64,000 nt of DNA, taken from a virus (lineage: Duplodnaviria; Heunggongvirae; Uroviricota; Caudoviricetes). Position 1 is the first letter of the stretch. Each line of letters starts with the position of its first letter. The position numbers were made by a program, and so were the translations under genes. The DNA is taken from IMG/VR virus record IMGVR_UViG_3300031088_000819. One strand, given 5' to 3'. The notes below the pieces were generated by a model. The model was not told the origin of the DNA. It ran no database searches and saw nothing but the letters and a program-made list of their open reading frames with translations. Positions 1 through 64,000 of this stretch are shown piece after piece.

Positions 1-249
1 GAGCCCAAGCTCAACTACGAGGATTCCCCTGAGTTTCAAGCTGCTGTTTACAGAGCTGTTAGCAGCATCCTCAAAGCTGCTCCCGACGGAGAGCTGCTAG
101 ATCGAGTGGCTCAGGGAGCGGGCTTGGACCATTCGACGCTAGAGAAAAGGGCTCAGCTCTCTCAGGCGGTGGTTCGGCAGCTCTCCCGGATCTTTGAGAG
201 CTACGACAGCGCCTCTCCAACAGATCTTAGCCATCCAGGAAAGAACTAA
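1..249 (+). CDS. 3' fragment of a hypothetical protein (start lies outside the window)
   Basis: Frame 1 is open from position 1 to TAA at 247-249. GC-rich third codon positions. Confidence 0.4.
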   Translation, partial: EPKLNYEDSPEFQAAVYRAVSSILKAAPDGELLDRVAQGAGLDHSTLEKRAQLSQAVVRQLSRIFESYDSASPTDLSHPGKN

Positions 250-254
250 AGCCC

Positions 255-695
255 ATGGGTTACTACTACCACATCACAGACGCCAACTTTGAGCCGATGC
301 CGTTGAGATCTGAGCTGCAGTCCCTAGAGGAGATAAAGGATCTTCTGTTGTCCAACTCCATGGCATATGCGGATGGCGAAGAGCTGTTGGAGCACTTCCA
401 CTTTGCCCTGAACTGCGAAGTGGAAAATGGTGAGCTCCATTTGGAGCCCTTGGAGAGCTTCAAAGGCGAGCAGGCGTTTCTCGACAGCTTGGCTATTTTC
501 CTGGAGGCAACCAAGGGGATGAGACCCAGGGAGCGGGGCGGCAATCGGGGAATGGTCTTCGACTTTACCCTCGTGGGGGAAGAGTTCCCCGATTTTCAAA
601 GAGTGTCGTCGGACGGCTCAAAGTTCACCATCGCTCAGGGCCAACCCAGCTTTGGTGAGGCTAGGGATTTCCGGGGACCCCAGAGCATAGTTTGA
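255..695 (+). CDS. hypothetical protein
   Basis: 146 aa ORF with + strand codon bias. No recognisable motif. Confidence 0.5.
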   Translation: MGYYYHITDANFEPMPLRSELQSLEEIKDLLLSNSMAYADGEELLEHFHFALNCEVENGELHLEPLESFKGEQAFLDSLAIFLEATKGMRPRERGGNRGMVFDFTLVGEEFPDFQRVSSDGSKFTIAQGQPSFGEARDFRGPQSIV

Positions 696-773
696 GCGAA
701 CTAGAAACCCGCCTTTAGCACAGCTCCTAGTGGTATAGTTGCGAAGCTAGCACAGTTGATGTAGGATCATTCT

Positions 774-995
774 ATGACCACCACTGATACCACCGCCCCT
801 GAGCTGATCTGCGTGGGCTGCTCGAAGCGCCCCGTGGACATTCCCGAATATGTGGGCATGGCGGAGCTAGAGGGACTCTCCAGCGCCGACGAGTTCGTTC
901 GCCAAGAGGAAGGCACCCTCAACAGCTCCAACGGCCACTTCTGGTGCACCGATTGCTACATTGGAGCTGGCATGCCGTTGGGGGTGGCTCCCTGA
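774..995 (+). CDS. small CxxC...CxxC zinc-ribbon protein
   Basis: 73 aa with two Cys pairs. TAGGAT is 6 nt upstream of the ATG, which fits a leaderless promoter. Confidence 0.5.
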   Translation: MTTTDTTAPELICVGCSKRPVDIPEYVGMAELEGLSSADEFVRQEEGTLNSSNGHFWCTDCYIGAGMPLGVAP

Positions 996-1303
996 TGGCC
1001 GCGAAGCCGCTAACGGATGCGGAAGCCCAGCGGATTCTGCTGGCAGCTGAGAAGCAGCTCGACGCTATTCTTACGGGTAGTGATCCCGAGGATAATCCAC
1101 GATTGCAGCTGCTCCTGGCGGCCCTCCGGGCCATTCGGATCTACTCCAAGAGTGGCAATGAGATTCCAGGCTATGGTGGACTAGGTCTCCATGAGGCCGT
1201 GGCCACTGCCCAATGGGTCCTCGAGGCACAGCCCCAATCCGATCGAGAAGTCTCTGTTTTTAGCTACAAGGGGATTTTCCAACAGTTTTTGGGCATCCGA
1301 TGA
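995..1303 (+). CDS. hypothetical protein, translationally coupled to the upstream ORF
   Basis: ATG at 995 overlaps the upstream TGA (TGATG). 102 aa. Confidence 0.45.
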   Translation: MAAKPLTDAEAQRILLAAEKQLDAILTGSDPEDNPRLQLLLAALRAIRIYSKSGNEIPGYGGLGLHEAVATAQWVLEAQPQSDREVSVFSYKGIFQQFLGIR

Positions 1304-1459
1304 GTGGCTCCATCTATGAGTTTGCGGGAGTTGCCGAGGGAGACCTTAAAGCGCTGCATAGTAGTGGTCACACGATTTGGGATTGCGGGCGCTGTGGTGC
1401 GGATCCCGAAGACTGCTATTGCGAGGATTTGAGCTAATTCAGCTGGTGATTCTGCATGA

Positions 1460-1595
1460 GCTTTTGCTCTAGATTCGCGTCTGTCGCATCATCATGCGAA
1501 GTGCACAGTATCCAACAGCTCTTGGTCTTAGAGCGTGGAGATTCGATCTAGAGATGCACTGAGAGGGCCGCTCTAGCGATGATATTCAGATTGCG
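1460..1595 (+). repeat. copy A of a ~130 bp conserved intergenic element
   Basis: Near-identical to 9789-9923. More diverged copies at 46970-47103 and 56851-56990. All four are in the same orientation. Confidence 0.8.
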
Positions 1596-1830
1596 TTTTT
1601 CTCCTCTCCGGATGGCTGAGCTTTTACTCTTAGCTCCACTTGGATTTCCATCCCTGCTGGATTTTGGTGTTAATCTCATCAGGTGTGAGATTAGAGCCGT
1701 GGCGCACCACATCCGACTTAAGTCGGCATCAGCATTTGAAGGAAATATGGTCATCAGCACTTTCGAAGCCGAAGCCTTTGGCGCCGGGCCCAAACAGGTA
1801 CAGCTTAAGCTTTCGAAGATCTTTAAGCTT

Positions 1831-3096
1831 ATGATGGGACTCTCCATTGCGGCGACATTTATCGCTATCAGCATTGGTTTGGGATCCACTGAAGCCCATG
1901 CGGCGGGTATCGCCACCGAAGCAGTTCCGGTAGTAGACGCTGCAGAGATCAGCGCAGATACCTACGAAACGATTTTTGGCGAATCTGAAGCTAGTGCTAT
2001 CGCAAATGGCACAAAAGCTGACTCGATCTCTTCGGCTTCTCGCAAGGCTGCAGAAAATGAAGCCGCTCGGCTCAAGGTGAAGGTGAAGTGGATTCCCGAC
2101 GGCCAGGGCTGTGGAAGCTTCAAGCATATCCTGGGCTGCTATATCCAGGGCAATGGCCCCGAGATTCAGCTCGCTATGCGAGCCCAAAAGCTACCCGCCA
2201 AAGATGCCCGCGATGTCGTGCGCCACGAGGCCGCCCACCATGCGATTGCGGTGATGTGTGGAACTTCGTCGCCGTCGATTATCCCCAGCGGCCGTGTCGA
2301 AAATGTAACCAATGCCTATGCCAAGATCTACTACGGCATGGGAGGCCGGGAAGAGCAGATCACGAGCACTGATAGATACGTAGCTCGCCAGATCCACGAT
2401 GAGAAGCTCTGCACCAAAGAGCAGAAGCCAATGGTCGTTGTTGCCTCCGACGCAAAACTGCTGATGTGGTACGACAATAGGGACTACATTAAGCATGGCG
2501 CTGCTGTTCCACTAGCCAAAGGTTCAACCGTCACCTACTACCGCACAGAGATGGGATTCGGCTATGTGAAAGATAGCTCTGGCCGCAAGGGCTTCGTTCA
2601 TCTTTCTGCACTAACCAACAGGGATTCCAGCACCACGGTAGCCTCTGTTCCGGTTCATCGCTTTTGGAGCCCCAAGTTCGCCAACGCTCATTTCTATACC
2701 GCCGATGGCGTAGAGGCCGAGGGAGTTCGCGCAAACGACAAGAATTGGACATACGAAGGATCGAGCTTTCGCGCATATCTCCCGAAGAACGGCACCTGTC
2801 GAGAGGGCACCACAGGTGTCTACCGCTTTTGGAGTGCGAAGTTCTCCTCCCATTTCTACACGAAGAATGCAAGTGAGATGAAAAATCTCCGAGCTAAAGA
2901 TCCAAACTGGGCCTATGAGGGACTGATGTTCTGTGAGCCCACATCGGCTTCGGGAAACATTCCAGTTTACCGCTTTTGGAGCCCAAGGTATCAGAAGCAT
3001 TTCTACACAGCCAATGCTGCTGAGATGCGTTCGCTGAAGAGTAACGACCCCGCTTGGAACTACGAAGGCATCGCTTGGTACTCACCGAAAAAATAG
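1831..3096 (+). CDS. secreted protein with an HExxHH motif, an SH3b-like segment and four C-terminal YRFWSxx..HFYT repeats (DUF5648-type)
   Basis: Signal-peptide-like MMGLSIAATFIAISIGLGSTEAHAAG. HEAAHH motif. Four tandem YRFWS(P/A)KF..HFYT repeats. The longer ORF 1579-3096 shares this frame but would place the signal peptide internally. Confidence 0.6.
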   Translation: MMGLSIAATFIAISIGLGSTEAHAAGIATEAVPVVDAAEISADTYETIFGESEASAIANGTKADSISSASRKAAENEAARLKVKVKWIPDGQGCGSFKHILGCYIQGNGPEIQLAMRAQKLPAKDARDVVRHEAAHHAIAVMCGTSSPSIIPSGRVENVTNAYAKIYYGMGGREEQITSTDRYVARQIHDEKLCTKEQKPMVVVASDAKLLMWYDNRDYIKHGAAVPLAKGSTVTYYRTEMGFGYVKDSSGRKGFVHLSALTNRDSSTTVASVPVHRFWSPKFANAHFYTADGVEAEGVRANDKNWTYEGSSFRAYLPKNGTCREGTTGVYRFWSAKFSSHFYTKNASEMKNLRAKDPNWAYEGLMFCEPTSASGNIPVYRFWSPRYQKHFYTANAAEMRSLKSNDPAWNYEGIAWYSPKK

Positions 3097-3118
3097 CTAA
3101 CAGCAATGGCAATGCGTG

Positions 3119-3181
3119 TTGCATGTGGCGCTAATTCATGTATGATGGAACTACACCGCAACACCAAAGCTAAGGACTATC
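3119..3181 (+). promoter_or_regulatory. sigma70-like promoter with conserved ACACC leader
   Basis: TTGCAT at 3119-3124, N16, TATGAT at 3141-3146, then GAACTACACCGCAACACCAAAGC. Same class as 7535, 19395, 25703 and 40385. Confidence 0.5.
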
Positions 3182-3427
3182 ATGGCTGAGAACACCGCCG
3201 CCCACCAGCTGGCTCCGAGCATCACCACGATTTCCGAAGATCTCAGCCTCTCCAACATGGAGGGAACGGGAGTCTTCCAGTACTTTCTCAAAGATGGAAA
3301 GCTCGTCGCAGTTCACTACTCGGATCTTGGCGAAGTGGATGCCGCCTTCGAGCTCAACTTTACCGCTAGGGAGCTTCCCGTCACCGAGGATATTCTCGAT
3401 GGAGCCCGAGAGGCTACCGGCTATTAG
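3182..3427 (+). CDS. hypothetical protein
   Basis: 81 aa ORF downstream of the leadered promoter. Confidence 0.5.
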   Translation: MAENTAAHQLAPSITTISEDLSLSNMEGTGVFQYFLKDGKLVAVHYSDLGEVDAAFELNFTARELPVTEDILDGAREATGY

Positions 3428-3569
3428 GCCCTAGTGACTCAAACGGGGAGCATATTCCCCACAGAAACTCAATAGACTTGGCGAGGGGAGTGGTGTCCCT
3501 GAGCCAACGGGTGCAGAGTCCATCGCCATTTTTGGTTGGTGTTCAGTGGGCGATGTTGACCGCATCCAA

Positions 3570-3613
3570 GGGGCCTCCCAGGTGTTCATAGCGGGAGGCC
3601 CCATTTCTTTTTG
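3570..3613 (+). terminator. intrinsic terminator
   Basis: GGGGCCTCCC ... GGGAGGCCCC stem followed by ATTTCTTTTT. Confidence 0.7.
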
Positions 3614-3723
3614 GAGCGGCAGTTTCAGCGGCTAGATAGCAAAAGAACGTCTAAAGCTGAACTCAGCTGTCTATTGGATGATGAGCTTGTTTTGGAATAT
3701 TTCGGGCGTGTCGAGCTTTTTCC

Positions 3724-3736
3724 ATGTGTATAATAG
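3724..3736 (+). promoter_or_regulatory. extended -10 promoter
   Basis: TGTGTATAAT lies about 28 nt upstream of the ATG at 3764. Confidence 0.5.
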
Positions 3737-3763
3737 AGCTCGTATTCATATTCAGATGAATGC

Positions 3764-4435
3764 ATGATCCGGAGAGAAGCTCTGGACAGACCTTTGGAGA
3801 ATCCAATGGAAACCTCGAAGAGGAGACGACCCAATCACATCGTAGCTCTTCTGGCGGGCATCGTAGCGGTGCTCGCAGTTGCTGTACTCATTCTCAGCGT
3901 CGCTGTTGCTGGTCTTTCGGTCGGTCACAAGTCGACCGCAGCTAAGGCTGAACCTTCGAAGATGTCCCGGCAGCTCCATAAGATCCAGGACTCTTTGGTT
4001 CCCAGCTATTGGAGGGGAGACCTCGAGGGAAAGCCTGGCGCCGTCGAGCTCGAACTTCGCAGGGATGATAAGCTCGTCGCCGATGATGGCTGTAACAGAG
4101 GTTGGGGCTCCTGGAGTTCCTATGACGGTGTTCATATCCGCTTTGGCACATTTGTAAGCACCCTCAAGGGCTGTCCCGGCCTGGCGGATCTCTGGCTCTA
4201 CGATGCCTCCTACGGGGAGGTGAGCGAGGATGGTTCCACCATGGATGTCTACAACGCTGACGGCAGCTTTTTGGGGCAGCTCCATCGGATCAAGGGAATC
4301 CCTCGAGACAGCGGTGACGAGGGGAGAGCACTGGGAATGGATTGGAAACTCCAAAAGGGCATCAAGTTTCGGCCATATTTTCTTCACCACTACCACCATC
4401 CCCGTCCTCAGCCAGAGCTATCCTCCAATCGCTGA
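3764..4435 (+). CDS. membrane-anchored META (HslJ-like, DUF306) domain protein
   Basis: N-terminal TM helix IVALLAGIVAVLAVAVLILSVAVAGL. GCNRGWGSW and LKGCPG motifs typical of the META domain. Confidence 0.6.
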   Translation: MIRREALDRPLENPMETSKRRRPNHIVALLAGIVAVLAVAVLILSVAVAGLSVGHKSTAAKAEPSKMSRQLHKIQDSLVPSYWRGDLEGKPGAVELELRRDDKLVADDGCNRGWGSWSSYDGVHIRFGTFVSTLKGCPGLADLWLYDASYGEVSEDGSTMDVYNADGSFLGQLHRIKGIPRDSGDEGRALGMDWKLQKGIKFRPYFLHHYHHPRPQPELSSNR

Positions 4436-4665
4436 TTGCTGTAGCCCTGAAATTTTTGCCAGAAAAGAGTTGCGCAGCAGCTATTTCTCACATATTATGG
4501 AGCCATAAGCCAGAAGGATTCAAAAATCAGCCTGGTGGTGTAAGCTGAGCTTACAGAGCTCAATGGACAACTCAATAGCTGAGAAGGCGAAGATGGTGCT
4601 TCGCTTTCTTAGGGGTGAAAGAGTCCTCCGCCGGAGTTTGGTGTTCACATATGCCGGCGGGGTTG

Positions 4666-4706
4666 ACCTACCCCAGGGCCCGGTGGGAAACAAATCCCAT
4701 CGGGCC
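4666..4706 (+). terminator. intrinsic terminator
   Basis: GGGCCCGGTGGG ... CCCATCGGGCCC stem followed by ATTTTCTTT. Confidence 0.55.
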
Positions 4707-4830
4707 CATTTTCTTTGGACTTCGATATGCTAGCTCCGTGCGTGAACCAGCACTCCCATTCATCTGAGACTGTGTCTCCTCTCTCTAAGGATATTCCTCT
4801 ACCGTGACTACATAGGCGATTCCGTTTACA

Positions 4831-4883
4831 GTTCACCGCCCTCTGGGCAAATCTGCACCAGCAGTGGATTTCGGTGAACTGTG
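4831..4883 (+). promoter_or_regulatory. long hairpin just upstream of the Shine-Dalgarno of a small ORF
   Basis: Perfect 11 bp inverted repeat ACAGTTCACCG ... CGGTGAACTGT, 31 nt apart, ending 8 nt before the AAGGAG at 4887-4892 and 15 nt before the ATG at 4899. Confidence 0.45.
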
Positions 4884-4898
4884 GATAAGGAGAATCTC

Positions 4899-5048
4899 AT
4901 GGTAGTTGTATATGGCCCCCGCCGCATCGTCCGGGTATTCGGACGGAACTCTCAGGCGGCCTATGATTTGGCCGCTAGTCTCATGGCCAAGGGGGTGGAA
5001 GTCTGGCTGCTAAGCCAGAGAGCCGCCCACTTGGCTGAGCTGGCCTAA
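4899..5048 (+). CDS. small hypothetical protein (49 aa)
   Basis: Strong SD AAGGAG 7 nt upstream of the ATG. Followed by a GC-rich hairpin at 5056-5086. Confidence 0.4.
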   Translation: MVVVYGPRRIVRVFGRNSQAAYDLAASLMAKGVEVWLLSQRAAHLAELA

Positions 5049-5252
5049 AAGTTTTGGGGCGGAGCCCATTTAGACGGCTCCGCCCCAAAGCCCCTACCCC
5101 AGAAGTTGCGCTGCATCTATTTCTGTAGAATCGATAGGGTTAGCTAAACTCTACTTCTAGACTAAGAGGAACCCCATGAGCGCGAACTACCCCTCCTATG
5201 AGAATCCCCCTGGGGAAGTCCCCACGGCGCTCTCCCCCAGAAGAACTGGCTG

Positions 5253-5447
5253 GTGGCTGTGCTCCTATCCATTTTCCTGGGAACCCTAGGCATCGACCGT
5301 TTCTACTTGGGCCACGTTGGGCTTGGAATCGCCAAGCTGCTGCTTTCTTGGGCAACTTTTGGAATCTGGCAGATCATCGATCTCATTCTCATCTGTATCC
5401 GTAGGGTGGACTCCCGGGGATTCCGCTGGGACGATCAGCCTTACTAA
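5253..5447 (+). CDS. TM2-domain membrane protein, probably N-terminally truncated by a frameshift
   Basis: LSIFLGTLGIDRFYLGH plus a second TM helix matches the TM2 family. An upstream ORF 5176-5288 (MSANYPSYENPPGEVPTALSP) is in the +1 frame and joins across a C5 run at 5234-5238. Confidence 0.55.
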   Translation: MAVLLSIFLGTLGIDRFYLGHVGLGIAKLLLSWATFGIWQIIDLILICIRRVDSRGFRWDDQPY

Positions 5448-5567
5448 TAATCGACAGCCGTCCTTGGTCTAGCCCAACCATAGCGTAGTTGGTTGTTTTC
5501 AGCCAGGGTTCCACATATGATGGAACCATGAACGCCAGCGAAGAACTATTGTGGAAGAGGGGCTCTG

Positions 5568-5789
5568 ATGGCTAGATGCTACGGCTGGGATACCGACTAC
5601 ATCTACAATGTTTTCGGGGCAGATGAGCATCTGAGGGTAAATCTCTACAAACTCTCTAAGAGCGGTAAGCACTGGAAGCCCATAGCCTCCTGGACATATA
5701 GCACCTTTATGGCTTCCAGCATTGCTCACATGAGAGCCGAACGGCGAATCCGGAAGCTCCGACAGACCTATAACGCAGAACCTATCTAA
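5568..5789 (+). CDS. hypothetical protein
   Basis: 73 aa ORF preceded by a 15-codon mini-ORF (5528-5575) that starts at a leaderless promoter. Confidence 0.4.
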   Translation: MARCYGWDTDYIYNVFGADEHLRVNLYKLSKSGKHWKPIASWTYSTFMASSIAHMRAERRIRKLRQTYNAEPI

Positions 5790-5807
5790 ACCAGTTGGAG
5801 AATAGCA

Positions 5808-6125
5808 ATGGGCGTAGAATCCATCAAAGGAGTAGCTGAAGCTCAGTTAAATCCTAGCGCTGAGACGCTTTGGCGATTCAGCTGGGACAGCCGCATGGGG
5901 CTCGTAGAGTCCTATTTCGTGGCCACCGCCAAAGAGATCCAAGAGGCCCTGGGCGAAGAGATCTATTTCGGCGAGATCCTAGGTAAGCACTCCGAGGTTC
6001 AGGGAATCCTAGAGGCGGGAGACTTTGAGCTCATCTCTACGGATCAGCGCTTTGTCAGCTCTTTCAAGGAGCTGGTTGGCTCAACGGGCCATTGCCCACT
6101 GGACTATCTCGAAGAAGAGGGCTAA
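5808..6125 (+). CDS. hypothetical protein
   Basis: SD GGAGAAT upstream of the ATG. 105 aa. Confidence 0.5.
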   Translation: MGVESIKGVAEAQLNPSAETLWRFSWDSRMGLVESYFVATAKEIQEALGEEIYFGEILGKHSEVQGILEAGDFELISTDQRFVSSFKELVGSTGHCPLDYLEEEG

Positions 6126-6131
6126 ATGTAG

Positions 6132-6170
6132 TTGACAGGCCCCTGAGGTTCAATGTATAGTTGAACTATG
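6132..6170 (+). promoter_or_regulatory. sigma70-like leaderless promoter
   Basis: TTGACA at 6132-6137, N18, TATAGT at 6156-6161, N6, ATG at 6168. Confidence 0.55.
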
Positions 6171-6425
6171 AACGCCAACGCTACCCCTGCTACCTCCAAC
6201 ATGAGCTATAAGCTCATCTCAGCCTACGGCAATGCTGCGGCCTATGTCTGCTGGATTGCCATGGCCCTCGTGGTTCCCGGCTTCTTCCTCATCCTCGTTA
6301 ACTACGACAATGCCGTGATCCTCGACGCCATCCGGCCCTGGTTTGCTGGGCTTGCAGGCGTCTGGATCTTCTCCATCGCCTCTATGATCGCCTGCTGGAA
6401 GTTCATCCGGCGAGCTGAGGGTTGA
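6168..6425 (+). CDS. small membrane protein
   Basis: Begins MNANATPA (ATGAACGCC). Two hydrophobic helices. Confidence 0.55.
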   Translation: MNANATPATSNMSYKLISAYGNAAAYVCWIAMALVVPGFFLILVNYDNAVILDAIRPWFAGLAGVWIFSIASMIACWKFIRRAEG

Positions 6426-6550
6426 CATCTCCGGAAAAGATTGTTAGCATAGATTTGTGGGCTCCTAGAAGCATCTACTTATGAGAAAATAGTTCACGTA
6501 TTACCCCCGATGTTTCGATTTTCCCACCTTTGATTTCAAAGCTCCCCGGC

Positions 6551-6588
6551 CCACAAGGGCCGGGGAGCTTTATGCTTTAGCTCCAAAA
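6551..6588 (+). terminator. intrinsic terminator
   Basis: GCTCCCCGGCCC acaa GGGCCGGGGAGC stem followed by TTTATGCTTT. Confidence 0.7.
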
Positions 6589-6690
6589 CCTAAGACGGAG
6601 CGGCCAAAGTAGCGAGCCACTCGATATAGCTAACATTCGATGCTCAAACCGAGTGTAGATGTGGCACACATGCCAATAAAATAGGAGCTA

Positions 6691-7521
6691 ATGATGGCGC
6701 CAGAAAGCATAGCTAGCAACTCCACGCGGTCCCGAAAAACCCTCGCTGGCATAGCCATGGGCTCCATCGCCATCGCGGGAGTGCTAGCGGCTGCGGCAGT
6801 TGCCCTCGGTGGAGACATCTGGAAGGCTTCAAGCACAGCTGGAATCATTTTCCTAGCTACTATGCTGCTTCTCGTCTCCTTCGTGGCTGTCCACCGCTGG
6901 CTCAGGGTGAGCCAATGGGTGCTTGCGCCGATAGTAGCGCTGCTGAGCTCAATTCAGATCTGGTGGGATGGGGACTATGGGGTTGAGCGGGTAGGCCCCA
7001 CTGGAGAGCTCGCCTATATGAGAACTGATTATGGCATATTCTCAGACTGGTCTATGGGGCTCTGGTGGATAGTAGGCGCCTTAGTGCTGCTTTCTTTCTT
7101 CTCTCGGACCTGGGAGGCTCTAAAAAATAGCCCAAGCCATCGGGCGGCTATCTCTTTGGTCTACTACGCTGTATTTGCCATCACCTTGGTGGCCGCCACA
7201 GTCGCCCTGGTGAGCTCCGGCCTAGAGATCGAAGGCGATTCGGTCTATTTGCTCCAGAGCGTGCTTGCGATTCTGGGGCTCACGGGTGCTACTATAGTTA
7301 TCATTAGCGCCTTCGTGAATAGGCCAAAGAGGCAGAGCCAAGAAATCCAAATCCCCGCCAATAGTCCTCAACTACCGGAGGCCGTCATAGCTCGGATTGT
7401 GGATGCGAGAATCGCAGAGCTCCTGGATAGCCCAGCCTGGAGGGATCTTTTTAGAGAGAAGCTCCAGCTAGAGCGCAGCGAAGATAGCGCCAAATCCCTT
7501 CCCGAAGACCTGGAGAAATAG
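6691..7521 (+). CDS. polytopic membrane protein
   Basis: SD AGGAG upstream. About six hydrophobic helices. Confidence 0.6.
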   Translation: MMAPESIASNSTRSRKTLAGIAMGSIAIAGVLAAAAVALGGDIWKASSTAGIIFLATMLLLVSFVAVHRWLRVSQWVLAPIVALLSSIQIWWDGDYGVERVGPTGELAYMRTDYGIFSDWSMGLWWIVGALVLLSFFSRTWEALKNSPSHRAAISLVYYAVFAITLVAATVALVSSGLEIEGDSVYLLQSVLAILGLTGATIVIISAFVNRPKRQSQEIQIPANSPQLPEAVIARIVDARIAELLDSPAWRDLFREKLQLERSEDSAKSLPEDLEK

Positions 7522-7534
7522 TTCCTCGAAGTAG

Positions 7535-7601
7535 TTGCATTTGATCTGTTTCTGTGTTAGAGTAGGTATCACACCAAACCAACCACAGAGATGGAGCAAC
7601 C
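7535..7601 (+). promoter_or_regulatory. sigma70-like promoter with CA-rich leader
   Basis: TTGCAT at 7535-7540, N17, TAGAGT at 7558-7563, then leader CACACCAAACCAACCAC. Confidence 0.5.
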
Positions 7602-9725
7602 ATGTCTCAGATCACAGCCGCTTTCCGACAGGCAGCACTACGCCGAGGATTCCTCGTTACTCCTCGTAGGACCAAGGGTTCTGTCAACCCTGCCCTCAAG
7701 TTCGCTGCAGCTATTGAGCTCGCCAACCTGGGTTTCATCGTGGATCCCCAGGAACTCGCTGGTGTGGCCGGCAAAGATCTCTCTGCAGTGATCTCAGAGG
7801 CTCGCACTGTCATCGGCGCTGATCGGGACATGGAGCCCATCTACCCGGGCTTCCCCAAGCAGGTGGAGGAGCTCTCCACGCTCACTCTCCTGGTGGAGCA
7901 GATTCTCCACTACTGGACCGGCGGCGCATTCCTGCCGGATTACCCCAAGGAGGTCCGCGAAGGACTGCCCCTCGAGGACATGCTCCGAAACGCCCGTGAG
8001 CTCAAGGTGCTTCCCGCCGCCGATGTTGCCCGGGAGCTGACTAAGGCTCTCGTGCAGTCTCCCGTCGCGATTTCCGATGATGACCGCAACCTTCTCCTCG
8101 AGGGAGCTAAGCTCATCGATTCGAGCACTGTCAGCATCGTAGAGATCGCTTCTGGCGCGGCCAATGGAGAGAATCTCCAGGCCTTCCAGCGAGCGCTCAT
8201 CGCTGCGGGTGTGGCGGACGGAGCTGACGTCTTCCTGGCTCTCGCACCTCAGGTCAAGACCCTGGATCACCTTCTCCGGCTCTTCCTGGGCAGCTTTGCT
8301 CTGCCCTCGGCAGAGAAGTGGCAGAAGAACTTCGAGCAGGCCGTTGGCAATCTCGCAGATCGCCACGCTCGTTCGGTGGCCTTCGGAGCGGTTCCCCGAG
8401 CTGCCCGCAAGGTCTTCGTGGAGCAGACTGGGAAGCTTTCCCGGGGTTTCTTTGCCGACAGCTTCATCGGTCGACAGGGGCTCTGGCGCCGGGCTCTGAA
8501 GGCCGTCCACTCCTTTGAGCTCGCAAAGGACGACGCGGGCCGCAGGGCTCTTGCCATCGTCCACTCCAACGTTGAGTACCAGACGCTCAACTCCCTCATC
8601 GAGTCCGCTAAGGCCCAGCGAGATGTGGCCAAGGCTGTAGCTCTTCTCAAGGAGCACCGTCCCGGTCAGCTGCTTCGAGAGGTCGTTTCTCTGCTCCGGC
8701 TCGTGGATTCCCACGCAGCGGCCATCGAGCTCGCAGAAGCGCTGCGGGCAACTGCAGGCAAGGCCCGCGTGGACACGCTTGTGAGTGCCTACAATGGCAT
8801 TCTGAGCGCCAACGACGAGGGGCCGCGGGTGAACCGCGTTGCGGGTCTCAACAACACCATGCTTGATCGCTCCAACGTGGCCAAGGTGGACGAGGCCCAC
8901 CTCGCCATCGCCCTGGATGCCATCAAGGTTGCCCTGGTGGAGGCCCTGGCTTCCAAGAAGGCCCCCGAGGGTCCTGTGGCTGTGGGTGGAGCTATGGCTC
9001 TGCCTCTGGTGCGCCGGGACGCCTCTACGGCTGACCGCCAGATGAGCCGTGGTGAAAGCTTCGGTCTCGTGGGCGAGGGAGATGTGATCCGCATCTTCGG
9101 CCACTGGAACAACAACATGGGCCGCCACGGCTACATGGACATCGGTGCAGTGCTTCTCGATGGCGACTTCAAGGAGCTGGCTGTGCTCACCTGGGACACA
9201 TGGAACAACCACCGCTCCTGGGGAACCTACTCGGGCGACAAGAACGTGGCTCCCGGAGACTCCGCTGCTGAGTTCTTCGATCTGAAGCTGGCGGAAATCC
9301 GCAAGCAGAAGCCCGAGGCCAAGTGGATCGCTATGACGGTTCAGTCCTGGTCGGGATTCCCCATCGATGATGTGGACTTCATCGCTGGAGCTATGCTCCG
9401 GTCGAAGGATGGAGTTCAGAAGGGCGAGGTCTTCGACGCTCGGGCGGTCACTACCGCTTTCCACCCCACTACGAAGTCTCTCCAGGCCGTCCCCTTCGCA
9501 GTGGATCTCGAAGAGGGTAAGTTCGTTTGGGTGGATAGCTCCAACGGCTCCACAGAGACCGGAGTTTCTTCCTCCAGGGACAGCTCCATTGGGGCAATCG
9601 TCTACGATGAGATCTCCCGGCCTCGGCTCACTGTCGGAAAGTTCGCGGCGCTCTGGGCCCAGGCCCACGGCGCTGAGACCACCGAGGCAGAGGCCGACGT
9701 GGAGCTGCTCACAGGGCTGCTCTAA
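7602..9725 (+). CDS. large protein (707 aa) with a C-terminal TerD-like domain
   Basis: The C-terminal ~200 aa (DIGAVLLDGDF ... YSGDKNVAPGDSAAEFFDLKL ... IAMTVQSW) match the TerD/TerE beta-sandwich with its GDN-type calcium motif. The N-terminal ~480 aa are alpha-helical and unrecognised. Confidence 0.7.
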   Translation: MSQITAAFRQAALRRGFLVTPRRTKGSVNPALKFAAAIELANLGFIVDPQELAGVAGKDLSAVISEARTVIGADRDMEPIYPGFPKQVEELSTLTLLVEQILHYWTGGAFLPDYPKEVREGLPLEDMLRNARELKVLPAADVARELTKALVQSPVAISDDDRNLLLEGAKLIDSSTVSIVEIASGAANGENLQAFQRALIAAGVADGADVFLALAPQVKTLDHLLRLFLGSFALPSAEKWQKNFEQAVGNLADRHARSVAFGAVPRAARKVFVEQTGKLSRGFFADSFIGRQGLWRRALKAVHSFELAKDDAGRRALAIVHSNVEYQTLNSLIESAKAQRDVAKAVALLKEHRPGQLLREVVSLLRLVDSHAAAIELAEALRATAGKARVDTLVSAYNGILSANDEGPRVNRVAGLNNTMLDRSNVAKVDEAHLAIALDAIKVALVEALASKKAPEGPVAVGGAMALPLVRRDASTADRQMSRGESFGLVGEGDVIRIFGHWNNNMGRHGYMDIGAVLLDGDFKELAVLTWDTWNNHRSWGTYSGDKNVAPGDSAAEFFDLKLAEIRKQKPEAKWIAMTVQSWSGFPIDDVDFIAGAMLRSKDGVQKGEVFDARAVTTAFHPTTKSLQAVPFAVDLEEGKFVWVDSSNGSTETGVSSSRDSSIGAIVYDEISRPRLTVGKFAALWAQAHGAETTEAEADVELLTGLL

Positions 9726-9746
9726 GCTCTAGGCAGCTGCCTCCAG

Positions 9747-9781
9747 GTGGAGCCCCGCACCGCGGGGCTCCACCTTTCCAT
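9747..9781 (+). terminator. intrinsic terminator
   Basis: GGTGGAGCCCCGC acc GCGGGGCTCCACC stem followed by TTTCC. Confidence 0.65.
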
Positions 9782-9788
9782 TGGCCGG

Positions 9789-9923
9789 CTTTTGCTCTAG
9801 ATTCGCGTCTGTCGCATCATCATGCGAAGCGCATAGTATCCAACAGCTCTTGGTCTTAGAGCGTGGAGATTCGATCTAGAGATGCACTGAGAGGGCCGCT
9901 CTAGCGATGGCGTTGAGATCGTG
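9789..9923 (+). repeat. copy B of the ~130 bp intergenic element
   Basis: About 98% identical to copy A. Confidence 0.8.
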
Positions 9924-10025
9924 TTTCCCTGCTAGCGATAGCCAGCAGAAAACGGGTTTAGAGCAACCGTTGCTTGAACTTTCCCCCTGGTGTACTATCT
10001 TATTACACTAACCGTAAGGATCACC

Positions 10026-10475
10026 GTGCTTCAGCTTCATCTCATCATCGTGCCCCTGGTCTTTGCTGCGCTGCTGGCGGCCACCATTTTCTTCCACTCC
10101 AAGGCTCGCAAGAAGAGCCTCGAATCAGGTAAGGAATACACGGATTCAATCCATGCCCTTTTTGGCTTTATGGGTATGGTTTTCAGCGCTATCATGGGGA
10201 TCGCTATTCTGATTTCCCTCATCCCCTTCCAGCCGAAGTTCTGGTTCGTCCACAGCGAGGCAGGAACCATCACGGAGATCGATTCCCGCAGCGCCTCCGA
10301 CGGCAGCAACCTCATCACCGACTTCGCTATCAAGCTGGACAGCGTGGAAGATGTGCTGATTTCAAATGATCCCCGCTTCCTTCAGGTCGAAAAGGGCGAT
10401 TCGGTGGATCTCATCTGCACATGGGAATGGGTTCCCTACGGCAAGGATATCTACAACTGCCAGCTCGGAGGCTAA
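10026..10475 (+). CDS. membrane protein
   Basis: GTG start with SD AAGGA 6 nt upstream. N-terminal TM helix plus a second helix. Confidence 0.5.
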   Translation: MLQLHLIIVPLVFAALLAATIFFHSKARKKSLESGKEYTDSIHALFGFMGMVFSAIMGIAILISLIPFQPKFWFVHSEAGTITEIDSRSASDGSNLITDFAIKLDSVEDVLISNDPRFLQVEKGDSVDLICTWEWVPYGKDIYNCQLGG

Positions 10476-10488
10476 GGTAAACTTCCCA

Positions 10489-10521
10489 GGGGGCCGAGAG
10501 AATATCTCGGCCCCCTTTTTG
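10489..10521 (+). terminator. intrinsic terminator
   Basis: GGGGGCCGAGAG aatat CTCGGCCCCC stem followed by TTTTT. Confidence 0.75.
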
Positions 10522-10569
10522 GCCCATTAGAGCCCAGTTGAAGCACCCGTTGAAAAATGGGAATCTATC

Positions 10570-11031
10570 ATGTATGGTTTAACTATGACCACAAGCTTTG
10601 AGAGCCGACTGATGGTTTCCAAGGGATCCTTCGTTGCCCTGGAGGTCCCCGTCGAAGCCGTGGAGAGCTACAGCCCTAGTCTTCGGAGGGAACTCGGCAG
10701 CCGCTACGATCAGCTGGTCGCCAACAGAGATGCCCGTTCGGGAGCTGGAAGCTACCACATGACTGTGATCAAGCCCCGCGAGTTCCGCCAGCTCAGGAAG
10801 AGCCACGGGGCACTGGAGCTTCCCTCGGGGCACTTCCGGGTTGTGGTCCACGGAGTGGGCACCGTTTCCGACGATAGCTCACAGACTTGGTATCTCGTGG
10901 CGGACTGCCCGGAGCTCAACCAGTGGCGCCGTAGCCTTGGGCTGCCAGCCCATGATTTCCACATCACGCTCGCCTTCGAAGCCGGAGGGGATGTCCACGG
11001 GCCATCCAAGGGCATCGAGACTCTGCTCTAG
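10570..11031 (+). CDS. 2H phosphoesterase (LigT/Acb1-like fold)
   Basis: Two H-x-T-x motifs (YHMTVI and FHITLA) about 90 aa apart in a 153 aa protein. Confidence 0.55.
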   Translation: MYGLTMTTSFESRLMVSKGSFVALEVPVEAVESYSPSLRRELGSRYDQLVANRDARSGAGSYHMTVIKPREFRQLRKSHGALELPSGHFRVVVHGVGTVSDDSSQTWYLVADCPELNQWRRSLGLPAHDFHITLAFEAGGDVHGPSKGIETLL

Positions 11032-11062
11032 GGCCCAGGTGGATAGGGATTTGGGAGAAGTC

Positions 11063-11368
11063 ATGGATAACGGAGGAAGAGCCATCTCGGGAGAGACCTT
11101 CGAGGACGGAGCCAAAGCTAAGCCCTGGCGGGAAGCAGAGCCTGGCGAGGTCTGGCAGGTGGACTACGTGGATGATCTCTACGCCCGGAGTGGCTTTACT
11201 CACAAGTCAGGACTCCATGAGGTCTATGATGCCAATGGCGGCCAGCGCTACTTCAGCCGGTTGGTGGAAGACCGATCGGGCGGGAATCTGTCAGTTGGCA
11301 ATGAGCTGATCAAGTCAGCAAAGCTCGTGGCTGTTCCATCGGATCATGGCGCTATTCTTGTGGAATAG
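11063..11368 (+). CDS. hypothetical protein
   Basis: SD GGGAGAAG upstream of the ATG. Confidence 0.45.
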   Translation: MDNGGRAISGETFEDGAKAKPWREAEPGEVWQVDYVDDLYARSGFTHKSGLHEVYDANGGQRYFSRLVEDRSGGNLSVGNELIKSAKLVAVPSDHGAILVE

Positions 11369-11406
11369 TTGCGTAGTTCCACCCTGTGGCATATGATTGA
11401 ACTATG
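11369..11406 (+). promoter_or_regulatory. sigma70-like leaderless promoter
   Basis: TTGCGT, N17, TATGAT at 11392-11397, N6, ATG at 11404. Confidence 0.55.
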
Positions 11407-11751
11407 AACGCCACCACCGCAACCCAGATCCTGCCGACTTCCGAGTTCAACCCCAGCCAGCGCCGGCTGGAGGCCCGCATGGAGACCGCCCGCGAGGGTG
11501 TCTATCTCTCCGTCATCACCACCCACACCAATGGCGCCTACTGGAGCCGTCTGGACCGAGTTCAGATCGAAGACGGCATCCTCACCATGAAGATCGACCG
11601 GGCCCGCTTCCAGGACATGGCTCCCGTGAGCCAGCGGAGCCAGGCCACGAAGCGCTATTCCGCAAAGGCTCTCCAGGAGGCCCACGAGAGCTTCCGCGCC
11701 ACCGTGAAGGACCACCTCGCCGTCACTCTGGAGTGGGCCGAGCGCTACTGA
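11404..11751 (+). CDS. hypothetical protein (begins MNATTATQ)
   Basis: Leaderless start. 115 aa. Confidence 0.5.
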   Translation: MNATTATQILPTSEFNPSQRRLEARMETAREGVYLSVITTHTNGAYWSRLDRVQIEDGILTMKIDRARFQDMAPVSQRSQATKRYSAKALQEAHESFRATVKDHLAVTLEWAERY

Positions 11752-11818
11752 CCCAACGGATAGAAGAATCCCTGGCCGTGCAGTTGACGGCCAGGGATTC
11801 TTCGTATAGCGTGGAACT

Positions 11819-12496
11819 ATGAACGCCACCATTCGCACCCGTCTGGCCCGAGCCGCCGCCACTATTGCCGCCGCCGCAGTTGCTTTCGGCATGCTGACGG
11901 CATGTTCAAGCGCTCCCGAGAGCCGTCCCGAGTCCGACCCCCAGGCTGTGGCTTCGGTGTTCGAGGCTCTCGATGGCGCCGATCAGGTCGTGGCCCAGAA
12001 GTCGCCGATCTCCTTTGGTGACAAGTGGACAATCACGGCCGACGGCCAGGAGATCGGTGAGATCCGCGGCGAGGTGATCTACCTCATCGGTGACACCTAT
12101 ACTCTCTTCGCTCCGGATGGTTCCATTGTGGCCTCCGAGGAAGAGCAGTTCAAGGTCGTAACCCGCAAGGCGAATCTCTACGACAGCACGGGGCAGATCT
12201 ATGGTGCCCTCGACCAGCAGTTCACCCTGTTCATGGCGAAGTATTCGATCCTCGATGGCGAGGGTGTAGCTATTGGAACCGCTGAGCAGAAGCTCAACTG
12301 GACCATGAAGTTCGATGTGATGAGCGCTTCGGGCTCCAAGGACTACCAGATCAGCAAGGCCGCCATCTCGATGGGCTCCAAGGTGACTGTGGATCGGCTC
12401 ACCACTGACACGAAGATCTCCATGCTGGACGCTCTCTGGGTGGCAGTTGTGGCCTCCGAGGTTGAGGACGCTCAGAGCGAGGATTCCAACAGCTAA
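11819..12496 (+). CDS. lipoprotein
   Basis: MNATIRTR ... signal peptide with lipobox LTAC. TATAGC is 6 nt upstream of the ATG. Confidence 0.6.
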   Translation: MNATIRTRLARAAATIAAAAVAFGMLTACSSAPESRPESDPQAVASVFEALDGADQVVAQKSPISFGDKWTITADGQEIGEIRGEVIYLIGDTYTLFAPDGSIVASEEEQFKVVTRKANLYDSTGQIYGALDQQFTLFMAKYSILDGEGVAIGTAEQKLNWTMKFDVMSASGSKDYQISKAAISMGSKVTVDRLTTDTKISMLDALWVAVVASEVEDAQSEDSNS

Positions 12497-12524
12497 TTTG
12501 GTATTTACTACAGGTAGGATATCT

Positions 12525-13271
12525 ATGAGCAACAACAACTCAATCGACAAACAGCCTTGGCTCAAAGTAGCGGATTGGGCAAATTTGCCTAGCTTGGGAG
12601 ATGTGGCAGCTAGGGCCATCTCCAATTTTAATGGTGGCCTTCAAGGGCAACCAGCTGGAGCTTTGACCTATGGCAGAGACTCTATAGGAAATGTTCTCAA
12701 CGTTGGTGATCTTGTAGCACCACTTTCTTCTGCTAGGAGCCTCGCTCGCGTCACTAAAATTGTGCCTCATTTCCAGCGCAATTCCCATTGGCGGCAGCGC
12801 TTTGGAGGTCGAACAGATCCTCTAGGCAGCGTAGAGCTCACTAGCAAACTCTACGTTTCGCTTCTAAGCGGAGAAGTTTTCATGGCCACAGATCAGCCCA
12901 TTGAGCACTTCAACAATTTGTACCACTACAAGCGCCATGATGTGGATGACTCTTCCTTCGAGCTCTGGGAAGTGGATCCCACATGGAAGCTCGGTGCTTT
13001 CGTGGGTGGCTACTGTGAAGAAATGACCACCTATAACGATGACTATGCAACAGTTTCATCGCCCTTGGCGAAGGAATTTGCTATTCTGAATCTCTATGGC
13101 TCTAAAATCACAGCTAAATCTATTGTGCCATCGGAGCTTGGTAAATTTTCCTCTACCAGCTCTCAATCTAGCACCTATCTCAGCTGCGAGGGAGCGCTAC
13201 AGCCAAATGAGCTGGAACTTCGACAGCTCTCCATGTCAGTGCCGCTAGTGGGCAACAAACGGCCGATCTAG
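12525..13271 (+). CDS. hypothetical protein
   Basis: TAGGAT immediately upstream of the ATG. 248 aa. Somewhat lower GC than the neighbours. Confidence 0.5.
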   Translation: MSNNNSIDKQPWLKVADWANLPSLGDVAARAISNFNGGLQGQPAGALTYGRDSIGNVLNVGDLVAPLSSARSLARVTKIVPHFQRNSHWRQRFGGRTDPLGSVELTSKLYVSLLSGEVFMATDQPIEHFNNLYHYKRHDVDDSSFELWEVDPTWKLGAFVGGYCEEMTTYNDDYATVSSPLAKEFAILNLYGSKITAKSIVPSELGKFSSTSSQSSTYLSCEGALQPNELELRQLSMSVPLVGNKRPI

Positions 13272-13404
13272 CGCCCTCAAGGCATCCTGAAGCGAAGAAA
13301 AGTTCAAAGCGCATTCATCCTGTGATTTTGCCTTTGTAGTCGCTTAGATCGATGTCTAGCGTGTTAATTTGCCCACAGACTCTAAAGGACGTAGCGTAGG
13401 AACC

Positions 13405-14037
13405 ATGACCAATCTCACACTTTCCCACGGCGAGCTCGTGCTGAAGAACCGAGTCGCAGCCAGTGCCTTCCTTCTGGAGGCCATTGAGAAGACCGGCGGC
13501 AACCGCAAGTTCTCGGGCACCATCGCAGAGCTGGAGCAGATCGCTGAGGTCAATCTCGACAGCTGGGAGCCCGGCACGGGTGCCGTTGATGGAGACGTGC
13601 GGCTACTTCAGGTGCCCACCGAGGGGTTCCTCACGGACATTGTGGAAATCACCGAAGCCAATCGGGATCGACTCGAGGTGAGCTTCAATGCCCGTCGAGA
13701 TGGGGAAGCTCCTGTGCCCACTATCTTCATCCGTGGTGGCGAGCCATCGGCCGCGGCCCGTGTTCAGCTCGTTGTCTATCGGGCCGATGTTCTTGCACGG
13801 GACGAGGACCGCTCTTCGGAAGCCGAGTGGGAAATCGTCGCTATTCTGGCAGACCCCGAGCTCCCCGAGGGGCTTACGATGGTACCCATGAACCCCCACA
13901 CCATGGCTCGCAATGCTGCCCACGCGAAGGGCGGCACCCTGCGGAGCTACACCAACGAGGAGTGGTTCCAAGCGGTGAACTTCTGGGCTAACCACGCTCG
14001 TGTGGTTCCCCTGGATGAGGAGCCCGAAGTTGGCTGA
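13405..14037 (+). CDS. hypothetical protein
   Basis: TAGCGT, N7, ATG. 210 aa. Confidence 0.5.
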   Translation: MTNLTLSHGELVLKNRVAASAFLLEAIEKTGGNRKFSGTIAELEQIAEVNLDSWEPGTGAVDGDVRLLQVPTEGFLTDIVEITEANRDRLEVSFNARRDGEAPVPTIFIRGGEPSAAARVQLVVYRADVLARDEDRSSEAEWEIVAILADPELPEGLTMVPMNPHTMARNAAHAKGGTLRSYTNEEWFQAVNFWANHARVVPLDEEPEVG

Positions 14038-14464
14038 TTATCTAAAAAGCCCACTAGCGGTCGCTAAGGCGGTGAAGCCAAAGGTTCAGCACCAAAGCTC
14101 CTCCTATGCCGATTCTGAAGCGGAATCGGAGTGGTCTCCTCAGGAGCGGCTAGCCCGTGAGCTCTGGGACGCCTTGTTGTATAGATCACACAAAAAGATT
14201 CCAGATCACTACGATTCCGTGCGCATTGGCGACAAAGTGATAGTTCGCAGCGCTACCCGAGAGGGTGGCTCAATCCTCGTGGGCGCCGATCTCACTGTGC
14301 TCTACTACGGCAAGTACCTCTCCGACCAGCGGGCGATAGAAGCCTTCGACGCGGGTAGAAGAACTCCGCTGAAAAAGTTTGGTCACCATTTTGCTAAGAT
14401 GGAGCCACAAGCCAATCACCAACCAAGGAAAGAGGCCACCAATGTCCCACGCTCTAACCGATAA
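14000..14464 (+). CDS. hypothetical protein (start uncertain)
   Basis: ORF from the track. Overlaps the upstream gene. A TTG start near 14029 is possible. Confidence 0.3.
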   Translation: MWFPWMRSPKLADYLKSPLAVAKAVKPKVQHQSSSYADSEAESEWSPQERLARELWDALLYRSHKKIPDHYDSVRIGDKVIVRSATREGGSILVGADLTVLYYGKYLSDQRAIEAFDAGRRTPLKKFGHHFAKMEPQANHQPRKEATNVPRSNR

Positions 14465-15281
14465 ACAGATTTCCGCATTAGACGCTCTAGAGGTTAGGCT
14501 TGGAGATCTTGGAACTCTGATCCCCCTTTCTGCAACTGGCGGCTTCATTGCTATCTTCGATGTTGCCTCCATCAACAGCACTCTCTTCTTGGAGATCGAT
14601 GAGGAGGCGCAGCTGCTGAAGCTCACCGAGCAGTCTGCCCACACTAACTGGAAGAGCTGGGAGTTCGAGCCCGAAAGCGCCTGTTTTAGGGCTGTGAAAG
14701 CCATCATCGATGGCACTCATGGATCCATTCCCTTCAAGGAGCTCGTAGGGAAGATCTTCGAGGAGGATCTCGCTGGAGCCAATAGCGAAGATCGGGACGA
14801 GCTCGCACAGAAGTTCCTCGATGAGCTCACGAGCTTCGGTTTTGGCCTTGTAGACAAGCTCTATGAAGCTGGCGACAGGCTCAGCAGCTGGGTAGAGGAG
14901 TTCGCAGAGGGCTTCGAGGGCAAGCTTGCGGAAGAAGGCAGCGAGGAAGCGGCTGAGAAGGAACCTCAGGAGTCTTCAGATAGAGCCGATGGAGCTAACT
15001 CCGGAGACTCCACCTCCGAAGAGAAGATCATTGAGTTCCTTTTGGGTGATGGATTTGTGGGTGGTAGCTGTTGCGGAAACGGCTGCTGTGCAGCTGCCGA
15101 GGAGGGCACCGATGAAGAGGCGAGCGAGCCCAGCTCTAAGCTGAAGAGCTCTGTGCAGGACTTCCTCAATGAGGCCTTCAAATCATTTCCCCAGGTTCCT
15201 GGAGTAAGCAATGTGAGCAAAGATTCTCGGGAATCTGTAGCTAAGCTCATCGACCTCCTTGGCTCTAAGCGCAGGGGCTAA
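14442..15281 (+). CDS. acidic protein with a C-terminal Cys cluster (GGSCCGNGCC)
   Basis: SD AGGAAAGAGG upstream of the ATG. 279 aa. Confidence 0.5.
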   Translation: MSHALTDKQISALDALEVRLGDLGTLIPLSATGGFIAIFDVASINSTLFLEIDEEAQLLKLTEQSAHTNWKSWEFEPESACFRAVKAIIDGTHGSIPFKELVGKIFEEDLAGANSEDRDELAQKFLDELTSFGFGLVDKLYEAGDRLSSWVEEFAEGFEGKLAEEGSEEAAEKEPQESSDRADGANSGDSTSEEKIIEFLLGDGFVGGSCCGNGCCAAAEEGTDEEASEPSSKLKSSVQDFLNEAFKSFPQVPGVSNVSKDSRESVAKLIDLLGSKRRG

Positions 15282-15747
15282 AAATCCGACTAGGTTGAGG
15301 GGCTTCCATGGTGGCCTTTCTACTGACAGGCCGCCGCTGGAAGCTCTTCCCCTAGATTCCAAAGAAAAGCAGATAAACGCACTACGACAGCAGCCCAGAT
15401 GGGCTGGAAGAACTACTGGAAGAAGCTGGAAGCGTGAAATCCGTTGCCGTCTACAAGGACAAGGATGGTAGGCTCCTTGAGCTCACCTCTCTCCTAGAAC
15501 CTCGGAATGGGGGTCTAGTCCACGAGCTATCCCTGAAGCGAAAGCGCCGCTGGGCTGGAGCCTGGCTGCTCGAATCGGCCGTCCACAAGAAAAGCAGCTC
15601 CTGGGAGTCGAGCCTTCTCCAGCTCATGGTGGTTAGTGAGAAGAGGGAGCTCCTTGGTCGCCACGGCGTGGAGCTTCCCGAGTGGGGTCTCCCGCCCCAG
15701 GTCAGCTAGCAGTTGCCCAAATCTCTACTGCAGGATATGATGGAACT

Positions 15748-15996
15748 ATGACTACTTCAGCAACCCTCACGAAGCCCGAGGCCGATTTCGCAGCTCCCGC
15801 CCGGCAGCTCCCGGACGGCCGAGGTCCGCTCACCAATCAGGACCGCTGCGACAGCTGCGGCGCTCAGGCCTACCTCGCAGCAGTTGTCAATGGCACGGAG
15901 CTGCTCTTCTGCGGCCACCACGCGAACAAGGGCGAAAGCCGACTTATCCAGCTGGCCACGAGCTGGCACGACGAGAGGGCGAAGCTCTATGGCTGA
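15748..15996 (+). CDS. small Cys/His protein
   Basis: TATGAT, N6, ATG. Contains CDSCG ... FCGHH. Confidence 0.5.
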   Translation: MTTSATLTKPEADFAAPARQLPDGRGPLTNQDRCDSCGAQAYLAAVVNGTELLFCGHHANKGESRLIQLATSWHDERAKLYG

Positions 15997-16270
15997 CTCC
16001 GATAGTGCCAATGAGGCGGCGGTCGACTACATCGAAGCCAAGCTAGCAGAGCTTGAAGCTAGCAAGGCCCACTCTGACGAGTGGCATGAGGGCCACGCTA
16101 TTGGCTATCAGGCCTCTCTGGAAGACACCTACGAGTGGGCCCAGGAGCTGGAGACCGACTGGTCGATGCTGGGAGGCTACACGGCCGAGGAGCTCGTGGC
16201 TTTCCGAAAGTTTTTGGAGGAGCTTCGGATCAGGACTTTCTACGTGCCACGGGAGACGACAGATGATTGA
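15989..16270 (+). CDS. hypothetical protein
   Basis: Start overlaps the upstream stop (ATGGCTGA). Confidence 0.45.
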   Translation: MADSDSANEAAVDYIEAKLAELEASKAHSDEWHEGHAIGYQASLEDTYEWAQELETDWSMLGGYTAEELVAFRKFLEELRIRTFYVPRETTDD

Positions 16271-16309
16271 TTTTGAAGAGCTGAAGCGGCGAACTCCAGA
16301 GGAGGGGCG

Positions 16310-16732
16310 ATGAGCTGGATTCCTTTCCACGAGCAATCCGAAGCCCAGAGGTTCTTCCTGGACATCTACGATGGCCGCACTATGAGGGCTCGCGTGGATT
16401 CCCTGCTGGGAGATCTCCGCCATTTCAACAGCTGGACCTTTGCTTCGGTGGATCTTCCAGCCTACAACGCCAAGGCGCAGGACTGGATGGAGCGCTACAT
16501 CCTTGCCCTCGTCGGCAGGATCCATAGGTCCAGCGGTGACGATCAGACGGACTATAGCCAGTGGGGCATGGATGAGCTCCGGGAGCACTTCGGTAGTCTA
16601 CCAGTGCTCGATTACGGGCTGAGCTGGTGGCAGCTGAAGGAAAGCTGGGAGAGCCAGGAGGCGAATATGCTCTGGCGCACAGCGGAGCTCCTAGAAGCGC
16701 TGTCGGAATCCACAAAGCCCGAGGCCTCTTAG
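16310..16732 (+). CDS. hypothetical protein
   Basis: SD GGAGG 7 nt upstream of the ATG. Confidence 0.5.
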   Translation: MSWIPFHEQSEAQRFFLDIYDGRTMRARVDSLLGDLRHFNSWTFASVDLPAYNAKAQDWMERYILALVGRIHRSSGDDQTDYSQWGMDELREHFGSLPVLDYGLSWWQLKESWESQEANMLWRTAELLEALSESTKPEAS

Positions 16733-16795
16733 GATACCTTCTGGTCAACCGAGATATACCTGTTGTTCATTGGTTACAAAAAGTAGCCACTAGCT

Positions 16796-17263
16796 TTGGA
16801 GGTCGCCATGTTTGCAGACAGGGTTGTGGCCACCTACGGCACCTTTGATCTTTTCCACGAAGGACATCTAAATCTCCTTAGGAGAGCTAGAGAGCTCGCC
16901 GGTGGCATGGGCCGGGGCATGCTCTTTGTGGGCGTGTCCACCGATGAGTTCAACGCCACCAAGGGCAAGAAAGCGGTGGAATCCTTTCGGCAGCGGAAGC
17001 TAGCTGTGGAGCGAAGCGGCTTAGCTTCCGTGGTTTTCGCCGAGAAGAACTGGGAGCAGAAACCCCGGGACTTCCGGAGATTCGGCGTGGAGCTGCTTGT
17101 GATGGGTAGCGACCACGAAACCAATCCGAAATTCACCCATCTCGAAGACCAGACTGGCGTTCCCGTGCTCTTCCTTCCCCGCACGCCAGAAATCAGCAGC
17201 AGCCTGCTCCGTTCGCGGCTCTTGGATGCCCGCTTTGAGTCAGGGCTCCCCACGCTAGCTTAG
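16796..17263 (+). CDS. cytidylyltransferase-fold nucleotidyltransferase (TagD/NMNAT-like)
   Basis: GTFDLFHEGH (HxGH motif), GVSTDEF, EKNWEQK and LPRTPEISSS align along the glycerol-3-phosphate cytidylyltransferase family. SD GGAGG upstream. Confidence 0.75.
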   Translation: MEVAMFADRVVATYGTFDLFHEGHLNLLRRARELAGGMGRGMLFVGVSTDEFNATKGKKAVESFRQRKLAVERSGLASVVFAEKNWEQKPRDFRRFGVELLVMGSDHETNPKFTHLEDQTGVPVLFLPRTPEISSSLLRSRLLDARFESGLPTLA

Positions 17264-17336
17264 GATAAGTTAGATATAGTGATGCTATGGATCATGAAGA
17301 AAAGCACCACTCCAGCGACCAAGGAACAGCAAGCTG

Positions 17337-17897
17337 GTGGCAACTGTGAAGATCGCCACTGACGGCAGCTGTCTGAAGAATCCCGGTGGTAAAACGGGTT
17401 GGGCTTGGGTTGCAGAGAACGGCCAATGGCAGTCCGGAAGCGTAGCCGAGGGCTCCAATAACATCGGTGAACTCATGGCAGCTATAGCTGCGCTCAAGGC
17501 CTCCAGGAAAGTGGCGGAAGTCCATCTGGAGATCGACTCCCAGTATGTGCTCAACATCATCCAGAAGTGGGGCAAGGCGTGGCGTCGCAGGGGCTGGAAG
17601 AAAGCCAATGGGGAGCCCGTAGCAAATGCCGATCTCGTGGCGAAGCTCATGGAGCTAGCCGATAGGCCGGGGCTGACTATGGAGTGGGTAAAGGGCCACA
17701 ACGGCCACTGGCTCAACGAGTTCGCCGATGAGCAGGCGGGACTCGCAGCTCGGAATCAGACCCCGACGCTCAAAGGCCGCTACACTAGAGAGCAGATCGA
17801 GGCCCAGAAACTGGCCGACACAAAGAAGCGGCCGAAGGATCGCCGCACGGCCTCTGGCTTCAAGCCACCCAAGGGTAGGACTCCCAAGAAGAGCTGA
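17337..17897 (+). CDS. rnhA: ribonuclease HI
   Basis: TDGSCLKNPG, ELMAAIAAL, DSQYV, GW and EWVKGHNGH..NE.AD motifs match RNase HI throughout. Probable GTG start. Confidence 0.85.
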   Translation: MATVKIATDGSCLKNPGGKTGWAWVAENGQWQSGSVAEGSNNIGELMAAIAALKASRKVAEVHLEIDSQYVLNIIQKWGKAWRRRGWKKANGEPVANADLVAKLMELADRPGLTMEWVKGHNGHWLNEFADEQAGLAARNQTPTLKGRYTREQIEAQKLADTKKRPKDRRTASGFKPPKGRTPKKS

Positions 17898-17910
17898 CAT
17901 GGCCCCGTGG

Positions 17911-17948
17911 TTGCGAAAAGTCCATTGGTGGCATATGATGGAACTATG
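17911..17948 (+). promoter_or_regulatory. sigma70-like leaderless promoter
   Basis: TTGCGA, N17, TATGAT at 17934-17939, N6, ATG at 17946. Confidence 0.55.
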
Positions 17949-18296
17949 ACCGCAAACCCTCAGCAGTTGCTCATCGAAGCACTCGCCCAGAGTGCAGCCG
18001 CCCGTGACGCCATGGAGAGCTACACTCTGGCTTTTCTGACAGATCCTGAGTTCTCCACGGAGTATGCTCTGGAGGCCGCCAACGCTGGTGGCATGCTGCA
18101 GACAAAGGGCTACTATCAGCTCCAAGATCTCACAGACGAGCATGATCGGCTGCTTCAGTTTCTCAGCGCCTTCATGGGCGACTTCTCTCAGGAGCTGGGA
18201 GCGCTGTTGAAGGAGAGCGATCTCCTCGGTGTAGCCTACAACCGAGCACTGGATAAGCTCAAGGCCATGGATCCCAACAGCTTCGATGAGAACTAG
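17946..18296 (+). CDS. hypothetical protein
   Basis: Leaderless start. 116 aa. Confidence 0.5.
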   Translation: MTANPQQLLIEALAQSAAARDAMESYTLAFLTDPEFSTEYALEAANAGGMLQTKGYYQLQDLTDEHDRLLQFLSAFMGDFSQELGALLKESDLLGVAYNRALDKLKAMDPNSFDEN

Positions 18297-18305
18297 GAGG
18301 TAGCT

Positions 18306-18668
18306 ATGAGCAGTTTCACTAGCCAAAATCTCTCCGAAGTAAGGGGAGAAGATGCTCCTGCGGGAAGCTACAAGATCACCACCGTCAATGGCTCGATCTA
18401 TTTCGTGGAGGTTCCCGAAGAGGGACCTGCGCTGATGACTCGCTCCAAGGATGGCTTCCCTAGGGACCCCGAACACGGCGTTGCTAGTCTCGATCTTTAC
18501 CGGGATGGAGAGGCTGTGGAGCTCATGGGTTGGTATGCCCACGTGGGTGGCTATGGCGCTCATTTCCTCTACTTTGATCCCGCAGCGAGGGCTGAGGTTT
18601 CGGAAGCCAACTACTCGGGAACTCGCCGTTGGACTTCTGCGGTTGTATCCATCGAAAAGGTTGCCTAA
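18306..18668 (+). CDS. hypothetical protein
   Basis: SD GGAGG upstream. Confidence 0.5.
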   Translation: MSSFTSQNLSEVRGEDAPAGSYKITTVNGSIYFVEVPEEGPALMTRSKDGFPRDPEHGVASLDLYRDGEAVELMGWYAHVGGYGAHFLYFDPAARAEVSEANYSGTRRWTSAVVSIEKVA

Positions 18669-18669
18669 G

Positions 18670-18996
18670 ATGAGCTCCAATGATCCCCTCCAGGGCCCCG
18701 ACGGCTCGGCCGAAGAAAACGGCTTCCAGCTCACAGATGCTGACATGGCCTATGTGGCCAATGCCCGCGATCTCCACGAGCTCACCGACGGGGTTTTTCT
18801 AGAGCCCATGCTAGAGCTCATCGAGGGGTCTGCGTCCGTGATCTTTGCTAATCCAGCTATCGGTGCTTCTGTCATCAGCTCAATCCGCAAGCTCAGCGAA
18901 GAGGATCGTAGCAGCTCCTTCGCGGCGGGCTTCTCCAGTGGATTGGGCTACTCCAGGGAACTTCTTGACAGAGCTGTTGGCGAGTCTGAGCTCTAA
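18670..18996 (+). CDS. hypothetical protein
   Basis: ATG overlaps the upstream TAA (TAAGATG). Confidence 0.4.
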   Translation: MSSNDPLQGPDGSAEENGFQLTDADMAYVANARDLHELTDGVFLEPMLELIEGSASVIFANPAIGASVISSIRKLSEEDRSSSFAAGFSSGLGYSRELLDRAVGESEL

Positions 18997-19035
18997 CACC
19001 ACCCATTTTAGAAAATAGATTAGAACGGATAGATC

Positions 19036-19365
19036 ATGGTAAACTCCAAAACTTCTGAAACCGACGACACCAAGCGCTTCCCCCGAGGTAAGGCCATCGG
19101 AGGGGTAGCCCTCCTGGTGGTCTACGTGGTTGGCTGCATGCTCTTCGATCCCGATGTGGATGCACTGAGGCTCTACGAAGGTCCAGGAGGAAGCGTTCTC
19201 ACTGGAGTCTTCGCTGTAGCGCTTCTGGCTTCCCTCGTAGTGGCGGTAATGCTCCTGGCTAAGGTGGTTGGGCCACTGGGCACTAAGCTCTCCTCCTGGA
19301 TGGAGCGGAACATGGCAGAGCTCACCGAAGAGATGGAAAATCAGGCCAAGAATAACCGCCGCTAG
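19036..19365 (+). CDS. small membrane protein
   Basis: Two TM helices. 109 aa. Confidence 0.5.
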   Translation: MVNSKTSETDDTKRFPRGKAIGGVALLVVYVVGCMLFDPDVDALRLYEGPGGSVLTGVFAVALLASLVVAVMLLAKVVGPLGTKLSSWMERNMAELTEEMENQAKNNRR

Positions 19366-19394
19366 ATCTTCTGCTAGCCTCGGCGGCATTGGAG

Positions 19395-19462
19395 TTGCTC
19401 CAATATTTCGGATAGTGTAGAGTGGCTTTCAACTACACCACAACCAAACCTAGAAAGTTGCC
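19395..19462 (+). promoter_or_regulatory. sigma70-like promoter with CA-rich leader
   Basis: TTGCTC, N17, TAGAGT at 19418-19423, then leader AACTACACCACAACCAAACC. Confidence 0.5.
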
Positions 19463-20779
19463 ATGAGTAAGAAAATCTCAGAGCTCACCAGCGAAGAGCT
19501 CCAGGGCGCCAACCACGGAGCTCTAGCGTCAGCCTACGGACAGCTCGTCGGGGCCTCCCTCGCCGAAGACGGCAGCTATTTCACCACAAAGATGCTAGAA
19601 GAGTTCATCTATGCCCTAACCAAGGGCATGAGGCCTTCTCAGCCAAGTGGGCTTCCACCCCACTTCGACGCGATCATCGAGGAGCGCGAGCAGAGCCGCC
19701 ACGATGTGGACAGCTTCTGGAAGAGCGTGTGGCTGAGCCGCATGGAGAAGCTCTTCCTCCACTCCGATGACTGGGAGCGGGGCTATGAGCACAAGACCTT
19801 CACCGCAACCACTCGCCACATCGAGACTGGACGCAAGGTGAGCACGCTCGCGGAGGGTACTCAGGAGTACTTCTACCGCAAGAAAGATGGGGCTTTCATC
19901 TCTATCCATCGGGATAGCTACGGAGATATCTACCTCACCGTTTGGCATGAGAGCGGAGTAGATTCCTCCGCAGCTATCGATCCCATCCTCGACTACGTGG
20001 AGGATCCTGACCCCTACGATGGAAAGGTGCTTCGGCTCTCAGCTTCGGGCATTAAGATCATGGATCTTGCCGAAGAGGAGCTTACACCCTACGATGAGAG
20101 TGTAGAGTCGGCTATCTCCTGGATGAGCTCCATCGGGAAAGAATCGGTGCGAGAGGCGCTCAAGAAGGCCAAGCTACCAGCCCGCGCGGGGCTTCTGCTC
20201 GATGGCCCTCCCGGCTCTGGTAAGACCACACTAGCCCGTCGGGTTGCACGGGACCTCTCAGTCCAGGGAACTACTGTCGTCTATGCAACGCCTGAGCTAG
20301 ACATCGAAAGCATCTTCTCCTTCGCAGACAGCTACGAGCCCGTGCTCATCATTCTCGAGGATGTGGAGTCCTTCTTCGGCGAGCGGGGCATGAGTGATTT
20401 CAGCAGCTTCCTCAACGTGCTGGATGGCATGGATCAGGAGGGCGGCAAGATGGTGCTCGCAACCACCAACGATTCTTCGAAGTTCGATGAGGCCGTGAAG
20501 CGTCCCGGTCGCCTCGAGCGCCGAGCTGTTATCTCTGACATCAAAGCCGGAGCCCACGAGGAGATGCTTTCCACACGGCTTCCCCTCGAGGATGAGCTCA
20601 CCATTAGCGCACTGGTGAAGGTCATTCGGATGAAGATGGAGGGCAAGACAATCACTCCAGCGGTGGTGGATTCCCTCGCACGCCATGCGATCATGCTGGG
20701 CATCGAGGGCGACGAACTCATCACCTACGCTTCGAAGGAATGGGAGCCCCACTACGATGGAGCTTCCTACATCGATTGA
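19463..20779 (+). CDS. AAA-family ATPase with an unknown N-terminal domain
   Basis: Walker A GPPGSGKTT, Walker B LIILEDVESF, sensor-1 ATTND, and Arg finger in RPGRLERR. Confidence 0.8.
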   Translation: MSKKISELTSEELQGANHGALASAYGQLVGASLAEDGSYFTTKMLEEFIYALTKGMRPSQPSGLPPHFDAIIEEREQSRHDVDSFWKSVWLSRMEKLFLHSDDWERGYEHKTFTATTRHIETGRKVSTLAEGTQEYFYRKKDGAFISIHRDSYGDIYLTVWHESGVDSSAAIDPILDYVEDPDPYDGKVLRLSASGIKIMDLAEEELTPYDESVESAISWMSSIGKESVREALKKAKLPARAGLLLDGPPGSGKTTLARRVARDLSVQGTTVVYATPELDIESIFSFADSYEPVLIILEDVESFFGERGMSDFSSFLNVLDGMDQEGGKMVLATTNDSSKFDEAVKRPGRLERRAVISDIKAGAHEEMLSTRLPLEDELTISALVKVIRMKMEGKTITPAVVDSLARHAIMLGIEGDELITYASKEWEPHYDGASYID

Positions 20780-20795
20780 GCAAAAGGAAAACACT

Positions 20796-20996
20796 ATGGC
20801 TGAGAATAGCCGAAATGTGCTAGAAGTTGCCGATGGTAAGTACACCATCGTAGGCATCGAAGATGGCAAGCTCCATGCCCTTCGCCACGGAGAGCCTTGG
20901 AGAGATCTCGTTGGAGACAAGCTAGTGCTTTCTCTGGCCCAAGAGCTCCTAGAGGCCAGAGAGGCCCTCCGGGAAAGGAACCACGTAGAGCCATGA
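20796..20996 (+). CDS. hypothetical protein
   Basis: SD AAAGGA upstream of the ATG. Confidence 0.4.
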   Translation: MAENSRNVLEVADGKYTIVGIEDGKLHALRHGEPWRDLVGDKLVLSLAQELLEAREALRERNHVEP

Positions 20997-21421
20997 CGGA
21001 AAAGCGTTCAGCATCTGCAGATGAGGTTGCGCTTCGAGCGCTGAAGGCCACAGCTTTTAGGACCGGAGACTGGCTTTTCTATAGGTATTGGCCCGAAGGC
21101 TCCGATGAGCTAGTGCTCATGGTGAATGCCAGCGATTTCTTCCATTGGGCTAGCGCAGATGCCGTGGAGATCACGCCCGAAAACATCGAGCTCTTCGAAG
21201 CCACAATCGCCGAGGTTAAGGCGCTGGGAGCTAAGCTCGGACAGAACTTCGAAGATGATGATGTGCTCCTCTTCGCAGCTAGAGCCAGGGGCATGAGACC
21301 CCAGGGTGCCTACTATAAGCATCTTCCAAAGGAGCTCTGGAGTCTCTTTGATGGAGCGGGACCCGCCCGCGATGTGGACAAGTCTGCCTTTGGAAACCCC
21401 GTGGCGCAGCCTTCCTCCTAA
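20993..21421 (+). CDS. hypothetical protein
   Basis: ATGA start/stop overlap with the upstream gene. Confidence 0.5.
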   Translation: MTEKRSASADEVALRALKATAFRTGDWLFYRYWPEGSDELVLMVNASDFFHWASADAVEITPENIELFEATIAEVKALGAKLGQNFEDDDVLLFAARARGMRPQGAYYKHLPKELWSLFDGAGPARDVDKSAFGNPVAQPSS

Positions 21422-21425
21422 TCCC

Positions 21426-21950
21426 ATGCAAACTTTCCTACCCTACAGTAATTTCCAGAGAACCGCTGAAGTTCTAGACGGGAAGAGACTGGGCAAACAG
21501 CGAGTGGAGACCTACCAGCTGCTTCTACAGCTCTGCGGCGTGAAAATGCTCGACTATCCCCACTGGGAACCTCGCCTGGGAGGATGGGATCATCCAGCTG
21601 CAGCTATGTGGGCTGGCCATGAGCGCTCACTATTGGACTACCAGAAGGCCATCTGCAATGAATGGACTAGCAGAGGCTTCCGGGACACTACCCTAGAAAA
21701 ATCTTCCCTTGTCTTGGAGCTCATCGGTGAAAGCTCTTGGACCGAAGAACCACCTCCTTGGCTAGGCATAGAGGATGTCCATCGCTCTCACAGGTCAAAT
21801 CTCCTAAGGAAAGACCCCGACTACTACAGCAAGTTCTTCGATGAATCTCCAGAGCTTCCCTACATCTGGCCCACAACTAGCTGGGATCTCTTGGAGCGAA
21901 AGAGAAGTAACTTCCAGAGAGCCAAGGAGCTCTTTGAAGATTTTAGATAG
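21426..21950 (+). CDS. hypothetical protein (begins MQTFLPYSNFQRTAEVLDGKRLGKQRVE)
   Basis: 174 aa. Weak resemblance to N-termini of pyrimidine-dimer glycosylase-like families; not secure. Confidence 0.45.
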   Translation: MQTFLPYSNFQRTAEVLDGKRLGKQRVETYQLLLQLCGVKMLDYPHWEPRLGGWDHPAAAMWAGHERSLLDYQKAICNEWTSRGFRDTTLEKSSLVLELIGESSWTEEPPPWLGIEDVHRSHRSNLLRKDPDYYSKFFDESPELPYIWPTTSWDLLERKRSNFQRAKELFEDFR

Positions 21951-22037
21951 CCTAGTGCTTGTAGCTCCGTTGCTCTAGGATGTTAGAACCTATTTAAAGA
22001 TTCTGGGGATCTTGTTTCCACTACCATCGAGGTTGTT

Positions 22038-22850
22038 TTGAGTGCTGCCAAATACCACATAAGCCCTAAAGTGGGCGTGGCTCTCTGCAGAGCAAAGGAA
22101 CGGAAATGCAGATATGGGGAAGCCAGCGAGCACTATAGCTCCGCAGAGGAAGCCCTTGCGGCCTATGAGAAGCAGCAATCCGCCTCTCTCTTCCCCGAGC
22201 CAAGCAGCAGGAAAGAGCTCTGGGGAGAAGTTGGAGAAGATGGATGGCTCACAGATGAGTCCGCCCAGAAAGCTCTTCCCCACGGAGTGTACTGCCCCAG
22301 CTGCAATCAGACGCCATCTCTAGAAAACTGCCAACAGCTATTGTTGAATGATTATGCAACATGTAGCTGTGGGAAATGGTATGACATTGGAGAGGCGAAG
22401 GTTGAGCTGCTTCCAGACAACCCATCCCACAAATTCCTAAAGCCAGAGGCGGTCTACGAAGCAACTTGGTATCACGCTACTTGGAAAGATAATTGGCTTG
22501 AAACCAATGATGATGGGGATGAATCCTTCAGCATCCACGTGGGAACGGAACAGGCCTCCTATGATCGTGGAATTGGCGAATATGTGAGCAGGGTGCCAAA
22601 ACACGACGGCGAGTTCTATCTCTATGAGGTGAGAGTGAAACCCGAAGCGCCGATAGCTAAGGACATAGCGGATGATGACAATGGGGTTGAGGCGGAAGAC
22701 GGTGAAGTGGTCCGCTACATAAACCGCTGGGAGGACATGGCCTCTATCTCGTTGGCAGTTCCTTCTGACAAGGTGGAGATCGTCTCTAAGAAGGTCGTGG
22801 GTGGAGCCAAGGCGAAGACTCGGATTTCGCTCTACAATGTGCGGCCATAG
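22038..22850 (+). CDS. member 1 of a paralog family with an N-terminal Cys-Cys-His module
   Basis: N-terminal KYHISPKVGVALCRAKERKCRYGEASEHY..AYE. Probable TTG start. The C-terminal domain resembles that of 37279-38016. Confidence 0.5.
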   Translation: MSAAKYHISPKVGVALCRAKERKCRYGEASEHYSSAEEALAAYEKQQSASLFPEPSSRKELWGEVGEDGWLTDESAQKALPHGVYCPSCNQTPSLENCQQLLLNDYATCSCGKWYDIGEAKVELLPDNPSHKFLKPEAVYEATWYHATWKDNWLETNDDGDESFSIHVGTEQASYDRGIGEYVSRVPKHDGEFYLYEVRVKPEAPIAKDIADDDNGVEAEDGEVVRYINRWEDMASISLAVPSDKVEIVSKKVVGGAKAKTRISLYNVRP

Positions 22851-22994
22851 GTAGCTGCTTAGTCCCTCGCCAATGCGTATAGATTGCGATCTGAGTGACT
22901 TTTGCCCGTGATTGCCACAACCCTATTAGCTGAGCATTCTGTCGTCTTAGATCGCCGCCATTGCCTTTCCGCTATCTTTGTGTAGCATAGTGCT

Positions 22995-23285
22995 ATGGCC
23001 ATATTAGATGTAGACACAGCTGACAAAGAGCTGCTCGAAGCCGATTGCGATCTCGAAGATCTCTTCGGCGATAGGCTCGCCTGTGAGCAAAAGGACCACG
23101 ATGTGGACAGCGCTCACCACGATGTGGGTGCTCCTGCCACGGTGCGGGGCTATGCGCCTTGTGGCGACACCATGAACATCTGCGCAAAGTTCGCAAAGGC
23201 CTATCTCAATGACGGATGGCGAGTTGTAAGCTGCGAATGTGGCGCACGCCATCTCAGCAGCCAGTTCCGCTTCATAGCGATCTAA
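22995..23285 (+). CDS. small Cys-rich protein
   Basis: TAGCAT, N6, ATG. 96 aa. Confidence 0.45.
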   Translation: MAILDVDTADKELLEADCDLEDLFGDRLACEQKDHDVDSAHHDVGAPATVRGYAPCGDTMNICAKFAKAYLNDGWRVVSCECGARHLSSQFRFIAI

Positions 23286-23480
23286 GGAGAGCCATTGTGG
23301 ATGATCTCGTAAGGAGAATGCTTGAGCTCGCCTGGCAGCAGAAAATAGACAGTGGGCTCATTGCCCACTTGGACTTTCCCACTCCAGTAATAGATTCTGA
23401 TTTGGGCGGCGAAGAGTAGCTGCACAGATTCTCCGTGTGAGCATTTTGCCCTCGGGCGCAGCGTGGTGTATGGTAAATCC

Positions 23481-23864
23481 ATGCGCACCACCAAGCAGAT
23501 GAGCAGCAAGGATAAGACTCTTCTCTCTCGGGCGTCTGAGCTCGCATCCCACTCCAGTGAAAAGTACCGCCACGGTGCTATCATCACCCGCGGAGGTAAG
23601 ACGCTGGCCATCGGCATCAACAGGGCCATCAACAATCCCAACCACGTCACTGACCCTAAGACCGGCGCCTCTATCCATGCCGAAATCGCTGCTCTCAACG
23701 CTTGCCGCAAGTCCAATCTCGAGGGCGCTACGATCTACGTGGCTCGCATCCTCAAGGATGGCTCCCCGGCCATGAGCAAGCCCTGTCTGCGGTGCCAGAA
23801 GGCTCTCCGCAAGGCTGGCATCAAGAAGGTTTTCTACACCATCGACTCGGAGCTGGAGCTCTGA
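23481..23864 (+). CDS. dCMP/cytidine deaminase
   Basis: Zinc-binding HAEIAAL and PCLRCQKAL (H-A-E ... P-C-x-x-C) motifs. Start could be GTG at 23463. Confidence 0.8.
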   Translation: MRTTKQMSSKDKTLLSRASELASHSSEKYRHGAIITRGGKTLAIGINRAINNPNHVTDPKTGASIHAEIAALNACRKSNLEGATIYVARILKDGSPAMSKPCLRCQKALRKAGIKKVFYTIDSELEL

Positions 23865-24060
23865 GTTGTGGTCAACTATCCATCATAGGTGATACAATCT
23901 AACTATGAGTCCGCGGATTGGGCTCGTGATTTCAGTGCTCCTGCGCAGCATTGAGCTAAATCGAAAGCTACTTGGTAGACAGCCGCCATCCATTTTTGTT
24001 GAGCTATTTGAAACATGGATAGTCTAGGCGCAGGTTGGCTGTTCAAGATTTGATTTCAAC

Positions 24061-24999
24061 ATGGCAAAAAACAACAAACTCAAGCGAAGTGCCCAGCTCT
24101 TTTCCAAGGAGTATGGCCTCCCCTATCTCGCCTCTTTGAGAGCTGTGGACGAGCCGCTCCATGGCCTCCGAGACTACCTCTCCGTTGGCTCAGCTTTGAA
24201 AAGCTCAATCTCTAGGGGCCACTTCCAGGTCGTTGGGTCTAAAAGCATCTACGCTAGGGGCTTCGAAGTTCCATTTCATCCCGCCGGTGGCAGAGGCTAC
24301 AGAGGATTCATCAAAGAGCAAGATCTAACCCACTACTCCACAGACGGCGACTTCTTCAGAGACCTAGCTCGAAGAGTTTCCCTATTAGAGCGCTATGGCG
24401 CCAAGGATATATGGCACTATAGGACTCTCAGACGGGCTGGAATGCTTCCAGAATCTGCAGATGAACTTGAGCCATTCTTCGACCACTACGGATTCCATAG
24501 CTCTCGTCTAGAGGGATCCCTCTGGGGAGAAACCATGCGCGTGGGTATCTATGGAGTCAGTCTAAGCTCCTATCTTGAATCAGCTCCCGGTTCGACACTT
24601 CTTCCCCTAGAAATCAGCCAGCATGAGCTGCTCATTGCTGGCAAGAACCCCGATGGAGCTCTGAGCCGATTCTTGGAGCACTACAATAGCCAAAGAGAAC
24701 TATTGGAAGACAGAGGAAGCGCCTATAGCCATCTCGCCACATCCCAGCCGAGTTCAGCTTTCTATCCCGGCTCAAATGTCCCTCGCCTTCTGGTGCTTTT
24801 CAGGGAAGGGGAAAATGCCAATGGAAAGTCCCCCGAGGAGAGACTGGAATCTCTGGGGCTAAATCCGAATAGCTTTAGAACGGAGAGATTCTCCAAGAAC
24901 GAAAAGGCTGAAACTGCGCTCGTGAGGGGAGTGGCCACTCTAAGGGTTAATGGAGCTGTCGTCCGGCAGGGAGATCCCCTGGGGCTGCTCATAGCTTAG
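24061..24999 (+). CDS. hypothetical protein
   Basis: 312 aa ORF with mid GC. No motif recognised. Confidence 0.5.
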   Translation: MAKNNKLKRSAQLFSKEYGLPYLASLRAVDEPLHGLRDYLSVGSALKSSISRGHFQVVGSKSIYARGFEVPFHPAGGRGYRGFIKEQDLTHYSTDGDFFRDLARRVSLLERYGAKDIWHYRTLRRAGMLPESADELEPFFDHYGFHSSRLEGSLWGETMRVGIYGVSLSSYLESAPGSTLLPLEISQHELLIAGKNPDGALSRFLEHYNSQRELLEDRGSAYSHLATSQPSSAFYPGSNVPRLLVLFREGENANGKSPEERLESLGLNPNSFRTERFSKNEKAETALVRGVATLRVNGAVVRQGDPLGLLIA

Positions 25000-25068
25000 A
25001 GCTCTAAACCAGGAAGTGTGGCCATTGTTAGAACAGTTGCCACACTTTTCCGCTTCCAAGGAGCTCCC

Positions 25069-25701
25069 ATGGCCAAGTGGCACTACAACCCGGAGACGGG
25101 CGACACCGGCAGATGCCGCGCTGTCTACAAGTGCAGATATGAGCTCTCCGAAGATGAGCACTACGGCTCCGCCCGGGAGGCCTCTCGGGCCTACGAGGAG
25201 CACCAGTCGGCAGCTGTTTTCAAGACTGTAAGCAAGCTGCCGGACTACCCCCAGGTGAGCGAGCCCCGAATAGCTGCAGAGAAGAGTTCTAATAGCTACC
25301 ACTATCAGGAGCTCTGGCTGAGAGATGAGAATGGGAAGCCTGCGGCCTATGTGAAGGTCAATAGGCTCACCTGGGGTGAGCTCGCCGATGGGTCCTATGG
25401 CTACAAGCCGGGAATAGTTGTCTGTGACATCGAGATCAGCCCCGACCACCGGGGCCAGAACTACGCTCTAGCTGCCATACGGAAGCTCCAGGAATCCAAT
25501 GGTGGAGAGCCCGTGGAGTTCACCGGTACTTTTTCGGAAGCTGGCTACAGGATGTACCAGCGGTTGGAGAAGCTGGGCCAAGAGGCGGGAACTCCCCTGG
25601 TGAAGATCTCCCACGGTGAGCGACTCAAAGAGCCAAGCCCTGGAGAAGAGTACAGCTTCGTGGACGATTGGGCAGAAGAGCGGGGCAAGTATCAGCTCTG
25701 A
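25069..25701 (+). CDS. Cys-Cys-His module fused to a GNAT acetyltransferase-like domain
   Basis: N-terminal KWHYNPETGDTGRCRAVYKCRYELSEDEHY..AYE. C-terminal VCDIEISPDHRGQNYALAAIRKL resembles GNAT motif A. SD AAGGAG. Confidence 0.55.
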   Translation: MAKWHYNPETGDTGRCRAVYKCRYELSEDEHYGSAREASRAYEEHQSAAVFKTVSKLPDYPQVSEPRIAAEKSSNSYHYQELWLRDENGKPAAYVKVNRLTWGELADGSYGYKPGIVVCDIEISPDHRGQNYALAAIRKLQESNGGEPVEFTGTFSEAGYRMYQRLEKLGQEAGTPLVKISHGERLKEPSPGEEYSFVDDWAEERGKYQL

Positions 25702-25702
25702 G

Positions 25703-25768
25703 TTGCATGGCTTGGCTGCTTGGTGTACTGTAGAACTACACCAACCAAACACGATCCTAGAAGGAATC
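25703..25768 (+). promoter_or_regulatory. sigma70-like promoter with CA-rich leader
   Basis: TTGCAT, N17, TACTGT at 25726-25731, then GAACTACACCAACCAAACAC leader and SD GAAGGAA. Confidence 0.55.
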
Positions 25769-26197
25769 ATGAAGATCACTGTTGCTAACACTGTCGAGGC
25801 TGTCAACATTGTTAAGAACGATGATGGCACTGTGAGCATCGAGCTCAAGGGCGTGGACGCTGTCCGAGCTGAGGTGAAGCAGATCGCAAAGAAGCCCGCT
25901 GGCGGCATCAAGCTCATTCACAGTGGAGTTCGAGGCATTCCCGTGCTCTCCCGGGCCCAGAACGAGAAGATCACAGCCAGCAAGTGTGGCGTTCCCTTCA
26001 TGGACAGCAAGCTTCGACAGAAGCTCATTGAGAACGGCGCCCCCATGCTCGTTCGCGTCAATGTCTCTGATGCTAATATGTATACCAGCCAGAAGTCCGC
26101 TGCGAAGCACGGCATTCAGCTTCGCTTTGAGGCCACTCACAAGATTGAGGGAGACACCAACGCTCGAGGTAACGTCTACGCTGAGCTCGTCTGGTAG
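25769..26197 (+). CDS. hypothetical protein, probably strongly expressed
   Basis: 142 aa ORF framed by a consensus promoter and a strong terminator. Confidence 0.55.
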   Translation: MKITVANTVEAVNIVKNDDGTVSIELKGVDAVRAEVKQIAKKPAGGIKLIHSGVRGIPVLSRAQNEKITASKCGVPFMDSKLRQKLIENGAPMLVRVNVSDANMYTSQKSAAKHGIQLRFEATHKIEGDTNARGNVYAELVW

Positions 26198-26207
26198 AAA
26201 GCACTAT

Positions 26208-26241
26208 AAGAGGGGCGCCGCTGCGGCGCCCCCTCTTATTA
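26208..26241 (+). terminator. intrinsic terminator
   Basis: AAGAGGGGCGCCG ctgc GGCGCCCCCTCTT, a perfect 13 bp stem, followed by ATTAGC. Confidence 0.7.
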
Positions 26242-26585
26242 GCATGAGCCAATGTTTTGAAGTCTAAAAGCAGTCTAGCAATGTTGTAGATGGCGATCTA
26301 TATGCCCTATGGTAGCCTTAGCAGCACGAGACAAATGAATAACATCATGGAGATTTTCTAGCGCCTCCTAGATGTTTTCAGCATCGAGAAATTTCTCCTC
26401 GCTTGAGAAAATCTCATTTATCTTCCCCTGGCTATCGCAGCATCTTTGTAGTTCACTATAGATTTGGTTCAATGTGGTGTAATTCTGGTTCAATATGGCG
26501 CATTATGCGACCATCTTCTAATCCGTGTATGCAAACAGAACTCGCTTTGATATAGCTATTGTCTTTATTTTATAGCGAGGTTAGC

Positions 26586-27863
26586 ATGGACACCACATTT
26601 ACCATCATTGAAGAAAATAAATCTACCATTGCTGGACTAGGTGATTTACAGCTCACAATAGAATTAGGTATTCCCTATTACTTGCCGTCACACCGGGGTG
26701 ACTATCAGGGCCTCTGGAATCTTCTAGAGGAATTCGAAACCTTAGTGCTAAGCACCAAGAGAAACGAACTCTTAGAAAAAGAGAGAAATTTTTTGAGAGA
26801 GGCCAAGTCCAAGGGTTTCGTGGTGGTATTAGCTGGTCCAAGTCCATTCTTTTGGGAAAAGGGTGACGGAGAACTAATAGATCACAAAATATCTCTGGAT
26901 CCATTCCAAGAACAAGATCACTCACCACAGAGAGATGTGGCTTTCTTTTTCGAAGGATCAGGTTTAAAGTCTGATTTCCATAGAAGAGATGTCCAAGTTA
27001 CCATCTCTATATCTAAATTTCTGATTTCCTCTATGCGCAAATCTAAGAGTGAGATCGAAGAGGCTTCCTACGAAATTACTAAATATTTCCCCACAAGCGG
27101 GAAACTTTATATTTCAGAAATTGACTCCATACCTAATTGGCTTATTTTACAACTTTTGAAAGAACTTGAAAGTAAAAATACATCACTTGTGATCCTAAAT
27201 GAAAATCGAAAGATCACAGCAAAGGAATTGGAAGAATTCAGAAATGAGATTAAGCGAAGATGGAGAGATAATCTTCCCAGACAAGTGATTGTTTTAGATC
27301 CAGAGGGCAATAGAGCTAGTAAATTAAAAGGCGCGATAGACGCAGCTAGTAGCTATGAAAATCGATCTGGTCATGTAGATGTAGATTACTACAAGGGTGG
27401 AGATGAAATCGGCTGGAAATGGGAAGGTGCCTTTGAAAAAGCTAGAAACACTCCTAATGTTTTTCTAGTTGTTGAAGATGGCTCAGTTCTTCAACGTAGA
27501 GCAATGGATATACGAAAATATCTCAGTGAAATAGAAGCACTTGGTGGAGGTCTGTCCTTTGCCCACCAATCTAATGCGCTTTTTCACCATTTGGGAGCAG
27601 GATTTTACATTCTAGCAGATGAACCTCTAGCTAAGCTTGTAGAGCATCTTAAAGTAGATTCCTATCTCGACGAAATGAGCCTACAGACTCCCGTAAACCA
27701 AAGCGCCCTTTCAGAATATTCCCAAAATGTCGCTGTCAAACTGAAAGAACAAGGGAAAACTATTCAAGAGACATCGAAGATCATGGGAGTCAATAAATCA
27801 ACCATAAGCCGTTGGTTTAAAACGCTAAGAGGTCAACAAAGCAACCACGAAGATGAAAACTGA
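26586..27863 (+). CDS. protein with a C-terminal helix-turn-helix, in the low-GC island
   Basis: C-terminal KTIQETSKIMGVNKSTISRWFK is a resolvase/transposase-type HTH. Paralogous to 28633-29280. AT-rich codon usage. Confidence 0.55.
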   Translation: MDTTFTIIEENKSTIAGLGDLQLTIELGIPYYLPSHRGDYQGLWNLLEEFETLVLSTKRNELLEKERNFLREAKSKGFVVVLAGPSPFFWEKGDGELIDHKISLDPFQEQDHSPQRDVAFFFEGSGLKSDFHRRDVQVTISISKFLISSMRKSKSEIEEASYEITKYFPTSGKLYISEIDSIPNWLILQLLKELESKNTSLVILNENRKITAKELEEFRNEIKRRWRDNLPRQVIVLDPEGNRASKLKGAIDAASSYENRSGHVDVDYYKGGDEIGWKWEGAFEKARNTPNVFLVVEDGSVLQRRAMDIRKYLSEIEALGGGLSFAHQSNALFHHLGAGFYILADEPLAKLVEHLKVDSYLDEMSLQTPVNQSALSEYSQNVAVKLKEQGKTIQETSKIMGVNKSTISRWFKTLRGQQSNHEDEN

Positions 27864-27930
27864 TAGCTCCAATAACAGATAAACAAACAATTCACAGCTG
27901 TCCGAAATGCTCTCAATATAAGGAAATACT

Positions 27931-28377
27931 ATGAAAAGTAAGAAGAAACCTATGAGCCAATTTGTGGCATCGACACTGATGGATCTGGATGAACTGATAC
28001 TACGGCCACATTCGGGTTGGGTAGACGGAGCAGGCGTCCTCAACGAAGTTGACTGGTTCAGCACCGATGAACACAAAGCGAACAAGGAGAAAGGTCTATC
28101 CCACTCCTACAAGGAACCGTTCAGATCGAGAGGCTACCAAATAGCTCAGAGCCTGTCAGACAGCTCCTGGTGGGGAATCCGCTGGAACGATGCCTATGAG
28201 TTCATCAGCGAACACAAGGGGAAAGAAGCCGCAGCAAAGTTCGTTGAGATCAGGTTGGATCTAGCCGACAGGCAAGGCTGGTCTGGATATGGCCGGGACG
28301 GAGAGAGGCGACCACGAATAACTGTGTTTAGCGCTCCAAACATCGTCGTGCCTACGGAGGATGATGAAAAATCCTAA
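27931..28377 (+). CDS. hypothetical protein
   Basis: 148 aa. SD AAGGAAATA upstream. Confidence 0.45.
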   Translation: MKSKKKPMSQFVASTLMDLDELILRPHSGWVDGAGVLNEVDWFSTDEHKANKEKGLSHSYKEPFRSRGYQIAQSLSDSSWWGIRWNDAYEFISEHKGKEAAAKFVEIRLDLADRQGWSGYGRDGERRPRITVFSAPNIVVPTEDDEKS

Positions 28378-28392
28378 ACTAGTGCTATAAAA

Positions 28393-28424
28393 ATAGCCCC
28401 GAGCTTCAGCTCGGGGCTATTTAG
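28393..28424 (+). terminator. intrinsic terminator
   Basis: ATAGCCCCGAGC ttca GCTCGGGGCTAT stem followed by TTAGTG. Confidence 0.6.
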
Positions 28425-28632
28425 TGATGCCAATAACAGAATATTTATCTTTGAAATTAACTAAAAATTCAAAAGTTTGCTAACATTCCCACTTATGAGT
28501 ATCTAGATGCAAAATCTTATTTCGATTGATCTAAGGAACAAGATATTCTATGTCCTATTTTTAGCAATAGTTGCTTTGATATGGTAATTGATCGTTCCGG
28601 AAATTCCACGATCTTATTACATGGAGTAATTT

Positions 28633-29280
28633 ATGTCCAATCAAAGAACATACGCCCTAGTAGTAGATAGCCAAGAAGAACTTCAAAGATTTATAGGTCT
28701 TAGAGGTATCATAAGTGATGCTGAAGGCATGAGCGGAATAAGAAATTTAGATACTCTACAAGCTCAAGGCAATTTCAAAATCTACGGTGAACTCGAAGAA
28801 GATTCTTTCGGTAAGAAACGCAGTGGTACCAATATAGCAGAAGCCATCAAATATGTAACCACTCATCGCAATAGTGTCCTAGGAGTCACCTCTATTGAAC
28901 AAATTTCTAACAATATCCAAACTATTGTAGAAATACTGCAAGACATCCATGCAGCAGGAAGCGGAATCGTAATTAGATTTTCCTCCAGGGGCCTAGAGTT
29001 GAAATTTAGTCAGAGCGGTGAATACAATGGTTGGATCTGGATTGGTCAGGCTCTAGCCGATTTCATCGAACAAGTAAAGATTGCTGCCTACTTCGATGAG
29101 ATGTTCCACCCAAGTGCTTGGGCTAAGATTCCTAATTCTAAAATGTATCAGGTTTGGGATCAGATCAGTGCTGAAAAGAGCAATGCAGCTGTGTCTAGAG
29201 CTACCGGCATTTCAGAAAAAACAGTAGCTAAGCTAAGGCGCCGATTCAAAAATTTGGAAACCATCTATCGGAATAGATGA
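28633..29280 (+). CDS. protein with a C-terminal helix-turn-helix, paralog of 26586-27863
   Basis: C-terminal AAVSRATGISEKTVAKLRRRFK is an HTH. Shared block LA(K/D)..E..K..(S/A)Y(L/F)DEM. AT-rich. Confidence 0.55.
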   Translation: MSNQRTYALVVDSQEELQRFIGLRGIISDAEGMSGIRNLDTLQAQGNFKIYGELEEDSFGKKRSGTNIAEAIKYVTTHRNSVLGVTSIEQISNNIQTIVEILQDIHAAGSGIVIRFSSRGLELKFSQSGEYNGWIWIGQALADFIEQVKIAAYFDEMFHPSAWAKIPNSKMYQVWDQISAEKSNAAVSRATGISEKTVAKLRRRFKNLETIYRNR

Positions 29281-30881
29281 TGGTGCTAACACAAAGAAAA
29301 GAGTCCGCCAATAGCGATGCTGAATTAGTGGCGGTGGACTCCGCTACGGCTCTATCTTTTCTAGAAGAGCACTCCACCTCGGACAAAGATAGGCCAGGCA
29401 GCAATCTACGAAGCTGGGGCATAGAGGGGAATGGACAGCTCTTAGCAGTAATAGCAATCTGTAATCCTCGCACCCTAGAGCTTCAGAAAAGCTATACAAC
29501 TGAGCTCTATGGACTAGCTGTCTCAAATCAAAAGGCCAGTGGAGAGCTGATCAACTCTCTCATGAGCATAGCGATGGAATCAGGCATTCCAGACCTTTTC
29601 ATCCAAGGAGAACGAGCAAAAGAATATGGACAATACGGATTCGAGCGATCAACTGTTAGCAGTGATAATTCTGAGAGCTCAATCTATCATTGGCGTGATC
29701 CCTCAGTTCGATTTTACACCTACAAAATCACTAGCTCAAAGGGCAAAGGTTACTACATAGGCCGCCACAGAACAAGCCTGGAAACCATCGAAGAAATGGT
29801 CACCGATGGCTACATGGGCAGTGGGGGAGTGAAGTATAAAAACTGGATAGCCTCAGTTGGCGAAGAGACACTCTCCAAGGAAATTACAGGAGTCTATGGC
29901 ACTTGGAAGGAAGTAGTAGCTGCAGAAGAACAGCTCATCGGAAATCTCTATAAAACAGACAGCAATTGTAAGAACAGCAAACCGGGAGGCATAGGGCTTA
30001 CCAGCTATATGCCTGCATACACTATAGATTTTTGTCCCATACATGGGAAAACGAAGTTCAGAGGAAGGTGCCATAAATGCACAGTAGGTGATGCCCAGTC
30101 TCTGAAGGAATGCACTATACATGGACTCGTACTACATCGTGGTGATTCTTGTTTTACCTGCGTTAGAAGCAAAACTAACACTAAAAAGGAATGTTTAGTT
30201 CATGGTTTAGCTATCCACTATGGTGACACTTGTTCAAACTGCGCTAGCGCAGCAGCTAAACAGCTAGCAGAGTGCGAAATTCATGGATTTGTCATTCACC
30301 AGGGTAGCTCTTGTGCAACATGCGTAGCTGAAAAATCTGTTTCCCTTAAAATTTGCGCCATCCATGGAGAGACCAAGCATGTTGGCCAACACTGTCGTAA
30401 ATGTCTTAATGGCAGCGTAATAACTGAAAGCAATTGTCCCATTCATGGTCTAACCTCTTTCAAGGGCGAGAGCTGCGTCAAGTGCTCTGCAGCAAAGAGT
30501 TGGGCTATCTTTGAGTGTCCTATCCACGGTCAGACCAAACATCGAGGCAACAGCTGTGAAAAATGCACTCAGCAACAACGAGCTGCAGAGCAAAGAGCCC
30601 TTGAAGTGGTTCAAAGCTGCGCCACGCATGGCGAAACCGCTTTTCTCAAAGGTGAGTGCAAGCGCTGCGTAGCTCAAAAGAAAATATCCCTGAAGAAGTG
30701 CCCCACTCACGGGAAAACCAAACACACGGGGAATACTTGTGGAAAGTGTCTGGTGGCAAAGGTATGGACCACCGAAGAGTGCTCCATCCACGGTCTAGTT
30801 AAGCACCGCTCTGGCAAGTGTCAAAAGTGTGCTGCTCTCGCTAGCTGGGCAAAGCGCAAAGCCAAGGCGAAGGTAGATTAG
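29277..30881 (+). CDS. GIY-YIG-like domain protein with ~9-12 tandem zinc-ribbon repeats
   Basis: FYTYKITSSKGKGYYIGRH resembles a GIY-YIG nuclease motif. It is followed by a tandem array of C-x-x-HG-x3-(H/F)-x4-C-x-x-C units (~18 aa each). ATGA overlap with the upstream gene. AT-rich. Confidence 0.6.
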   Translation: MMVLTQRKESANSDAELVAVDSATALSFLEEHSTSDKDRPGSNLRSWGIEGNGQLLAVIAICNPRTLELQKSYTTELYGLAVSNQKASGELINSLMSIAMESGIPDLFIQGERAKEYGQYGFERSTVSSDNSESSIYHWRDPSVRFYTYKITSSKGKGYYIGRHRTSLETIEEMVTDGYMGSGGVKYKNWIASVGEETLSKEITGVYGTWKEVVAAEEQLIGNLYKTDSNCKNSKPGGIGLTSYMPAYTIDFCPIHGKTKFRGRCHKCTVGDAQSLKECTIHGLVLHRGDSCFTCVRSKTNTKKECLVHGLAIHYGDTCSNCASAAAKQLAECEIHGFVIHQGSSCATCVAEKSVSLKICAIHGETKHVGQHCRKCLNGSVITESNCPIHGLTSFKGESCVKCSAAKSWAIFECPIHGQTKHRGNSCEKCTQQQRAAEQRALEVVQSCATHGETAFLKGECKRCVAQKKISLKKCPTHGKTKHTGNTCGKCLVAKVWTTEECSIHGLVKHRSGKCQKCAALASWAKRKAKAKVD

Positions 30882-30943
30882 TTCCGTGATCTTCGTTAGA
30901 ATGGTTCTGTCTCATTGAACACTAACTAGAGGGGCTGGTAACC

Positions 30944-32035
30944 TTGGCTGTAGGACGGATGTATCCACAAACCATCGACAACGCAATAGCGATGCTGGAA
31001 AAGGTCTTCAAGAATTTTGAAAAAGCAGATTCTGGAGATGAAGATCGCTTCGTGTCAATTCTCATTAGCCGCCCTGGCCTCGGGAAATCTGCAACCATCG
31101 CAAAGATGGCAAAGCGCATGGGCTATGATTTGGTAGACCTTAATCTTGCCCAGTTAGATCCTACTGACGCACTAGGACTTGGAGCGAGAGAAAAAATTAA
31201 TGGCAAATGGGAAACTCACGTAGCTCTTCCCCAATGGGTTCATCGTGCAATGGCCGGAAAGTGCATCATTCTTGTGGATGAGTTCAATATGGGAACTCAA
31301 GATGTGCTTGGATCTTTCCAAAAGATGTTCTCGGATTTCGTCATCGATGGTGAAAAGCTCCCGAGGACTACCCACATCATCGGTGCCTGCAATCCTCCCG
31401 GCAAGGATGCTATCTTCGCAGCAAAGCGGCTCTCGGGAGCCTTCCGGCGTCGTCTTTGCATGATTCCCATCATCGATGACTTCGAGTACGTGCAGAAAAA
31501 GCACGGCTTCATCATGCCTCGGGGCTTTGTGAAGCCCAACTACGAGGACATCATCAACTATTGCAGCTACGATGAGATCTCCTCGGCAGTTGTGGATAAT
31601 GTCTTCAACATCGCCTCCTACGATGGACTCAAGGACGCAGAGAAGATCTCCCTCGTGGCGGGCTTCGGAGAAAAGGCCTTGGAGTTCGCCCAGGAGCTGG
31701 ACCTCTTCGCTAGCCACCTCTTCGCCTCCAGCTACAAGGCCACCAACTCGGAGCTCACCTACGTGGAGTGGAAGCGCAACCCCGAAGACTCCATCCCCGA
31801 GTACCAGCAGATCCTCTGGGGCCAAGAGTCCATCAAGAACAGCAGCTCCTACAACAACCAGAAGAAGTTCCTTTCCAGAATCGAGAACAACAGGGTCTAT
31901 GTGGCTCTCTATGCGCTCGTCAAGGAGAAGTTCGATGTGGATTACGAGGTAGATGAGGCCAAGCTGCCCGACTCAAAGGAGGACCCCACGGGTCAGCTGT
32001 CTGCTGTCGGTTCCACTGTCGAGGAGCAGGGCTAA
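30944..32035 (+). CDS. MoxR-like AAA+ ATPase (AAA_5 type)
   Basis: Walker A RPGLGKSAT, Walker B CIILVDEFN, sensor IIGACNP. Confidence 0.75.
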   Translation: MAVGRMYPQTIDNAIAMLEKVFKNFEKADSGDEDRFVSILISRPGLGKSATIAKMAKRMGYDLVDLNLAQLDPTDALGLGAREKINGKWETHVALPQWVHRAMAGKCIILVDEFNMGTQDVLGSFQKMFSDFVIDGEKLPRTTHIIGACNPPGKDAIFAAKRLSGAFRRRLCMIPIIDDFEYVQKKHGFIMPRGFVKPNYEDIINYCSYDEISSAVVDNVFNIASYDGLKDAEKISLVAGFGEKALEFAQELDLFASHLFASSYKATNSELTYVEWKRNPEDSIPEYQQILWGQESIKNSSSYNNQKKFLSRIENNRVYVALYALVKEKFDVDYEVDEAKLPDSKEDPTGQLSAVGSTVEEQG

Positions 32036-32036
32036 A

Positions 32037-33905
32037 ATGGCGCGGCTCCAGAAGAACTTTTCCTACGGTGAGCTCTGGACTGATCAGCCCGTTCGTAAAA
32101 GCGAAGTAGAGGGACTCCACGGCAGGGTAGAGGAGAGCCTTGCAAAGTTCACCACCAATGACGCCTTTGTGGACTTCGCAGAGCAGCATGGCTACAGGTT
32201 CTACATCGACTACGACTTCGACGGCGTAGCTCGTACCAACGTGACTGCCCGCGAGATCATTGTCAATGGCAACTATCCCGATGAGCTACTGAGTTCCTTC
32301 ATCCAGCACGAGATGGGCCACCTCATGCTCTTCGACGTGAACCAGTTTGTGACAGTGGGTAAAACCACCATGCGCTCTACAATCGCCGATGTGATCTACA
32401 CGCCAGAAAATCTCTCCACCTACGGCATGAGGCAGCTGCTACTCCTGGAGAACATCATCCAGGACATCATCATTGAGACCGTTTCGGATGGTTTCTGCGT
32501 TTGCAGCAATAGCCTCACCCACCTGGGTGGCAACATGGGCGTAAAGCACCTCCCCAGCCTCGAAGACACGAAGATCATTGCTCGAGAAGCCGCCAAAACG
32601 GTTCTCCGGGTAGAGGACAACTCCGACTTCAGCTCCGAGGAACTCGGCGACCTTCGGGGACTTTTGGAATCCATGCTAAAAGATCTCGAAGCGGATATGG
32701 GCGAGATCGGCGAGGAGATCAAGAAGAATTCCACCACCAACAAGTTCTCCGCCGAGAAGAGTCTTCAGAGATTCCGGAAGCTCCACGCTAAGAAGCAGCA
32801 GCTGGAAAAAGTTGAGAAAAAGCTCGCTAAAAAGTGGAACTCCAAGCTCCAAGCTCTCGCTGACAGGTTGGAGGGGGAAATCGAAGAGCTCGAAAGCCCC
32901 GAAAGAATAGAGAAGGACGCCGAGGAGGCGGAAGCGGAGCGGGCCAAGGAGGGGAAGAGACTCTCGGATAAGCTCGAAGCTGCGGGAGAGCTTCATAAGG
33001 CCCTCGAAGAACAACTCCGCAAGGCCGAAGAAGCGGAGGCCGAGCGAGACGCCTCCGGGGAGGATAAGAAAGCTGGTGGCGAGGCGAGCAAAGAGCTCAT
33101 CAAGAACTACACTGACCGCAACAGCTCCGACGATGAGGCCCCCGAAAATCCAGGCCACTCCTTCGATTGCGGGTTCCCTCATCCCGTCACCGTCGACCGC
33201 AGTGAGTCCCATGGGAATGAGCGCCATCTTCGCAAGATCAGTGGTGGCGTGAGAATCAAGACTTTGAGGCTCACCGAAGATGACGCTGATAACTCCATCG
33301 GCGGCAGAAGAAAAGCCCAAACGAGCGAGTACACCTATTTCAAGTCTGCCAAGAAGGAATTCGATGAGACAGACATGCTCAAGGGTAAGCGGAGGGAGAA
33401 GCTCACTGGCATCAATGTGCTCATTGGACTGGATGTCTCGGGTTCTATGACCAATGAATGGACTTCCATGTTCAGTGAGATCTCTAGGCTGGTGGAGGAA
33501 CTCAAAGAAACTCTTGACATCGAAGAAATCATCTACTTCACCTACAACCATAGGCTCCGGCAGCACTCCAGGGAGTTCTCCGACCTGAAGCTCACAGCTA
33601 GCGGCGGCAACGCATTTGGCTATGTCTACCAGGATATGATGACGCGGCTCCCCATGCTCCAAAAAAATGAGATCATTCTGGTGACAGACTGTGGAGATAG
33701 TCTAGGGTTCAAGCTCAACTCTGTCTGCCAGGCGGAGCGCAATGGCGTGGAGGTGGAGAACCACATCTCCATCATTGACACGGAGGGCGCTGGTTTCTAC
33801 GCTAAGAGTGACTTCCAGGCTGAAGATTGGGACATCTATTCGGCCAAGGACAAAAAGCTCTACAAGGGCATCAAGGATCGCATAGAAGAGCTCATCGAGC
33901 GATAG
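32037..33905 (+). CDS. zincin-like (HExxH) plus C-terminal vWA (MIDAS) protein with a central charged coiled coil
   Basis: FIQHEMGHLM near the N-terminus. LIGLDVSGSM MIDAS motif near the C-terminus. About 130 aa of E/K-rich coiled coil between them. Starts 2 nt after the AAA gene. Confidence 0.7.
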   Translation: MARLQKNFSYGELWTDQPVRKSEVEGLHGRVEESLAKFTTNDAFVDFAEQHGYRFYIDYDFDGVARTNVTAREIIVNGNYPDELLSSFIQHEMGHLMLFDVNQFVTVGKTTMRSTIADVIYTPENLSTYGMRQLLLLENIIQDIIIETVSDGFCVCSNSLTHLGGNMGVKHLPSLEDTKIIAREAAKTVLRVEDNSDFSSEELGDLRGLLESMLKDLEADMGEIGEEIKKNSTTNKFSAEKSLQRFRKLHAKKQQLEKVEKKLAKKWNSKLQALADRLEGEIEELESPERIEKDAEEAEAERAKEGKRLSDKLEAAGELHKALEEQLRKAEEAEAERDASGEDKKAGGEASKELIKNYTDRNSSDDEAPENPGHSFDCGFPHPVTVDRSESHGNERHLRKISGGVRIKTLRLTEDDADNSIGGRRKAQTSEYTYFKSAKKEFDETDMLKGKRREKLTGINVLIGLDVSGSMTNEWTSMFSEISRLVEELKETLDIEEIIYFTYNHRLRQHSREFSDLKLTASGGNAFGYVYQDMMTRLPMLQKNEIILVTDCGDSLGFKLNSVCQAERNGVEVENHISIIDTEGAGFYAKSDFQAEDWDIYSAKDKKLYKGIKDRIEELIER

Positions 33906-34050
33906 ATTCGGCCACTAGAGGTGCCACATGGCGATCTGAAGAACTTTCAGCCAATCTAGCGAGGGATGTTGTTCTTCGCTATTCTAGGTTCTCAGAACAC
34001 ATTCCTCAGCCCTGTTGTGGAATCGCTGCCTTTAGCGTAAAATAGCTGCT

Positions 34051-34434
34051 ATGAACTTTAGACGAATCCTTGGTGCAGCTGCGGTAGTGGTTTTAGGAAG
34101 CGCTGCGCTCGCGGGCTGCACGATGAGCCTCGAAGAGGTGCAGGAATCGCCTCACAAGGTCATTGAGACAGATACGGATTTCTGGGCTGGACGCAGTTGG
34201 AGCTATGTGTCCCCCGATGGTGCTGAAAAGCCTCTCACTGAAAATTGTGGTGGCTTCTGGGAGGGAAGATGTCTTTCTACTTCTGATGGCTCCGTTGAGT
34301 TTCGCTGGAGCACACGCAAGGGTGGAGTGATCGCCAATGAGAGACTCACCATCGATGGCACTGAGTATCCGCTTGAATGTGTTTCCACTGATTTTTGGGA
34401 TGGAACCTATGTCTGCGGCATGGAAAACCACTAG
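34051..34434 (+). CDS. lipoprotein
   Basis: Signal peptide with lipobox LAGC. TAAAAT, N7, ATG. Confidence 0.6.
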   Translation: MNFRRILGAAAVVVLGSAALAGCTMSLEEVQESPHKVIETDTDFWAGRSWSYVSPDGAEKPLTENCGGFWEGRCLSTSDGSVEFRWSTRKGGVIANERLTIDGTEYPLECVSTDFWDGTYVCGMENH

Positions 34435-34470
34435 CTCTTACATTTTTAGCAGTTGAAGAGAAAGAAACCT

Positions 34471-35379
34471 ATGGAGAAGAAATTCCACGCGGCAGTTGGC
34501 AAAGTGAAGTCCAGCCATCCCCTCATCAATGAAGTTTACCACTTGATCTTCGTAGTAGCTGGTGGTGTGCTCGCGGCTCTGGGGCTCGAAGCCTTCCTCA
34601 TCCCCCACGGCTTCCTTGACGGTGGACTCACTGGTATCTCCATCATCCTCTCCAAGTTCATCAACATTCCCGTCGGCGTATTCATCGCTGCCCTCAACCT
34701 GCCATTCATTGCCCTCACCTGGTGGAAACTGGGTAGACGCTCGGCCTTTAGGACCACCGTGGGCGTGGCTACCCTAGCTGTTTTTGCTGTGCTGCTACAC
34801 CACATGGATCCCTGGACTGACAACTATGTGCTAGCGCTCTTCTATGGTGGTGCGCTCTTGGGCTTCGGCGTGGGCATCGCTCTGCGAAATGGTGGAGCCC
34901 TGGATGGCACAGAAGCCCTCGCCACCATGATCTCCAACAAGAGCCGCTACTCTGTAGATCAGCTCATTCTAGGCATTAACGTGGTGGTCTTTGTAGTAGC
35001 GGGCTTTGTCATGGACTGGCAATCGGCCATGTCTTCGGCGCTACTCTTCTACATCGTCGTCTCTACGCTCATCGACAAGATCGTGAATGGTACCCACGAT
35101 TTCAAGAACGCTGTGATTTCTACAGTCCATCCCGATGAAGTGGCTGCCGCCGCACTAGCTGTCACTAAGCGCCATGTTCTCGTGGATCGCAAGAAGATCT
35201 GGCACCACGATGATAGGGAAGACGACTGTGTCTATCAGCTGCGCCTAGTCATCACTCGACTGGAGGCTTCGGAGCTCTCGGAGAAGGTCATCGAAGTGGA
35301 CAAAGATGCCGTCATTGTCTTCAACGAGATCAGCTCTCTCCGAGGCGGAGTCTATGAAGATCTCAACAGTAGCCACTAA
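34471..35379 (+). CDS. YitT-family (DUF161/DUF2179) membrane protein
   Basis: GGVLAALGLEAFLIPHGFLDGGLTGISIIL and ALNLPFIAL are characteristic of YitT. Confidence 0.7.
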   Translation: MEKKFHAAVGKVKSSHPLINEVYHLIFVVAGGVLAALGLEAFLIPHGFLDGGLTGISIILSKFINIPVGVFIAALNLPFIALTWWKLGRRSAFRTTVGVATLAVFAVLLHHMDPWTDNYVLALFYGGALLGFGVGIALRNGGALDGTEALATMISNKSRYSVDQLILGINVVVFVVAGFVMDWQSAMSSALLFYIVVSTLIDKIVNGTHDFKNAVISTVHPDEVAAAALAVTKRHVLVDRKKIWHHDDREDDCVYQLRLVITRLEASELSEKVIEVDKDAVIVFNEISSLRGGVYEDLNSSH

Positions 35380-35403
35380 GAAGTAGAAAACTAGGAGAAT
35401 AAA

Positions 35404-35679
35404 ATGACCGCATTTGTGGAAAAGGCCAATCGCGGCGATGATCTGGTGCCTAACGAGGAAAGCGTTCCTGTGATCCAGACCATCGATCCAGAAACCCGCT
35501 GGGAAGATGGTGTGGACCACGATCCTCGAACCGAAGAGCTATGGGACTGGCTGCAGGAATATGATCGCAAGTTCTGCGGCTATGAGTACAGTGACCTTCT
35601 CAGTAGCGGTGGAGACGGTGATCCCGGAGAGGGAATCATGTATCTCATCGATGAGTACTTTGCTGCAAGGGGGGATTAG
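35404..35679 (+). CDS. hypothetical acidic protein
   Basis: SD AGGAG upstream. Confidence 0.5.
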   Translation: MTAFVEKANRGDDLVPNEESVPVIQTIDPETRWEDGVDHDPRTEELWDWLQEYDRKFCGYEYSDLLSSGGDGDPGEGIMYLIDEYFAARGD

Positions 35680-35681
35680 GC

Positions 35682-35969
35682 GTGGTAAATAGAACAACAA
35701 TTGTCTGCCTGGACTGTAGAACTCAGAGCTGCGCCAACGAAAATCATCGGCACATGGCCTGGTCTCCCAAGCTCACGGTGCCAGCCAAGGGCAATGTCAG
35801 GGCATGGAAACTCATCGAGCAGGGCGACTACCACTGGGACAAGAGAAAGGTCTCCCGCAGGGCAACTAGGCGGGCGCAAATCATGGCGGCCAACAGACAG
35901 AGGCGAATCGCGAGCCGACGCCAGGCTGATTCGGGACTACTCCAATCCGGAAAATGGAATCGAGCTTAA
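35682..35969 (+). CDS. small zinc-finger protein with a basic tail
   Basis: CLDC...C..H followed by an Arg-rich C-terminus. GTG start. Confidence 0.4.
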   Translation: MVNRTTIVCLDCRTQSCANENHRHMAWSPKLTVPAKGNVRAWKLIEQGDYHWDKRKVSRRATRRAQIMAANRQRRIASRRQADSGLLQSGKWNRA

Positions 35970-36000
35970 TCGATAGTGTGGCAAAGGAGGGAGAATCGAC

Positions 36001-36315
36001 ATGCTTTTTCTATTTGTGGTGGCGCTGATCGCTCTCAGTGGCTATCTCGTCTATCGGGGTAGGCGCGGCTTTGACCAGCCCACGATCTGGGAAGACATCA
36101 AAGCTCTCTTTGGCTTTGGCGAACGTAGCAAAGAGCCCCATCAGGGGCAGAAAGAATCCCAGCCACACCAAGAGGCAATTAGTTCCAGAGATGGCTACAC
36201 AATAGAGGAAGACCCAGAGCTTTCAGACATTGACAGGCTCGATGAAATCATGAGCCTCAATGATCTCTGGAATCAGAGCCCCGAAGCGGAAGCTAATAAG
36301 ACAGACGAAAAATGA
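36001..36315 (+). CDS. membrane-anchored acidic protein
   Basis: N-terminal TM helix. SD GGAGGG upstream. Confidence 0.45.
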   Translation: MLFLFVVALIALSGYLVYRGRRGFDQPTIWEDIKALFGFGERSKEPHQGQKESQPHQEAISSRDGYTIEEDPELSDIDRLDEIMSLNDLWNQSPEAEANKTDEK

Positions 36316-36770
36316 CTACAGCTACTCGAGATGTCAGGGAAGAACTCGCCCGGGCAATGGCTAAGCTCGGAGGCGTCTCCTATGCAAATCAATTGGACGA
36401 TGGAGCTGAAGAGCTGTTCCCCTACTACAGCCAAGCGGATGAGCTCATCGAAGAGGGCTTTGGGAAACCCACAGAAGTCACCGAGGACCTCGTCTGGGAA
36501 GCCCTAGAACCTCACCTAGAGACAGTCATAGATCTAGATCTCAATAGCTACAAGGATAACAGAGCTTTTCAGAAGCTCGTGGAAGATGTAACTTTGGTTC
36601 TTCGATCAGGTGGCGAGGAACAAAGCACTATTAGCTTAGATAGCGCAAGACGCAGAGAAATGATTGCCCGCATTCTCCACGATGCTAACACTGGTAGAAT
36701 CACTCCCGATCCAGATGATCCCACAAGATATGGCGCTATGGCGGATGCAATCATCGCTGCGGGGCTCTGA
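36312..36770 (+). CDS. hypothetical protein
   Basis: ATGA overlap with the upstream gene. Confidence 0.5.
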   Translation: MTTATRDVREELARAMAKLGGVSYANQLDDGAEELFPYYSQADELIEEGFGKPTEVTEDLVWEALEPHLETVIDLDLNSYKDNRAFQKLVEDVTLVLRSGGEEQSTISLDSARRREMIARILHDANTGRITPDPDDPTRYGAMADAIIAAGL

Positions 36771-36790
36771 AGCACAGGAGGCATACGTCT

Positions 36791-37216
36791 ATGGCTGAAC
36801 ACACCAAACATCTCACCATTTCCAACGCTTTAGCTGCTGATTGCCTCTATGGAGAATGCGAGCATCTCAACGAAGATGGTGAGCCCAGCGACTACTCTGC
36901 TTGCCCCTCTATCTCTATTGAGGTTTGCATTGATTGCATGGTAGAAAGAGGCCAAGGGAATGACCCTACCTATTGGGAAGAAGAGCTCATTTCTTGGCCC
37001 CATGAAGTTAGAGCAGTAGAGCCCGAGAAGGTGGCTATCCCAAAGTTGCTAAAAGCTCCACCAGAAAACATCCGCTGCGGCCACGGCTATGACCATCATT
37101 CTGGGCCACACTCCTGTGATAGCTGTGATAGGCAAGAGTGTGCCTATTGGGCATGGGTGAAAGACCACGAGAGAGCAGTAGCTCGGATAGTGAAAGATTT
37201 TTCAAGGGATAGCTAG
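36791..37216 (+). CDS. Cys/His-rich protein
   Basis: SD AGGAGG upstream. Multiple C/H clusters. Confidence 0.5.
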   Translation: MAEHTKHLTISNALAADCLYGECEHLNEDGEPSDYSACPSISIEVCIDCMVERGQGNDPTYWEEELISWPHEVRAVEPEKVAIPKLLKAPPENIRCGHGYDHHSGPHSCDSCDRQECAYWAWVKDHERAVARIVKDFSRDS

Positions 37217-37278
37217 TAGCTCTAAAATTAGCGCTCACCCTAGTTTACGTAGCGCTATTTGTGGTGTATCATTGACCC

Positions 37279-38016
37279 ATGAACGCCAAGCGGTATAGCC
37301 TCAAGGACATCTCAGAGGATCGGCACTACTGGGTTTCGCAAGTGCTCACGGATGATGATCTCAATGAGCCCACTGGGGTAAGCTGCGACAGCTGCGGTGT
37401 TCGACTCCTCCTCGGCGCTTGGCTCGGCTCCGGCGTATGGAAGGAAGGTGACAATGCTGGCTGCAACGGCTGCGGACAGACTGTTTACCACGATGCTCTT
37501 GCCTGGCAGACAGAGGTGCCCCAGGAGCTGCTTGGCATTGTGGCGGCTGACGATTTCTGGCGCCAGCGCTGGTACCACGCAACGACGAATAGCAGCTGGG
37601 CCACCGACGCTAGAGAGGCAACCGGCCCTCTCATCGGGGACTCGGGCCTTCTGATCCATGCGGGCTCTCGGCTGGCCGCCCTCAATCGAGCTGATGACAT
37701 CTACGGCGAACGGGGTGGCGCCGAAATCTATCTCTACAGCTTCCAGCTTCGAGGCATTTCCGCGGTAGCTCGCAACTTTATCCTCAAGGATGACAACAGC
37801 TGGCAAGAGTGGCTCTCTGGTTCCTACGACATGCCCATCGGCGCATCCAGCGGAAAGCACAAGGGCGGCGATAGGGCCCACCTCGAGGCAGATGGCCACA
37901 GGGCTGCAGCTTACTACAACTGCTATGAGATGCCCGGTGAGCTCTCGCTGATCCTCGACAGCAAGCTGGTTCAGCTCAACACTGTGACCCGAGAAAAGCT
38001 CACTCGCCCAATCTGA
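37279..38016 (+). CDS. hypothetical protein sharing the WYHAT / IH.GS / E.YLY domain with the C-terminus of 22038-22850
   Basis: TATCAT, N6, ATG. Begins MNAK. Contains CDSCG and CNGCG pairs. Confidence 0.5.
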   Translation: MNAKRYSLKDISEDRHYWVSQVLTDDDLNEPTGVSCDSCGVRLLLGAWLGSGVWKEGDNAGCNGCGQTVYHDALAWQTEVPQELLGIVAADDFWRQRWYHATTNSSWATDAREATGPLIGDSGLLIHAGSRLAALNRADDIYGERGGAEIYLYSFQLRGISAVARNFILKDDNSWQEWLSGSYDMPIGASSGKHKGGDRAHLEADGHRAAAYYNCYEMPGELSLILDSKLVQLNTVTREKLTRPI

Positions 38017-38030
38017 CGGAACAGGAGGAA

Positions 38031-38333
38031 ATGATGGTAACCCCCAATCTCGATCAAGTTGATTCTCCGGGCGCTTTGGCGATGATCCTATTTCTTTGCA
38101 TCTCCATAGCGGTTGGAATCGCCTTGAGCTTTCTGGGCTATTTCCTAGCTAAGAGACTTCTGAAAAATTGGAATGTCACTGAGGGCTCAAATGCCAATGT
38201 GCCACCAATTCCCATGGCGGCTGAGTTTGATCCAGAGGTTTCTCCAGATCAGAGAGTGGCTGAGCTTCGCTGGCTTGAGGCGCTCATGGAGTCGCCCTCT
38301 AGAGGTGAAGACGTAGAGGGCCCCCAGAGATAG
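38031..38333 (+). CDS. small membrane protein
   Basis: One TM helix. SD GGAGGAAATG. Confidence 0.45.
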   Translation: MMVTPNLDQVDSPGALAMILFLCISIAVGIALSFLGYFLAKRLLKNWNVTEGSNANVPPIPMAAEFDPEVSPDQRVAELRWLEALMESPSRGEDVEGPQR

Positions 38334-38378
38334 TAGCGCCCCGTTGCCTTTCAATGGACTATGGCATATGATAGCACT

Positions 38379-38759
38379 ATGAACACCGCGACAGCTACCC
38401 TCAAGCTGAGCCACACGGGCCCCGACGAGGGGCTCCACTTCTGGCTAGTCGTGGATGGGGTTCCCGTGAGCTATGCTAAAATCTATGAGCGCACCACCGC
38501 CCATGGCACAGAGCTCACGCTCTGCGACATCGAAACTCGCGAGGGCCACAGGAACAGAGGCCATGCTCGAAGGCTTCTGGAGCTGCTCGCAGAGGGCTAT
38601 GGCGTTGCTAAGGTTATCCACGGAGGAAGCTACACTCCAGATGGTTTCAGCTACATTTCGCAGCTCGTTGAGCGCAGGGGAGCGCCGGCCGTTGGACCCA
38701 GCTGTGGTCCCATGAACTTTGTCCACGACTGGGATTCGTTCCAGCCAAAATACGCTTGA
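38379..38759 (+). CDS. GNAT acetyltransferase-like protein
   Basis: TATGAT, N6, ATG. Begins MNTATATL. RNRGHARRLLELLAEGYG resembles GNAT motif A. Confidence 0.45.
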   Translation: MNTATATLKLSHTGPDEGLHFWLVVDGVPVSYAKIYERTTAHGTELTLCDIETREGHRNRGHARRLLELLAEGYGVAKVIHGGSYTPDGFSYISQLVERRGAPAVGPSCGPMNFVHDWDSFQPKYA

Positions 38760-38773
38760 GATCGGAAAACAAA

Positions 38774-39070
38774 ATGGCTCAGAGTGAGTTCACTATTTTG
38801 AGGAATGGGAAGCCCATTCTCATCATCGTTGGCATTTTTGGCCCCACTTGGATCGATGAGCGCTACGGATTCCAACAGGACATCAACAAGATCGGAGCAA
38901 ACATGGCGCTGCTCCAGGATGGGGTGGTCATCTCGCAGGATAGGGCACATATCCAAAAGCTGCTTTCCCACTGGAGGAAGATCCTCCGACGGCGGCTCAA
39001 AGCGCTGGGATCGGATGACCTATCCAGCATTGTGGACACGAGTCCCTTCGATGAAACTACCGATAGCTAA
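38774..39070 (+). CDS. hypothetical protein
   Basis: 98 aa. Confidence 0.4.
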   Translation: MAQSEFTILRNGKPILIIVGIFGPTWIDERYGFQQDINKIGANMALLQDGVVISQDRAHIQKLLSHWRKILRRRLKALGSDDLSSIVDTSPFDETTDS

Positions 39071-39079
39071 GGAATAGCA

Positions 39080-39394
39080 ATGGATGAGCCAACAGAAAAA
39101 TTCCTCATCGAAGTAGAGCTTCGTAGCCACCCCTCCAATGAAGCCAGCACTCTTGATCCCGAGGATTTTGTGGACTTTCTTCAGCGCTTTGTAGTTGACG
39201 CTGGTGCCTCTTACGGCCTCGACGCCTACAATAAAGATGCACCACAGCTCGTGGCGGGAATTAGGCTGCTGGAGAAGCCTAAAGATTCCTCTTCTGGCGC
39301 AGAGCCGGTAGATGCAGTAGAGGAACGCTGTGTGCCAAAGAAGGACGGGCTTGCAGCTAATGTGGAAACAATTCTTGCACGCTATCGAAAATGA
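39080..39394 (+). CDS. hypothetical protein
   Basis: SD AAGGAATAGCA upstream. Confidence 0.5.
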   Translation: MDEPTEKFLIEVELRSHPSNEASTLDPEDFVDFLQRFVVDAGASYGLDAYNKDAPQLVAGIRLLEKPKDSSSGAEPVDAVEERCVPKKDGLAANVETILARYRK

Positions 39395-39414
39395 TCGCTG
39401 ATCTAGAGAAGCGC

Positions 39415-39454
39415 GGTTGCCAGCTCTGAGCTTTCAGCGTATGATGGTGCTATG
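39415..39454 (+). promoter_or_regulatory. sigma70-like leaderless promoter
   Basis: TTGCCA, N17, TATGAT at 39440-39445, N6, ATG at 39452. Confidence 0.55.
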
Positions 39455-39985
39455 AATGCCACCACCCTAGAAGCGCAGGCCTATCTCGCAGCCTCCACCG
39501 GCAGCTACGAAAAGCGCTGCACTCGCTATCGGCTTGCTTCTCAGCAGCTTGGCCTTGGCCTCCACACTCCCCTAACGGATCTGGGCTCTGGCCGCAGGGA
39601 GCTCGAGCGCTACCTCAGGGAAGACCACGGCTGGCGAGGTCTCTACACTCCCGTCGATGCGGCCGAGGATGGCACTGATCTCAACTCTTGGCAGCCGAAG
39701 CGCCACAAGGGTCACCGCTACTATTCTGCCCTCGAGGTCCTCGAGCATCTTCCCAGCTGGCGGAATCTTCTGGAAAACCTCCGTGCAGCGGGTCCCCACA
39801 CCCTCGTGGCGACTGTGCCCGACCCCGAACAGGTGGACATCTTTGCTATGGATGACACCCACGTTAGCGCAATCACTGCGGCCGATCTCCGCAGTTTGAG
39901 CTTCGAGGTTGAGCGGGTGAGCCTCTACGGTGGCTACTACGGTGGCGATGGCACGGACGCCCTTCTGGCTGTCTACAGGGGCTAA
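39452..39985 (+). CDS. class I SAM-dependent methyltransferase-like protein
   Basis: LTDLGSGRRE resembles motif I. ALEVLEHLP resembles the Methyltransf_11 motif. Confidence 0.5.
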   Translation: MNATTLEAQAYLAASTGSYEKRCTRYRLASQQLGLGLHTPLTDLGSGRRELERYLREDHGWRGLYTPVDAAEDGTDLNSWQPKRHKGHRYYSALEVLEHLPSWRNLLENLRAAGPHTLVATVPDPEQVDIFAMDDTHVSAITAADLRSLSFEVERVSLYGGYYGGDGTDALLAVYRG

Positions 39986-40024
39986 CAGATTTCCAGCACA
40001 GAACTCTAGCTACAGGACTGAACT

Positions 40025-40363
40025 ATGAGCAGCGAAACCACTTGGGGCTTTTCTCGGCCAGCAGCACTCCCCGCTATTCCCCTCGGCGAACGCCAGCGTT
40101 TCTTCGAGGAAGCTCCGGCGGGAACCGTGATCCGCAGCTATCCCACGAATCAGCCACTGAATCCCGACTGGACCGAGTACTATCGGCGCCTCGAGGATGG
40201 CAATTGGCGCCACTTGGATGAGCTCACAACGGTGGGGCCCGCCTATCTGAGCTACGAGACCTGGGAGACCAGCAGTCCCGCGGTCTTCTGGAGCTACCCC
40301 GGCAGCTCTGAATACACTATTTTTGAAGTGGTGCAGCTGCCCGAAGGTGTTTTTGGTGGCTGA
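40025..40363 (+). CDS. hypothetical protein
   Basis: 112 aa. Confidence 0.45.
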   Translation: MSSETTWGFSRPAALPAIPLGERQRFFEEAPAGTVIRSYPTNQPLNPDWTEYYRRLEDGNWRHLDELTTVGPAYLSYETWETSSPAVFWSYPGSSEYTIFEVVQLPEGVFGG

Positions 40364-40384
40364 AAAGACATGCTTTTTCTGGTG

Positions 40385-40447
40385 TTGACAGAGGGGTTCT
40401 CTGTGTGTAGCATTGAACTACACCAACAAACACCACTTGGAGAACTC
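40385..40447 (+). promoter_or_regulatory. sigma70-like promoter with CA-rich leader
   Basis: TTGACA, N17, TAGCAT at 40408-40413, then GAACTACACCAACAAACACC leader and SD GGAGA. Confidence 0.55.
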
Positions 40448-41083
40448 ATGTCTTACCACTGGGAAAATGTGATCTGGCAGTCCAAGGATGGTAGCTGGAA
40501 CCGCGGCTACTACAAGAGGATCTCCATGGCTTCCACGGGTGGTTACTACGACGAAGAGTACGACTCCGAGTGGGATGACGACTTCGACTTCACCGGCTTC
40601 GACTACCTCCAAACCGGATTCCGTAGCGAAAATGACGCTGACCGCTACCAGCCCCACGGCAACCCCGGCGGCGCTACGGAGGTCTACCCCTACAAGGGCA
40701 ACTCCAAGGAGTGCAAGCGGCTCGATCAGCTCGCCTTCTTCCACAAGTTCCCCGCTGAGAAGGTGAAGTTCGAGCGCAAGGAGCTCCTCCGCAAGAACCG
40801 CGAGCACTTCAAGAAGCTGGCGGAAGAGTGGCACGCTGAGCGGGTGGGTGAGGCTTCACGGAACATGCGGAAGGTTCGAGTGACGCTCAAGTCCGACGAG
40901 CGGGCCTACGACTACTTCGGCGCTCAGCTTATCCTCGAGGGAAACTTCCGAAAGAACGGCGACTGGCTCGAAGTTGAGGGCCGCCGAATCTACAACATGG
41001 AGACCAACAAGTTCGAGAAGCATGTCCACAAGCTGGAGGAAGTTGTCTTCCGGGCGCCGAGCTACTACGGCCGCCGCTGGTGA
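40448..41083 (+). CDS. hypothetical protein
   Basis: 211 aa with an acidic, Tyr-rich N-terminus. Confidence 0.55.
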   Translation: MSYHWENVIWQSKDGSWNRGYYKRISMASTGGYYDEEYDSEWDDDFDFTGFDYLQTGFRSENDADRYQPHGNPGGATEVYPYKGNSKECKRLDQLAFFHKFPAEKVKFERKELLRKNREHFKKLAEEWHAERVGEASRNMRKVRVTLKSDERAYDYFGAQLILEGNFRKNGDWLEVEGRRIYNMETNKFEKHVHKLEEVVFRAPSYYGRRW

Positions 41084-41093
41084 GGAGAGTGGT

Positions 41094-41540
41094 ATGACGG
41101 CGAAGTTTGACGGGAAAGTCCAACCTGGCGAGTGGGTAGTGGCTATCCAAGGATCTCTACGACTTCGGGCTATGGTTCTCTCGGAGTTTCACGGAGGTCC
41201 CGGTCAGCTCTCAGCGATCTCTCTGGGCACCATCGAAGTTCAGATGGGGAACTTTCCCAGTGGCATCGAAGAACTCACCATCAATGCCAACAGCTGGGAT
41301 ATCTACCGAGATAGCGATGGGTCTGCTCCTGGGCTTTCCGAACTTGGATACTACGATGAGCTTCAGGTGGCGCTCTCTATTTTCAAGAGCTATGGCGGTT
41401 CCCAATGGCTATCGGCTGAGCACGATGAGATCCATGCTGGTCCCGATCCTAAGATCGTCTCCAAAGAGCACATTCGTAAGCTCGAAGCTCTAGGCTGGCA
41501 TCCTGATGAGAGCTACGGTTCGTTCTACTATTTTACCTGA
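41094..41540 (+). CDS. hypothetical protein
   Basis: SD GAGGAGAG upstream. Confidence 0.5.
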   Translation: MTAKFDGKVQPGEWVVAIQGSLRLRAMVLSEFHGGPGQLSAISLGTIEVQMGNFPSGIEELTINANSWDIYRDSDGSAPGLSELGYYDELQVALSIFKSYGGSQWLSAEHDEIHAGPDPKIVSKEHIRKLEALGWHPDESYGSFYYFT

Positions 41541-41575
41541 GCCTCCCTTTAAATACCCCATTGGAGTCCATAGCT

Positions 41576-41911
41576 ATGCCCACAAGCACTAAGAGTGACA
41601 AGTCTAATAAGACAGCTCATCTCTTCGGACTCAATGGCTTCCTGAGGCGCTATGTGAGGCTCCGTGGGGTTTCCTGGCGCCGCTACTCGAGGCGCTCAAA
41701 GCTCACCGAAGAGTACGGAGAGCTGCTAGAAGCCTTGAAGCACTATGATCGCAAGCCCTCCCGGAAGAACTATCTGCATCTCCAGGAGGAAATGGCAGAC
41801 GTCTTTTTCTGCCTTCTGGGACTATCCGAGCGCCGGGGCTTCGATCTCAATGATGCGGTGGAGCACAAGATCGCCAAGGACACGGGCCGCAACGGTGGCT
41901 CCGCCGAGTGA
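41576..41911 (+). CDS. MazG-like nucleotide pyrophosphohydrolase
   Basis: EEYGELLEA ... EEMADVFFCLLGLSERRGFDLNDAVEHKIAKDTGR matches the all-alpha MazG/NTP-PPase EExxE ... K..R pattern. Confidence 0.6.
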   Translation: MPTSTKSDKSNKTAHLFGLNGFLRRYVRLRGVSWRRYSRRSKLTEEYGELLEALKHYDRKPSRKNYLHLQEEMADVFFCLLGLSERRGFDLNDAVEHKIAKDTGRNGGSAE

Positions 41912-42016
41912 TCTACTGGAGCTAAGAGTTAACTTCTTTGTCATCTGGGGGAATCGCAGCTTCGTAGCCCTAGCGATAGATTGGCTGAAACAGCCCACTG
42001 AGCTAGGGAGCCACCA

Positions 42017-43180
42017 ATGAACAGTCGACCACTTCGAGTCCTTTCCCTCTATGACGGCTTTTTCGTGGGCGGCTCTCGCATTGTCCACACGGCCACAGTG
42101 GCGGGACTCCACCGAAGCCCGGAGTTCAACCAGGAGCACAGGGTGATTTCCCTCACCAACAAGGTCCAGAGGGAATACACGGTTCAGCATGCCGTGGACA
42201 CTCCCTCCTGGAGCGAGCTCCAACGGGCCGGAGTCTCCATTCAAGCGCTAGACAGGATGCCCACGAGCCCCTGGAGCGCTACGGATTTCAACCAGCTACG
42301 AGAAGCCATCGAATGGGCAGATGTGGTTTTTAGCCTCAAGGAGCAGCCCCTCGTGGGCCTCAAGGCCCTGGGAGAGCCCCTCGAAAAGCCCCTCGTGGTT
42401 AGCCTCCACCGCTCCGACCCCGAAAACCAAGGCCAGGGCACCGCCGACCTCCTGGACTTCCACAGCTCTGGAGAGCTCACCCGGCTGGTTTCCTGCGCAG
42501 AGTCCGCTCGGGATTCTTACGTGGATATCGGATTGCCGAGGGAGCTCATCGAGGTGATCCACAACGGCGTCGATCTGGATAAGTTCCGGCCCTCCAATGA
42601 TGGCTGGTCATCCCTGAGGGAGGCACTGGGCATACAGAGCCAGAGTCCCGTAGTCGCCATCGTTGCCCGCTTCGACGAGATGAAGAACATTCCCCTCTTC
42701 ATGGAGTCTGCTGGCAAGTTCCTGCAGCTCCATCCGGACAGCCATTTCCTGGCGGTTGGTGCTGGCATGAGCAAAGAGAACGCCGCCTTTGGTGATCTCA
42801 TGGAGCGCTTCATCCCACTGGAGCACTGGCCACAGATCCACGGATTGGGCATATACCCCGATGTGCCATCTGTCTACAGAGCTGCGGACATCGTGGCGCT
42901 GACAAGCGCCTTCGGAGAGGCTGCACCCCTGTGCCTCTTGGAGGCCATGGCCTGCGGCGCCGTTCCTGCCACCACGCCCGTGGGTGATTCCGCGCTGCTG
43001 GTGCGAAAGCCACAGTTCACCACAAACTGGGACTCTTCGGAGATAGCCCAGCGGTGGGGGGAGCTCTTCGACGCCAAGGAAGTCCATCGGGCCACCATCG
43101 CCGAGTTCAGAGAGGAGCTCGGTGAGGTGCCGATGATAAGAGCTTTCGGAAGGGTTCTCGAAGGGGCAGCAAGAGCCTAG
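42017..43180 (+). CDS. family 1 (GT4) glycosyltransferase
   Basis: C-terminal GT1 E-x7-E signature (FGEAAPLCLLEAMACG). Preceded by ARFDEMKN. Confidence 0.8.
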   Translation: MNSRPLRVLSLYDGFFVGGSRIVHTATVAGLHRSPEFNQEHRVISLTNKVQREYTVQHAVDTPSWSELQRAGVSIQALDRMPTSPWSATDFNQLREAIEWADVVFSLKEQPLVGLKALGEPLEKPLVVSLHRSDPENQGQGTADLLDFHSSGELTRLVSCAESARDSYVDIGLPRELIEVIHNGVDLDKFRPSNDGWSSLREALGIQSQSPVVAIVARFDEMKNIPLFMESAGKFLQLHPDSHFLAVGAGMSKENAAFGDLMERFIPLEHWPQIHGLGIYPDVPSVYRAADIVALTSAFGEAAPLCLLEAMACGAVPATTPVGDSALLVRKPQFTTNWDSSEIAQRWGELFDAKEVHRATIAEFREELGEVPMIRAFGRVLEGAARA

Positions 43181-43189
43181 CCTAGCGCG

Positions 43190-43232
43190 GGGCCGATGGG
43201 TGTTGGACGCTCATCGGCCCTTTTCGCATTTT
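43190..43232 (+). terminator. intrinsic terminator
   Basis: GGCCGATG ... CATCGGCC stem followed by CTTTTCGCATTTT. Confidence 0.6.
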
Positions 43233-43288
43233 GGTGCGCTTTTCTGGCGATTTTTGGTGGATGTTGTTAAAACGGTCCTGCACATACC

Positions 43289-43322
43289 TTGACAGGGTGA
43301 AAAACACGAAGGATCTACTATG
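43289..43322 (+). promoter_or_regulatory. sigma70-like promoter
   Basis: Consensus TTGACA at 43289-43294, N17, GATCTA, then the ATG at 43320. Confidence 0.45.
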
Positions 43323-44411
43323 ACAGCTCAGGCTACCATTCGCTACGCCGATTCGAAGGATTCATCTTTCGTGGCGATTGCATTCCAGGAGAAAGCGGAA
43401 AGAGAAGCGCTGATCCACCTTCAAAAAGTTGACCTAGAAGAGCTCACTGATAGTCGCATCGAAGAACTTTTCAAAAAGTCTAGGATTTCGACGAGTCGTA
43501 GGCTCATTGCCAATGGCTCAGTGCGAGATATTTTTGGCGCTATTAATAGCCTTCATCAGGGAAAAGTTCCCGGCAACAAGTTCGGTAAGAAAAAACTCTC
43601 CTTTAAGCTCCATAGGGCACTGGAGGATCAGTCGTTTTCTGAGCTATCTTCCGATGCACAGCGCATTTTACGGAATTGGCACAGTAGTACAGGTTCTCTT
43701 GTGCCTCAGCATTGCAGCATCGAGCCGACACCCATTTCCTCAATCATCGAGCAGGAAAGCCAAATCATTGAAGATTCCGGCACAGACCTGTCCCGGCTCA
43801 CGGCTGAGGATCTAAATGCCAACCTCACCAGCAAGAGATCCATAGAGGTGGGTTGCGGAGAGTGCGGCGAGTTTCAAAAAATGACTGTAGCTTCTTTCAG
43901 GAATGCCATTAGCTATGGCCTCAAAAATCGAACGCTACTCCGGTGCAGAGAGTGCGGTGTCTCCACGGGCAGACTCGAAGATGCGGTGGTGGGCTACTGC
44001 AAGGGTATCACCAAGGGAATGAATCTCAATGGTGGACAAATCGTTTTCAAGGCCCAATATACGATTCCTGGCTCGGAGCACATGCCCTTCGATGGCGCAT
44101 TCATCTTCCCCGACGGATTTGTTTTCCTCGTAGAAGTTGACGGTGGCTATCACTGGAAAAATAGAAACGCCCATGCCCTAGCAGCTAAAATCTCAGCGGA
44201 TCACAAGAAAACCTCGATGATTTTAGCCCGTGGCTGGTCCATGTTGAGAATCGATGAAAGAGCTTTTTCGGGGTTGACGGCCCAGATGGAGCGCGCCCTT
44301 GATTTGGCCGTTCAAAGAAAAGCGCCGCGCTACGAAGTTATCGGAGAAGAATGCCCCGGAGCAGCTCGGGTATCCTCGGCGCTCAAGGGCATCACTACTC
44401 AAAGCTTCTGA
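43320..44411 (+). CDS. zinc-ribbon plus Vsr/DUF559-like (PD-(D/E)xK) endonuclease-like protein
   Basis: CGECGEF...CRECGV pair. The C-terminal VEVDGGYHWKN ... RGWSMLRIDERAF resembles the DUF559/Vsr-type nuclease fold. Lower GC than the neighbours. Confidence 0.5.
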   Translation: MTAQATIRYADSKDSSFVAIAFQEKAEREALIHLQKVDLEELTDSRIEELFKKSRISTSRRLIANGSVRDIFGAINSLHQGKVPGNKFGKKKLSFKLHRALEDQSFSELSSDAQRILRNWHSSTGSLVPQHCSIEPTPISSIIEQESQIIEDSGTDLSRLTAEDLNANLTSKRSIEVGCGECGEFQKMTVASFRNAISYGLKNRTLLRCRECGVSTGRLEDAVVGYCKGITKGMNLNGGQIVFKAQYTIPGSEHMPFDGAFIFPDGFVFLVEVDGGYHWKNRNAHALAAKISADHKKTSMILARGWSMLRIDERAFSGLTAQMERALDLAVQRKAPRYEVIGEECPGAARVSSALKGITTQSF

Positions 44412-44447
44412 GTTGACTTTTAATAGCAGCTCATATAGCGTTCTTCC

Positions 44448-44861
44448 ATGGACACCATCACCCAGAGCTACCTCCTCGAAGAGTCGCCCTGCGACAGCAT
44501 CGACAAGGATACTTTCACCAACGGAGACTGCTGGAAGCTGGCGCGGCTGCTCCATGATCGCGGCGTAGGTGAGCTCGTCATAGTTGCCGACTTCGATGAC
44601 CCCATCGACAGCTGGTGCCACATGGCAGTAGAGCTCCCGGATGGCAACTATCTCGACGTTCTGGGGGTCTACACTCGCCAGCAGTTTGAGGACTACTGGT
44701 TCCGCCACTGCTGGGGAAGCAATCCCGTCGTCTACAAGCCCGAGCTCACCGCGAATCTCTGGAAACGGCTCACGGACGACCAGGAAAAGGACTACACCAG
44801 CCCCGAAGATGTTGAGGCAACTGCTGGCACCCTTGTGGACTGGTTCGAGGACATCCTCTGA
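44448..44861 (+). CDS. hypothetical protein
   Basis: TAGCGT, N6, ATG. 137 aa. Confidence 0.5.
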   Translation: MDTITQSYLLEESPCDSIDKDTFTNGDCWKLARLLHDRGVGELVIVADFDDPIDSWCHMAVELPDGNYLDVLGVYTRQQFEDYWFRHCWGSNPVVYKPELTANLWKRLTDDQEKDYTSPEDVEATAGTLVDWFEDIL

Positions 44862-45018
44862 AAGCTGCCCCTAGCAGCTGGCCAACTTCGCCAGGGGTGA
44901 GGCTTAGCTAAAGCTCATGGGTTTGCTTTCAGAGCTGCTAATAGTGTAACATAGTTCTAACCCACCCATTGGGCTATAAATGTAGTGCTCCATCCTGCTG
45001 GAGCGGAAAGGATCCAAT

Positions 45019-46098
45019 ATGGGTTCCCTTATTCTTACAGTTCTGCTTCTAGTTCTGCTGGTGGCAGGACTCGTATCGGCGCGGCTAGCGTCTCGAAAGA
45101 TCAAGGCAGCCAAGGCTCAGCTGAAAGCTCCAGCGCCCCAGGAGTCCTCTGGCAAAAATCGAGGCTACGACTACGGCTACGAGGAACAGCGCCAGGCTCG
45201 CGCCAAAAAGCTCAAGTCCAAGATCACTGTTCAGTCCTACGTTCGCTGGGGCTCTCGGGCGGTCTCCGTTCTTTCTCTAGCGCTCATCGCCATCATGTGC
45301 TTCACCACCGTTTCCGCGAAGAACGTGGGTGTAGCGGTAACCTTCGGTGCGGTTTCCGAGAACACTCGAGCTCCGGGTATCCAGACAAAGCTACCCTGGA
45401 CGAAGATCATCGAGATCGATGGCACGATTCAGACAGACCAGTATAGTGGCGAGAACTGCATCGCCGTTCGCATCGGCGACGGAAGCCAGGCCTGCGCTGA
45501 AATCGTCAACCGCTGGCAGATCAACCCCGAAAAGGCCGCTGGCATCTACGAGCAGCACCGGTCGGATGATCCTACTCAGTCTTTCCGCTCCGCCATCGTT
45601 AGCACTCAGCTGAAGCAGTCCGTTCAGGAAGCTCTGAAGAACTACAACCCCATCGCTCAGCTCAAGGCTGTGGGAGGGGACGAGCTGTCCACCGATCTGT
45701 CCTTCGCTCCCGACTACGGTGAGATCTCCAAGGTCATCGAAGACGACATGAAGAAGCGGCTATCCGATAAGAACCAGGCTCAGATCGAAGGCATCACTTT
45801 CTCCTATCTGAAGCTCTCCGAGAACACCCAGCGCAAGCTCGATGACTACGTAGCTGCAATCGGTGAGACTCGCATTGCCACCCAGCAGCGAGAGACCGCC
45901 AAGGCTCAGGCTGAGGCCAACAAGGAACTGTCTGCATCTGTTAGCAACGACCCCAACGTGCTCGTGTCGCGCTGCTTCGACATGCTCAAGGATGCAAGCC
46001 AGACTGGCTACCAGCTCCCTGCGGGCTTCAGCTGCTGGCCTGGTGGTGGCTCGGGCGTGGTGATTCCGGGGGTTCCTGGAGCCTCCACTACCGAGTAA
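45019..46098 (+). CDS. SPFH/band-7 (prohibitin-like) domain membrane protein
   Basis: N-terminal TM helix, a basic linker and a second TM. VSAKNVGVAVTFGAVSE..APGIQTKLPWTKIIEID resembles the SPFH core. C-terminal coiled-coil-like region. Confidence 0.55.
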   Translation: MGSLILTVLLLVLLVAGLVSARLASRKIKAAKAQLKAPAPQESSGKNRGYDYGYEEQRQARAKKLKSKITVQSYVRWGSRAVSVLSLALIAIMCFTTVSAKNVGVAVTFGAVSENTRAPGIQTKLPWTKIIEIDGTIQTDQYSGENCIAVRIGDGSQACAEIVNRWQINPEKAAGIYEQHRSDDPTQSFRSAIVSTQLKQSVQEALKNYNPIAQLKAVGGDELSTDLSFAPDYGEISKVIEDDMKKRLSDKNQAQIEGITFSYLKLSENTQRKLDDYVAAIGETRIATQQRETAKAQAEANKELSASVSNDPNVLVSRCFDMLKDASQTGYQLPAGFSCWPGGGSGVVIPGVPGASTTE

Positions 46099-46108
46099 AA
46101 CTGAATAC

Positions 46109-46150
46109 GGGGAGACCTGCGCCATTGCAGGTCTCCCCCCTTTGTGTTTG
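46109..46150 (+). terminator. intrinsic terminator
   Basis: GGGGAGACCTGC gccatt GCAGGTCTCCCC stem followed by CCTTTGTGTTTG. Confidence 0.75.
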
Positions 46151-46186
46151 AATAGCTCAAACTTCGAATGTGAAAGGACTCATCTA

Positions 46187-46639
46187 ATGGCTAACCCCAA
46201 TAGTGCCGAGCCGTCTCCCGACACCCTAAGAGGGGTGGGTGTCCAAGCTAACTCGGTTGCTGAAGTTTACAGCACTAACCCCTTTAGCTCCATCATCAGC
46301 GAAACGCTGGAATCTGTAGCTCCTGGTGCTGATACGAGCGATGATTTCAAGCGAGGCTTCGAGGCCGCTAAGGCGATCATTGAGCTCCGGGGTGCTGCTG
46401 TGCTCGAGGCATTTGTCGCTGCCCATGATTATCAGATCTGGGAATACGGCTGGCGATCATTCTTCGCCAATGGCGAAGAGTACGAGTGGCTGGCTACGAA
46501 TAGCAGGGAAGAGGCTGAGCAGCAGATCAAGGACTACCAGGAGGAAGAGAATCGGAACTTCGGAGATGGTAAACTCACCTACAGCCTTTGGAAGAGACTC
46601 GTAGCAAAACCGGGGCCATGGGTCTCCGTGGAGGATTGA
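46187..46639 (+). CDS. hypothetical protein
   Basis: SD AAAGGA upstream. 150 aa. Confidence 0.5.
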   Translation: MANPNSAEPSPDTLRGVGVQANSVAEVYSTNPFSSIISETLESVAPGADTSDDFKRGFEAAKAIIELRGAAVLEAFVAAHDYQIWEYGWRSFFANGEEYEWLATNSREEAEQQIKDYQEEENRNFGDGKLTYSLWKRLVAKPGPWVSVED

Positions 46640-46730
46640 CTTTAGCGATGAGTGCATTAGATTGCTGCCCTGTCCACAACTGTGATCTTCGGCCACAAGA
46701 TAGCTCAAAAATCTAGAAAGACGAGTCAAG

Positions 46731-46949
46731 ATGTCCAACGAAAAATCTCCAAGTAGAGCCGAAAAGATCCAGGCCATACTCGAAGCTGCAAATGAGCTGA
46801 GAGAGGAGGGAGAGGGTAACCGAGGCGCATTCTATGAGCTCTACGGTTCAGCAATCCATCCAAGTCTCATACCTCTCGCTGATCTTCTAGAGGCAACGGC
46901 GGAGAGCCACACTGATCAAGCCTTTGCGGTCGCTGTTGCTATCTGGTAG
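46731..46949 (+). CDS. hypothetical protein
   Basis: 72 aa. Confidence 0.4.
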   Translation: MSNEKSPSRAEKIQAILEAANELREEGEGNRGAFYELYGSAIHPSLIPLADLLEATAESHTDQAFAVAVAIW

Positions 46950-46969
46950 GATTCTCGGAAAAGCCGAAC

Positions 46970-47103
46970 TTTAGCGATCTATTCGCATCTCTCGCATCAT
47001 CATACGAAGCGTGCATAGTCCAACAAAAGCCGGTTTATCAGCGCAGATCTTCGATCTAGAGACGCGCAGAGAGGGCGTCTGTAGACGCGGCGCTGAGATC
47101 GTG
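46970..47103 (+). repeat. copy C of the ~130 bp intergenic element (diverged)
   Basis: Shares the ATTCGC..TCGCATCATCAT.CGAAGCG.GCATAGT ... TTCGATCTAGAGA.GCG.AGAGAGGGCG ... GCGCTGAGATCGTG blocks. Confidence 0.65.
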
Positions 47104-47215
47104 ACTTTTCATGCTCACAGATTGTGGACATTTGCTTATCCGAAGAGTCGATAGTTTACTTACTGTCCGATCCGTGCTAGGATCCAACTATACCCACTCT
47201 CAGAGGAGCATTTCC

Positions 47216-47389
47216 ATGTCCGCCAAGAAGCCGCCTAGGCCCTATCGGCCTTCGGCTAATCCCGAGCTCGCCGCGGCCATGCGGGAGCTCCGGCGGTCGA
47301 GTGCAACCTCTAAGCACGATAGCAGGCCCCATCGGCAACGAAGCCGGTCGGACGCCCGCAAGGCTGCCATCAGGGCTGCCAGCTACTGA
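47216..47389 (+). CDS. small basic protein (57 aa)
   Basis: SD GAGGAG upstream. Arg/Lys/Pro-rich. Confidence 0.4.
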   Translation: MSAKKPPRPYRPSANPELAAAMRELRRSSATSKHDSRPHRQRSRSDARKAAIRAASY

Positions 47390-47431
47390 CCTATTAAGCA
47401 TTTGCCAAAGACAGCATAGGGGATATTCGAA

Positions 47432-47731
47432 GTGAAGAAACGCCGCAGCTCTATGAACCCTCTGGCCTTTTCTCCCGTGGGAGTGGTGCAGTTCGGCCAA
47501 GCCAACGGCCTCGGCCGCCGCTACGCCGGATCGGGAGACAAGGCAGCCCTTGCCAGCGCAGTTGAGCTCCTCGCTAGCTGCAAGAGTCTCCAAGAGGCCA
47601 GCAACCTCAAGTGGTGGTGGAACGAAGGAGTTCGGTCCTTTGCTGCCAATGCGGAAGAGCTCCGAGCTTTCAACGAAGCTCTTCTAGAGAGGTTCTCAGA
47701 GCTCTTTCCCCACAGTGCCCTCGCAGTTTAG
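47432..47731 (+). CDS. hypothetical protein
   Basis: GTG start. 99 aa. Confidence 0.4.
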   Translation: MKKRRSSMNPLAFSPVGVVQFGQANGLGRRYAGSGDKAALASAVELLASCKSLQEASNLKWWWNEGVRSFAANAEELRAFNEALLERFSELFPHSALAV

Positions 47732-47828
47732 CCGAGAAGCCAAGAGCACTAATAGCCCGAGCCAAGAGCGCCGCAAAGCGGTCGAGACGGCTATAGCCCT
47801 AGCCCGAAACAAGTGCTTTGAACCAAGG

Positions 47829-47867
47829 TTGACTCATCCCGGCGGCTAGTGTATAGTTGTACCCATG
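47829..47867 (+). promoter_or_regulatory. sigma70-like leaderless promoter
   Basis: TTGACT, N18, TATAGT at 47853-47858, N6, ATG at 47865. Confidence 0.55.
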
Positions 47868-48143
47868 AACGCTTCGAACGCCACCACCGTCTACTCGACC
47901 TCCACCAACGGAGAGGTCGATTTCAGCAATCTTGACGAGGATCTGAGCCTTGACCTCGATCTCGTGGAGCCCGACTACTCGCAGTATGATCGGCACCTCT
48001 ACGACGAGTCCGATTTCTACAACGAGTGGTGCTTCATCTGCTCCCGGCCCACTGACCACCGGGGTGAGCACGATGACCTCGTAGAGCAGGGCCTCGCCTC
48101 CTACGGCCAGGGCAATGATGCCATGGTTTACTCAAACCGCTAA
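47865..48143 (+). CDS. hypothetical protein (begins MNASNATT)
   Basis: Leaderless start. 92 aa. Confidence 0.5.
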   Translation: MNASNATTVYSTSTNGEVDFSNLDEDLSLDLDLVEPDYSQYDRHLYDESDFYNEWCFICSRPTDHRGEHDDLVEQGLASYGQGNDAMVYSNR

Positions 48144-48161
48144 GCTGAAAGGTTTATCCCC

Positions 48162-48449
48162 ATGGCAACAATCGTGAAGGTTTCCCGCGACTTTCCCACT
48201 GACCGCACAACGGTTCGCAAGCTGAAGACCGCCGTCGTAGCCTCCCAGGGCCATAATCGCTTCAAGGAACTGGGCGGCGGCCGCTATCTCTTCCTCAAGC
48301 GAGAGCTTGGATTCATGGAGTCCATCTACCATGTGGCGCTCTACATTGAGAATCCCGGACTATTCCAGAAGGACCGACTTCAGATCATTGCCAACAAGTC
48401 CTTCGAAAATATTGAGGACGCGCTAACGCTCTTTGAACGAGTGAACTAG
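48162..48449 (+). CDS. hypothetical protein
   Basis: 95 aa. Confidence 0.45.
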   Translation: MATIVKVSRDFPTDRTTVRKLKTAVVASQGHNRFKELGGGRYLFLKRELGFMESIYHVALYIENPGLFQKDRLQIIANKSFENIEDALTLFERVN

Positions 48450-48460
48450 GCTGCACGGCT

Positions 48461-49063
48461 ATGACTTTCCAAACCACTTCACCCATCATCCATCGATCCA
48501 TGCAGGCCAGCGCTCGATCAGCGCGAGAGCTCGCTCGAATCTTCTCCAATGGCGAAGATGGCGACCTGAATCCCGAGTACCAGCGGGGCTCAGTGTGGAC
48601 CAATGAGCAGCGCATCGGACTCGTGCGCAGCTGGCTCATGGGCGTCCCCATTCCGGCAGTTGTCATCAATGATCGGATCTTCGGTCCTTGGCCCTCAGAT
48701 CGCAACGGGCCGCTCGGTGGCTACGCCTATGCTGCCATTGACGGTAAGCAGCGCATCGAGACCGCCATCGCCTGGTTCTCTGGAGAGCTCGCAGTGCCCG
48801 CCTCCTGGTTCAAGCCCGAAGACCTGGAGGTAACCGAAGAGACCGCAGATGGCCCCTACGTGCGCTACACGGGACTTGCGCTTGCAGAGCAGCGTCACCA
48901 GGGGACATCTTTCCAGCTGCCAGCAGTTGAAGCAAAGGTTGCTACGCTGGCAGAAGAGGCGGAAATCTACCTCCTGGTCAATGGCGCTGGCACGCCCCAG
49001 ACCGAAGAATCAATGGCCAACGCAGAGCGAGTGGCCGCCACCAACAGAGAAAGCGACAGCTAA
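48461..49063 (+). CDS. DUF262 (ParB/Srx-fold, GmrSD N-terminal-like) domain protein
   Basis: NPEYQRGSVWTNEQ and AAIDGKQRIET match the DUF262 QR..W and DGxQR motifs. No HNH/DUF1524 partner domain. Confidence 0.6.
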   Translation: MTFQTTSPIIHRSMQASARSARELARIFSNGEDGDLNPEYQRGSVWTNEQRIGLVRSWLMGVPIPAVVINDRIFGPWPSDRNGPLGGYAYAAIDGKQRIETAIAWFSGELAVPASWFKPEDLEVTEETADGPYVRYTGLALAEQRHQGTSFQLPAVEAKVATLAEEAEIYLLVNGAGTPQTEESMANAERVAATNRESDS

Positions 49064-49064
49064 A

Positions 49065-49346
49065 ATGAGCACTGATACCACCACTAAGACCATCACAGAT
49101 CTCGACGACCTGGCAACGGCCACCGTGGTTGAGCTGCTTCTCAACCCCGAACTCGGAAGTCTTATCCCTGAGCTTGCCCGAAAGCTCGGTCTCGAGATCA
49201 CCGAGGCCCAGGAAGACCTCGTGGACTTCTCGGTGCTGCGGCTCATGGATCAGCTTGCTATTCCCTTCGTGGAGTCCCTCCCCGAAGAGCACCGCGCAGA
49301 ATATGTGGCAACCCTTGAGCGTCGCTCGAAGCTCCGGAAGATCTGA
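49065..49346 (+). CDS. hypothetical protein
   Basis: 93 aa. Starts 2 nt after the upstream stop. Confidence 0.45.
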   Translation: MSTDTTTKTITDLDDLATATVVELLLNPELGSLIPELARKLGLEITEAQEDLVDFSVLRLMDQLAIPFVESLPEEHRAEYVATLERRSKLRKI

Positions 49347-49353
49347 GGACCCT

Positions 49354-49968
49354 ATGAGCAAGTTTACAGAATCCGATTTCCCGATGCTCCATGAGCTCTT
49401 GCTCTTGGAGATGACGGTCACCCTGGACTGTGAGAATACACCCGATGAAGATGATGACTCTGATGAGTACATGACTCAACTCTCCATTCCTGGGGCCAGC
49501 TATGAGGATGATGTATGGGGCAACTTTTTTGACTTCCATGTGAGGAGCCCCTCCTACATGTTTGATACAGAAGAGAGCAAGGTCGCCAACGAGAAGAAAC
49601 TCGCTAAGGTTTTCAAGACCTTTGTGCAGCCCGATGGGGAAATTGGGCTCACTTTCACCTATCTGCCTGGCCCGCCCTGGGGTAGCTCGGAGCAAGAGCT
49701 TAAAGCTAATGCGAAGCTTATCTTCGGCGCTACCCGTCTCAGTGAGGCGATGAGCTTTGAAGAATTCCTGCAGGAGCTCGATGAGAATGCTCCTTGGACA
49801 CAGGAGCTCTTCGGGGAGGGTGGGGAAATGTATGCGATGCTCTTCGAGGTTACTAAGGCTGGGCGAAAGCCAGTTCTTGAGGACTACATGGAGGTTCTTG
49901 AGAAGCCGCTGTGGTTCAGGCGCAAGGGTCAGCTCTACAACCTGTATGTTAGCGAGTACTCGGATTAG
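49354..49968 (+). CDS. hypothetical acidic protein
   Basis: 204 aa. Confidence 0.5.
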   Translation: MSKFTESDFPMLHELLLLEMTVTLDCENTPDEDDDSDEYMTQLSIPGASYEDDVWGNFFDFHVRSPSYMFDTEESKVANEKKLAKVFKTFVQPDGEIGLTFTYLPGPPWGSSEQELKANAKLIFGATRLSEAMSFEEFLQELDENAPWTQELFGEGGEMYAMLFEVTKAGRKPVLEDYMEVLEKPLWFRRKGQLYNLYVSEYSD

Positions 49969-49977
49969 GAGATAAGA

Positions 49978-50292
49978 ATGGCAACGCTAACAGTTTTTGG
50001 AAGCTCCGACGATCTCATTGAGGTGGACGGCGTCGAGGGCGCCGACGAGTTCAATGACACTTCAGGCCACTGGCGTGGGATCATCGAAGCGCCCGATGGG
50101 GCAACGGCCATTGTCTATGTGGATCTTCGCAGGAACGGCACTTGGACAGTCGCTCTGGGTCAGTACGAGGAAGACTATCCTCTGCCCAATTGGCCTGTAA
50201 GCATCACTGTTGACGAAGATCTTTGTGCATACTCTACAAAGGCCACCATCGAGGTTCCCGAGGGCACCACGATCCGCAAATACGAAGACTAG
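49978..50292 (+). CDS. hypothetical protein
   Basis: SD GGAGATAAGA upstream. Confidence 0.45.
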   Translation: MATLTVFGSSDDLIEVDGVEGADEFNDTSGHWRGIIEAPDGATAIVYVDLRRNGTWTVALGQYEEDYPLPNWPVSITVDEDLCAYSTKATIEVPEGTTIRKYED

Positions 50293-50300
50293 GGGAACCC

Positions 50301-50627
50301 ATGGCCAAGACACTTGAAGAATACCGAACTATTCTGGCAAAGGGACTCGAAGAGCAGGAGCTTCTCGGAGACTTTGATCTAGATGGGCTCATCGATGAAC
50401 TCTCCAACTTTGGTAGCACAGAGCTTCCCGAGATGAAGCCTGGAGCTCGCTATGTCACCGCCGCAATCGTGAGCTCCGAATCTGGAGACACAGATCTCTT
50501 CCTCGGCCAGGGGCTTCTGACAGCTAGAGACATAGCCGTGGATAGCTTTCTCCTCAGCCCCACCTGGTGGTACGGCTTTGAGAACATGAATGTCTATGAT
50601 GTTAAGCACCTGGAGGTAGGGCCATGA
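50301..50627 (+). CDS. hypothetical protein
   Basis: SD GGGGAA upstream. 108 aa. Confidence 0.45.
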   Translation: MAKTLEEYRTILAKGLEEQELLGDFDLDGLIDELSNFGSTELPEMKPGARYVTAAIVSSESGDTDLFLGQGLLTARDIAVDSFLLSPTWWYGFENMNVYDVKHLEVGP

Positions 50628-50845
50628 GTGAGCTCAAAAAGCACGAGATCAGCATCAGCTACACGAAGAAAGTAGTTGAGAAGACCACTACTACAACCAA
50701 CCAAGAGCTCACACCTAGAGAACTAGCAAAGCGCGCTCTCTGGAACTTCTTCGATAGCCGCTATCCCGGAGAAAACGAGATTCCGGAGACCATCGAAGTG
50801 GATGGTGTGGTGTTCAGCTACAAGGATCTACAGGCCCAGGAGTAA
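50624..50845 (+). CDS. hypothetical protein
   Basis: ATGA overlap with the upstream gene. Confidence 0.4.
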   Translation: MSELKKHEISISYTKKVVEKTTTTTNQELTPRELAKRALWNFFDSRYPGENEIPETIEVDGVVFSYKDLQAQE

Positions 50846-50921
50846 GCTAAAACCGCAACCAACTGTAGCAATGCCCACTCTTGCCACTAAAGCCCTCTAG
50901 CCCGTGTGATAGGATAGACCC

Positions 50922-51866
50922 ATGAACCTAGAGAGCTCCAGAGCGCAGCAAACTAACGCTCTCCGGCCCGTTGTGGCCATTGACGTGGACGGCGTGCTGC
51001 GAATCCATGAGAAAGAGGGGCTGGATCAGCTTCATTTTCTCACCAGAGAGATAACCTACTACCGCAGCGAATATCCCGATCTCTTCCATGGCAAACCTCG
51101 CTGGGATGAGTCTCACAAGATTAGCCATGTGGACACATTCTCCAAGGAGGCCGTAGAGCTCATTCTGGAGCTCGCAGAAGATCCTCGAGTGGATCTCGTC
51201 TGGGCGACTACCTGGCAGCACTATGCCAACAGATACTTCGGACAAGCCCTGGGGCTGCCTCATCTTCCCGTGGCGGTCAAAACTCTTGAGCCCAGGGAGA
51301 GCAACTATTTTCACTGCTCTCCCGCTTGGAAAACATCGCAGCTAGCGCGGCAGTTCGATGGCCGCCCCCTCATCTGGCTAGACGACAACATGCCAGATAG
51401 GCCCGGAGAGGATCTTGCCGAACAAAGGCTACCCGAGGATCGAGCATTTACTCGCTCCTACGCAGTGAATCCCTTCGGTGGAATCACTAGTGAAGATCGG
51501 GTTGAGATCCTTGCTTGGATTGATCAGGTCACAAGTGCAGAGGGTAGGGCATATCTCGAAATGGCCCACGAAAACAAGCTCCAGGAGCAGCGCCGTTGGA
51601 TGGAGGAGAGACGCCTTGCCCACCAAATATCCGAAGACGCTGTGGAAAAAGTCCTAGAGCTCTATCCGGATCAGCCCCATTTCGCTAGATCTCTCGCGGG
51701 AGTTGTTAGGCATAGGATGGGCTTGAGCATCCCCACCATCGAGCTCCATCTCAAGCGCCATAGCCTCAGAGGGGACGCAGAAGAGCTGCTGAGCACCCTC
51801 TGGATTGACGGCTACCACAGGGAAGAGGATGAGACCCCTACTGAGCCCATTGAACTCAACTTCTAG
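50922..51866 (+). CDS. HAD-superfamily hydrolase-like protein
   Basis: VAIDVDGVL (DxDG motif I), VWATTW (motif II) and IWLDDN (motif IV). TAGGAT, N6, ATG. Confidence 0.5.
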   Translation: MNLESSRAQQTNALRPVVAIDVDGVLRIHEKEGLDQLHFLTREITYYRSEYPDLFHGKPRWDESHKISHVDTFSKEAVELILELAEDPRVDLVWATTWQHYANRYFGQALGLPHLPVAVKTLEPRESNYFHCSPAWKTSQLARQFDGRPLIWLDDNMPDRPGEDLAEQRLPEDRAFTRSYAVNPFGGITSEDRVEILAWIDQVTSAEGRAYLEMAHENKLQEQRRWMEERRLAHQISEDAVEKVLELYPDQPHFARSLAGVVRHRMGLSIPTIELHLKRHSLRGDAEELLSTLWIDGYHREEDETPTEPIELNF

Positions 51867-51952
51867 GGCCTAGGTCCGAAGTCGAGAATGGTTCACGGTT
51901 AGATCTAGCCATGGGGTTGACCTCCTTGGCGCTGATGGTTTATCATTGAACC

Positions 51953-52192
51953 ATGGCAATGCGAGGCGCTTACATCGGTGAAGCACACATAGAGAACCGA
52001 GGCATGGTTCGGGTCTACCAGGATCTGGACAACAGCCAGTTCTTCTTCTGTGACCTGAAGCACAGAGACCAAAGCCTCTATGTGGCTCGGAGCCGAGTGA
52101 AGTTCCGCAAAGTCCAGGGGAAGCTCCCTAGGATCCCTTCCCCCAAGAAAGCTGCTCCAACCTTTGAGCAGCCCACGCTCTTCGACTTCTAA
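51953..52192 (+). CDS. hypothetical protein
   Basis: TATCAT, N6, ATG. Confidence 0.4.
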   Translation: MAMRGAYIGEAHIENRGMVRVYQDLDNSQFFFCDLKHRDQSLYVARSRVKFRKVQGKLPRIPSPKKAAPTFEQPTLFDF

Positions 52193-52205
52193 GGACTACG
52201 AGAAC

Positions 52206-52526
52206 ATGATGGTAATCAAGGTGGAGCTCTGGCCCGGAGGCCATGAGCTCGGCGCCCGCGAAATCGGTCGGCTTGGTCTTGCTAACGTCAGCGATCTCAA
52301 CAGCGTTTCCAACTACGTTGGAGTGCTCGCAAAGGACGATGGCTCTTCGGAAAAGCTCTACGTGGCTGGCCACTCTCGCTCGGCGGGCTTTGAGCCCCTC
52401 GTGGCGGCGCTGCTCGGCGACGAAGCAAAGGACATCCCCGAAGCTATCCTCGAAAAGCACGCAGACGACTTCGAGAGCGTCGCTCGGATCATGGGTCCTC
52501 TAGCTAGCCGCCCCAGGTGGAGCTGA
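52206..52526 (+). CDS. hypothetical protein
   Basis: 106 aa. Confidence 0.45.
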   Translation: MMVIKVELWPGGHELGAREIGRLGLANVSDLNSVSNYVGVLAKDDGSSEKLYVAGHSRSAGFEPLVAALLGDEAKDIPEAILEKHADDFESVARIMGPLASRPRWS

Positions 52527-52532
52527 AACGCC

Positions 52533-53006
52533 ATGAATCGAGCAGAGAGAAGATCTAAGCTGAAGAAAGCCAGGGGCTACGCTAAGAGCGAAAAGACCCA
52601 GGAGCTCCCCCTCCGCAGAGAAATAGGGGATCAGGTTATCTACGATTTTGGGAATCTTTCGGAAGATGATCTAGAGCTTCCTCCCAGCTCGGGCACCCAG
52701 GAGCTAGGCGGACTGCTCGTCGATGGAGGGGCTGCCATCAGCGACGACTACCCTCGGCCCAAGGGTAGAACCATAGCTATAGCGGCCAAAGGCGGAGAAG
52801 AGGCATTTAGGGCACTGCGTTACGGTAAAGATCCCGATGGTATCGCCAATAGCGGTGATGAGGCCATCGCGCTAGCTCGTAAGCTTTTGCCCAATGATTT
52901 CACATTTAGCCATTTGGATTTCACCACCCATAGCTACCTCGATAGCTTCAATGAGAAGGTCACCTGTGGTTGGTCAGTGCTATTCCACAGCTCAGCCGGG
53001 GCCTAG
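52533..53006 (+). CDS. hypothetical protein
   Basis: 157 aa. Confidence 0.45.
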   Translation: MNRAERRSKLKKARGYAKSEKTQELPLRREIGDQVIYDFGNLSEDDLELPPSSGTQELGGLLVDGGAAISDDYPRPKGRTIAIAAKGGEEAFRALRYGKDPDGIANSGDEAIALARKLLPNDFTFSHLDFTTHSYLDSFNEKVTCGWSVLFHSSAGA

Positions 53007-53051
53007 CCCAAGCTATTGACTTCTGGTATCTACTTTCATTAGGATAGGATC

Positions 53052-53303
53052 ATGGCATCTAAAAAGACAATCGAAGCTCTAGAAAACCTCCGAGAGGCGC
53101 TCACTGCTGCTGGGCCCCGGCTGACTCCTCAGGAGTTCTGGGACCACGCTGGCCATCTCCCCACGAAGGTGGAGGAGGAGCTCAGGGCTCGGCTCTACAT
53201 CGAGCGGCGCCACGAGCAGGATAGGGCAAGGGCCTCAGAGCCATGGGATCGAAAGATCTCCGTTCCGCTGGTGTTGGAAAAGCTCGAAGAGGAACTTCTC
53301 TGA
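53052..53303 (+). CDS. hypothetical protein
   Basis: TAGGAT, N6, ATG. Confidence 0.45.
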   Translation: MASKKTIEALENLREALTAAGPRLTPQEFWDHAGHLPTKVEEELRARLYIERRHEQDRARASEPWDRKISVPLVLEKLEEELL

Positions 53304-53377
53304 ATAGAGCCAGGGCGCACTCCGCTTTCGTTTAGAAAAGCATGAGTCTTATCATCTGCTAGAAATCGGAGGACTCC

Positions 53378-54694
53378 ATGGGTGCAGGACAGGGCTACAA
53401 TCCCTACAGGGATGGCAATGGCAAGTTCACATCCCCTGAGAATGTGGGCAAAAAGGTGGAGAGCGACTACCAGGAGGCCCTGGAGCAAGGTGATGAGCTA
53501 AGGGCCAGCTCCATCGAAAACTACGCCATGGAGAAGATGCCAGAATCTGAAATTGGCCGCAGGATTTTGGAGCAGAAGTATGGTGTTACTGCGGACCAGA
53601 GGAAGCCAGTAGCCAAAGCTTCCAGGGATCGCAATGACATCCTCAGGGACTATGAAGCCACAGCTAACAACCCCGGCCTACACCAGTATGGCTTCCCCGA
53701 GGATGAGCTCGTCCGCCACAATGTGGGCGAGAAGCTCAATGGCTACAAAAAAGAGCTCGAAGAGTCCCTCAAGGACACAGAGCTAGAAGGCCATGGTGGC
53801 TTCGTTGCCCACAGCCTCACAATCACTCCCCGGGACCGCCGCGAGGCAATCGAAGAACTCTCCGCCAAAGAGGTAGAGCTCAATATAGACTCCTCCTCAT
53901 CGCCGAGCTCTTGGAAAGCAGTGATGGGTGACAGGCGAAAAACCGCTAAGGCAAGATCAGAGTACCGGAGCGCCATTGCGGGCGCCCTGGCTTCCTCCCA
54001 AGGGGAAAAGGTAGATGAGCTAGCCAAAGAAAAGGCCCAATTCAATGCCTTTAGCCGCACAATCGAAGGCAGAGAAACGCTGCCCGAGCCCTACCAGAAG
54101 GCATTCCAGGAGATCTGGGATGGAGATGGCTACGGAAGCAAGGCCCACACCGAAAAGGCGCTCAAGAGAACATGGGATCTCTCCAAGAAGCTCAAGGATG
54201 GAGAAATCGCTCCGTCAAAGATAGTGGGAACTGGCTACAAGGATAGCCGCAAAGCAGCTGAAGACTACCTCAGGAAAGAGGATGAGAGACTTTCGAGGGA
54301 CCTCAACACCAATGGAACCTCCAATGCTGAAAATGTCAGAAAGGTTCTCAAAAAGGCTAAGAAGGAAGGCTGGCCTTTGAGTGATGGAAAGCTCCCCACT
54401 GATCTAAAGCAGCGGCCTCCCCGAAGGCTCACCGAAAGGGAAAAAGTGGCTGAAAACTACGGCCACTTGTCCGTAGATGAGCTCCACGGCATCCAGAGAG
54501 TCCACATCGATGACTACAACAGGATCAAGAAGGAACTCGACGCCGCCGGCGAAGTATACCGCTCGGGCAAAACCAACTCCCAGGAAGCCCGGAAGAAGGT
54601 AGAGGATCTCGCCCGCAGGAAAGTCGCTGTGCTCGAAACCATAAACAGCTTTGGGCATCTCATCGACTCCAAAGACGGCACGATTCGCAGCTGA
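53378..54694 (+). CDS. Lys/Glu-rich hypothetical protein (438 aa)
   Basis: SD GGAGGA upstream. Highly charged, low-complexity segments. Confidence 0.55.
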   Translation: MGAGQGYNPYRDGNGKFTSPENVGKKVESDYQEALEQGDELRASSIENYAMEKMPESEIGRRILEQKYGVTADQRKPVAKASRDRNDILRDYEATANNPGLHQYGFPEDELVRHNVGEKLNGYKKELEESLKDTELEGHGGFVAHSLTITPRDRREAIEELSAKEVELNIDSSSSPSSWKAVMGDRRKTAKARSEYRSAIAGALASSQGEKVDELAKEKAQFNAFSRTIEGRETLPEPYQKAFQEIWDGDGYGSKAHTEKALKRTWDLSKKLKDGEIAPSKIVGTGYKDSRKAAEDYLRKEDERLSRDLNTNGTSNAENVRKVLKKAKKEGWPLSDGKLPTDLKQRPPRRLTEREKVAENYGHLSVDELHGIQRVHIDDYNRIKKELDAAGEVYRSGKTNSQEARKKVEDLARRKVAVLETINSFGHLIDSKDGTIRS

Positions 54695-54725
54695 TCTCCG
54701 AAGAGCCATTAGCCGCCAATCGGAA

Positions 54726-54772
54726 AAGGGCCACAATCTCGACAGTGTTGGAGATTGTGGCCCTTCGCTTTG
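54726..54772 (+). terminator. intrinsic terminator
   Basis: AAGGGCCACAATCTC ... GAGATTGTGGCCCTT, a perfect 15 bp stem, followed by CGCTTTGGG. Confidence 0.7.
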
Positions 54773-54834
54773 GGCAAGCAAATCATGGACTGTGTGAGCC
54801 AGCGTAGTTGATCCTCTAGGGGCCTTCGTGTAAT

Positions 54835-55500
54835 GTGACTATCATGGATCCAAGCTATGACCCCTTCGGGGAGGACTCTAGCTTTCCCGATTCTAGCACC
54901 GTCGGGGAAGAGACTCGATTCAGCAGTGGACAGGTGCTCAAAAATGTCCACAGAGCGGAGAACTGCCACCAGGAGCACTGCCCCATCCACAATCCATCCC
55001 AGCACAAGCTGCGGAATCTTCCACTGGCTCTCCTGGGTGAGGTCATGGTGAGAATCGGAGGGGAAGCTCCAGATGTAGCTGTTGGGGTAGTGCTTCCCTG
55101 GTCCGATGATCCTAGGCCTCGCAAGATCTATCTGGATCCCGACGACTATCATTTCAAGACCCATGAGGTCTCCTACGCGCGCCATTCGAGCTATTGTGGC
55201 CGCTGCGAAAGCCATGTGGTCTACATGTGGAATAGGATCTACGATGGAGAAGTTTCCTGTATCTGTGGCAATGTCAACTATGGTTGGGATAGCGAACCAT
55301 CTGTTAGTGACGAAAACCAATATTGGGATACGTCTATCTACTGGGTGAATGATAATTGGTGGAAATCAGAAAATGATCGGATCGCTAGCCAAGCATTGGA
55401 TCTATTGAGATCCATCCATTCGAGGGGTGGGGTCGCTAAGACCCCAAATGTCAGCGTTCTCAAAGAACTTCTAAGAAAAACATCTGGAGAAAAAACCTAA
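54835..55500 (+). CDS. Cys/His-rich hypothetical protein
   Basis: NCHQEHCPIH plus several CxxC pairs. Confidence 0.5.
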   Translation: MTIMDPSYDPFGEDSSFPDSSTVGEETRFSSGQVLKNVHRAENCHQEHCPIHNPSQHKLRNLPLALLGEVMVRIGGEAPDVAVGVVLPWSDDPRPRKIYLDPDDYHFKTHEVSYARHSSYCGRCESHVVYMWNRIYDGEVSCICGNVNYGWDSEPSVSDENQYWDTSIYWVNDNWWKSENDRIASQALDLLRSIHSRGGVAKTPNVSVLKELLRKTSGEKT

Positions 55501-55649
55501 TTGGATTGCTTCAGCTAAAAGCGCTCTAAACCTATGCTGCTTTCAACGCATTGGAAACGCCCGATGGTGCTAAAATCATGCTTTCTGCACGATGGGTCTT
55601 CTTTTAGATAGAATCCTAGATAGCCAATAAAAATCTAGGAGAAGAATCC

Positions 55650-56291
55650 ATGGCCAAGGCGCAGTTTCATCTAACCCCCAAGGGACCCGAGCGATGCCGC
55701 GTGGATAGCTCCAATCCTCGAAGCACGGGTTGCAAATATGGCGCTACGGGTCATTTCCCCGACGCCCCCACTGCACTGGGCAACTACGCCAAGCTCAATA
55801 GGGTGGACCCCCAAGAGCTTGCAGCTCTAGTCAAGGATGGAGCTCAGCCCCGGGATGCCATTGACCTCATCCGCCAGGGCTACGGCAGTGGCCACGTGGA
55901 AGCCCTGAGGAGAGCTGAAGAGCCACAGCGGAGCTACGAGGATGCCCTTGCAGAGCACATGGACTCCCGCCACCAGGCGCTCATCGAGCTCCGGGAAAAG
56001 ATCACCCCCGAACTACAAATCAGCATCAAGGGAACCTCCCAAGAGCCCGAAATCTCTGTGGCCGCTATGGACCCCTCGAGGCTCCAGCGCTTCGCCTATG
56101 TGGTGAGAGAGAACCCCCAGGGTGGAGTAATGGTGCTCGAAGATTCTAAAATAAAGCTGGGCACCAGCCTCGAAGAGCTCCAGCGCACCATCACCAAAAG
56201 CCCAGAGCTTAAATCCAGCTTCGAAGCCATGCTCAGAACTTCTCGGACAATGCTCCGGGAGGAGGAAAACGGATCGGTCATCGAAGACTGA
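55650..56291 (+). CDS. member of the paralog family with an N-terminal Cys-Cys-His module
   Basis: MAKAQFHLTPKGPERCRVDSSNPRSTGCKYGATGHF. SD AGGAGAAG upstream. Confidence 0.5.
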   Translation: MAKAQFHLTPKGPERCRVDSSNPRSTGCKYGATGHFPDAPTALGNYAKLNRVDPQELAALVKDGAQPRDAIDLIRQGYGSGHVEALRRAEEPQRSYEDALAEHMDSRHQALIELREKITPELQISIKGTSQEPEISVAAMDPSRLQRFAYVVRENPQGGVMVLEDSKIKLGTSLEELQRTITKSPELKSSFEAMLRTSRTMLREEENGSVIED

Positions 56292-56336
56292 GAAGCCACC
56301 GGCGGGAATCGCCAGTAGAAGATAGGAATAGGGTAG

Positions 56337-56831
56337 ATGAGACTTCAGAAAACCAACGCAGTAGGCCACATGGCAAGAGCGGGGTTTAGGCTCAGCTGTT
56401 CGGCCGCTGTCCACAGGGAATCCCATGGCCAAGCCCATGGAGGAACAGCCCCTGCAGCGCCTCTAGCGGAAGAGCCAGACCTCCAGGCGGAATACCGCTA
56501 TGCTTTAGACTGCTATCAGGATGCTAAAACCCTTGCTCTGATTTCTCTCTGGGAAACCTATCCTCAGATCTCCATTGAAACAGCAAAGCGTAAAGGTAGA
56601 GTGAGAGCCAAGTTCTCTTTGGATGACGAGAGCTCCGAAGACATGAGCTTTGAGGTTAGCCTCACCTCTTCGGGGAAGCTCGCCTTTAGCGAAGTGCCAG
56701 AAGCCATGGAAAACCTGGCGAAAGGTCTTCGCGGCGTAGATGGTGAGCTCGTAGAGAATGTTATCTCCATGCTTAAAGCTGCTGAAGTGATGATTCATCT
56801 AGAGGAGATAGGCGTTCCCGACAGGGGATAG
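56337..56831 (+). CDS. hypothetical protein
   Basis: 164 aa. Start uncertain (alternative ATG at 56370). Confidence 0.4.
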   Translation: MRLQKTNAVGHMARAGFRLSCSAAVHRESHGQAHGGTAPAAPLAEEPDLQAEYRYALDCYQDAKTLALISLWETYPQISIETAKRKGRVRAKFSLDDESSEDMSFEVSLTSSGKLAFSEVPEAMENLAKGLRGVDGELVENVISMLKAAEVMIHLEEIGVPDRG

Positions 56832-56850
56832 CTACCAAGATAAAAGAGTG

Positions 56851-56990
56851 GCTTTGGTTCTGGATTCGCGTCTGTCGCATCATCCATGGGAAACATGCAT
56901 AGCTCAGCCAATCATGGTTTTCAGCCCTGGAGATTCGATCTGAAGATGCGCTGAGAGGGCGCTTCTAGCGTTGGCGCTGAGAATGCGATT
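56851..56990 (+). repeat. copy D of the ~130 bp intergenic element (diverged)
   Basis: GGATTCGCGTCTGTCGCATCATC ... GCATAGC ... GAGATTCGATCTGAAGATGCGCTGAGAGGGCGCTTCTAGCGTTGGCGCTGAGAATGCG. Confidence 0.65.
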
Positions 56991-57036
56991 CTCAGCCATG
57001 GAGATCTAACGATAGGGCACAAAATCCTTCCTCGAG

Positions 57037-57312
57037 TTGCCTCCACAGCTCCAAAGCAATATGATTGGAATCATGACACGCATTACCAACAACCTCACTC
57101 CCGCCCAGCTCGCAGAGCAGCTCTTCATCGAAGAGATGACGGAGGATGGTCACAGCGCCCAGTGGGCCGCTCAAGCATGGGCGGACATGACCTTCCCCGC
57201 AGATGATTGGTCCGATGAGGCACTCGAATACCTCTGGGAAGCCGAGGACATCCTCGAGGGTCGAGCTGAGCGAAGCACTCCCCAGACCAAGCCCGTTTCC
57301 TTCTACAGCTGA
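57037..57312 (+). CDS. hypothetical protein (start uncertain)
   Basis: ORF from the track, immediately downstream of repeat copy D. Confidence 0.35.
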   Translation: MPPQLQSNMIGIMTRITNNLTPAQLAEQLFIEEMTEDGHSAQWAAQAWADMTFPADDWSDEALEYLWEAEDILEGRAERSTPQTKPVSFYS

Positions 57313-57372
57313 CCCCTGGTCGATAGACCAACCAAAAGCTGCTAACAGTTCATTCCAGGAGGAGCGATTTCC

Positions 57373-57525
57373 ATGGACATTATCTATCTGATTGTGCTCT
57401 TTAGTGTCGCTGCAGTCCTAGGGTGGATCGGCATTTCTTCCGCTTCAAGGAAGAGAGCTAAGGCGCCTGACTCCTTGGACTGGGAGCTGGAACAAAGGGC
57501 AATACGCGAAGAAAGGAGACGCTGA
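57373..57525 (+). CDS. small membrane protein (50 aa)
   Basis: Strong SD CAGGAGGAG upstream. One TM helix plus a basic tail. Not in the ORF track because it is under 60 aa. Confidence 0.4.
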   Translation: MDIIYLIVLFSVAAVLGWIGISSASRKRAKAPDSLDWELEQRAIREERRR

Positions 57526-57527
57526 CT

Positions 57528-58151
57528 GTGACGAATGAGAATCTCCGGGGACTTCGCAGGGAGCTCCGTAAGCTCATCGGAGAAACACAGTCAACGGACT
57601 CCACGATGGACATCGTCTATAGCCTCATAGATGAACTCACCAGAAAGCCCACTCCCGTAGATGTAGAACTTGTGAGAACCTGTTCTGCTTGTCCAGAGCA
57701 ATACGATCTCTTCAGGGAAGGCCGACAGATCGGCTATCTAAGGCTGAGGCACGGCCGCTACACGGTGGCTTATCCGGACCATCTTGGGCAAACCGTCCAT
57801 GAGGCTTACACTCATGGCGACGGCTCCTTCGAGATCCATGAAAGGGCAGAGCACATTTTCGAAGGCGTGGTTGCCGCCCTCGAAGCTGACGGAGTGGAAA
57901 ATCCCAGTCCCAACTACGAGATTCCCGCCCTCGAAGAAGATGAGCCATGGGACTCAGGATTCCTCGAAGAGCTCGTTGAGCGAGCTAAAGCCCAGAAGGA
58001 AGAGCGCAGCCGCCAGCAGCGCCAACAGATACGCCAGCAGGTTTCGGAAATCCTAGGAGACCTAGGGCTCGACCCGGCTCTCACCCAGAGGGCTATCGCA
58101 GCCCTCGAAGATGGTGAGCTCCTAGCCACAGAGCCTCGGAATGGCATCTGA
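57528..58151 (+). CDS. hypothetical acidic protein
   Basis: 207 aa. Confidence 0.5.
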   Translation: MTNENLRGLRRELRKLIGETQSTDSTMDIVYSLIDELTRKPTPVDVELVRTCSACPEQYDLFREGRQIGYLRLRHGRYTVAYPDHLGQTVHEAYTHGDGSFEIHERAEHIFEGVVAALEADGVENPSPNYEIPALEEDEPWDSGFLEELVERAKAQKEERSRQQRQQIRQQVSEILGDLGLDPALTQRAIAALEDGELLATEPRNGI

Positions 58152-58266
58152 ACTCTAGCTCTTACCGCCGGGCACCTGTTTCAGCCGCACCCTCTTTGGA
58201 GAGAATGTTAGGATGCTTCCAACAGTTCTAGGGCAACCACCTAGGGCGTGAACCGAAAGGCACTCC

Positions 58267-58527
58267 ATGGCGACCACAGAGGATTTTACGGGCACTCAGA
58301 ATGCCAACGCAAAGCTGCTCTTTAGGTTTTCGGTGATTCTGGGACTCCTGGGCTTTGCGCGAGCCATTCTCGGCGCTTGGCAGATCGGTTTGGGGCCCGA
58401 CAAGCTCCACGAGATCATCTTTTTCGCGGGACTAGCAGTCCTCTCTTTGGCGCTCGTGGCCTTTTCCCGCAGGGAGCTCAAGCTCATTGCCGCCGACGAA
58501 GAATTCCTCCCCGTTTTGAAGCCCTAG
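58267..58527 (+). CDS. small membrane protein
   Basis: Two TM helices. Confidence 0.45.
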   Translation: MATTEDFTGTQNANAKLLFRFSVILGLLGFARAILGAWQIGLGPDKLHEIIFFAGLAVLSLALVAFSRRELKLIAADEEFLPVLKP

Positions 58528-58534
58528 CCAACCA

Positions 58535-59239
58535 ATGCTCATTTTCCAACCTCAAACGCTTCCCGGCAGCAGCCGCAGGCTCCAAAAGGCCAGCCGTGAA
58601 GAGTTCGAACGAGAGCTTCCGCCATGGCGCTTCAAAGAGCATCAGATCAAATCGGGTCTCTACGATCCCAGCTTCTCTCTGAAGTTTCCCGGAGCTTGGA
58701 GCAGGGACGCCATCCTCGAAGCGACCTATCTAGCGCCGAGCTACGGATTGCCTCTGGATGAGGTTACCCAAGATCTGTTAGATCGAGCTGCCCATAGGTG
58801 CTTTTCAGAGCTTTCCGCAGGTGGAGGAACAGGTTATCTGAAGGCCGTAGATGGCCAATGGCATAGCCAGCCTTTGGAGTCTCTCTGGAAGATGGCCAAT
58901 GAGCTTTTTCTTGAACATCGCCAGAGAAAGTTTCGGCTCATCATAGCTGCTACAGAATCCCCCATTGACTTGCTCTTGGATAGGTCCCTGCTCTATGATG
59001 GCAATCTCACCCTTGAGAAGCTCACCGGTGATCTCTTCTCCAACTACGTGGTTCCCGTGAGCCTTTCGGGGAGCCTCTGGAGTAGAGCTCGACTCAAGGG
59101 CCAACAGAGGAAAGCCATGAAGCACTTTGATAGGTTAGCGAAATCCATATTTGAGGATAGCCGTAGACGGTTGGAGCTTTTGAGCGCTATCCAGGAAAAC
59201 CACCCTAAAACCGACGCGGCAGCTCTCACCGCGATATGA
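58535..59239 (+). CDS. hypothetical protein
   Basis: 234 aa. Confidence 0.5.
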   Translation: MLIFQPQTLPGSSRRLQKASREEFERELPPWRFKEHQIKSGLYDPSFSLKFPGAWSRDAILEATYLAPSYGLPLDEVTQDLLDRAAHRCFSELSAGGGTGYLKAVDGQWHSQPLESLWKMANELFLEHRQRKFRLIIAATESPIDLLLDRSLLYDGNLTLEKLTGDLFSNYVVPVSLSGSLWSRARLKGQQRKAMKHFDRLAKSIFEDSRRRLELLSAIQENHPKTDAAALTAI

Positions 59240-59272
59240 TTTACTTAGAGCCCACTTAGTGAGGAAGACACA

Positions 59273-59521
59273 ATGGTCCACATCGACGAACTGACTCTAG
59301 CCAACGCTCTTGAAGCTCTCGAAGAGTCGGGGTTTAAGCTCTATACGAACTCTAGCCACGCCCTAGAGGTGGGACGAGATGGGATGATCTATCAGGCCCT
59401 CATCCTGGAGACGGGCGAATGGAGGGTTTCCGCCATCGAGCGGGATACCAACGTCACACAGGAAAGCCGCGTGCTCCCCGAAGAGGGCGAAGTGGCCAAG
59501 TGGCTGCTGAAGCTACTTTAA
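59273..59521 (+). CDS. hypothetical protein
   Basis: SD GAGGAAG upstream. Confidence 0.45.
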   Translation: MVHIDELTLANALEALEESGFKLYTNSSHALEVGRDGMIYQALILETGEWRVSAIERDTNVTQESRVLPEEGEVAKWLLKLL

Positions 59522-59627
59522 ATCTGCTCAGATTGCCCGCCTGTTGCGCTTAGCTGTGTAGCTTAGTGATTTCCGCGTGTTAGATAATCTTATAAGATTT
59601 TTACCATAATGAGCAGCGGAGATTCCC

Positions 59628-60770
59628 ATGGCCACTAGATACCACATCAGCGATAACGGCATGCCCGGCAAGTGTAGCGCGGCATCTCCGGAGTCCTGCC
59701 CTAAGACCCAAGCGGGGGACTCTTTTCACGGTACTCTCGAGGAAGCCAGCAGTGAATCCCAAAGGCGCTTTGAGGAAAAGCTGGGCGGCTTCGTCACCAA
59801 GTCTAAGACTGACGAGCGAGTAGAGGAACAGAACTCTATTCGTGAAAGGCAAAACCAGGCCATACGGCAGGTTGCCAATGATGGTGACGAGATCTATGTC
59901 CACCCCCAGGGGAAAATCATCACCATTGACAGCCGTGGCTATCTATCCGCGTTCAAGGATGGCCGAGAGCTGGGCACATCTGCAACTGCAGAAAAACTCC
60001 GCAAGGGCTATGGCGCATGGAAGCGAGTAGACTACCCCTCTAGCGGCCCTGAAACTCCCAAGAAAGGTGCACTTGAACATCTCGACGTGCTCAATCTCAG
60101 CGAAAAAGAGCTCGAAGATGCACAAAGTAATCTCACGGATCTAACTAAAAAACAGATCGCCTATGACGAGCTCAATGCCGCCAAAGAGGGTAGAGCCTAT
60201 TACTACAACTACAGTGTCCCCTATGGCCAACCAGGCTGGGGAGAAAAAGTCAAAGGAATAAGCCCCAGTGGCCGCGGAACTCGCTATGAATCCACCCCCG
60301 AACAGAAGCAGGAACTTCAGGCGGCAATGGATAGGAGAATAGCGGCTAGCGAAGCTCGGGATAGAGCCCAAACGGAAATGGAAGAAGCAGGCTACGGCCA
60401 TTACATTCCCGAAAGTTTCCCCAACCACTTGGGAGAGAATGGAACTATTCGGGTTCGCACCCAAGCTCAGAAGAGGCTGCTCGAAGATGAACTCAAGGGG
60501 CAGATATCAGATGGCAAATGGGAGAACTCATCCAATACGGGTTGGGCCCAATGGACTTCCGCTAAAGTGGTAGTGGACCCCAAAAATGTGGGTAGAAACT
60601 TCCACGCTATTAAGGACAACTTCCAGCTCAACGCGAAGGATCTCCTCGATGTGGTGGGCGACAGAATGATCGAAAACGTCCGAGAGAAAACTGGCAACAC
60701 TGCCTACAACGAAAGACAGCTCAACGAGGATCTCAAAGATCTTCGAACCATCTTCAAAACCAAGCGGTAA
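59628..60770 (+). CDS. member of the paralog family with an N-terminal Cys-Cys-His module
   Basis: MATRYHISDNGMPGKCSAASPESCPKTQAGDSFHG. SD GGAG upstream. 380 aa. Confidence 0.55.
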   Translation: MATRYHISDNGMPGKCSAASPESCPKTQAGDSFHGTLEEASSESQRRFEEKLGGFVTKSKTDERVEEQNSIRERQNQAIRQVANDGDEIYVHPQGKIITIDSRGYLSAFKDGRELGTSATAEKLRKGYGAWKRVDYPSSGPETPKKGALEHLDVLNLSEKELEDAQSNLTDLTKKQIAYDELNAAKEGRAYYYNYSVPYGQPGWGEKVKGISPSGRGTRYESTPEQKQELQAAMDRRIAASEARDRAQTEMEEAGYGHYIPESFPNHLGENGTIRVRTQAQKRLLEDELKGQISDGKWENSSNTGWAQWTSAKVVVDPKNVGRNFHAIKDNFQLNAKDLLDVVGDRMIENVREKTGNTAYNERQLNEDLKDLRTIFKTKR

Positions 60771-60799
60771 GCTCCAACGATCAAAACAGGAGAAAAATA

Positions 60800-61615
60800 A
60801 TGGCTAAGAGATACCACGTATCCCAGGACGGAGTTTCGCGAGTTTGTGCCGCTAAAACCGTTGAGAGTTGCACAGCTATTGGTGTGGATGGTGAATCAGC
60901 TCCCCACGGAGAGTTTGCTAACGCCAAGGAGGCTTCGCGATTCGCTGAAGCTATCCTAGAGAAAAACTTCGGTGCCGATAGCCTTAGCAGCAAGGCCAAG
61001 CCGGTAGTTTCTGACAGACCTGCCTACACCACCGACATGAGTGACGATTCAGAATACCGGGTAGAGGGTGGTCGCCTAGTGGCCTATGCCGAGGGTGAGG
61101 ACTTCGATCTGGGAGAGCTTCGGGAGATTTCCACAGAGGAAATGAACCGCTGGAGCCAGGAGACTTTTAGCCAAGATGCCAGCTTCCAAGACGGTGAGAT
61201 CTTCCCCGTCTACGATGAGGATGGTGACGAGGCAGGAGCCTTCGCCCGCTTCGGAGATAAGTACTACCGGGCAGGAACTGGCAACAGCTTCTATCAGGTT
61301 GACGGAGAGCCTTCCAGCGCCGATAGTGGCTCTGCACCCCAGGGCCCCCTCGGCACCCCTACCAGCTGGCCTATGGGGAAAGAAGAGTTTGACAGTCGCT
61401 TCGATCAGGGAATGTTCTCTATGGCCTCCGAAGGTGACTCAGCAGATCAGTGGATCATAGAGGAGCGCGATGAAGATCTCATGGCGGAGCTCAAGTCCAT
61501 TGAGGGCCTCCCCTCTGACAAAAGACAGGTGGAGTTCGATGAGATCATGGATGAATGGGGCGGCGGCTATCTTCTCAAGGATGGTAGAACCATTCGCTAC
61601 AAGACTAACAGGTAG
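60800..61615 (+). CDS. member of the paralog family with an N-terminal Cys-Cys-His module
   Basis: MAKRYHVSQDGVSRVCAAKTVESCTAIGVDGESAPHG. SD AGGAG upstream. Acidic C-terminus. Confidence 0.55.
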   Translation: MAKRYHVSQDGVSRVCAAKTVESCTAIGVDGESAPHGEFANAKEASRFAEAILEKNFGADSLSSKAKPVVSDRPAYTTDMSDDSEYRVEGGRLVAYAEGEDFDLGELREISTEEMNRWSQETFSQDASFQDGEIFPVYDEDGDEAGAFARFGDKYYRAGTGNSFYQVDGEPSSADSGSAPQGPLGTPTSWPMGKEEFDSRFDQGMFSMASEGDSADQWIIEERDEDLMAELKSIEGLPSDKRQVEFDEIMDEWGGGYLLKDGRTIRYKTNR

Positions 61616-61633
61616 GGACAAGTAGCTCCCCAA

Positions 61634-61680
61634 GGGCTAGCTTCGCTGATTTTCGGTCGAAGCTAGCCCCTTCTGTTTTC
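61634..61680 (+). terminator. intrinsic terminator
   Basis: GGGCTAGCTTCG ... CGAAGCTAGCCC stem followed by CTTCTGTTTTC. Confidence 0.65.
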
Positions 61681-61718
61681 ACATTGTGGAAAATGTCCAA
61701 AAGGTGTATCGTAGTAAT

Positions 61719-63038
61719 ATGGACAACAGAAACCCAACCGAGAGCACTGCGCTACTCACCGACTTCTATGAGCTCACTATGAGCCTTGCCGCCCTCAATG
61801 CTGGCACAGCCCATCGACAGACAACCTTCGAGCTCTTCGCTCGCAAGCTGCCCGAAGGTCGTCGCTATGGCGTGGTTGCAGGCACCTCTCGGATGATTGA
61901 AGCCGTGGAGAACTTTCGATTCACGGAAGACCAGCTTTCCTACCTCTCCCGCCAGAAAGTGATTTCCCCTGAAATCCTCAATGAGCTCAAGAACTTCAGG
62001 TTCCGCGGCACAATCCACGCTTACCCAGATGGAGAGCTCTACTTCCCCTACTCTCCAGTCGTCACCGTGGAGGGCATTTTCCTTGAGTGCGTGCTCCTGG
62101 AGACACTTCTCCTCTCCATCTACAACCACGATTCGGCCATTGCTTCTGCTGCATCTCGCATGGTAGAGGCGACTCAAAACAAGTTCTCTCTCATTGAGAT
62201 GGGCTCTCGCCGCACCCACGAGGCCGCCGCAGTTGACGCTGCCCGCATTGCCTATGTGAACGGCTTTGGAAGCACCTCCAACGTGGAGGCAGGATTCCGC
62301 CACGGCATCCCCATTTCGGGCACTTCTGCCCACGCTTTCACTCTCTCCTTCGGTGACGAACGGGAAGCCTTCGCTGCCCAGGTGGCCGCTCTTGGCACAG
62401 CTACCACTCTTCTCGTGGACACCTACGACATTCCCCAGGGCATTCGCAACGCCATCGAAGTTGCGGGCCCTCAGCTCGGGGCAATCCGCATCGACTCGGG
62501 TGATCTCGTGGAGGAGACCTTTAGGGCCCGCGCTCTTCTCGATTCCCTGGGCGCCACCGAAACGAAGATCATCCTCTCCTCGGACATGGATGAGTATTCC
62601 CTCGACAGACTTCTGAAGGCAGGCGCTCCCGTGGGCGGCGCTGGCGTGGGAACTAGACTTGTCACTGGATCGGGCCACCCCACAGCGAGCATGGTCTACA
62701 AGCTGGTGGAACGGGAAGCCTCCAACGGCGAAATGGTCCCGGTGGCCAAGAAGGCAGAGGGCAAGAAGTCCATCGGTGGCCGCAAGTTCCCCTACCGAAC
62801 TGTGAGCGAAGATGGCGTCTACACTGCTGAAATCTTCCAGAATCGTGCAGAAAATGGCACCGAACCGGCCGGAAACGACATGGTGCACTTCCCCTCGAAG
62901 CCGCTGGAGCAGCTCGCTGAGCTCACCATCCAAGATGACCGAATCAATGCCCAGCGGAACCGCGACATGCTGCCTGAAGCTGTCAAAACTGTAGAGCCCG
63001 GTGAGAGCTATCTCGTAGCTCGCCCCCAGGGAGAGTGA
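61719..63038 (+). CDS. pncB: nicotinate phosphoribosyltransferase (actinobacterial PncB type)
   Basis: STALLTDFYELTM ... RRYGVVAGTSR ... FRF match the family-II NAPRTase N-terminus (LLTDxYELTM) and continue to match downstream. An alternative GTG start lies at 61686. Confidence 0.85.
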   Translation: MDNRNPTESTALLTDFYELTMSLAALNAGTAHRQTTFELFARKLPEGRRYGVVAGTSRMIEAVENFRFTEDQLSYLSRQKVISPEILNELKNFRFRGTIHAYPDGELYFPYSPVVTVEGIFLECVLLETLLLSIYNHDSAIASAASRMVEATQNKFSLIEMGSRRTHEAAAVDAARIAYVNGFGSTSNVEAGFRHGIPISGTSAHAFTLSFGDEREAFAAQVAALGTATTLLVDTYDIPQGIRNAIEVAGPQLGAIRIDSGDLVEETFRARALLDSLGATETKIILSSDMDEYSLDRLLKAGAPVGGAGVGTRLVTGSGHPTASMVYKLVEREASNGEMVPVAKKAEGKKSIGGRKFPYRTVSEDGVYTAEIFQNRAENGTEPAGNDMVHFPSKPLEQLAELTIQDDRINAQRNRDMLPEAVKTVEPGESYLVARPQGE

Positions 63039-63154
63039 ACTTACCATGAGCCCCGAAGCTATTCTTATGGCCCTATTGGGGACTATTGTTCTCATTGCGA
63101 GCTATGTAACCTGGCGGATTAGAGACCTTCCGCGGCTAAGGAAGGAGAAGAACA

Positions 63155-64000
63155 ATGACTCTCCAGATCAGCAATGACATTCCAGAGATCTTTCTTGAGA
63201 TCGCAAAGGAAGCCATTGGTCTAGGCTTCTCCGAAGTCTCCTTGGGCTTCATGTATATGGACTCGGACTTTGTAAGTCCCATTGAGTGGGCACTGTGGCT
63301 CCACAAACGCGAAAGCAAGTCTAGCGCTCGAGAGCACGTAGTACTCACCATGGGCCGAAGTGACGAAGAAGAGAAGCCTCAGGCATATATCCCAAGCGCC
63401 ACTGGCGACTACAGGGATAGCACCTATTGGGGTCCCGAGGGGGTCCGGCCCTGGATGAGAGAGCCACTGGAAGCCGAAGGCGAATATGTGGCCGCTTGGT
63501 CCCCAGTGATTGATCAGACGCTACGTGAAAGGCTCCTTGGCCACTGGGAACTTTTTGAGCTTGGGGTTCGGAATGGGTGGACCATGAAGCACAGAGTGCA
63601 CTGGGAAGACCTCCACAGCATCAACCGAACCCTGGAGACCATGGGCCAAACTACTGAGCTGACCCCAAGAAGATCTCTAGAGTGGTCCATTTCCAACAGT
63701 TTCTACAATATTGCTGGCCACCCAGATCACCATAGCACTGGCGCTGAAGTTTCCCTGATGAGCTTCGGCTCCATCGGCGAAACCGAGGGAGAGAACTACT
63801 CAGTTCCGCGGCTGAAAGACGGGGTTGCACATCTTGTAGCCATCGAGCGCGAACAGGTTGTGAAACTTCTGAGTTCTCCCCATCGCTGGTTTGTTCGGGT
63901 AGCCTACAATGACGAGGAAAATGAGCGTTGGCTCCACTATCCCGAGGCGCTCAAGCCCGCTAGTGATACAATAGATTTCAAAGGAGGAGAAGGACTATGA
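63155..64000 (+). CDS. hypothetical protein, 3' end outside the window
   Basis: SD AGGAAGGAG upstream. The ORF is still open at the window end. Confidence 0.5.
   Translation: MTLQISNDIPEIFLEIAKEAIGLGFSEVSLGFMYMDSDFVSPIEWALWLHKRESKSSAREHVVLTMGRSDEEEKPQAYIPSATGDYRDSTYWGPEGVRPWMREPLEAEGEYVAAWSPVIDQTLRERLLGHWELFELGVRNGWTMKHRVHWEDLHSINRTLETMGQTTELTPRRSLEWSISNSFYNIAGHPDHHSTGAEVSLMSFGSIGETEGENYSVPRLKDGVAHLVAIEREQVVKLLSSPHRWFVRVAYNDEENERWLHYPEALKPASDTIDFKGGEGL

Follow-up and report, generated by a model that had tools for sequence, protein, structure and literature searches.

A phage gene pair for a MoxR/midasin-clade ATPase and a zincin-like, stalk-bearing vWA protein as a divergent branch of a known phage module

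What could a MoxR-type ATPase do for a phage when the vWA protein encoded next to it also carries a zincin-like head? This question is raised by two genes in the window, as the whole 64,000-nt stretch of DNA analysed is called here (IMG/VR record IMGVR_UViG_3300031088_000819). Pairs of a MoxR-type ATPase and a vWA partner are widespread, and their mechanism is understood in few cases, none of them with a peptidase. Phages keep a version of the MoxR-vWA pair bearing a zincin head, and the family found in the window adds a long helical stalk to it.

The ATPase ORF is located at positions 30,944-32,035 and codes for 363 aa from a TTG start preceded by GAGGGG at 9 nt; an ATG in the same frame at 30,959 is an alternative start. 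The partner ORF (32,037-33,905, 622 aa) has GAGGAG 5' of its ATG and starts one base past the stop codon of the ATPase gene, the junction reading TAA-A-ATG. Both ORFs, and all features given below, are on the + strand, and their positions are those of the first-pass annotation of this DNA. Homologue clusters in the database number 60 for the partner and 70 for the ATPase, with E-values from 1e-72 to 0, so both ORFs are real genes and not chance ones. In the comparison of neighbourhoods which that annotation had proposed, the ATPase gene is directly 5' of the partner gene in all nine independent loci (the window, Lactococcus phage KSY1, L003, L004/L005, L006, L008, L009, and L010). The two are a real phage gene pair, always adjacent and often translationally coupled. 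Scans for sigma-70 promoters and intrinsic terminators around the pair gave results at chance level, and the boundaries of the operon are therefore not set by them. An exact copy of the motif ACTAGAGGNGC was noticed post hoc on each flank of the pair, and its core CTAGAGG is mildly enriched (21 vs. 12.5 expected). With one mismatch, the motif occurs at chance frequency and the flanks show no alignment beyond it, and it was dropped as evidence on these grounds.

The first gene codes, judging from its sequence, for an AAA_5 ATPase of the MoxR/midasin clade with intact catalytic motifs, related to KSY1 gp027 and to gp24 of phage N4. Pfam models AAA (PF00004; 25.4 bits, cut-off 21.2) and AAA_5 (PF07728; 24.7 bits, gathering cut-off 22) both match it, the latter by a narrow margin, and N4 gp24 is just under the AAA_5 cut-off with 20.4 bits. 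Among solved structures, midasin is the best relative (E 2e-7), and the signature NPPG...L..AFR.R aligns with NPPG..LSRAFRNRF of midasin, which agrees with the initial assignment of this protein as AAA_5/MoxR-like. The N4 gp24 family phrog_1297 matches it with E 4.5e-23, CobS from PDB has E 0.25, and the canonical MoxR subfamily models of NCBIfam gave noise alone (FlhF and RFC, E above 0.02). Across 26 ATPase homologues, Walker A, Walker B, the sensor-1 asparagine, and the RRR cluster show no variation. The Walker A motif (P-loop) P44-G-L-G-K-S49 is at 31,073-31,090, with P44, G45, G47, K48, and S49 invariant, and the invariant acidic pair D112-E113 of Walker B is at 31,277-31,282. The AAA_5-type signature follows at 31,382-31,453, from G147-A-C-N-P-P-G153, with N150 as sensor 1, to the arginine cluster A166-F-R-R-R170, in which R168-R170 are invariant in the 26 sequences. 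Between Walker A and Walker B there is a conserved segment of 24 aa (aa 75-98; 31,166-31,237) that aligns to the corresponding segment of the midasin AAA modules; its invariant residues are D75, G78-L-G-A-R-E-K84, W89, T91, A94, P96, and W98. By analogy with NorQD (PMC13036017), it may represent the helix-2 insert, on the pore side of the ring. The C-terminal half (aa 180-363; 31,481-32,032) is lineage-specific, as it is conserved in the family and in KSY1 gp027 and cannot be aligned to N4 gp24.

In the predicted product of the second gene, an ordered zincin-like head is joined by a charged helical stalk and a disordered acidic linker to a vWA domain in which the MIDAS residues DxSxS are invariant. 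Its conservation was determined in 37 homologues with 33-86% identity, and the KSY1 row was left out of the alignment used for structure prediction. The N-terminal domain (aa 1-192; 32,037-32,612) comprises a beta-sheet, an active-site helix, and further helices. The first-pass annotation called its HExxH region metallopeptidase-like and allowed that it could prove disordered; modelled alone, the domain is ordered, with pLDDT of 90.6. The predicted metal-binding and catalytic motif H91-E-M-G-H95 (32,307-32,321), of which H91, E92, G94, and H95 are invariant, lies in the predicted structure within an alpha/beta zincin fold, on its active-site helix. In fold comparison, minimal zincin peptidases matched best, namely PprI/IrrE, Spartan, BlaR1, and ZMPSTE24. 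With minimal zincins (IrrE/ImmA, SprT/Spartan, minigluzincin, M48/M56), the domain shares the beta-sheet, the HExxH helix, and a next helix with conserved acidic residues. That helix carries invariant N139, D143, and E147 in i/i+4 spacing and is followed by invariant C154-x-C156 and H171 (together 32,451-32,549). It is the candidate source of the third metal ligand, and the cysteines with H171 possibly form a second metal site. No significant sequence link from the domain to any peptidase family was found, and its profile, run against 1.84 billion representatives, recovered 25 strong cluster representatives, all of the same architecture, and no other relative.

The stalk (aa 200-340; 32,634-33,056) has helices at aa 200-233, 236-265, 269-286, and 288-340. 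This region of about 140 aa is 47% D/E/K/R and predicted helical with pLDDT of about 90, and with mean pairwise identity of 26% it is the least conserved region of the partner. The first-pass annotation had described a charged coiled coil here. Charge and helicity are borne out, but a crude Fourier test for hydrophobic (heptad) periodicity of 3.5 residues over aa 200-340 gave a weak and unconvincing signal, and a charged helical stalk or hairpin is therefore the preferred description. A search of PDB sequences with the profile of the whole partner returned coiled-coil noise only. The stalk stands where DUF2201 proteins of the N4 gp25 type have just a short variable linker, which upholds the insertion that was originally suggested. 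The middle region grows in relatives, in which the spacer between the N-terminal and vWA domains reaches up to 711 aa. The disordered acidic linker (aa 341-377; 33,057-33,167) has pLDDT below 50. The pre-vWA element (aa 378-455; 33,168-33,401) comprises the conserved motif H-S-F-D-C-G-F/L-P-x-P, a helix, beta-hairpins, and T-Y-F-K-S-x-K-K-E, the last aligning with Y-T-W-x-R-P-N-R-R of DUF2201 proteins; this element is the candidate docking finger.

The vWA domain (aa 456-622; 33,402-33,902) was recognized by Foldseek, PHROGs, and hhalign. The top 27 Foldseek matches in PDB are all vWA or integrin I-domains, among them NorD (9qhe_G) and the MIDAS domain of MDN1, with probability mostly of 0.85-1.00 and modest E-values of 1e-3 to 1e-1. 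In PHROGs, phrog_1314 matches aa 427-552 (E 2.7e-8), and hhalign of the C-terminal part against the N4 gp25 family gave E 2.3e-4 and 44% probability in an alignment that takes in the pre-vWA motif. The MIDAS motif D466-V-S-G-S470 (33,432-33,446; DVSGSM at aa 466-471) has D466, S468, and S470 invariant in the 37 homologues, and the C-terminal vWA domain with its DVSGSM motif intact thus stands as first described. In T550-D-C-G-D554 (33,684-33,698), T550, D551, C552, and D554 are invariant. By position and by analogy with FTT...FTD of N4 gp25, D551 is a candidate for the distal MIDAS aspartate, and T502, conserved in at least 90% of sequences, for the MIDAS threonine.

The module belongs to phages. 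The partner family had 0 loci in 185,579 GTDB species genomes, which rules out a prophage or chromosomal origin; it was found on phage-like contigs of up to 765 kb and is a marker for a group of very large phage-like genomes. The mobile-element-like context reported at first is in fact that of a huge phage-like genome and not of a generic mobile element. A low-GC homing-endonuclease island lies immediately 5' of the pair. In L004/L005, DUF4379 proteins are encoded on the flanks of the pair; the upstream Cys-rich protein of 534 aa has no similarity to them, and no DNA tandem repeat was found when it was checked. Around the pair in the window and six related loci there are ORFans and a YitT membrane protein, together with DnaB, Toprim, ParA-like, and metabolic genes. 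The flanking genes differ between loci, and just the two genes are conserved. In three huge-phage loci, the pair is near DnaB or primase genes. In KSY1, the hypothetical phage-RNAP promoters PK3 and PK4 stand on either side of the pair, which lies upstream of the packaging ATPase block, and N4 gp24/gp25 are among the middle genes (PMC4193335). Because of the KSY1 promoter bracket, the N4 middle genes, and the DnaB/primase neighbours, the position of the pair points to intracellular action in the middle phase of infection and not to a late virion module. Gene position is weak evidence for timing or client.

With moderate confidence, the pair is proposed to be a phage two-component, ATP-driven machine for remodelling and cleavage. 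If the pair works like NorQD, CbbQO, and midasin, its ATPase would form a hexameric ring, on which one partner molecule would dock via the finger beside its vWA domain, the finger entering a pore whose lining is probably the invariant GLGAREK..W.T segment. An acidic side chain of a client protein may be captured by the MIDAS metal, and with ATP hydrolysis the vWA domain would be twisted or pulled against stalk and linker. A client exposed by this movement could then be cut by the zincin head, and the peptidase would therefore ride on the adaptor and not inside a chamber. Finger-in-pore docking and linker twisting have their template in PMC13036017, and MIDAS capture of an acidic client residue in PMC4660213.

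The same machine could instead be dedicated to virion morphogenesis, acting as chaperone and proteolytic processor of head or tail proteins, which is considered rather unlikely. Such a role was proposed for the closest described analogue, the pairs of jumbo-phage group 2.2 (PMC7824862), and a MoxR/vWA pair was shown in tail assembly of Acidianus two-tailed virus, whose ORF892 is a structural match to the partner (E 3.5e-4); roseophages have a second structural module close to their homologues of gp24/gp25 (PMC4193335). Speaking against this role, no recognisable structural gene is near the pair in the window and six related loci, the N4 pair is on a middle transcript, and the KSY1 pair precedes the packaging ATPase block.

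Whether the head cleaves at all is the point that separates the proposed machine from a pure chaperone or metal-insertion module of NorQD, CbbQO, or CobST type, in which the HExxH head would hold a metal or bind the client as a pseudo-peptidase. The Glu of HExxH is the general base and is required for hydrolysis only, so the invariance of E92 across 33-86% identity argues against such a module, as do the fold matches to the active peptidases PprI/IrrE, Spartan, BlaR1, and ZMPSTE24. The layout of N-terminal domain, linker, and vWA domain mirrors NorD and CobT, NorD 9qhe_G is among the vWA matches, CobT-like phage proteins are among the BFVD matches, and every characterised MoxR/vWA pair acts by remodelling or metal insertion without cleavage (PMC13036017, PMC4660213). 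NCBIfam gave no NorQ/D, CbbQ/O, or CobS/T match, which rules out an identity with NorQD, CbbQO, or CobST and with it the NorQ/NorD-type housekeeping system that the first-pass annotation had set against its own reading, and no client operon (nor, cbb, or cob genes) is recognisable near the pair. A module of this non-cleaving type is considered improbable.

Least probable, and quite improbable, is a conflict system of the NTP-dependent MoxR-vWA-VMAP ternary type (Kaur et al. 2020, PMC7159879), as the first-pass annotation had mooted, or a superinfection-exclusion or anti-defence effector whose target, sensed and destroyed, would be a host defence protein or an invader. In favour of it, only phage-like elements carry the family, its stalk diverges fast, mobile selfish genes adjoin the pair, and anti-defence would be a plausible use for a targeted protease. 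On the other side, PADLOC had no match to the ATPase and three chance-level matches to the partner (E 0.03-0.1), leaving a defence-system identity unsupported, no VMAP-like third component with effector domains is present in the operon, judged by the absence of a conserved neighbour across loci, and both catalytic domains are conserved and not diversifying. An entire phage family has the N4 analogues in its core (PMC4193335), as would be expected of an essential housekeeping step more than of an accessory weapon.

If the proposed remodelling-and-cleavage machine is extended, the pair may represent a new type of targeted AAA+ protease in very large phages and KSY1. Its client, possibly a host defence or replication protein, would be captured by the MIDAS, mechanically opened by the MoxR-type ring, and cut once by a peptidase on the vWA adaptor at the tip of the long helical lever, and not threaded into a degradation chamber. 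This extension is speculative and has a low probability; if it is true and N4 gp24/gp25 act alike, it would explain a module conserved across the whole phage family. The immediate practical gain is improved annotation: the partner misses every Pfam model, the only PHROGs family that it matches carries the label HNH endonuclease, and the family is a sharply separated branch missed by current Pfam, NCBIfam, and PADLOC models.

The only members of the family from an isolated phage are gp027 and gp028 of KSY1 (Chopinvirus), unannotated "gp" proteins. KSY1 gp027 is 43% identical to the window ATPase over 93% of its length and gp028 is 28-33% identical to the partner, and the order, the tight spacing (2 nt in KSY1), and the architecture including the stalk are the same. 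In BFVD, gp028 is the top match of the partner (E 1e-26), followed by phage proteins of the DUF2201 type, named "metallopeptidase" or "VWA-like", whose alignments span about 600 columns (E 1e-5 to 1e-7), and by ATV ORF892. KSY1, a podovirus of 79 kb, has a low-GC Firmicute as host, whereas the window has 54% GC and is part of a contig of about 475 kb, and the pair is the sole feature that the window has in common with KSY1 (17-kb region compared) or L004/L005 (within 10 kb). At the DNA level, the pair had no match in 50,697 phage records, and its relatives came from protein-level searches only. As gp027 and gp028 are in a cultivable phage with a genetically tractable host, the phage MoxR-peptidase-vWA module is directly testable.

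Phage N4 has likewise an AAA_5-type ATPase (gp24) followed by a protein with a zincin head and vWA domain (gp25). Both belong to the core gene set in N4-like phages (Schitoviridae; PMC4193335), in which the module is among about 14 core genes. N4 gp24 is homologous to the window ATPase, with 29% identity over aa 36-181 and unrelated C-terminal halves. The C-terminal part of gp25 is remotely homologous to the partner, the pre-vWA motif included, and N4-type proteins match the partner structurally across both domains in BFVD. N4 gp25 has 380 aa and no helical stalk, compared with 622 aa and a stalk in the window partner, and 167 nt separate the two N4 genes. It fits Pfam DUF2201_N and DUF2201 strongly (3e-87 and 1e-46), whereas the window partner fits neither: PF13203 (DUF2201_N) gave no match at E up to 1, and PF09967 (VWA-like) gave no match for the window partner and E 0.061, under threshold, for the KSY1 orthologue. 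The profile of the N-terminal domain reached no DUF2201 protein among the 1.84 billion representatives, and hhalign of this domain with the N4 gp25 family aligned the HExxH helix alone (E 0.14, probability 0.4%). The family against the single N4 gp25 sequence gave a weak match (probability 13%), and the family-to-family run improved the vWA part only. The COG3864/DUF2201-like label given at first is thus right in architecture, with an HExxH head, then a compact vWA domain, and the gene beside that of an AAA_5 ATPase, and in the remote C-terminal homology, but the Pfam DUF2201_N and DUF2201 models fail.

The ATPase clade is the same as that of NorQ/NorD, CbbQ/CbbO, RavA/ViaA, CobS/CobT, and midasin. 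The cellular partners of this clade (NorD, CobT, and others) have, like the window partner, an N-terminal domain, a long linker, and a vWA domain with MIDAS, but they are without the HExxH head and act in a cellular context, while the window pair is in a phage. In group 2.2 jumbo phages, a MoxR AAA+ chaperone is paired with a vWA co-chaperone that has a metallopeptidase fused to its N-terminus (ASV44729.1, ASV44728.2; Iyer et al. 2021, PMC7824862). This is the same concept as in the window, the two being likened by description only; that paper describes no stalk insertion and proposes a role in virion assembly. The pairing of a MoxR ATPase with a metallopeptidase-vWA protein is therefore already known in phages (PMC4193335, PMC7824862), and the window pair is a divergent, previously undescribed branch of the module known from N4 and jumbo phages.

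The ATPase gene occupies 30944-32035 on the + strand and codes for 363 aa when read from a TTG codon with GAGGGG 9 nt before it; the ATG at 30959, five codons into the ORF, is an alternative start. The partner gene (32037-33905, + strand) has GAGGAG ahead of its ATG and encodes 622 aa. The ORFs are joined as TAA-A-ATG, with the partner start one base past the ATPase stop, and their coordinates match those of the first-pass annotation exactly. In the gene-neighbourhood comparison, 9 of 9 independent loci have the ATPase gene next to and ahead of the partner gene, with spacings that vary between an overlap of 4 nt and a gap of about 70 nt. This adjacency rules out chance juxtaposition of two genes. 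In the most divergent huge-phage locus (L009, 8895-9930), the ATPase frame breaks near residue 110, shortly ahead of Walker B, leaving two overlapping ORFs, and the partner gene is intact; an error in sequencing, decay to a pseudogene, or programmed frameshifting may be the cause.

The 11-mer ACTAGAGGNGC is present exactly twice in the window, at 30925-30935 (9 nt ahead of the ATPase start) and at 33914-33924 (9 nt past the partner stop), where it is followed by a 3-codon ORF (ATG GCG ATC TGA). This repeat was noticed post hoc, the sequences flanking the two copies do not align further, and its core CTAGAGG is mildly enriched (21 vs 12.5 expected).

The ATPase matched Pfam AAA with 25.4 bits (cut-off 21.2) and AAA_5 with 24.7 bits (cut-off 22), and in PHROGs it was assigned to phrog_1297, the family of phage N4 gp24, with E 4.5e-23. 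When 26 homologues with 42-88% identity were aligned, the P-loop P44-G-x-G-K-S49, Walker B D112-E113, G147-A-C-N-P-P-G153, and A166-F-R-R-R170 were invariant, and so were D75, G78-L-G-A-R-E-K84, W89, T91, A94, P96, and W98 in the 24-residue stretch that separates Walker A from Walker B. Midasin was the best solved relative in the family profile search (E 2e-7), in an alignment spanning the inter-Walker segment and 'NPPG...LSRAFRNRF', with CobS as a weaker further match (E 0.25). No MoxR, RavA, CbbQ/NorQ, or CobS model of NCBIfam matched the protein. Its C-terminal half (aa 180-363) is kept in the family and in gp027 of Lactococcus phage KSY1, and has no alignment to N4 gp24. Judged by its sequence, the protein is a genuine AAA_5-clade ATPase, as had been proposed on first reading, probably active, and outside all named MoxR subfamilies.

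No significant match of the partner was found among Pfam, NCBIfam, and PADLOC models, and its only library match was phrog_1314 (E 2.7e-8, aa 427-552). Sixty homologue clusters were collected, nearly all without a Pfam domain. Among 37 aligned sequences with 33-86% identity, the invariant residues were H91, E92, G94, and H95 of the head; N139, D143, and E147, spaced i/i+4 along one helix; C154, C156, and H171; D466, S468, and S470; and T550, D551, C552, and D554. The AlphaFold2 model (pLDDT 80.2, pTM 0.76) has an alpha/beta N-domain at aa 30-190, helices at aa 200-233, 236-265, 269-286, and 288-340 (pLDDT about 90), a disordered acidic stretch at aa 342-377, an ordered helix with hairpins at aa 378-433 (floppy loop 417-427), and a C-terminal alpha/beta domain at aa 450-622. 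Nearly all Foldseek matches in the PDB were vWA/integrin I-domains, including NorD of the 2026 NorQD complex and the MIDAS domain of MDN1. Fold-match scores of the N-domain were low, with a few unrelated helical proteins interleaved among zincins: PprI/IrrE (5.7), the predicted zincin acel_2062 (5.2), BlaR1 (5.1), ZMPSTE24, projannalysin, and Spartan (5.0 each), selecase (4.9), and CapP, ArdC, and lethal factor (4.7 each). A predicted minimal zincin fold is supported by the repeated appearance of independent zincin families and by the HExGH motif, which is invariant and placed on the aligned helix. The structural interpretation of the first-pass annotation, with a HEMGH metallopeptidase-like motif at one end and a vWA domain with an intact MIDAS at the other, was thus supported.

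The charged coiled coil proposed between these domains stood in part. The region is helical and 47% charged, but a simple heptad test gave a weak signal, and 'charged helical stalk' is the better term; its two helix runs of about equal length make a hairpin probable. Mean pairwise identity is 26% here, the lowest in the protein, compared with 47% in the head and 55% in the vWA domain. Most members have 244-336 aa of spacer between head and vWA domain, and low-complexity acidic inserts enlarge it to as much as 711 aa. Directly after the acidic linker, a strongly conserved motif G-H-S-F-D-C-G-F/L-P-x-P is found at aa 374-383 (33156-33185), which could act as a pore finger, occupy the zincin cleft as a pseudo-substrate, or be cut by the protein itself.

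In BFVD, the best fold match of the partner was KSY1 gp028 (E 1e-26), followed by phage proteins named 'Metallopeptidase domain protein' and 'VWA-like domain-containing protein' (E 1e-5 to 1e-7), one of them from Klebsiella podophage vB_KpP_FBKp27, with matches over about 600 columns, i.e., over both domains. CobT-like proteins of Gordonia phages and ATV ORF892 were further matches. In family-to-family hhalign, the partner and N4 gp25 aligned over aa 427-541 with E 2.3e-4 and probability 44%, pairing the vWA cores and the preceding motif (T-Y-F-K-S-x-K-K-E vs Y-T-W-x-R-P-N-R-R); the heads aligned at the HExxH helix only, with E 0.14. The stalk and acidic linker occupy the place of a short Gly/Ser-rich variable stretch in N4 gp25. 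On these comparisons, the partner is best regarded as a strongly diverged form of the gp25 architecture into which a stalk was inserted. The earlier description as a COG3864-like protein with an inserted coiled coil holds for this architecture and, as remote homology, for the vWA part, but not for the heads or for Pfam, where no match was found, and by sequence definitions the partner falls outside the gp25 family. N4 gp25 itself (6149-7291 of the N4 locus) matched DUF2201_N (3e-87) and the VWA-like DUF2201 (1e-46) in Pfam; the label 'HNH endonuclease' carried by phrog_1314 and RefSeq N4 gp25 is thus evidently wrong, and the error is spreading through annotations of a gene that belongs to the core set of N4-like phages.

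Among 1.84 billion cluster representatives, a HMMER search with the N-domain profile gave 25 strong matches. Of these, 24 are 596-1070 aa long and match from their N-terminus, and the other (P0131) is a 192-aa fragment that covers the N-domain alone; besides them, the search gave just two weak matches, both short proteins (E about 1e-4). The pair was absent from one genome each of 185,579 species in GTDB. IMG/VR has two loci, one on a 419,707-bp viral contig and the other in KSY1. A public protein record identical to the 363-aa TTG product (P0061) comes from a 475,499-bp JGI contig, and the window belongs to a very large phage-like genome. Other carriers are ORFan-rich metagenome scaffolds of 178-765 kb with DnaB, Toprim, ParA-like, actin-like, ADP-ribosyl, tRNA-synthetase-fragment, and metabolic genes. 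Scaffolds with relatives of the pair (loci L003, L005, L006, and L009) include those of 419,707, 491,046, 670,612, and 764,730 bp; the 765-kb scaffold, if one phage genome, would be among the largest known.

The long ORFs of the window lie almost all on the + strand and mostly lack a family assignment; no tRNAs were found in its 64 kb. Assigned genes code for a second AAA protein with an NTPase region also resembling nSTAND3 (19463-20779), a GT4 glycosyltransferase (42017-43180), an SPFH/Band 7 protein (45019-46098), and a nicotinate phosphoribosyltransferase of NAD salvage (61686-63038). A gene located 0.5 kb past the pair (34453-35379) codes for a 5-TM membrane protein of the YitT family that ends in a DUF2179 domain. 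Its product shares 45% identity with that of a gene on the 765-kb scaffold (L003, 15567-16463), where the distance downstream from the pair is 3.6 kb; the gene was not found in the remaining compared loci. Within 10 kb, the pair is the sole element common to the window and KSY1, and likewise to the window and loci L004/L005.

The G+C content of the window is about 54%, except for an island of 41-44% at 26000-30900 that adjoins the ATPase gene on its upstream side. Its genes code for a 434-aa protein that ends in an HTH_23 domain, a resolvase-like/HTH protein of 215 aa (match below threshold, E 8e-4), and a 534-aa homing-endonuclease-like protein (29277-30881; phrog_314, E 6.9e-11). The last has about 10 tandem units C-x-I/T-H-G-x(4-6)-H/F-x-G-x-C-x-x-C of about 28 aa each, which look like a zinc-ribbon array; the protein has no Pfam match, no tandem repeat at DNA level, and no similarity to the DUF4379 proteins flanking the pair in L004/L005. 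The island genes have no counterpart among relatives whose flanks were compared, and the island looks like a selfish insertion. It gave the impression of a mobile-element-like context, but the surroundings are those of a very large phage-like genome.

The results fit a two-component machine of a MoxR-type ring and a client-binding adaptor. The ATPase would form the ring, and the adaptor would bind its client through the MIDAS and dock a finger in the pore, with ATPase aa 75-98 and partner aa 378-455 as candidate elements. Force may then be transmitted through the stalk, and the zincin peptidase, carried by the adaptor on a long lever, may cleave the client. The invariant catalytic glutamate argues for real hydrolysis by the head, not for a pseudo-enzyme. 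Gene position weakly suggests a middle-phase intracellular role, as two annotated hypothetical promoters for a phage RNA polymerase flank the KSY1 pair and the N4 pair is among middle genes, adjoining RNAP2 and dCTP deaminase (PMC4193335, and the N4 locus examined here). A serious rival is that the pair serves virion maturation; for jumbo-phage pairs, Iyer et al. (PMC7824862) proposed virion assembly with peptidolytic processing and cited the ATV tail system. Metal insertion is a less likely function. Less likely, too, is a conflict system of the kind mentioned on first reading, as ternary MoxR-vWA-VMAP systems need a third conserved component (PMC7159879), which is absent at the window pair.

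Among known systems, the CbbO MIDAS grips an acidic residue of rubisco (PMC4660213). In the 2026 NorQD structures, a vWA finger is inside the ring pore and the NorD linker twists in an ATP-driven manner, and the authors presume such docking to be general to AAA+/vWA pairs (PMC13036017). The core genes of N4-like phages include gp24 ('unknown') and gp25 ('vWFA') (PMC4193335). The pair represents a previously undescribed form, with sharp boundaries, of a phage module that is already known; current models of Pfam, NCBIfam, and PADLOC do not recognise this form, and it is restricted to KSY1 and phage-like genomes of very large size.
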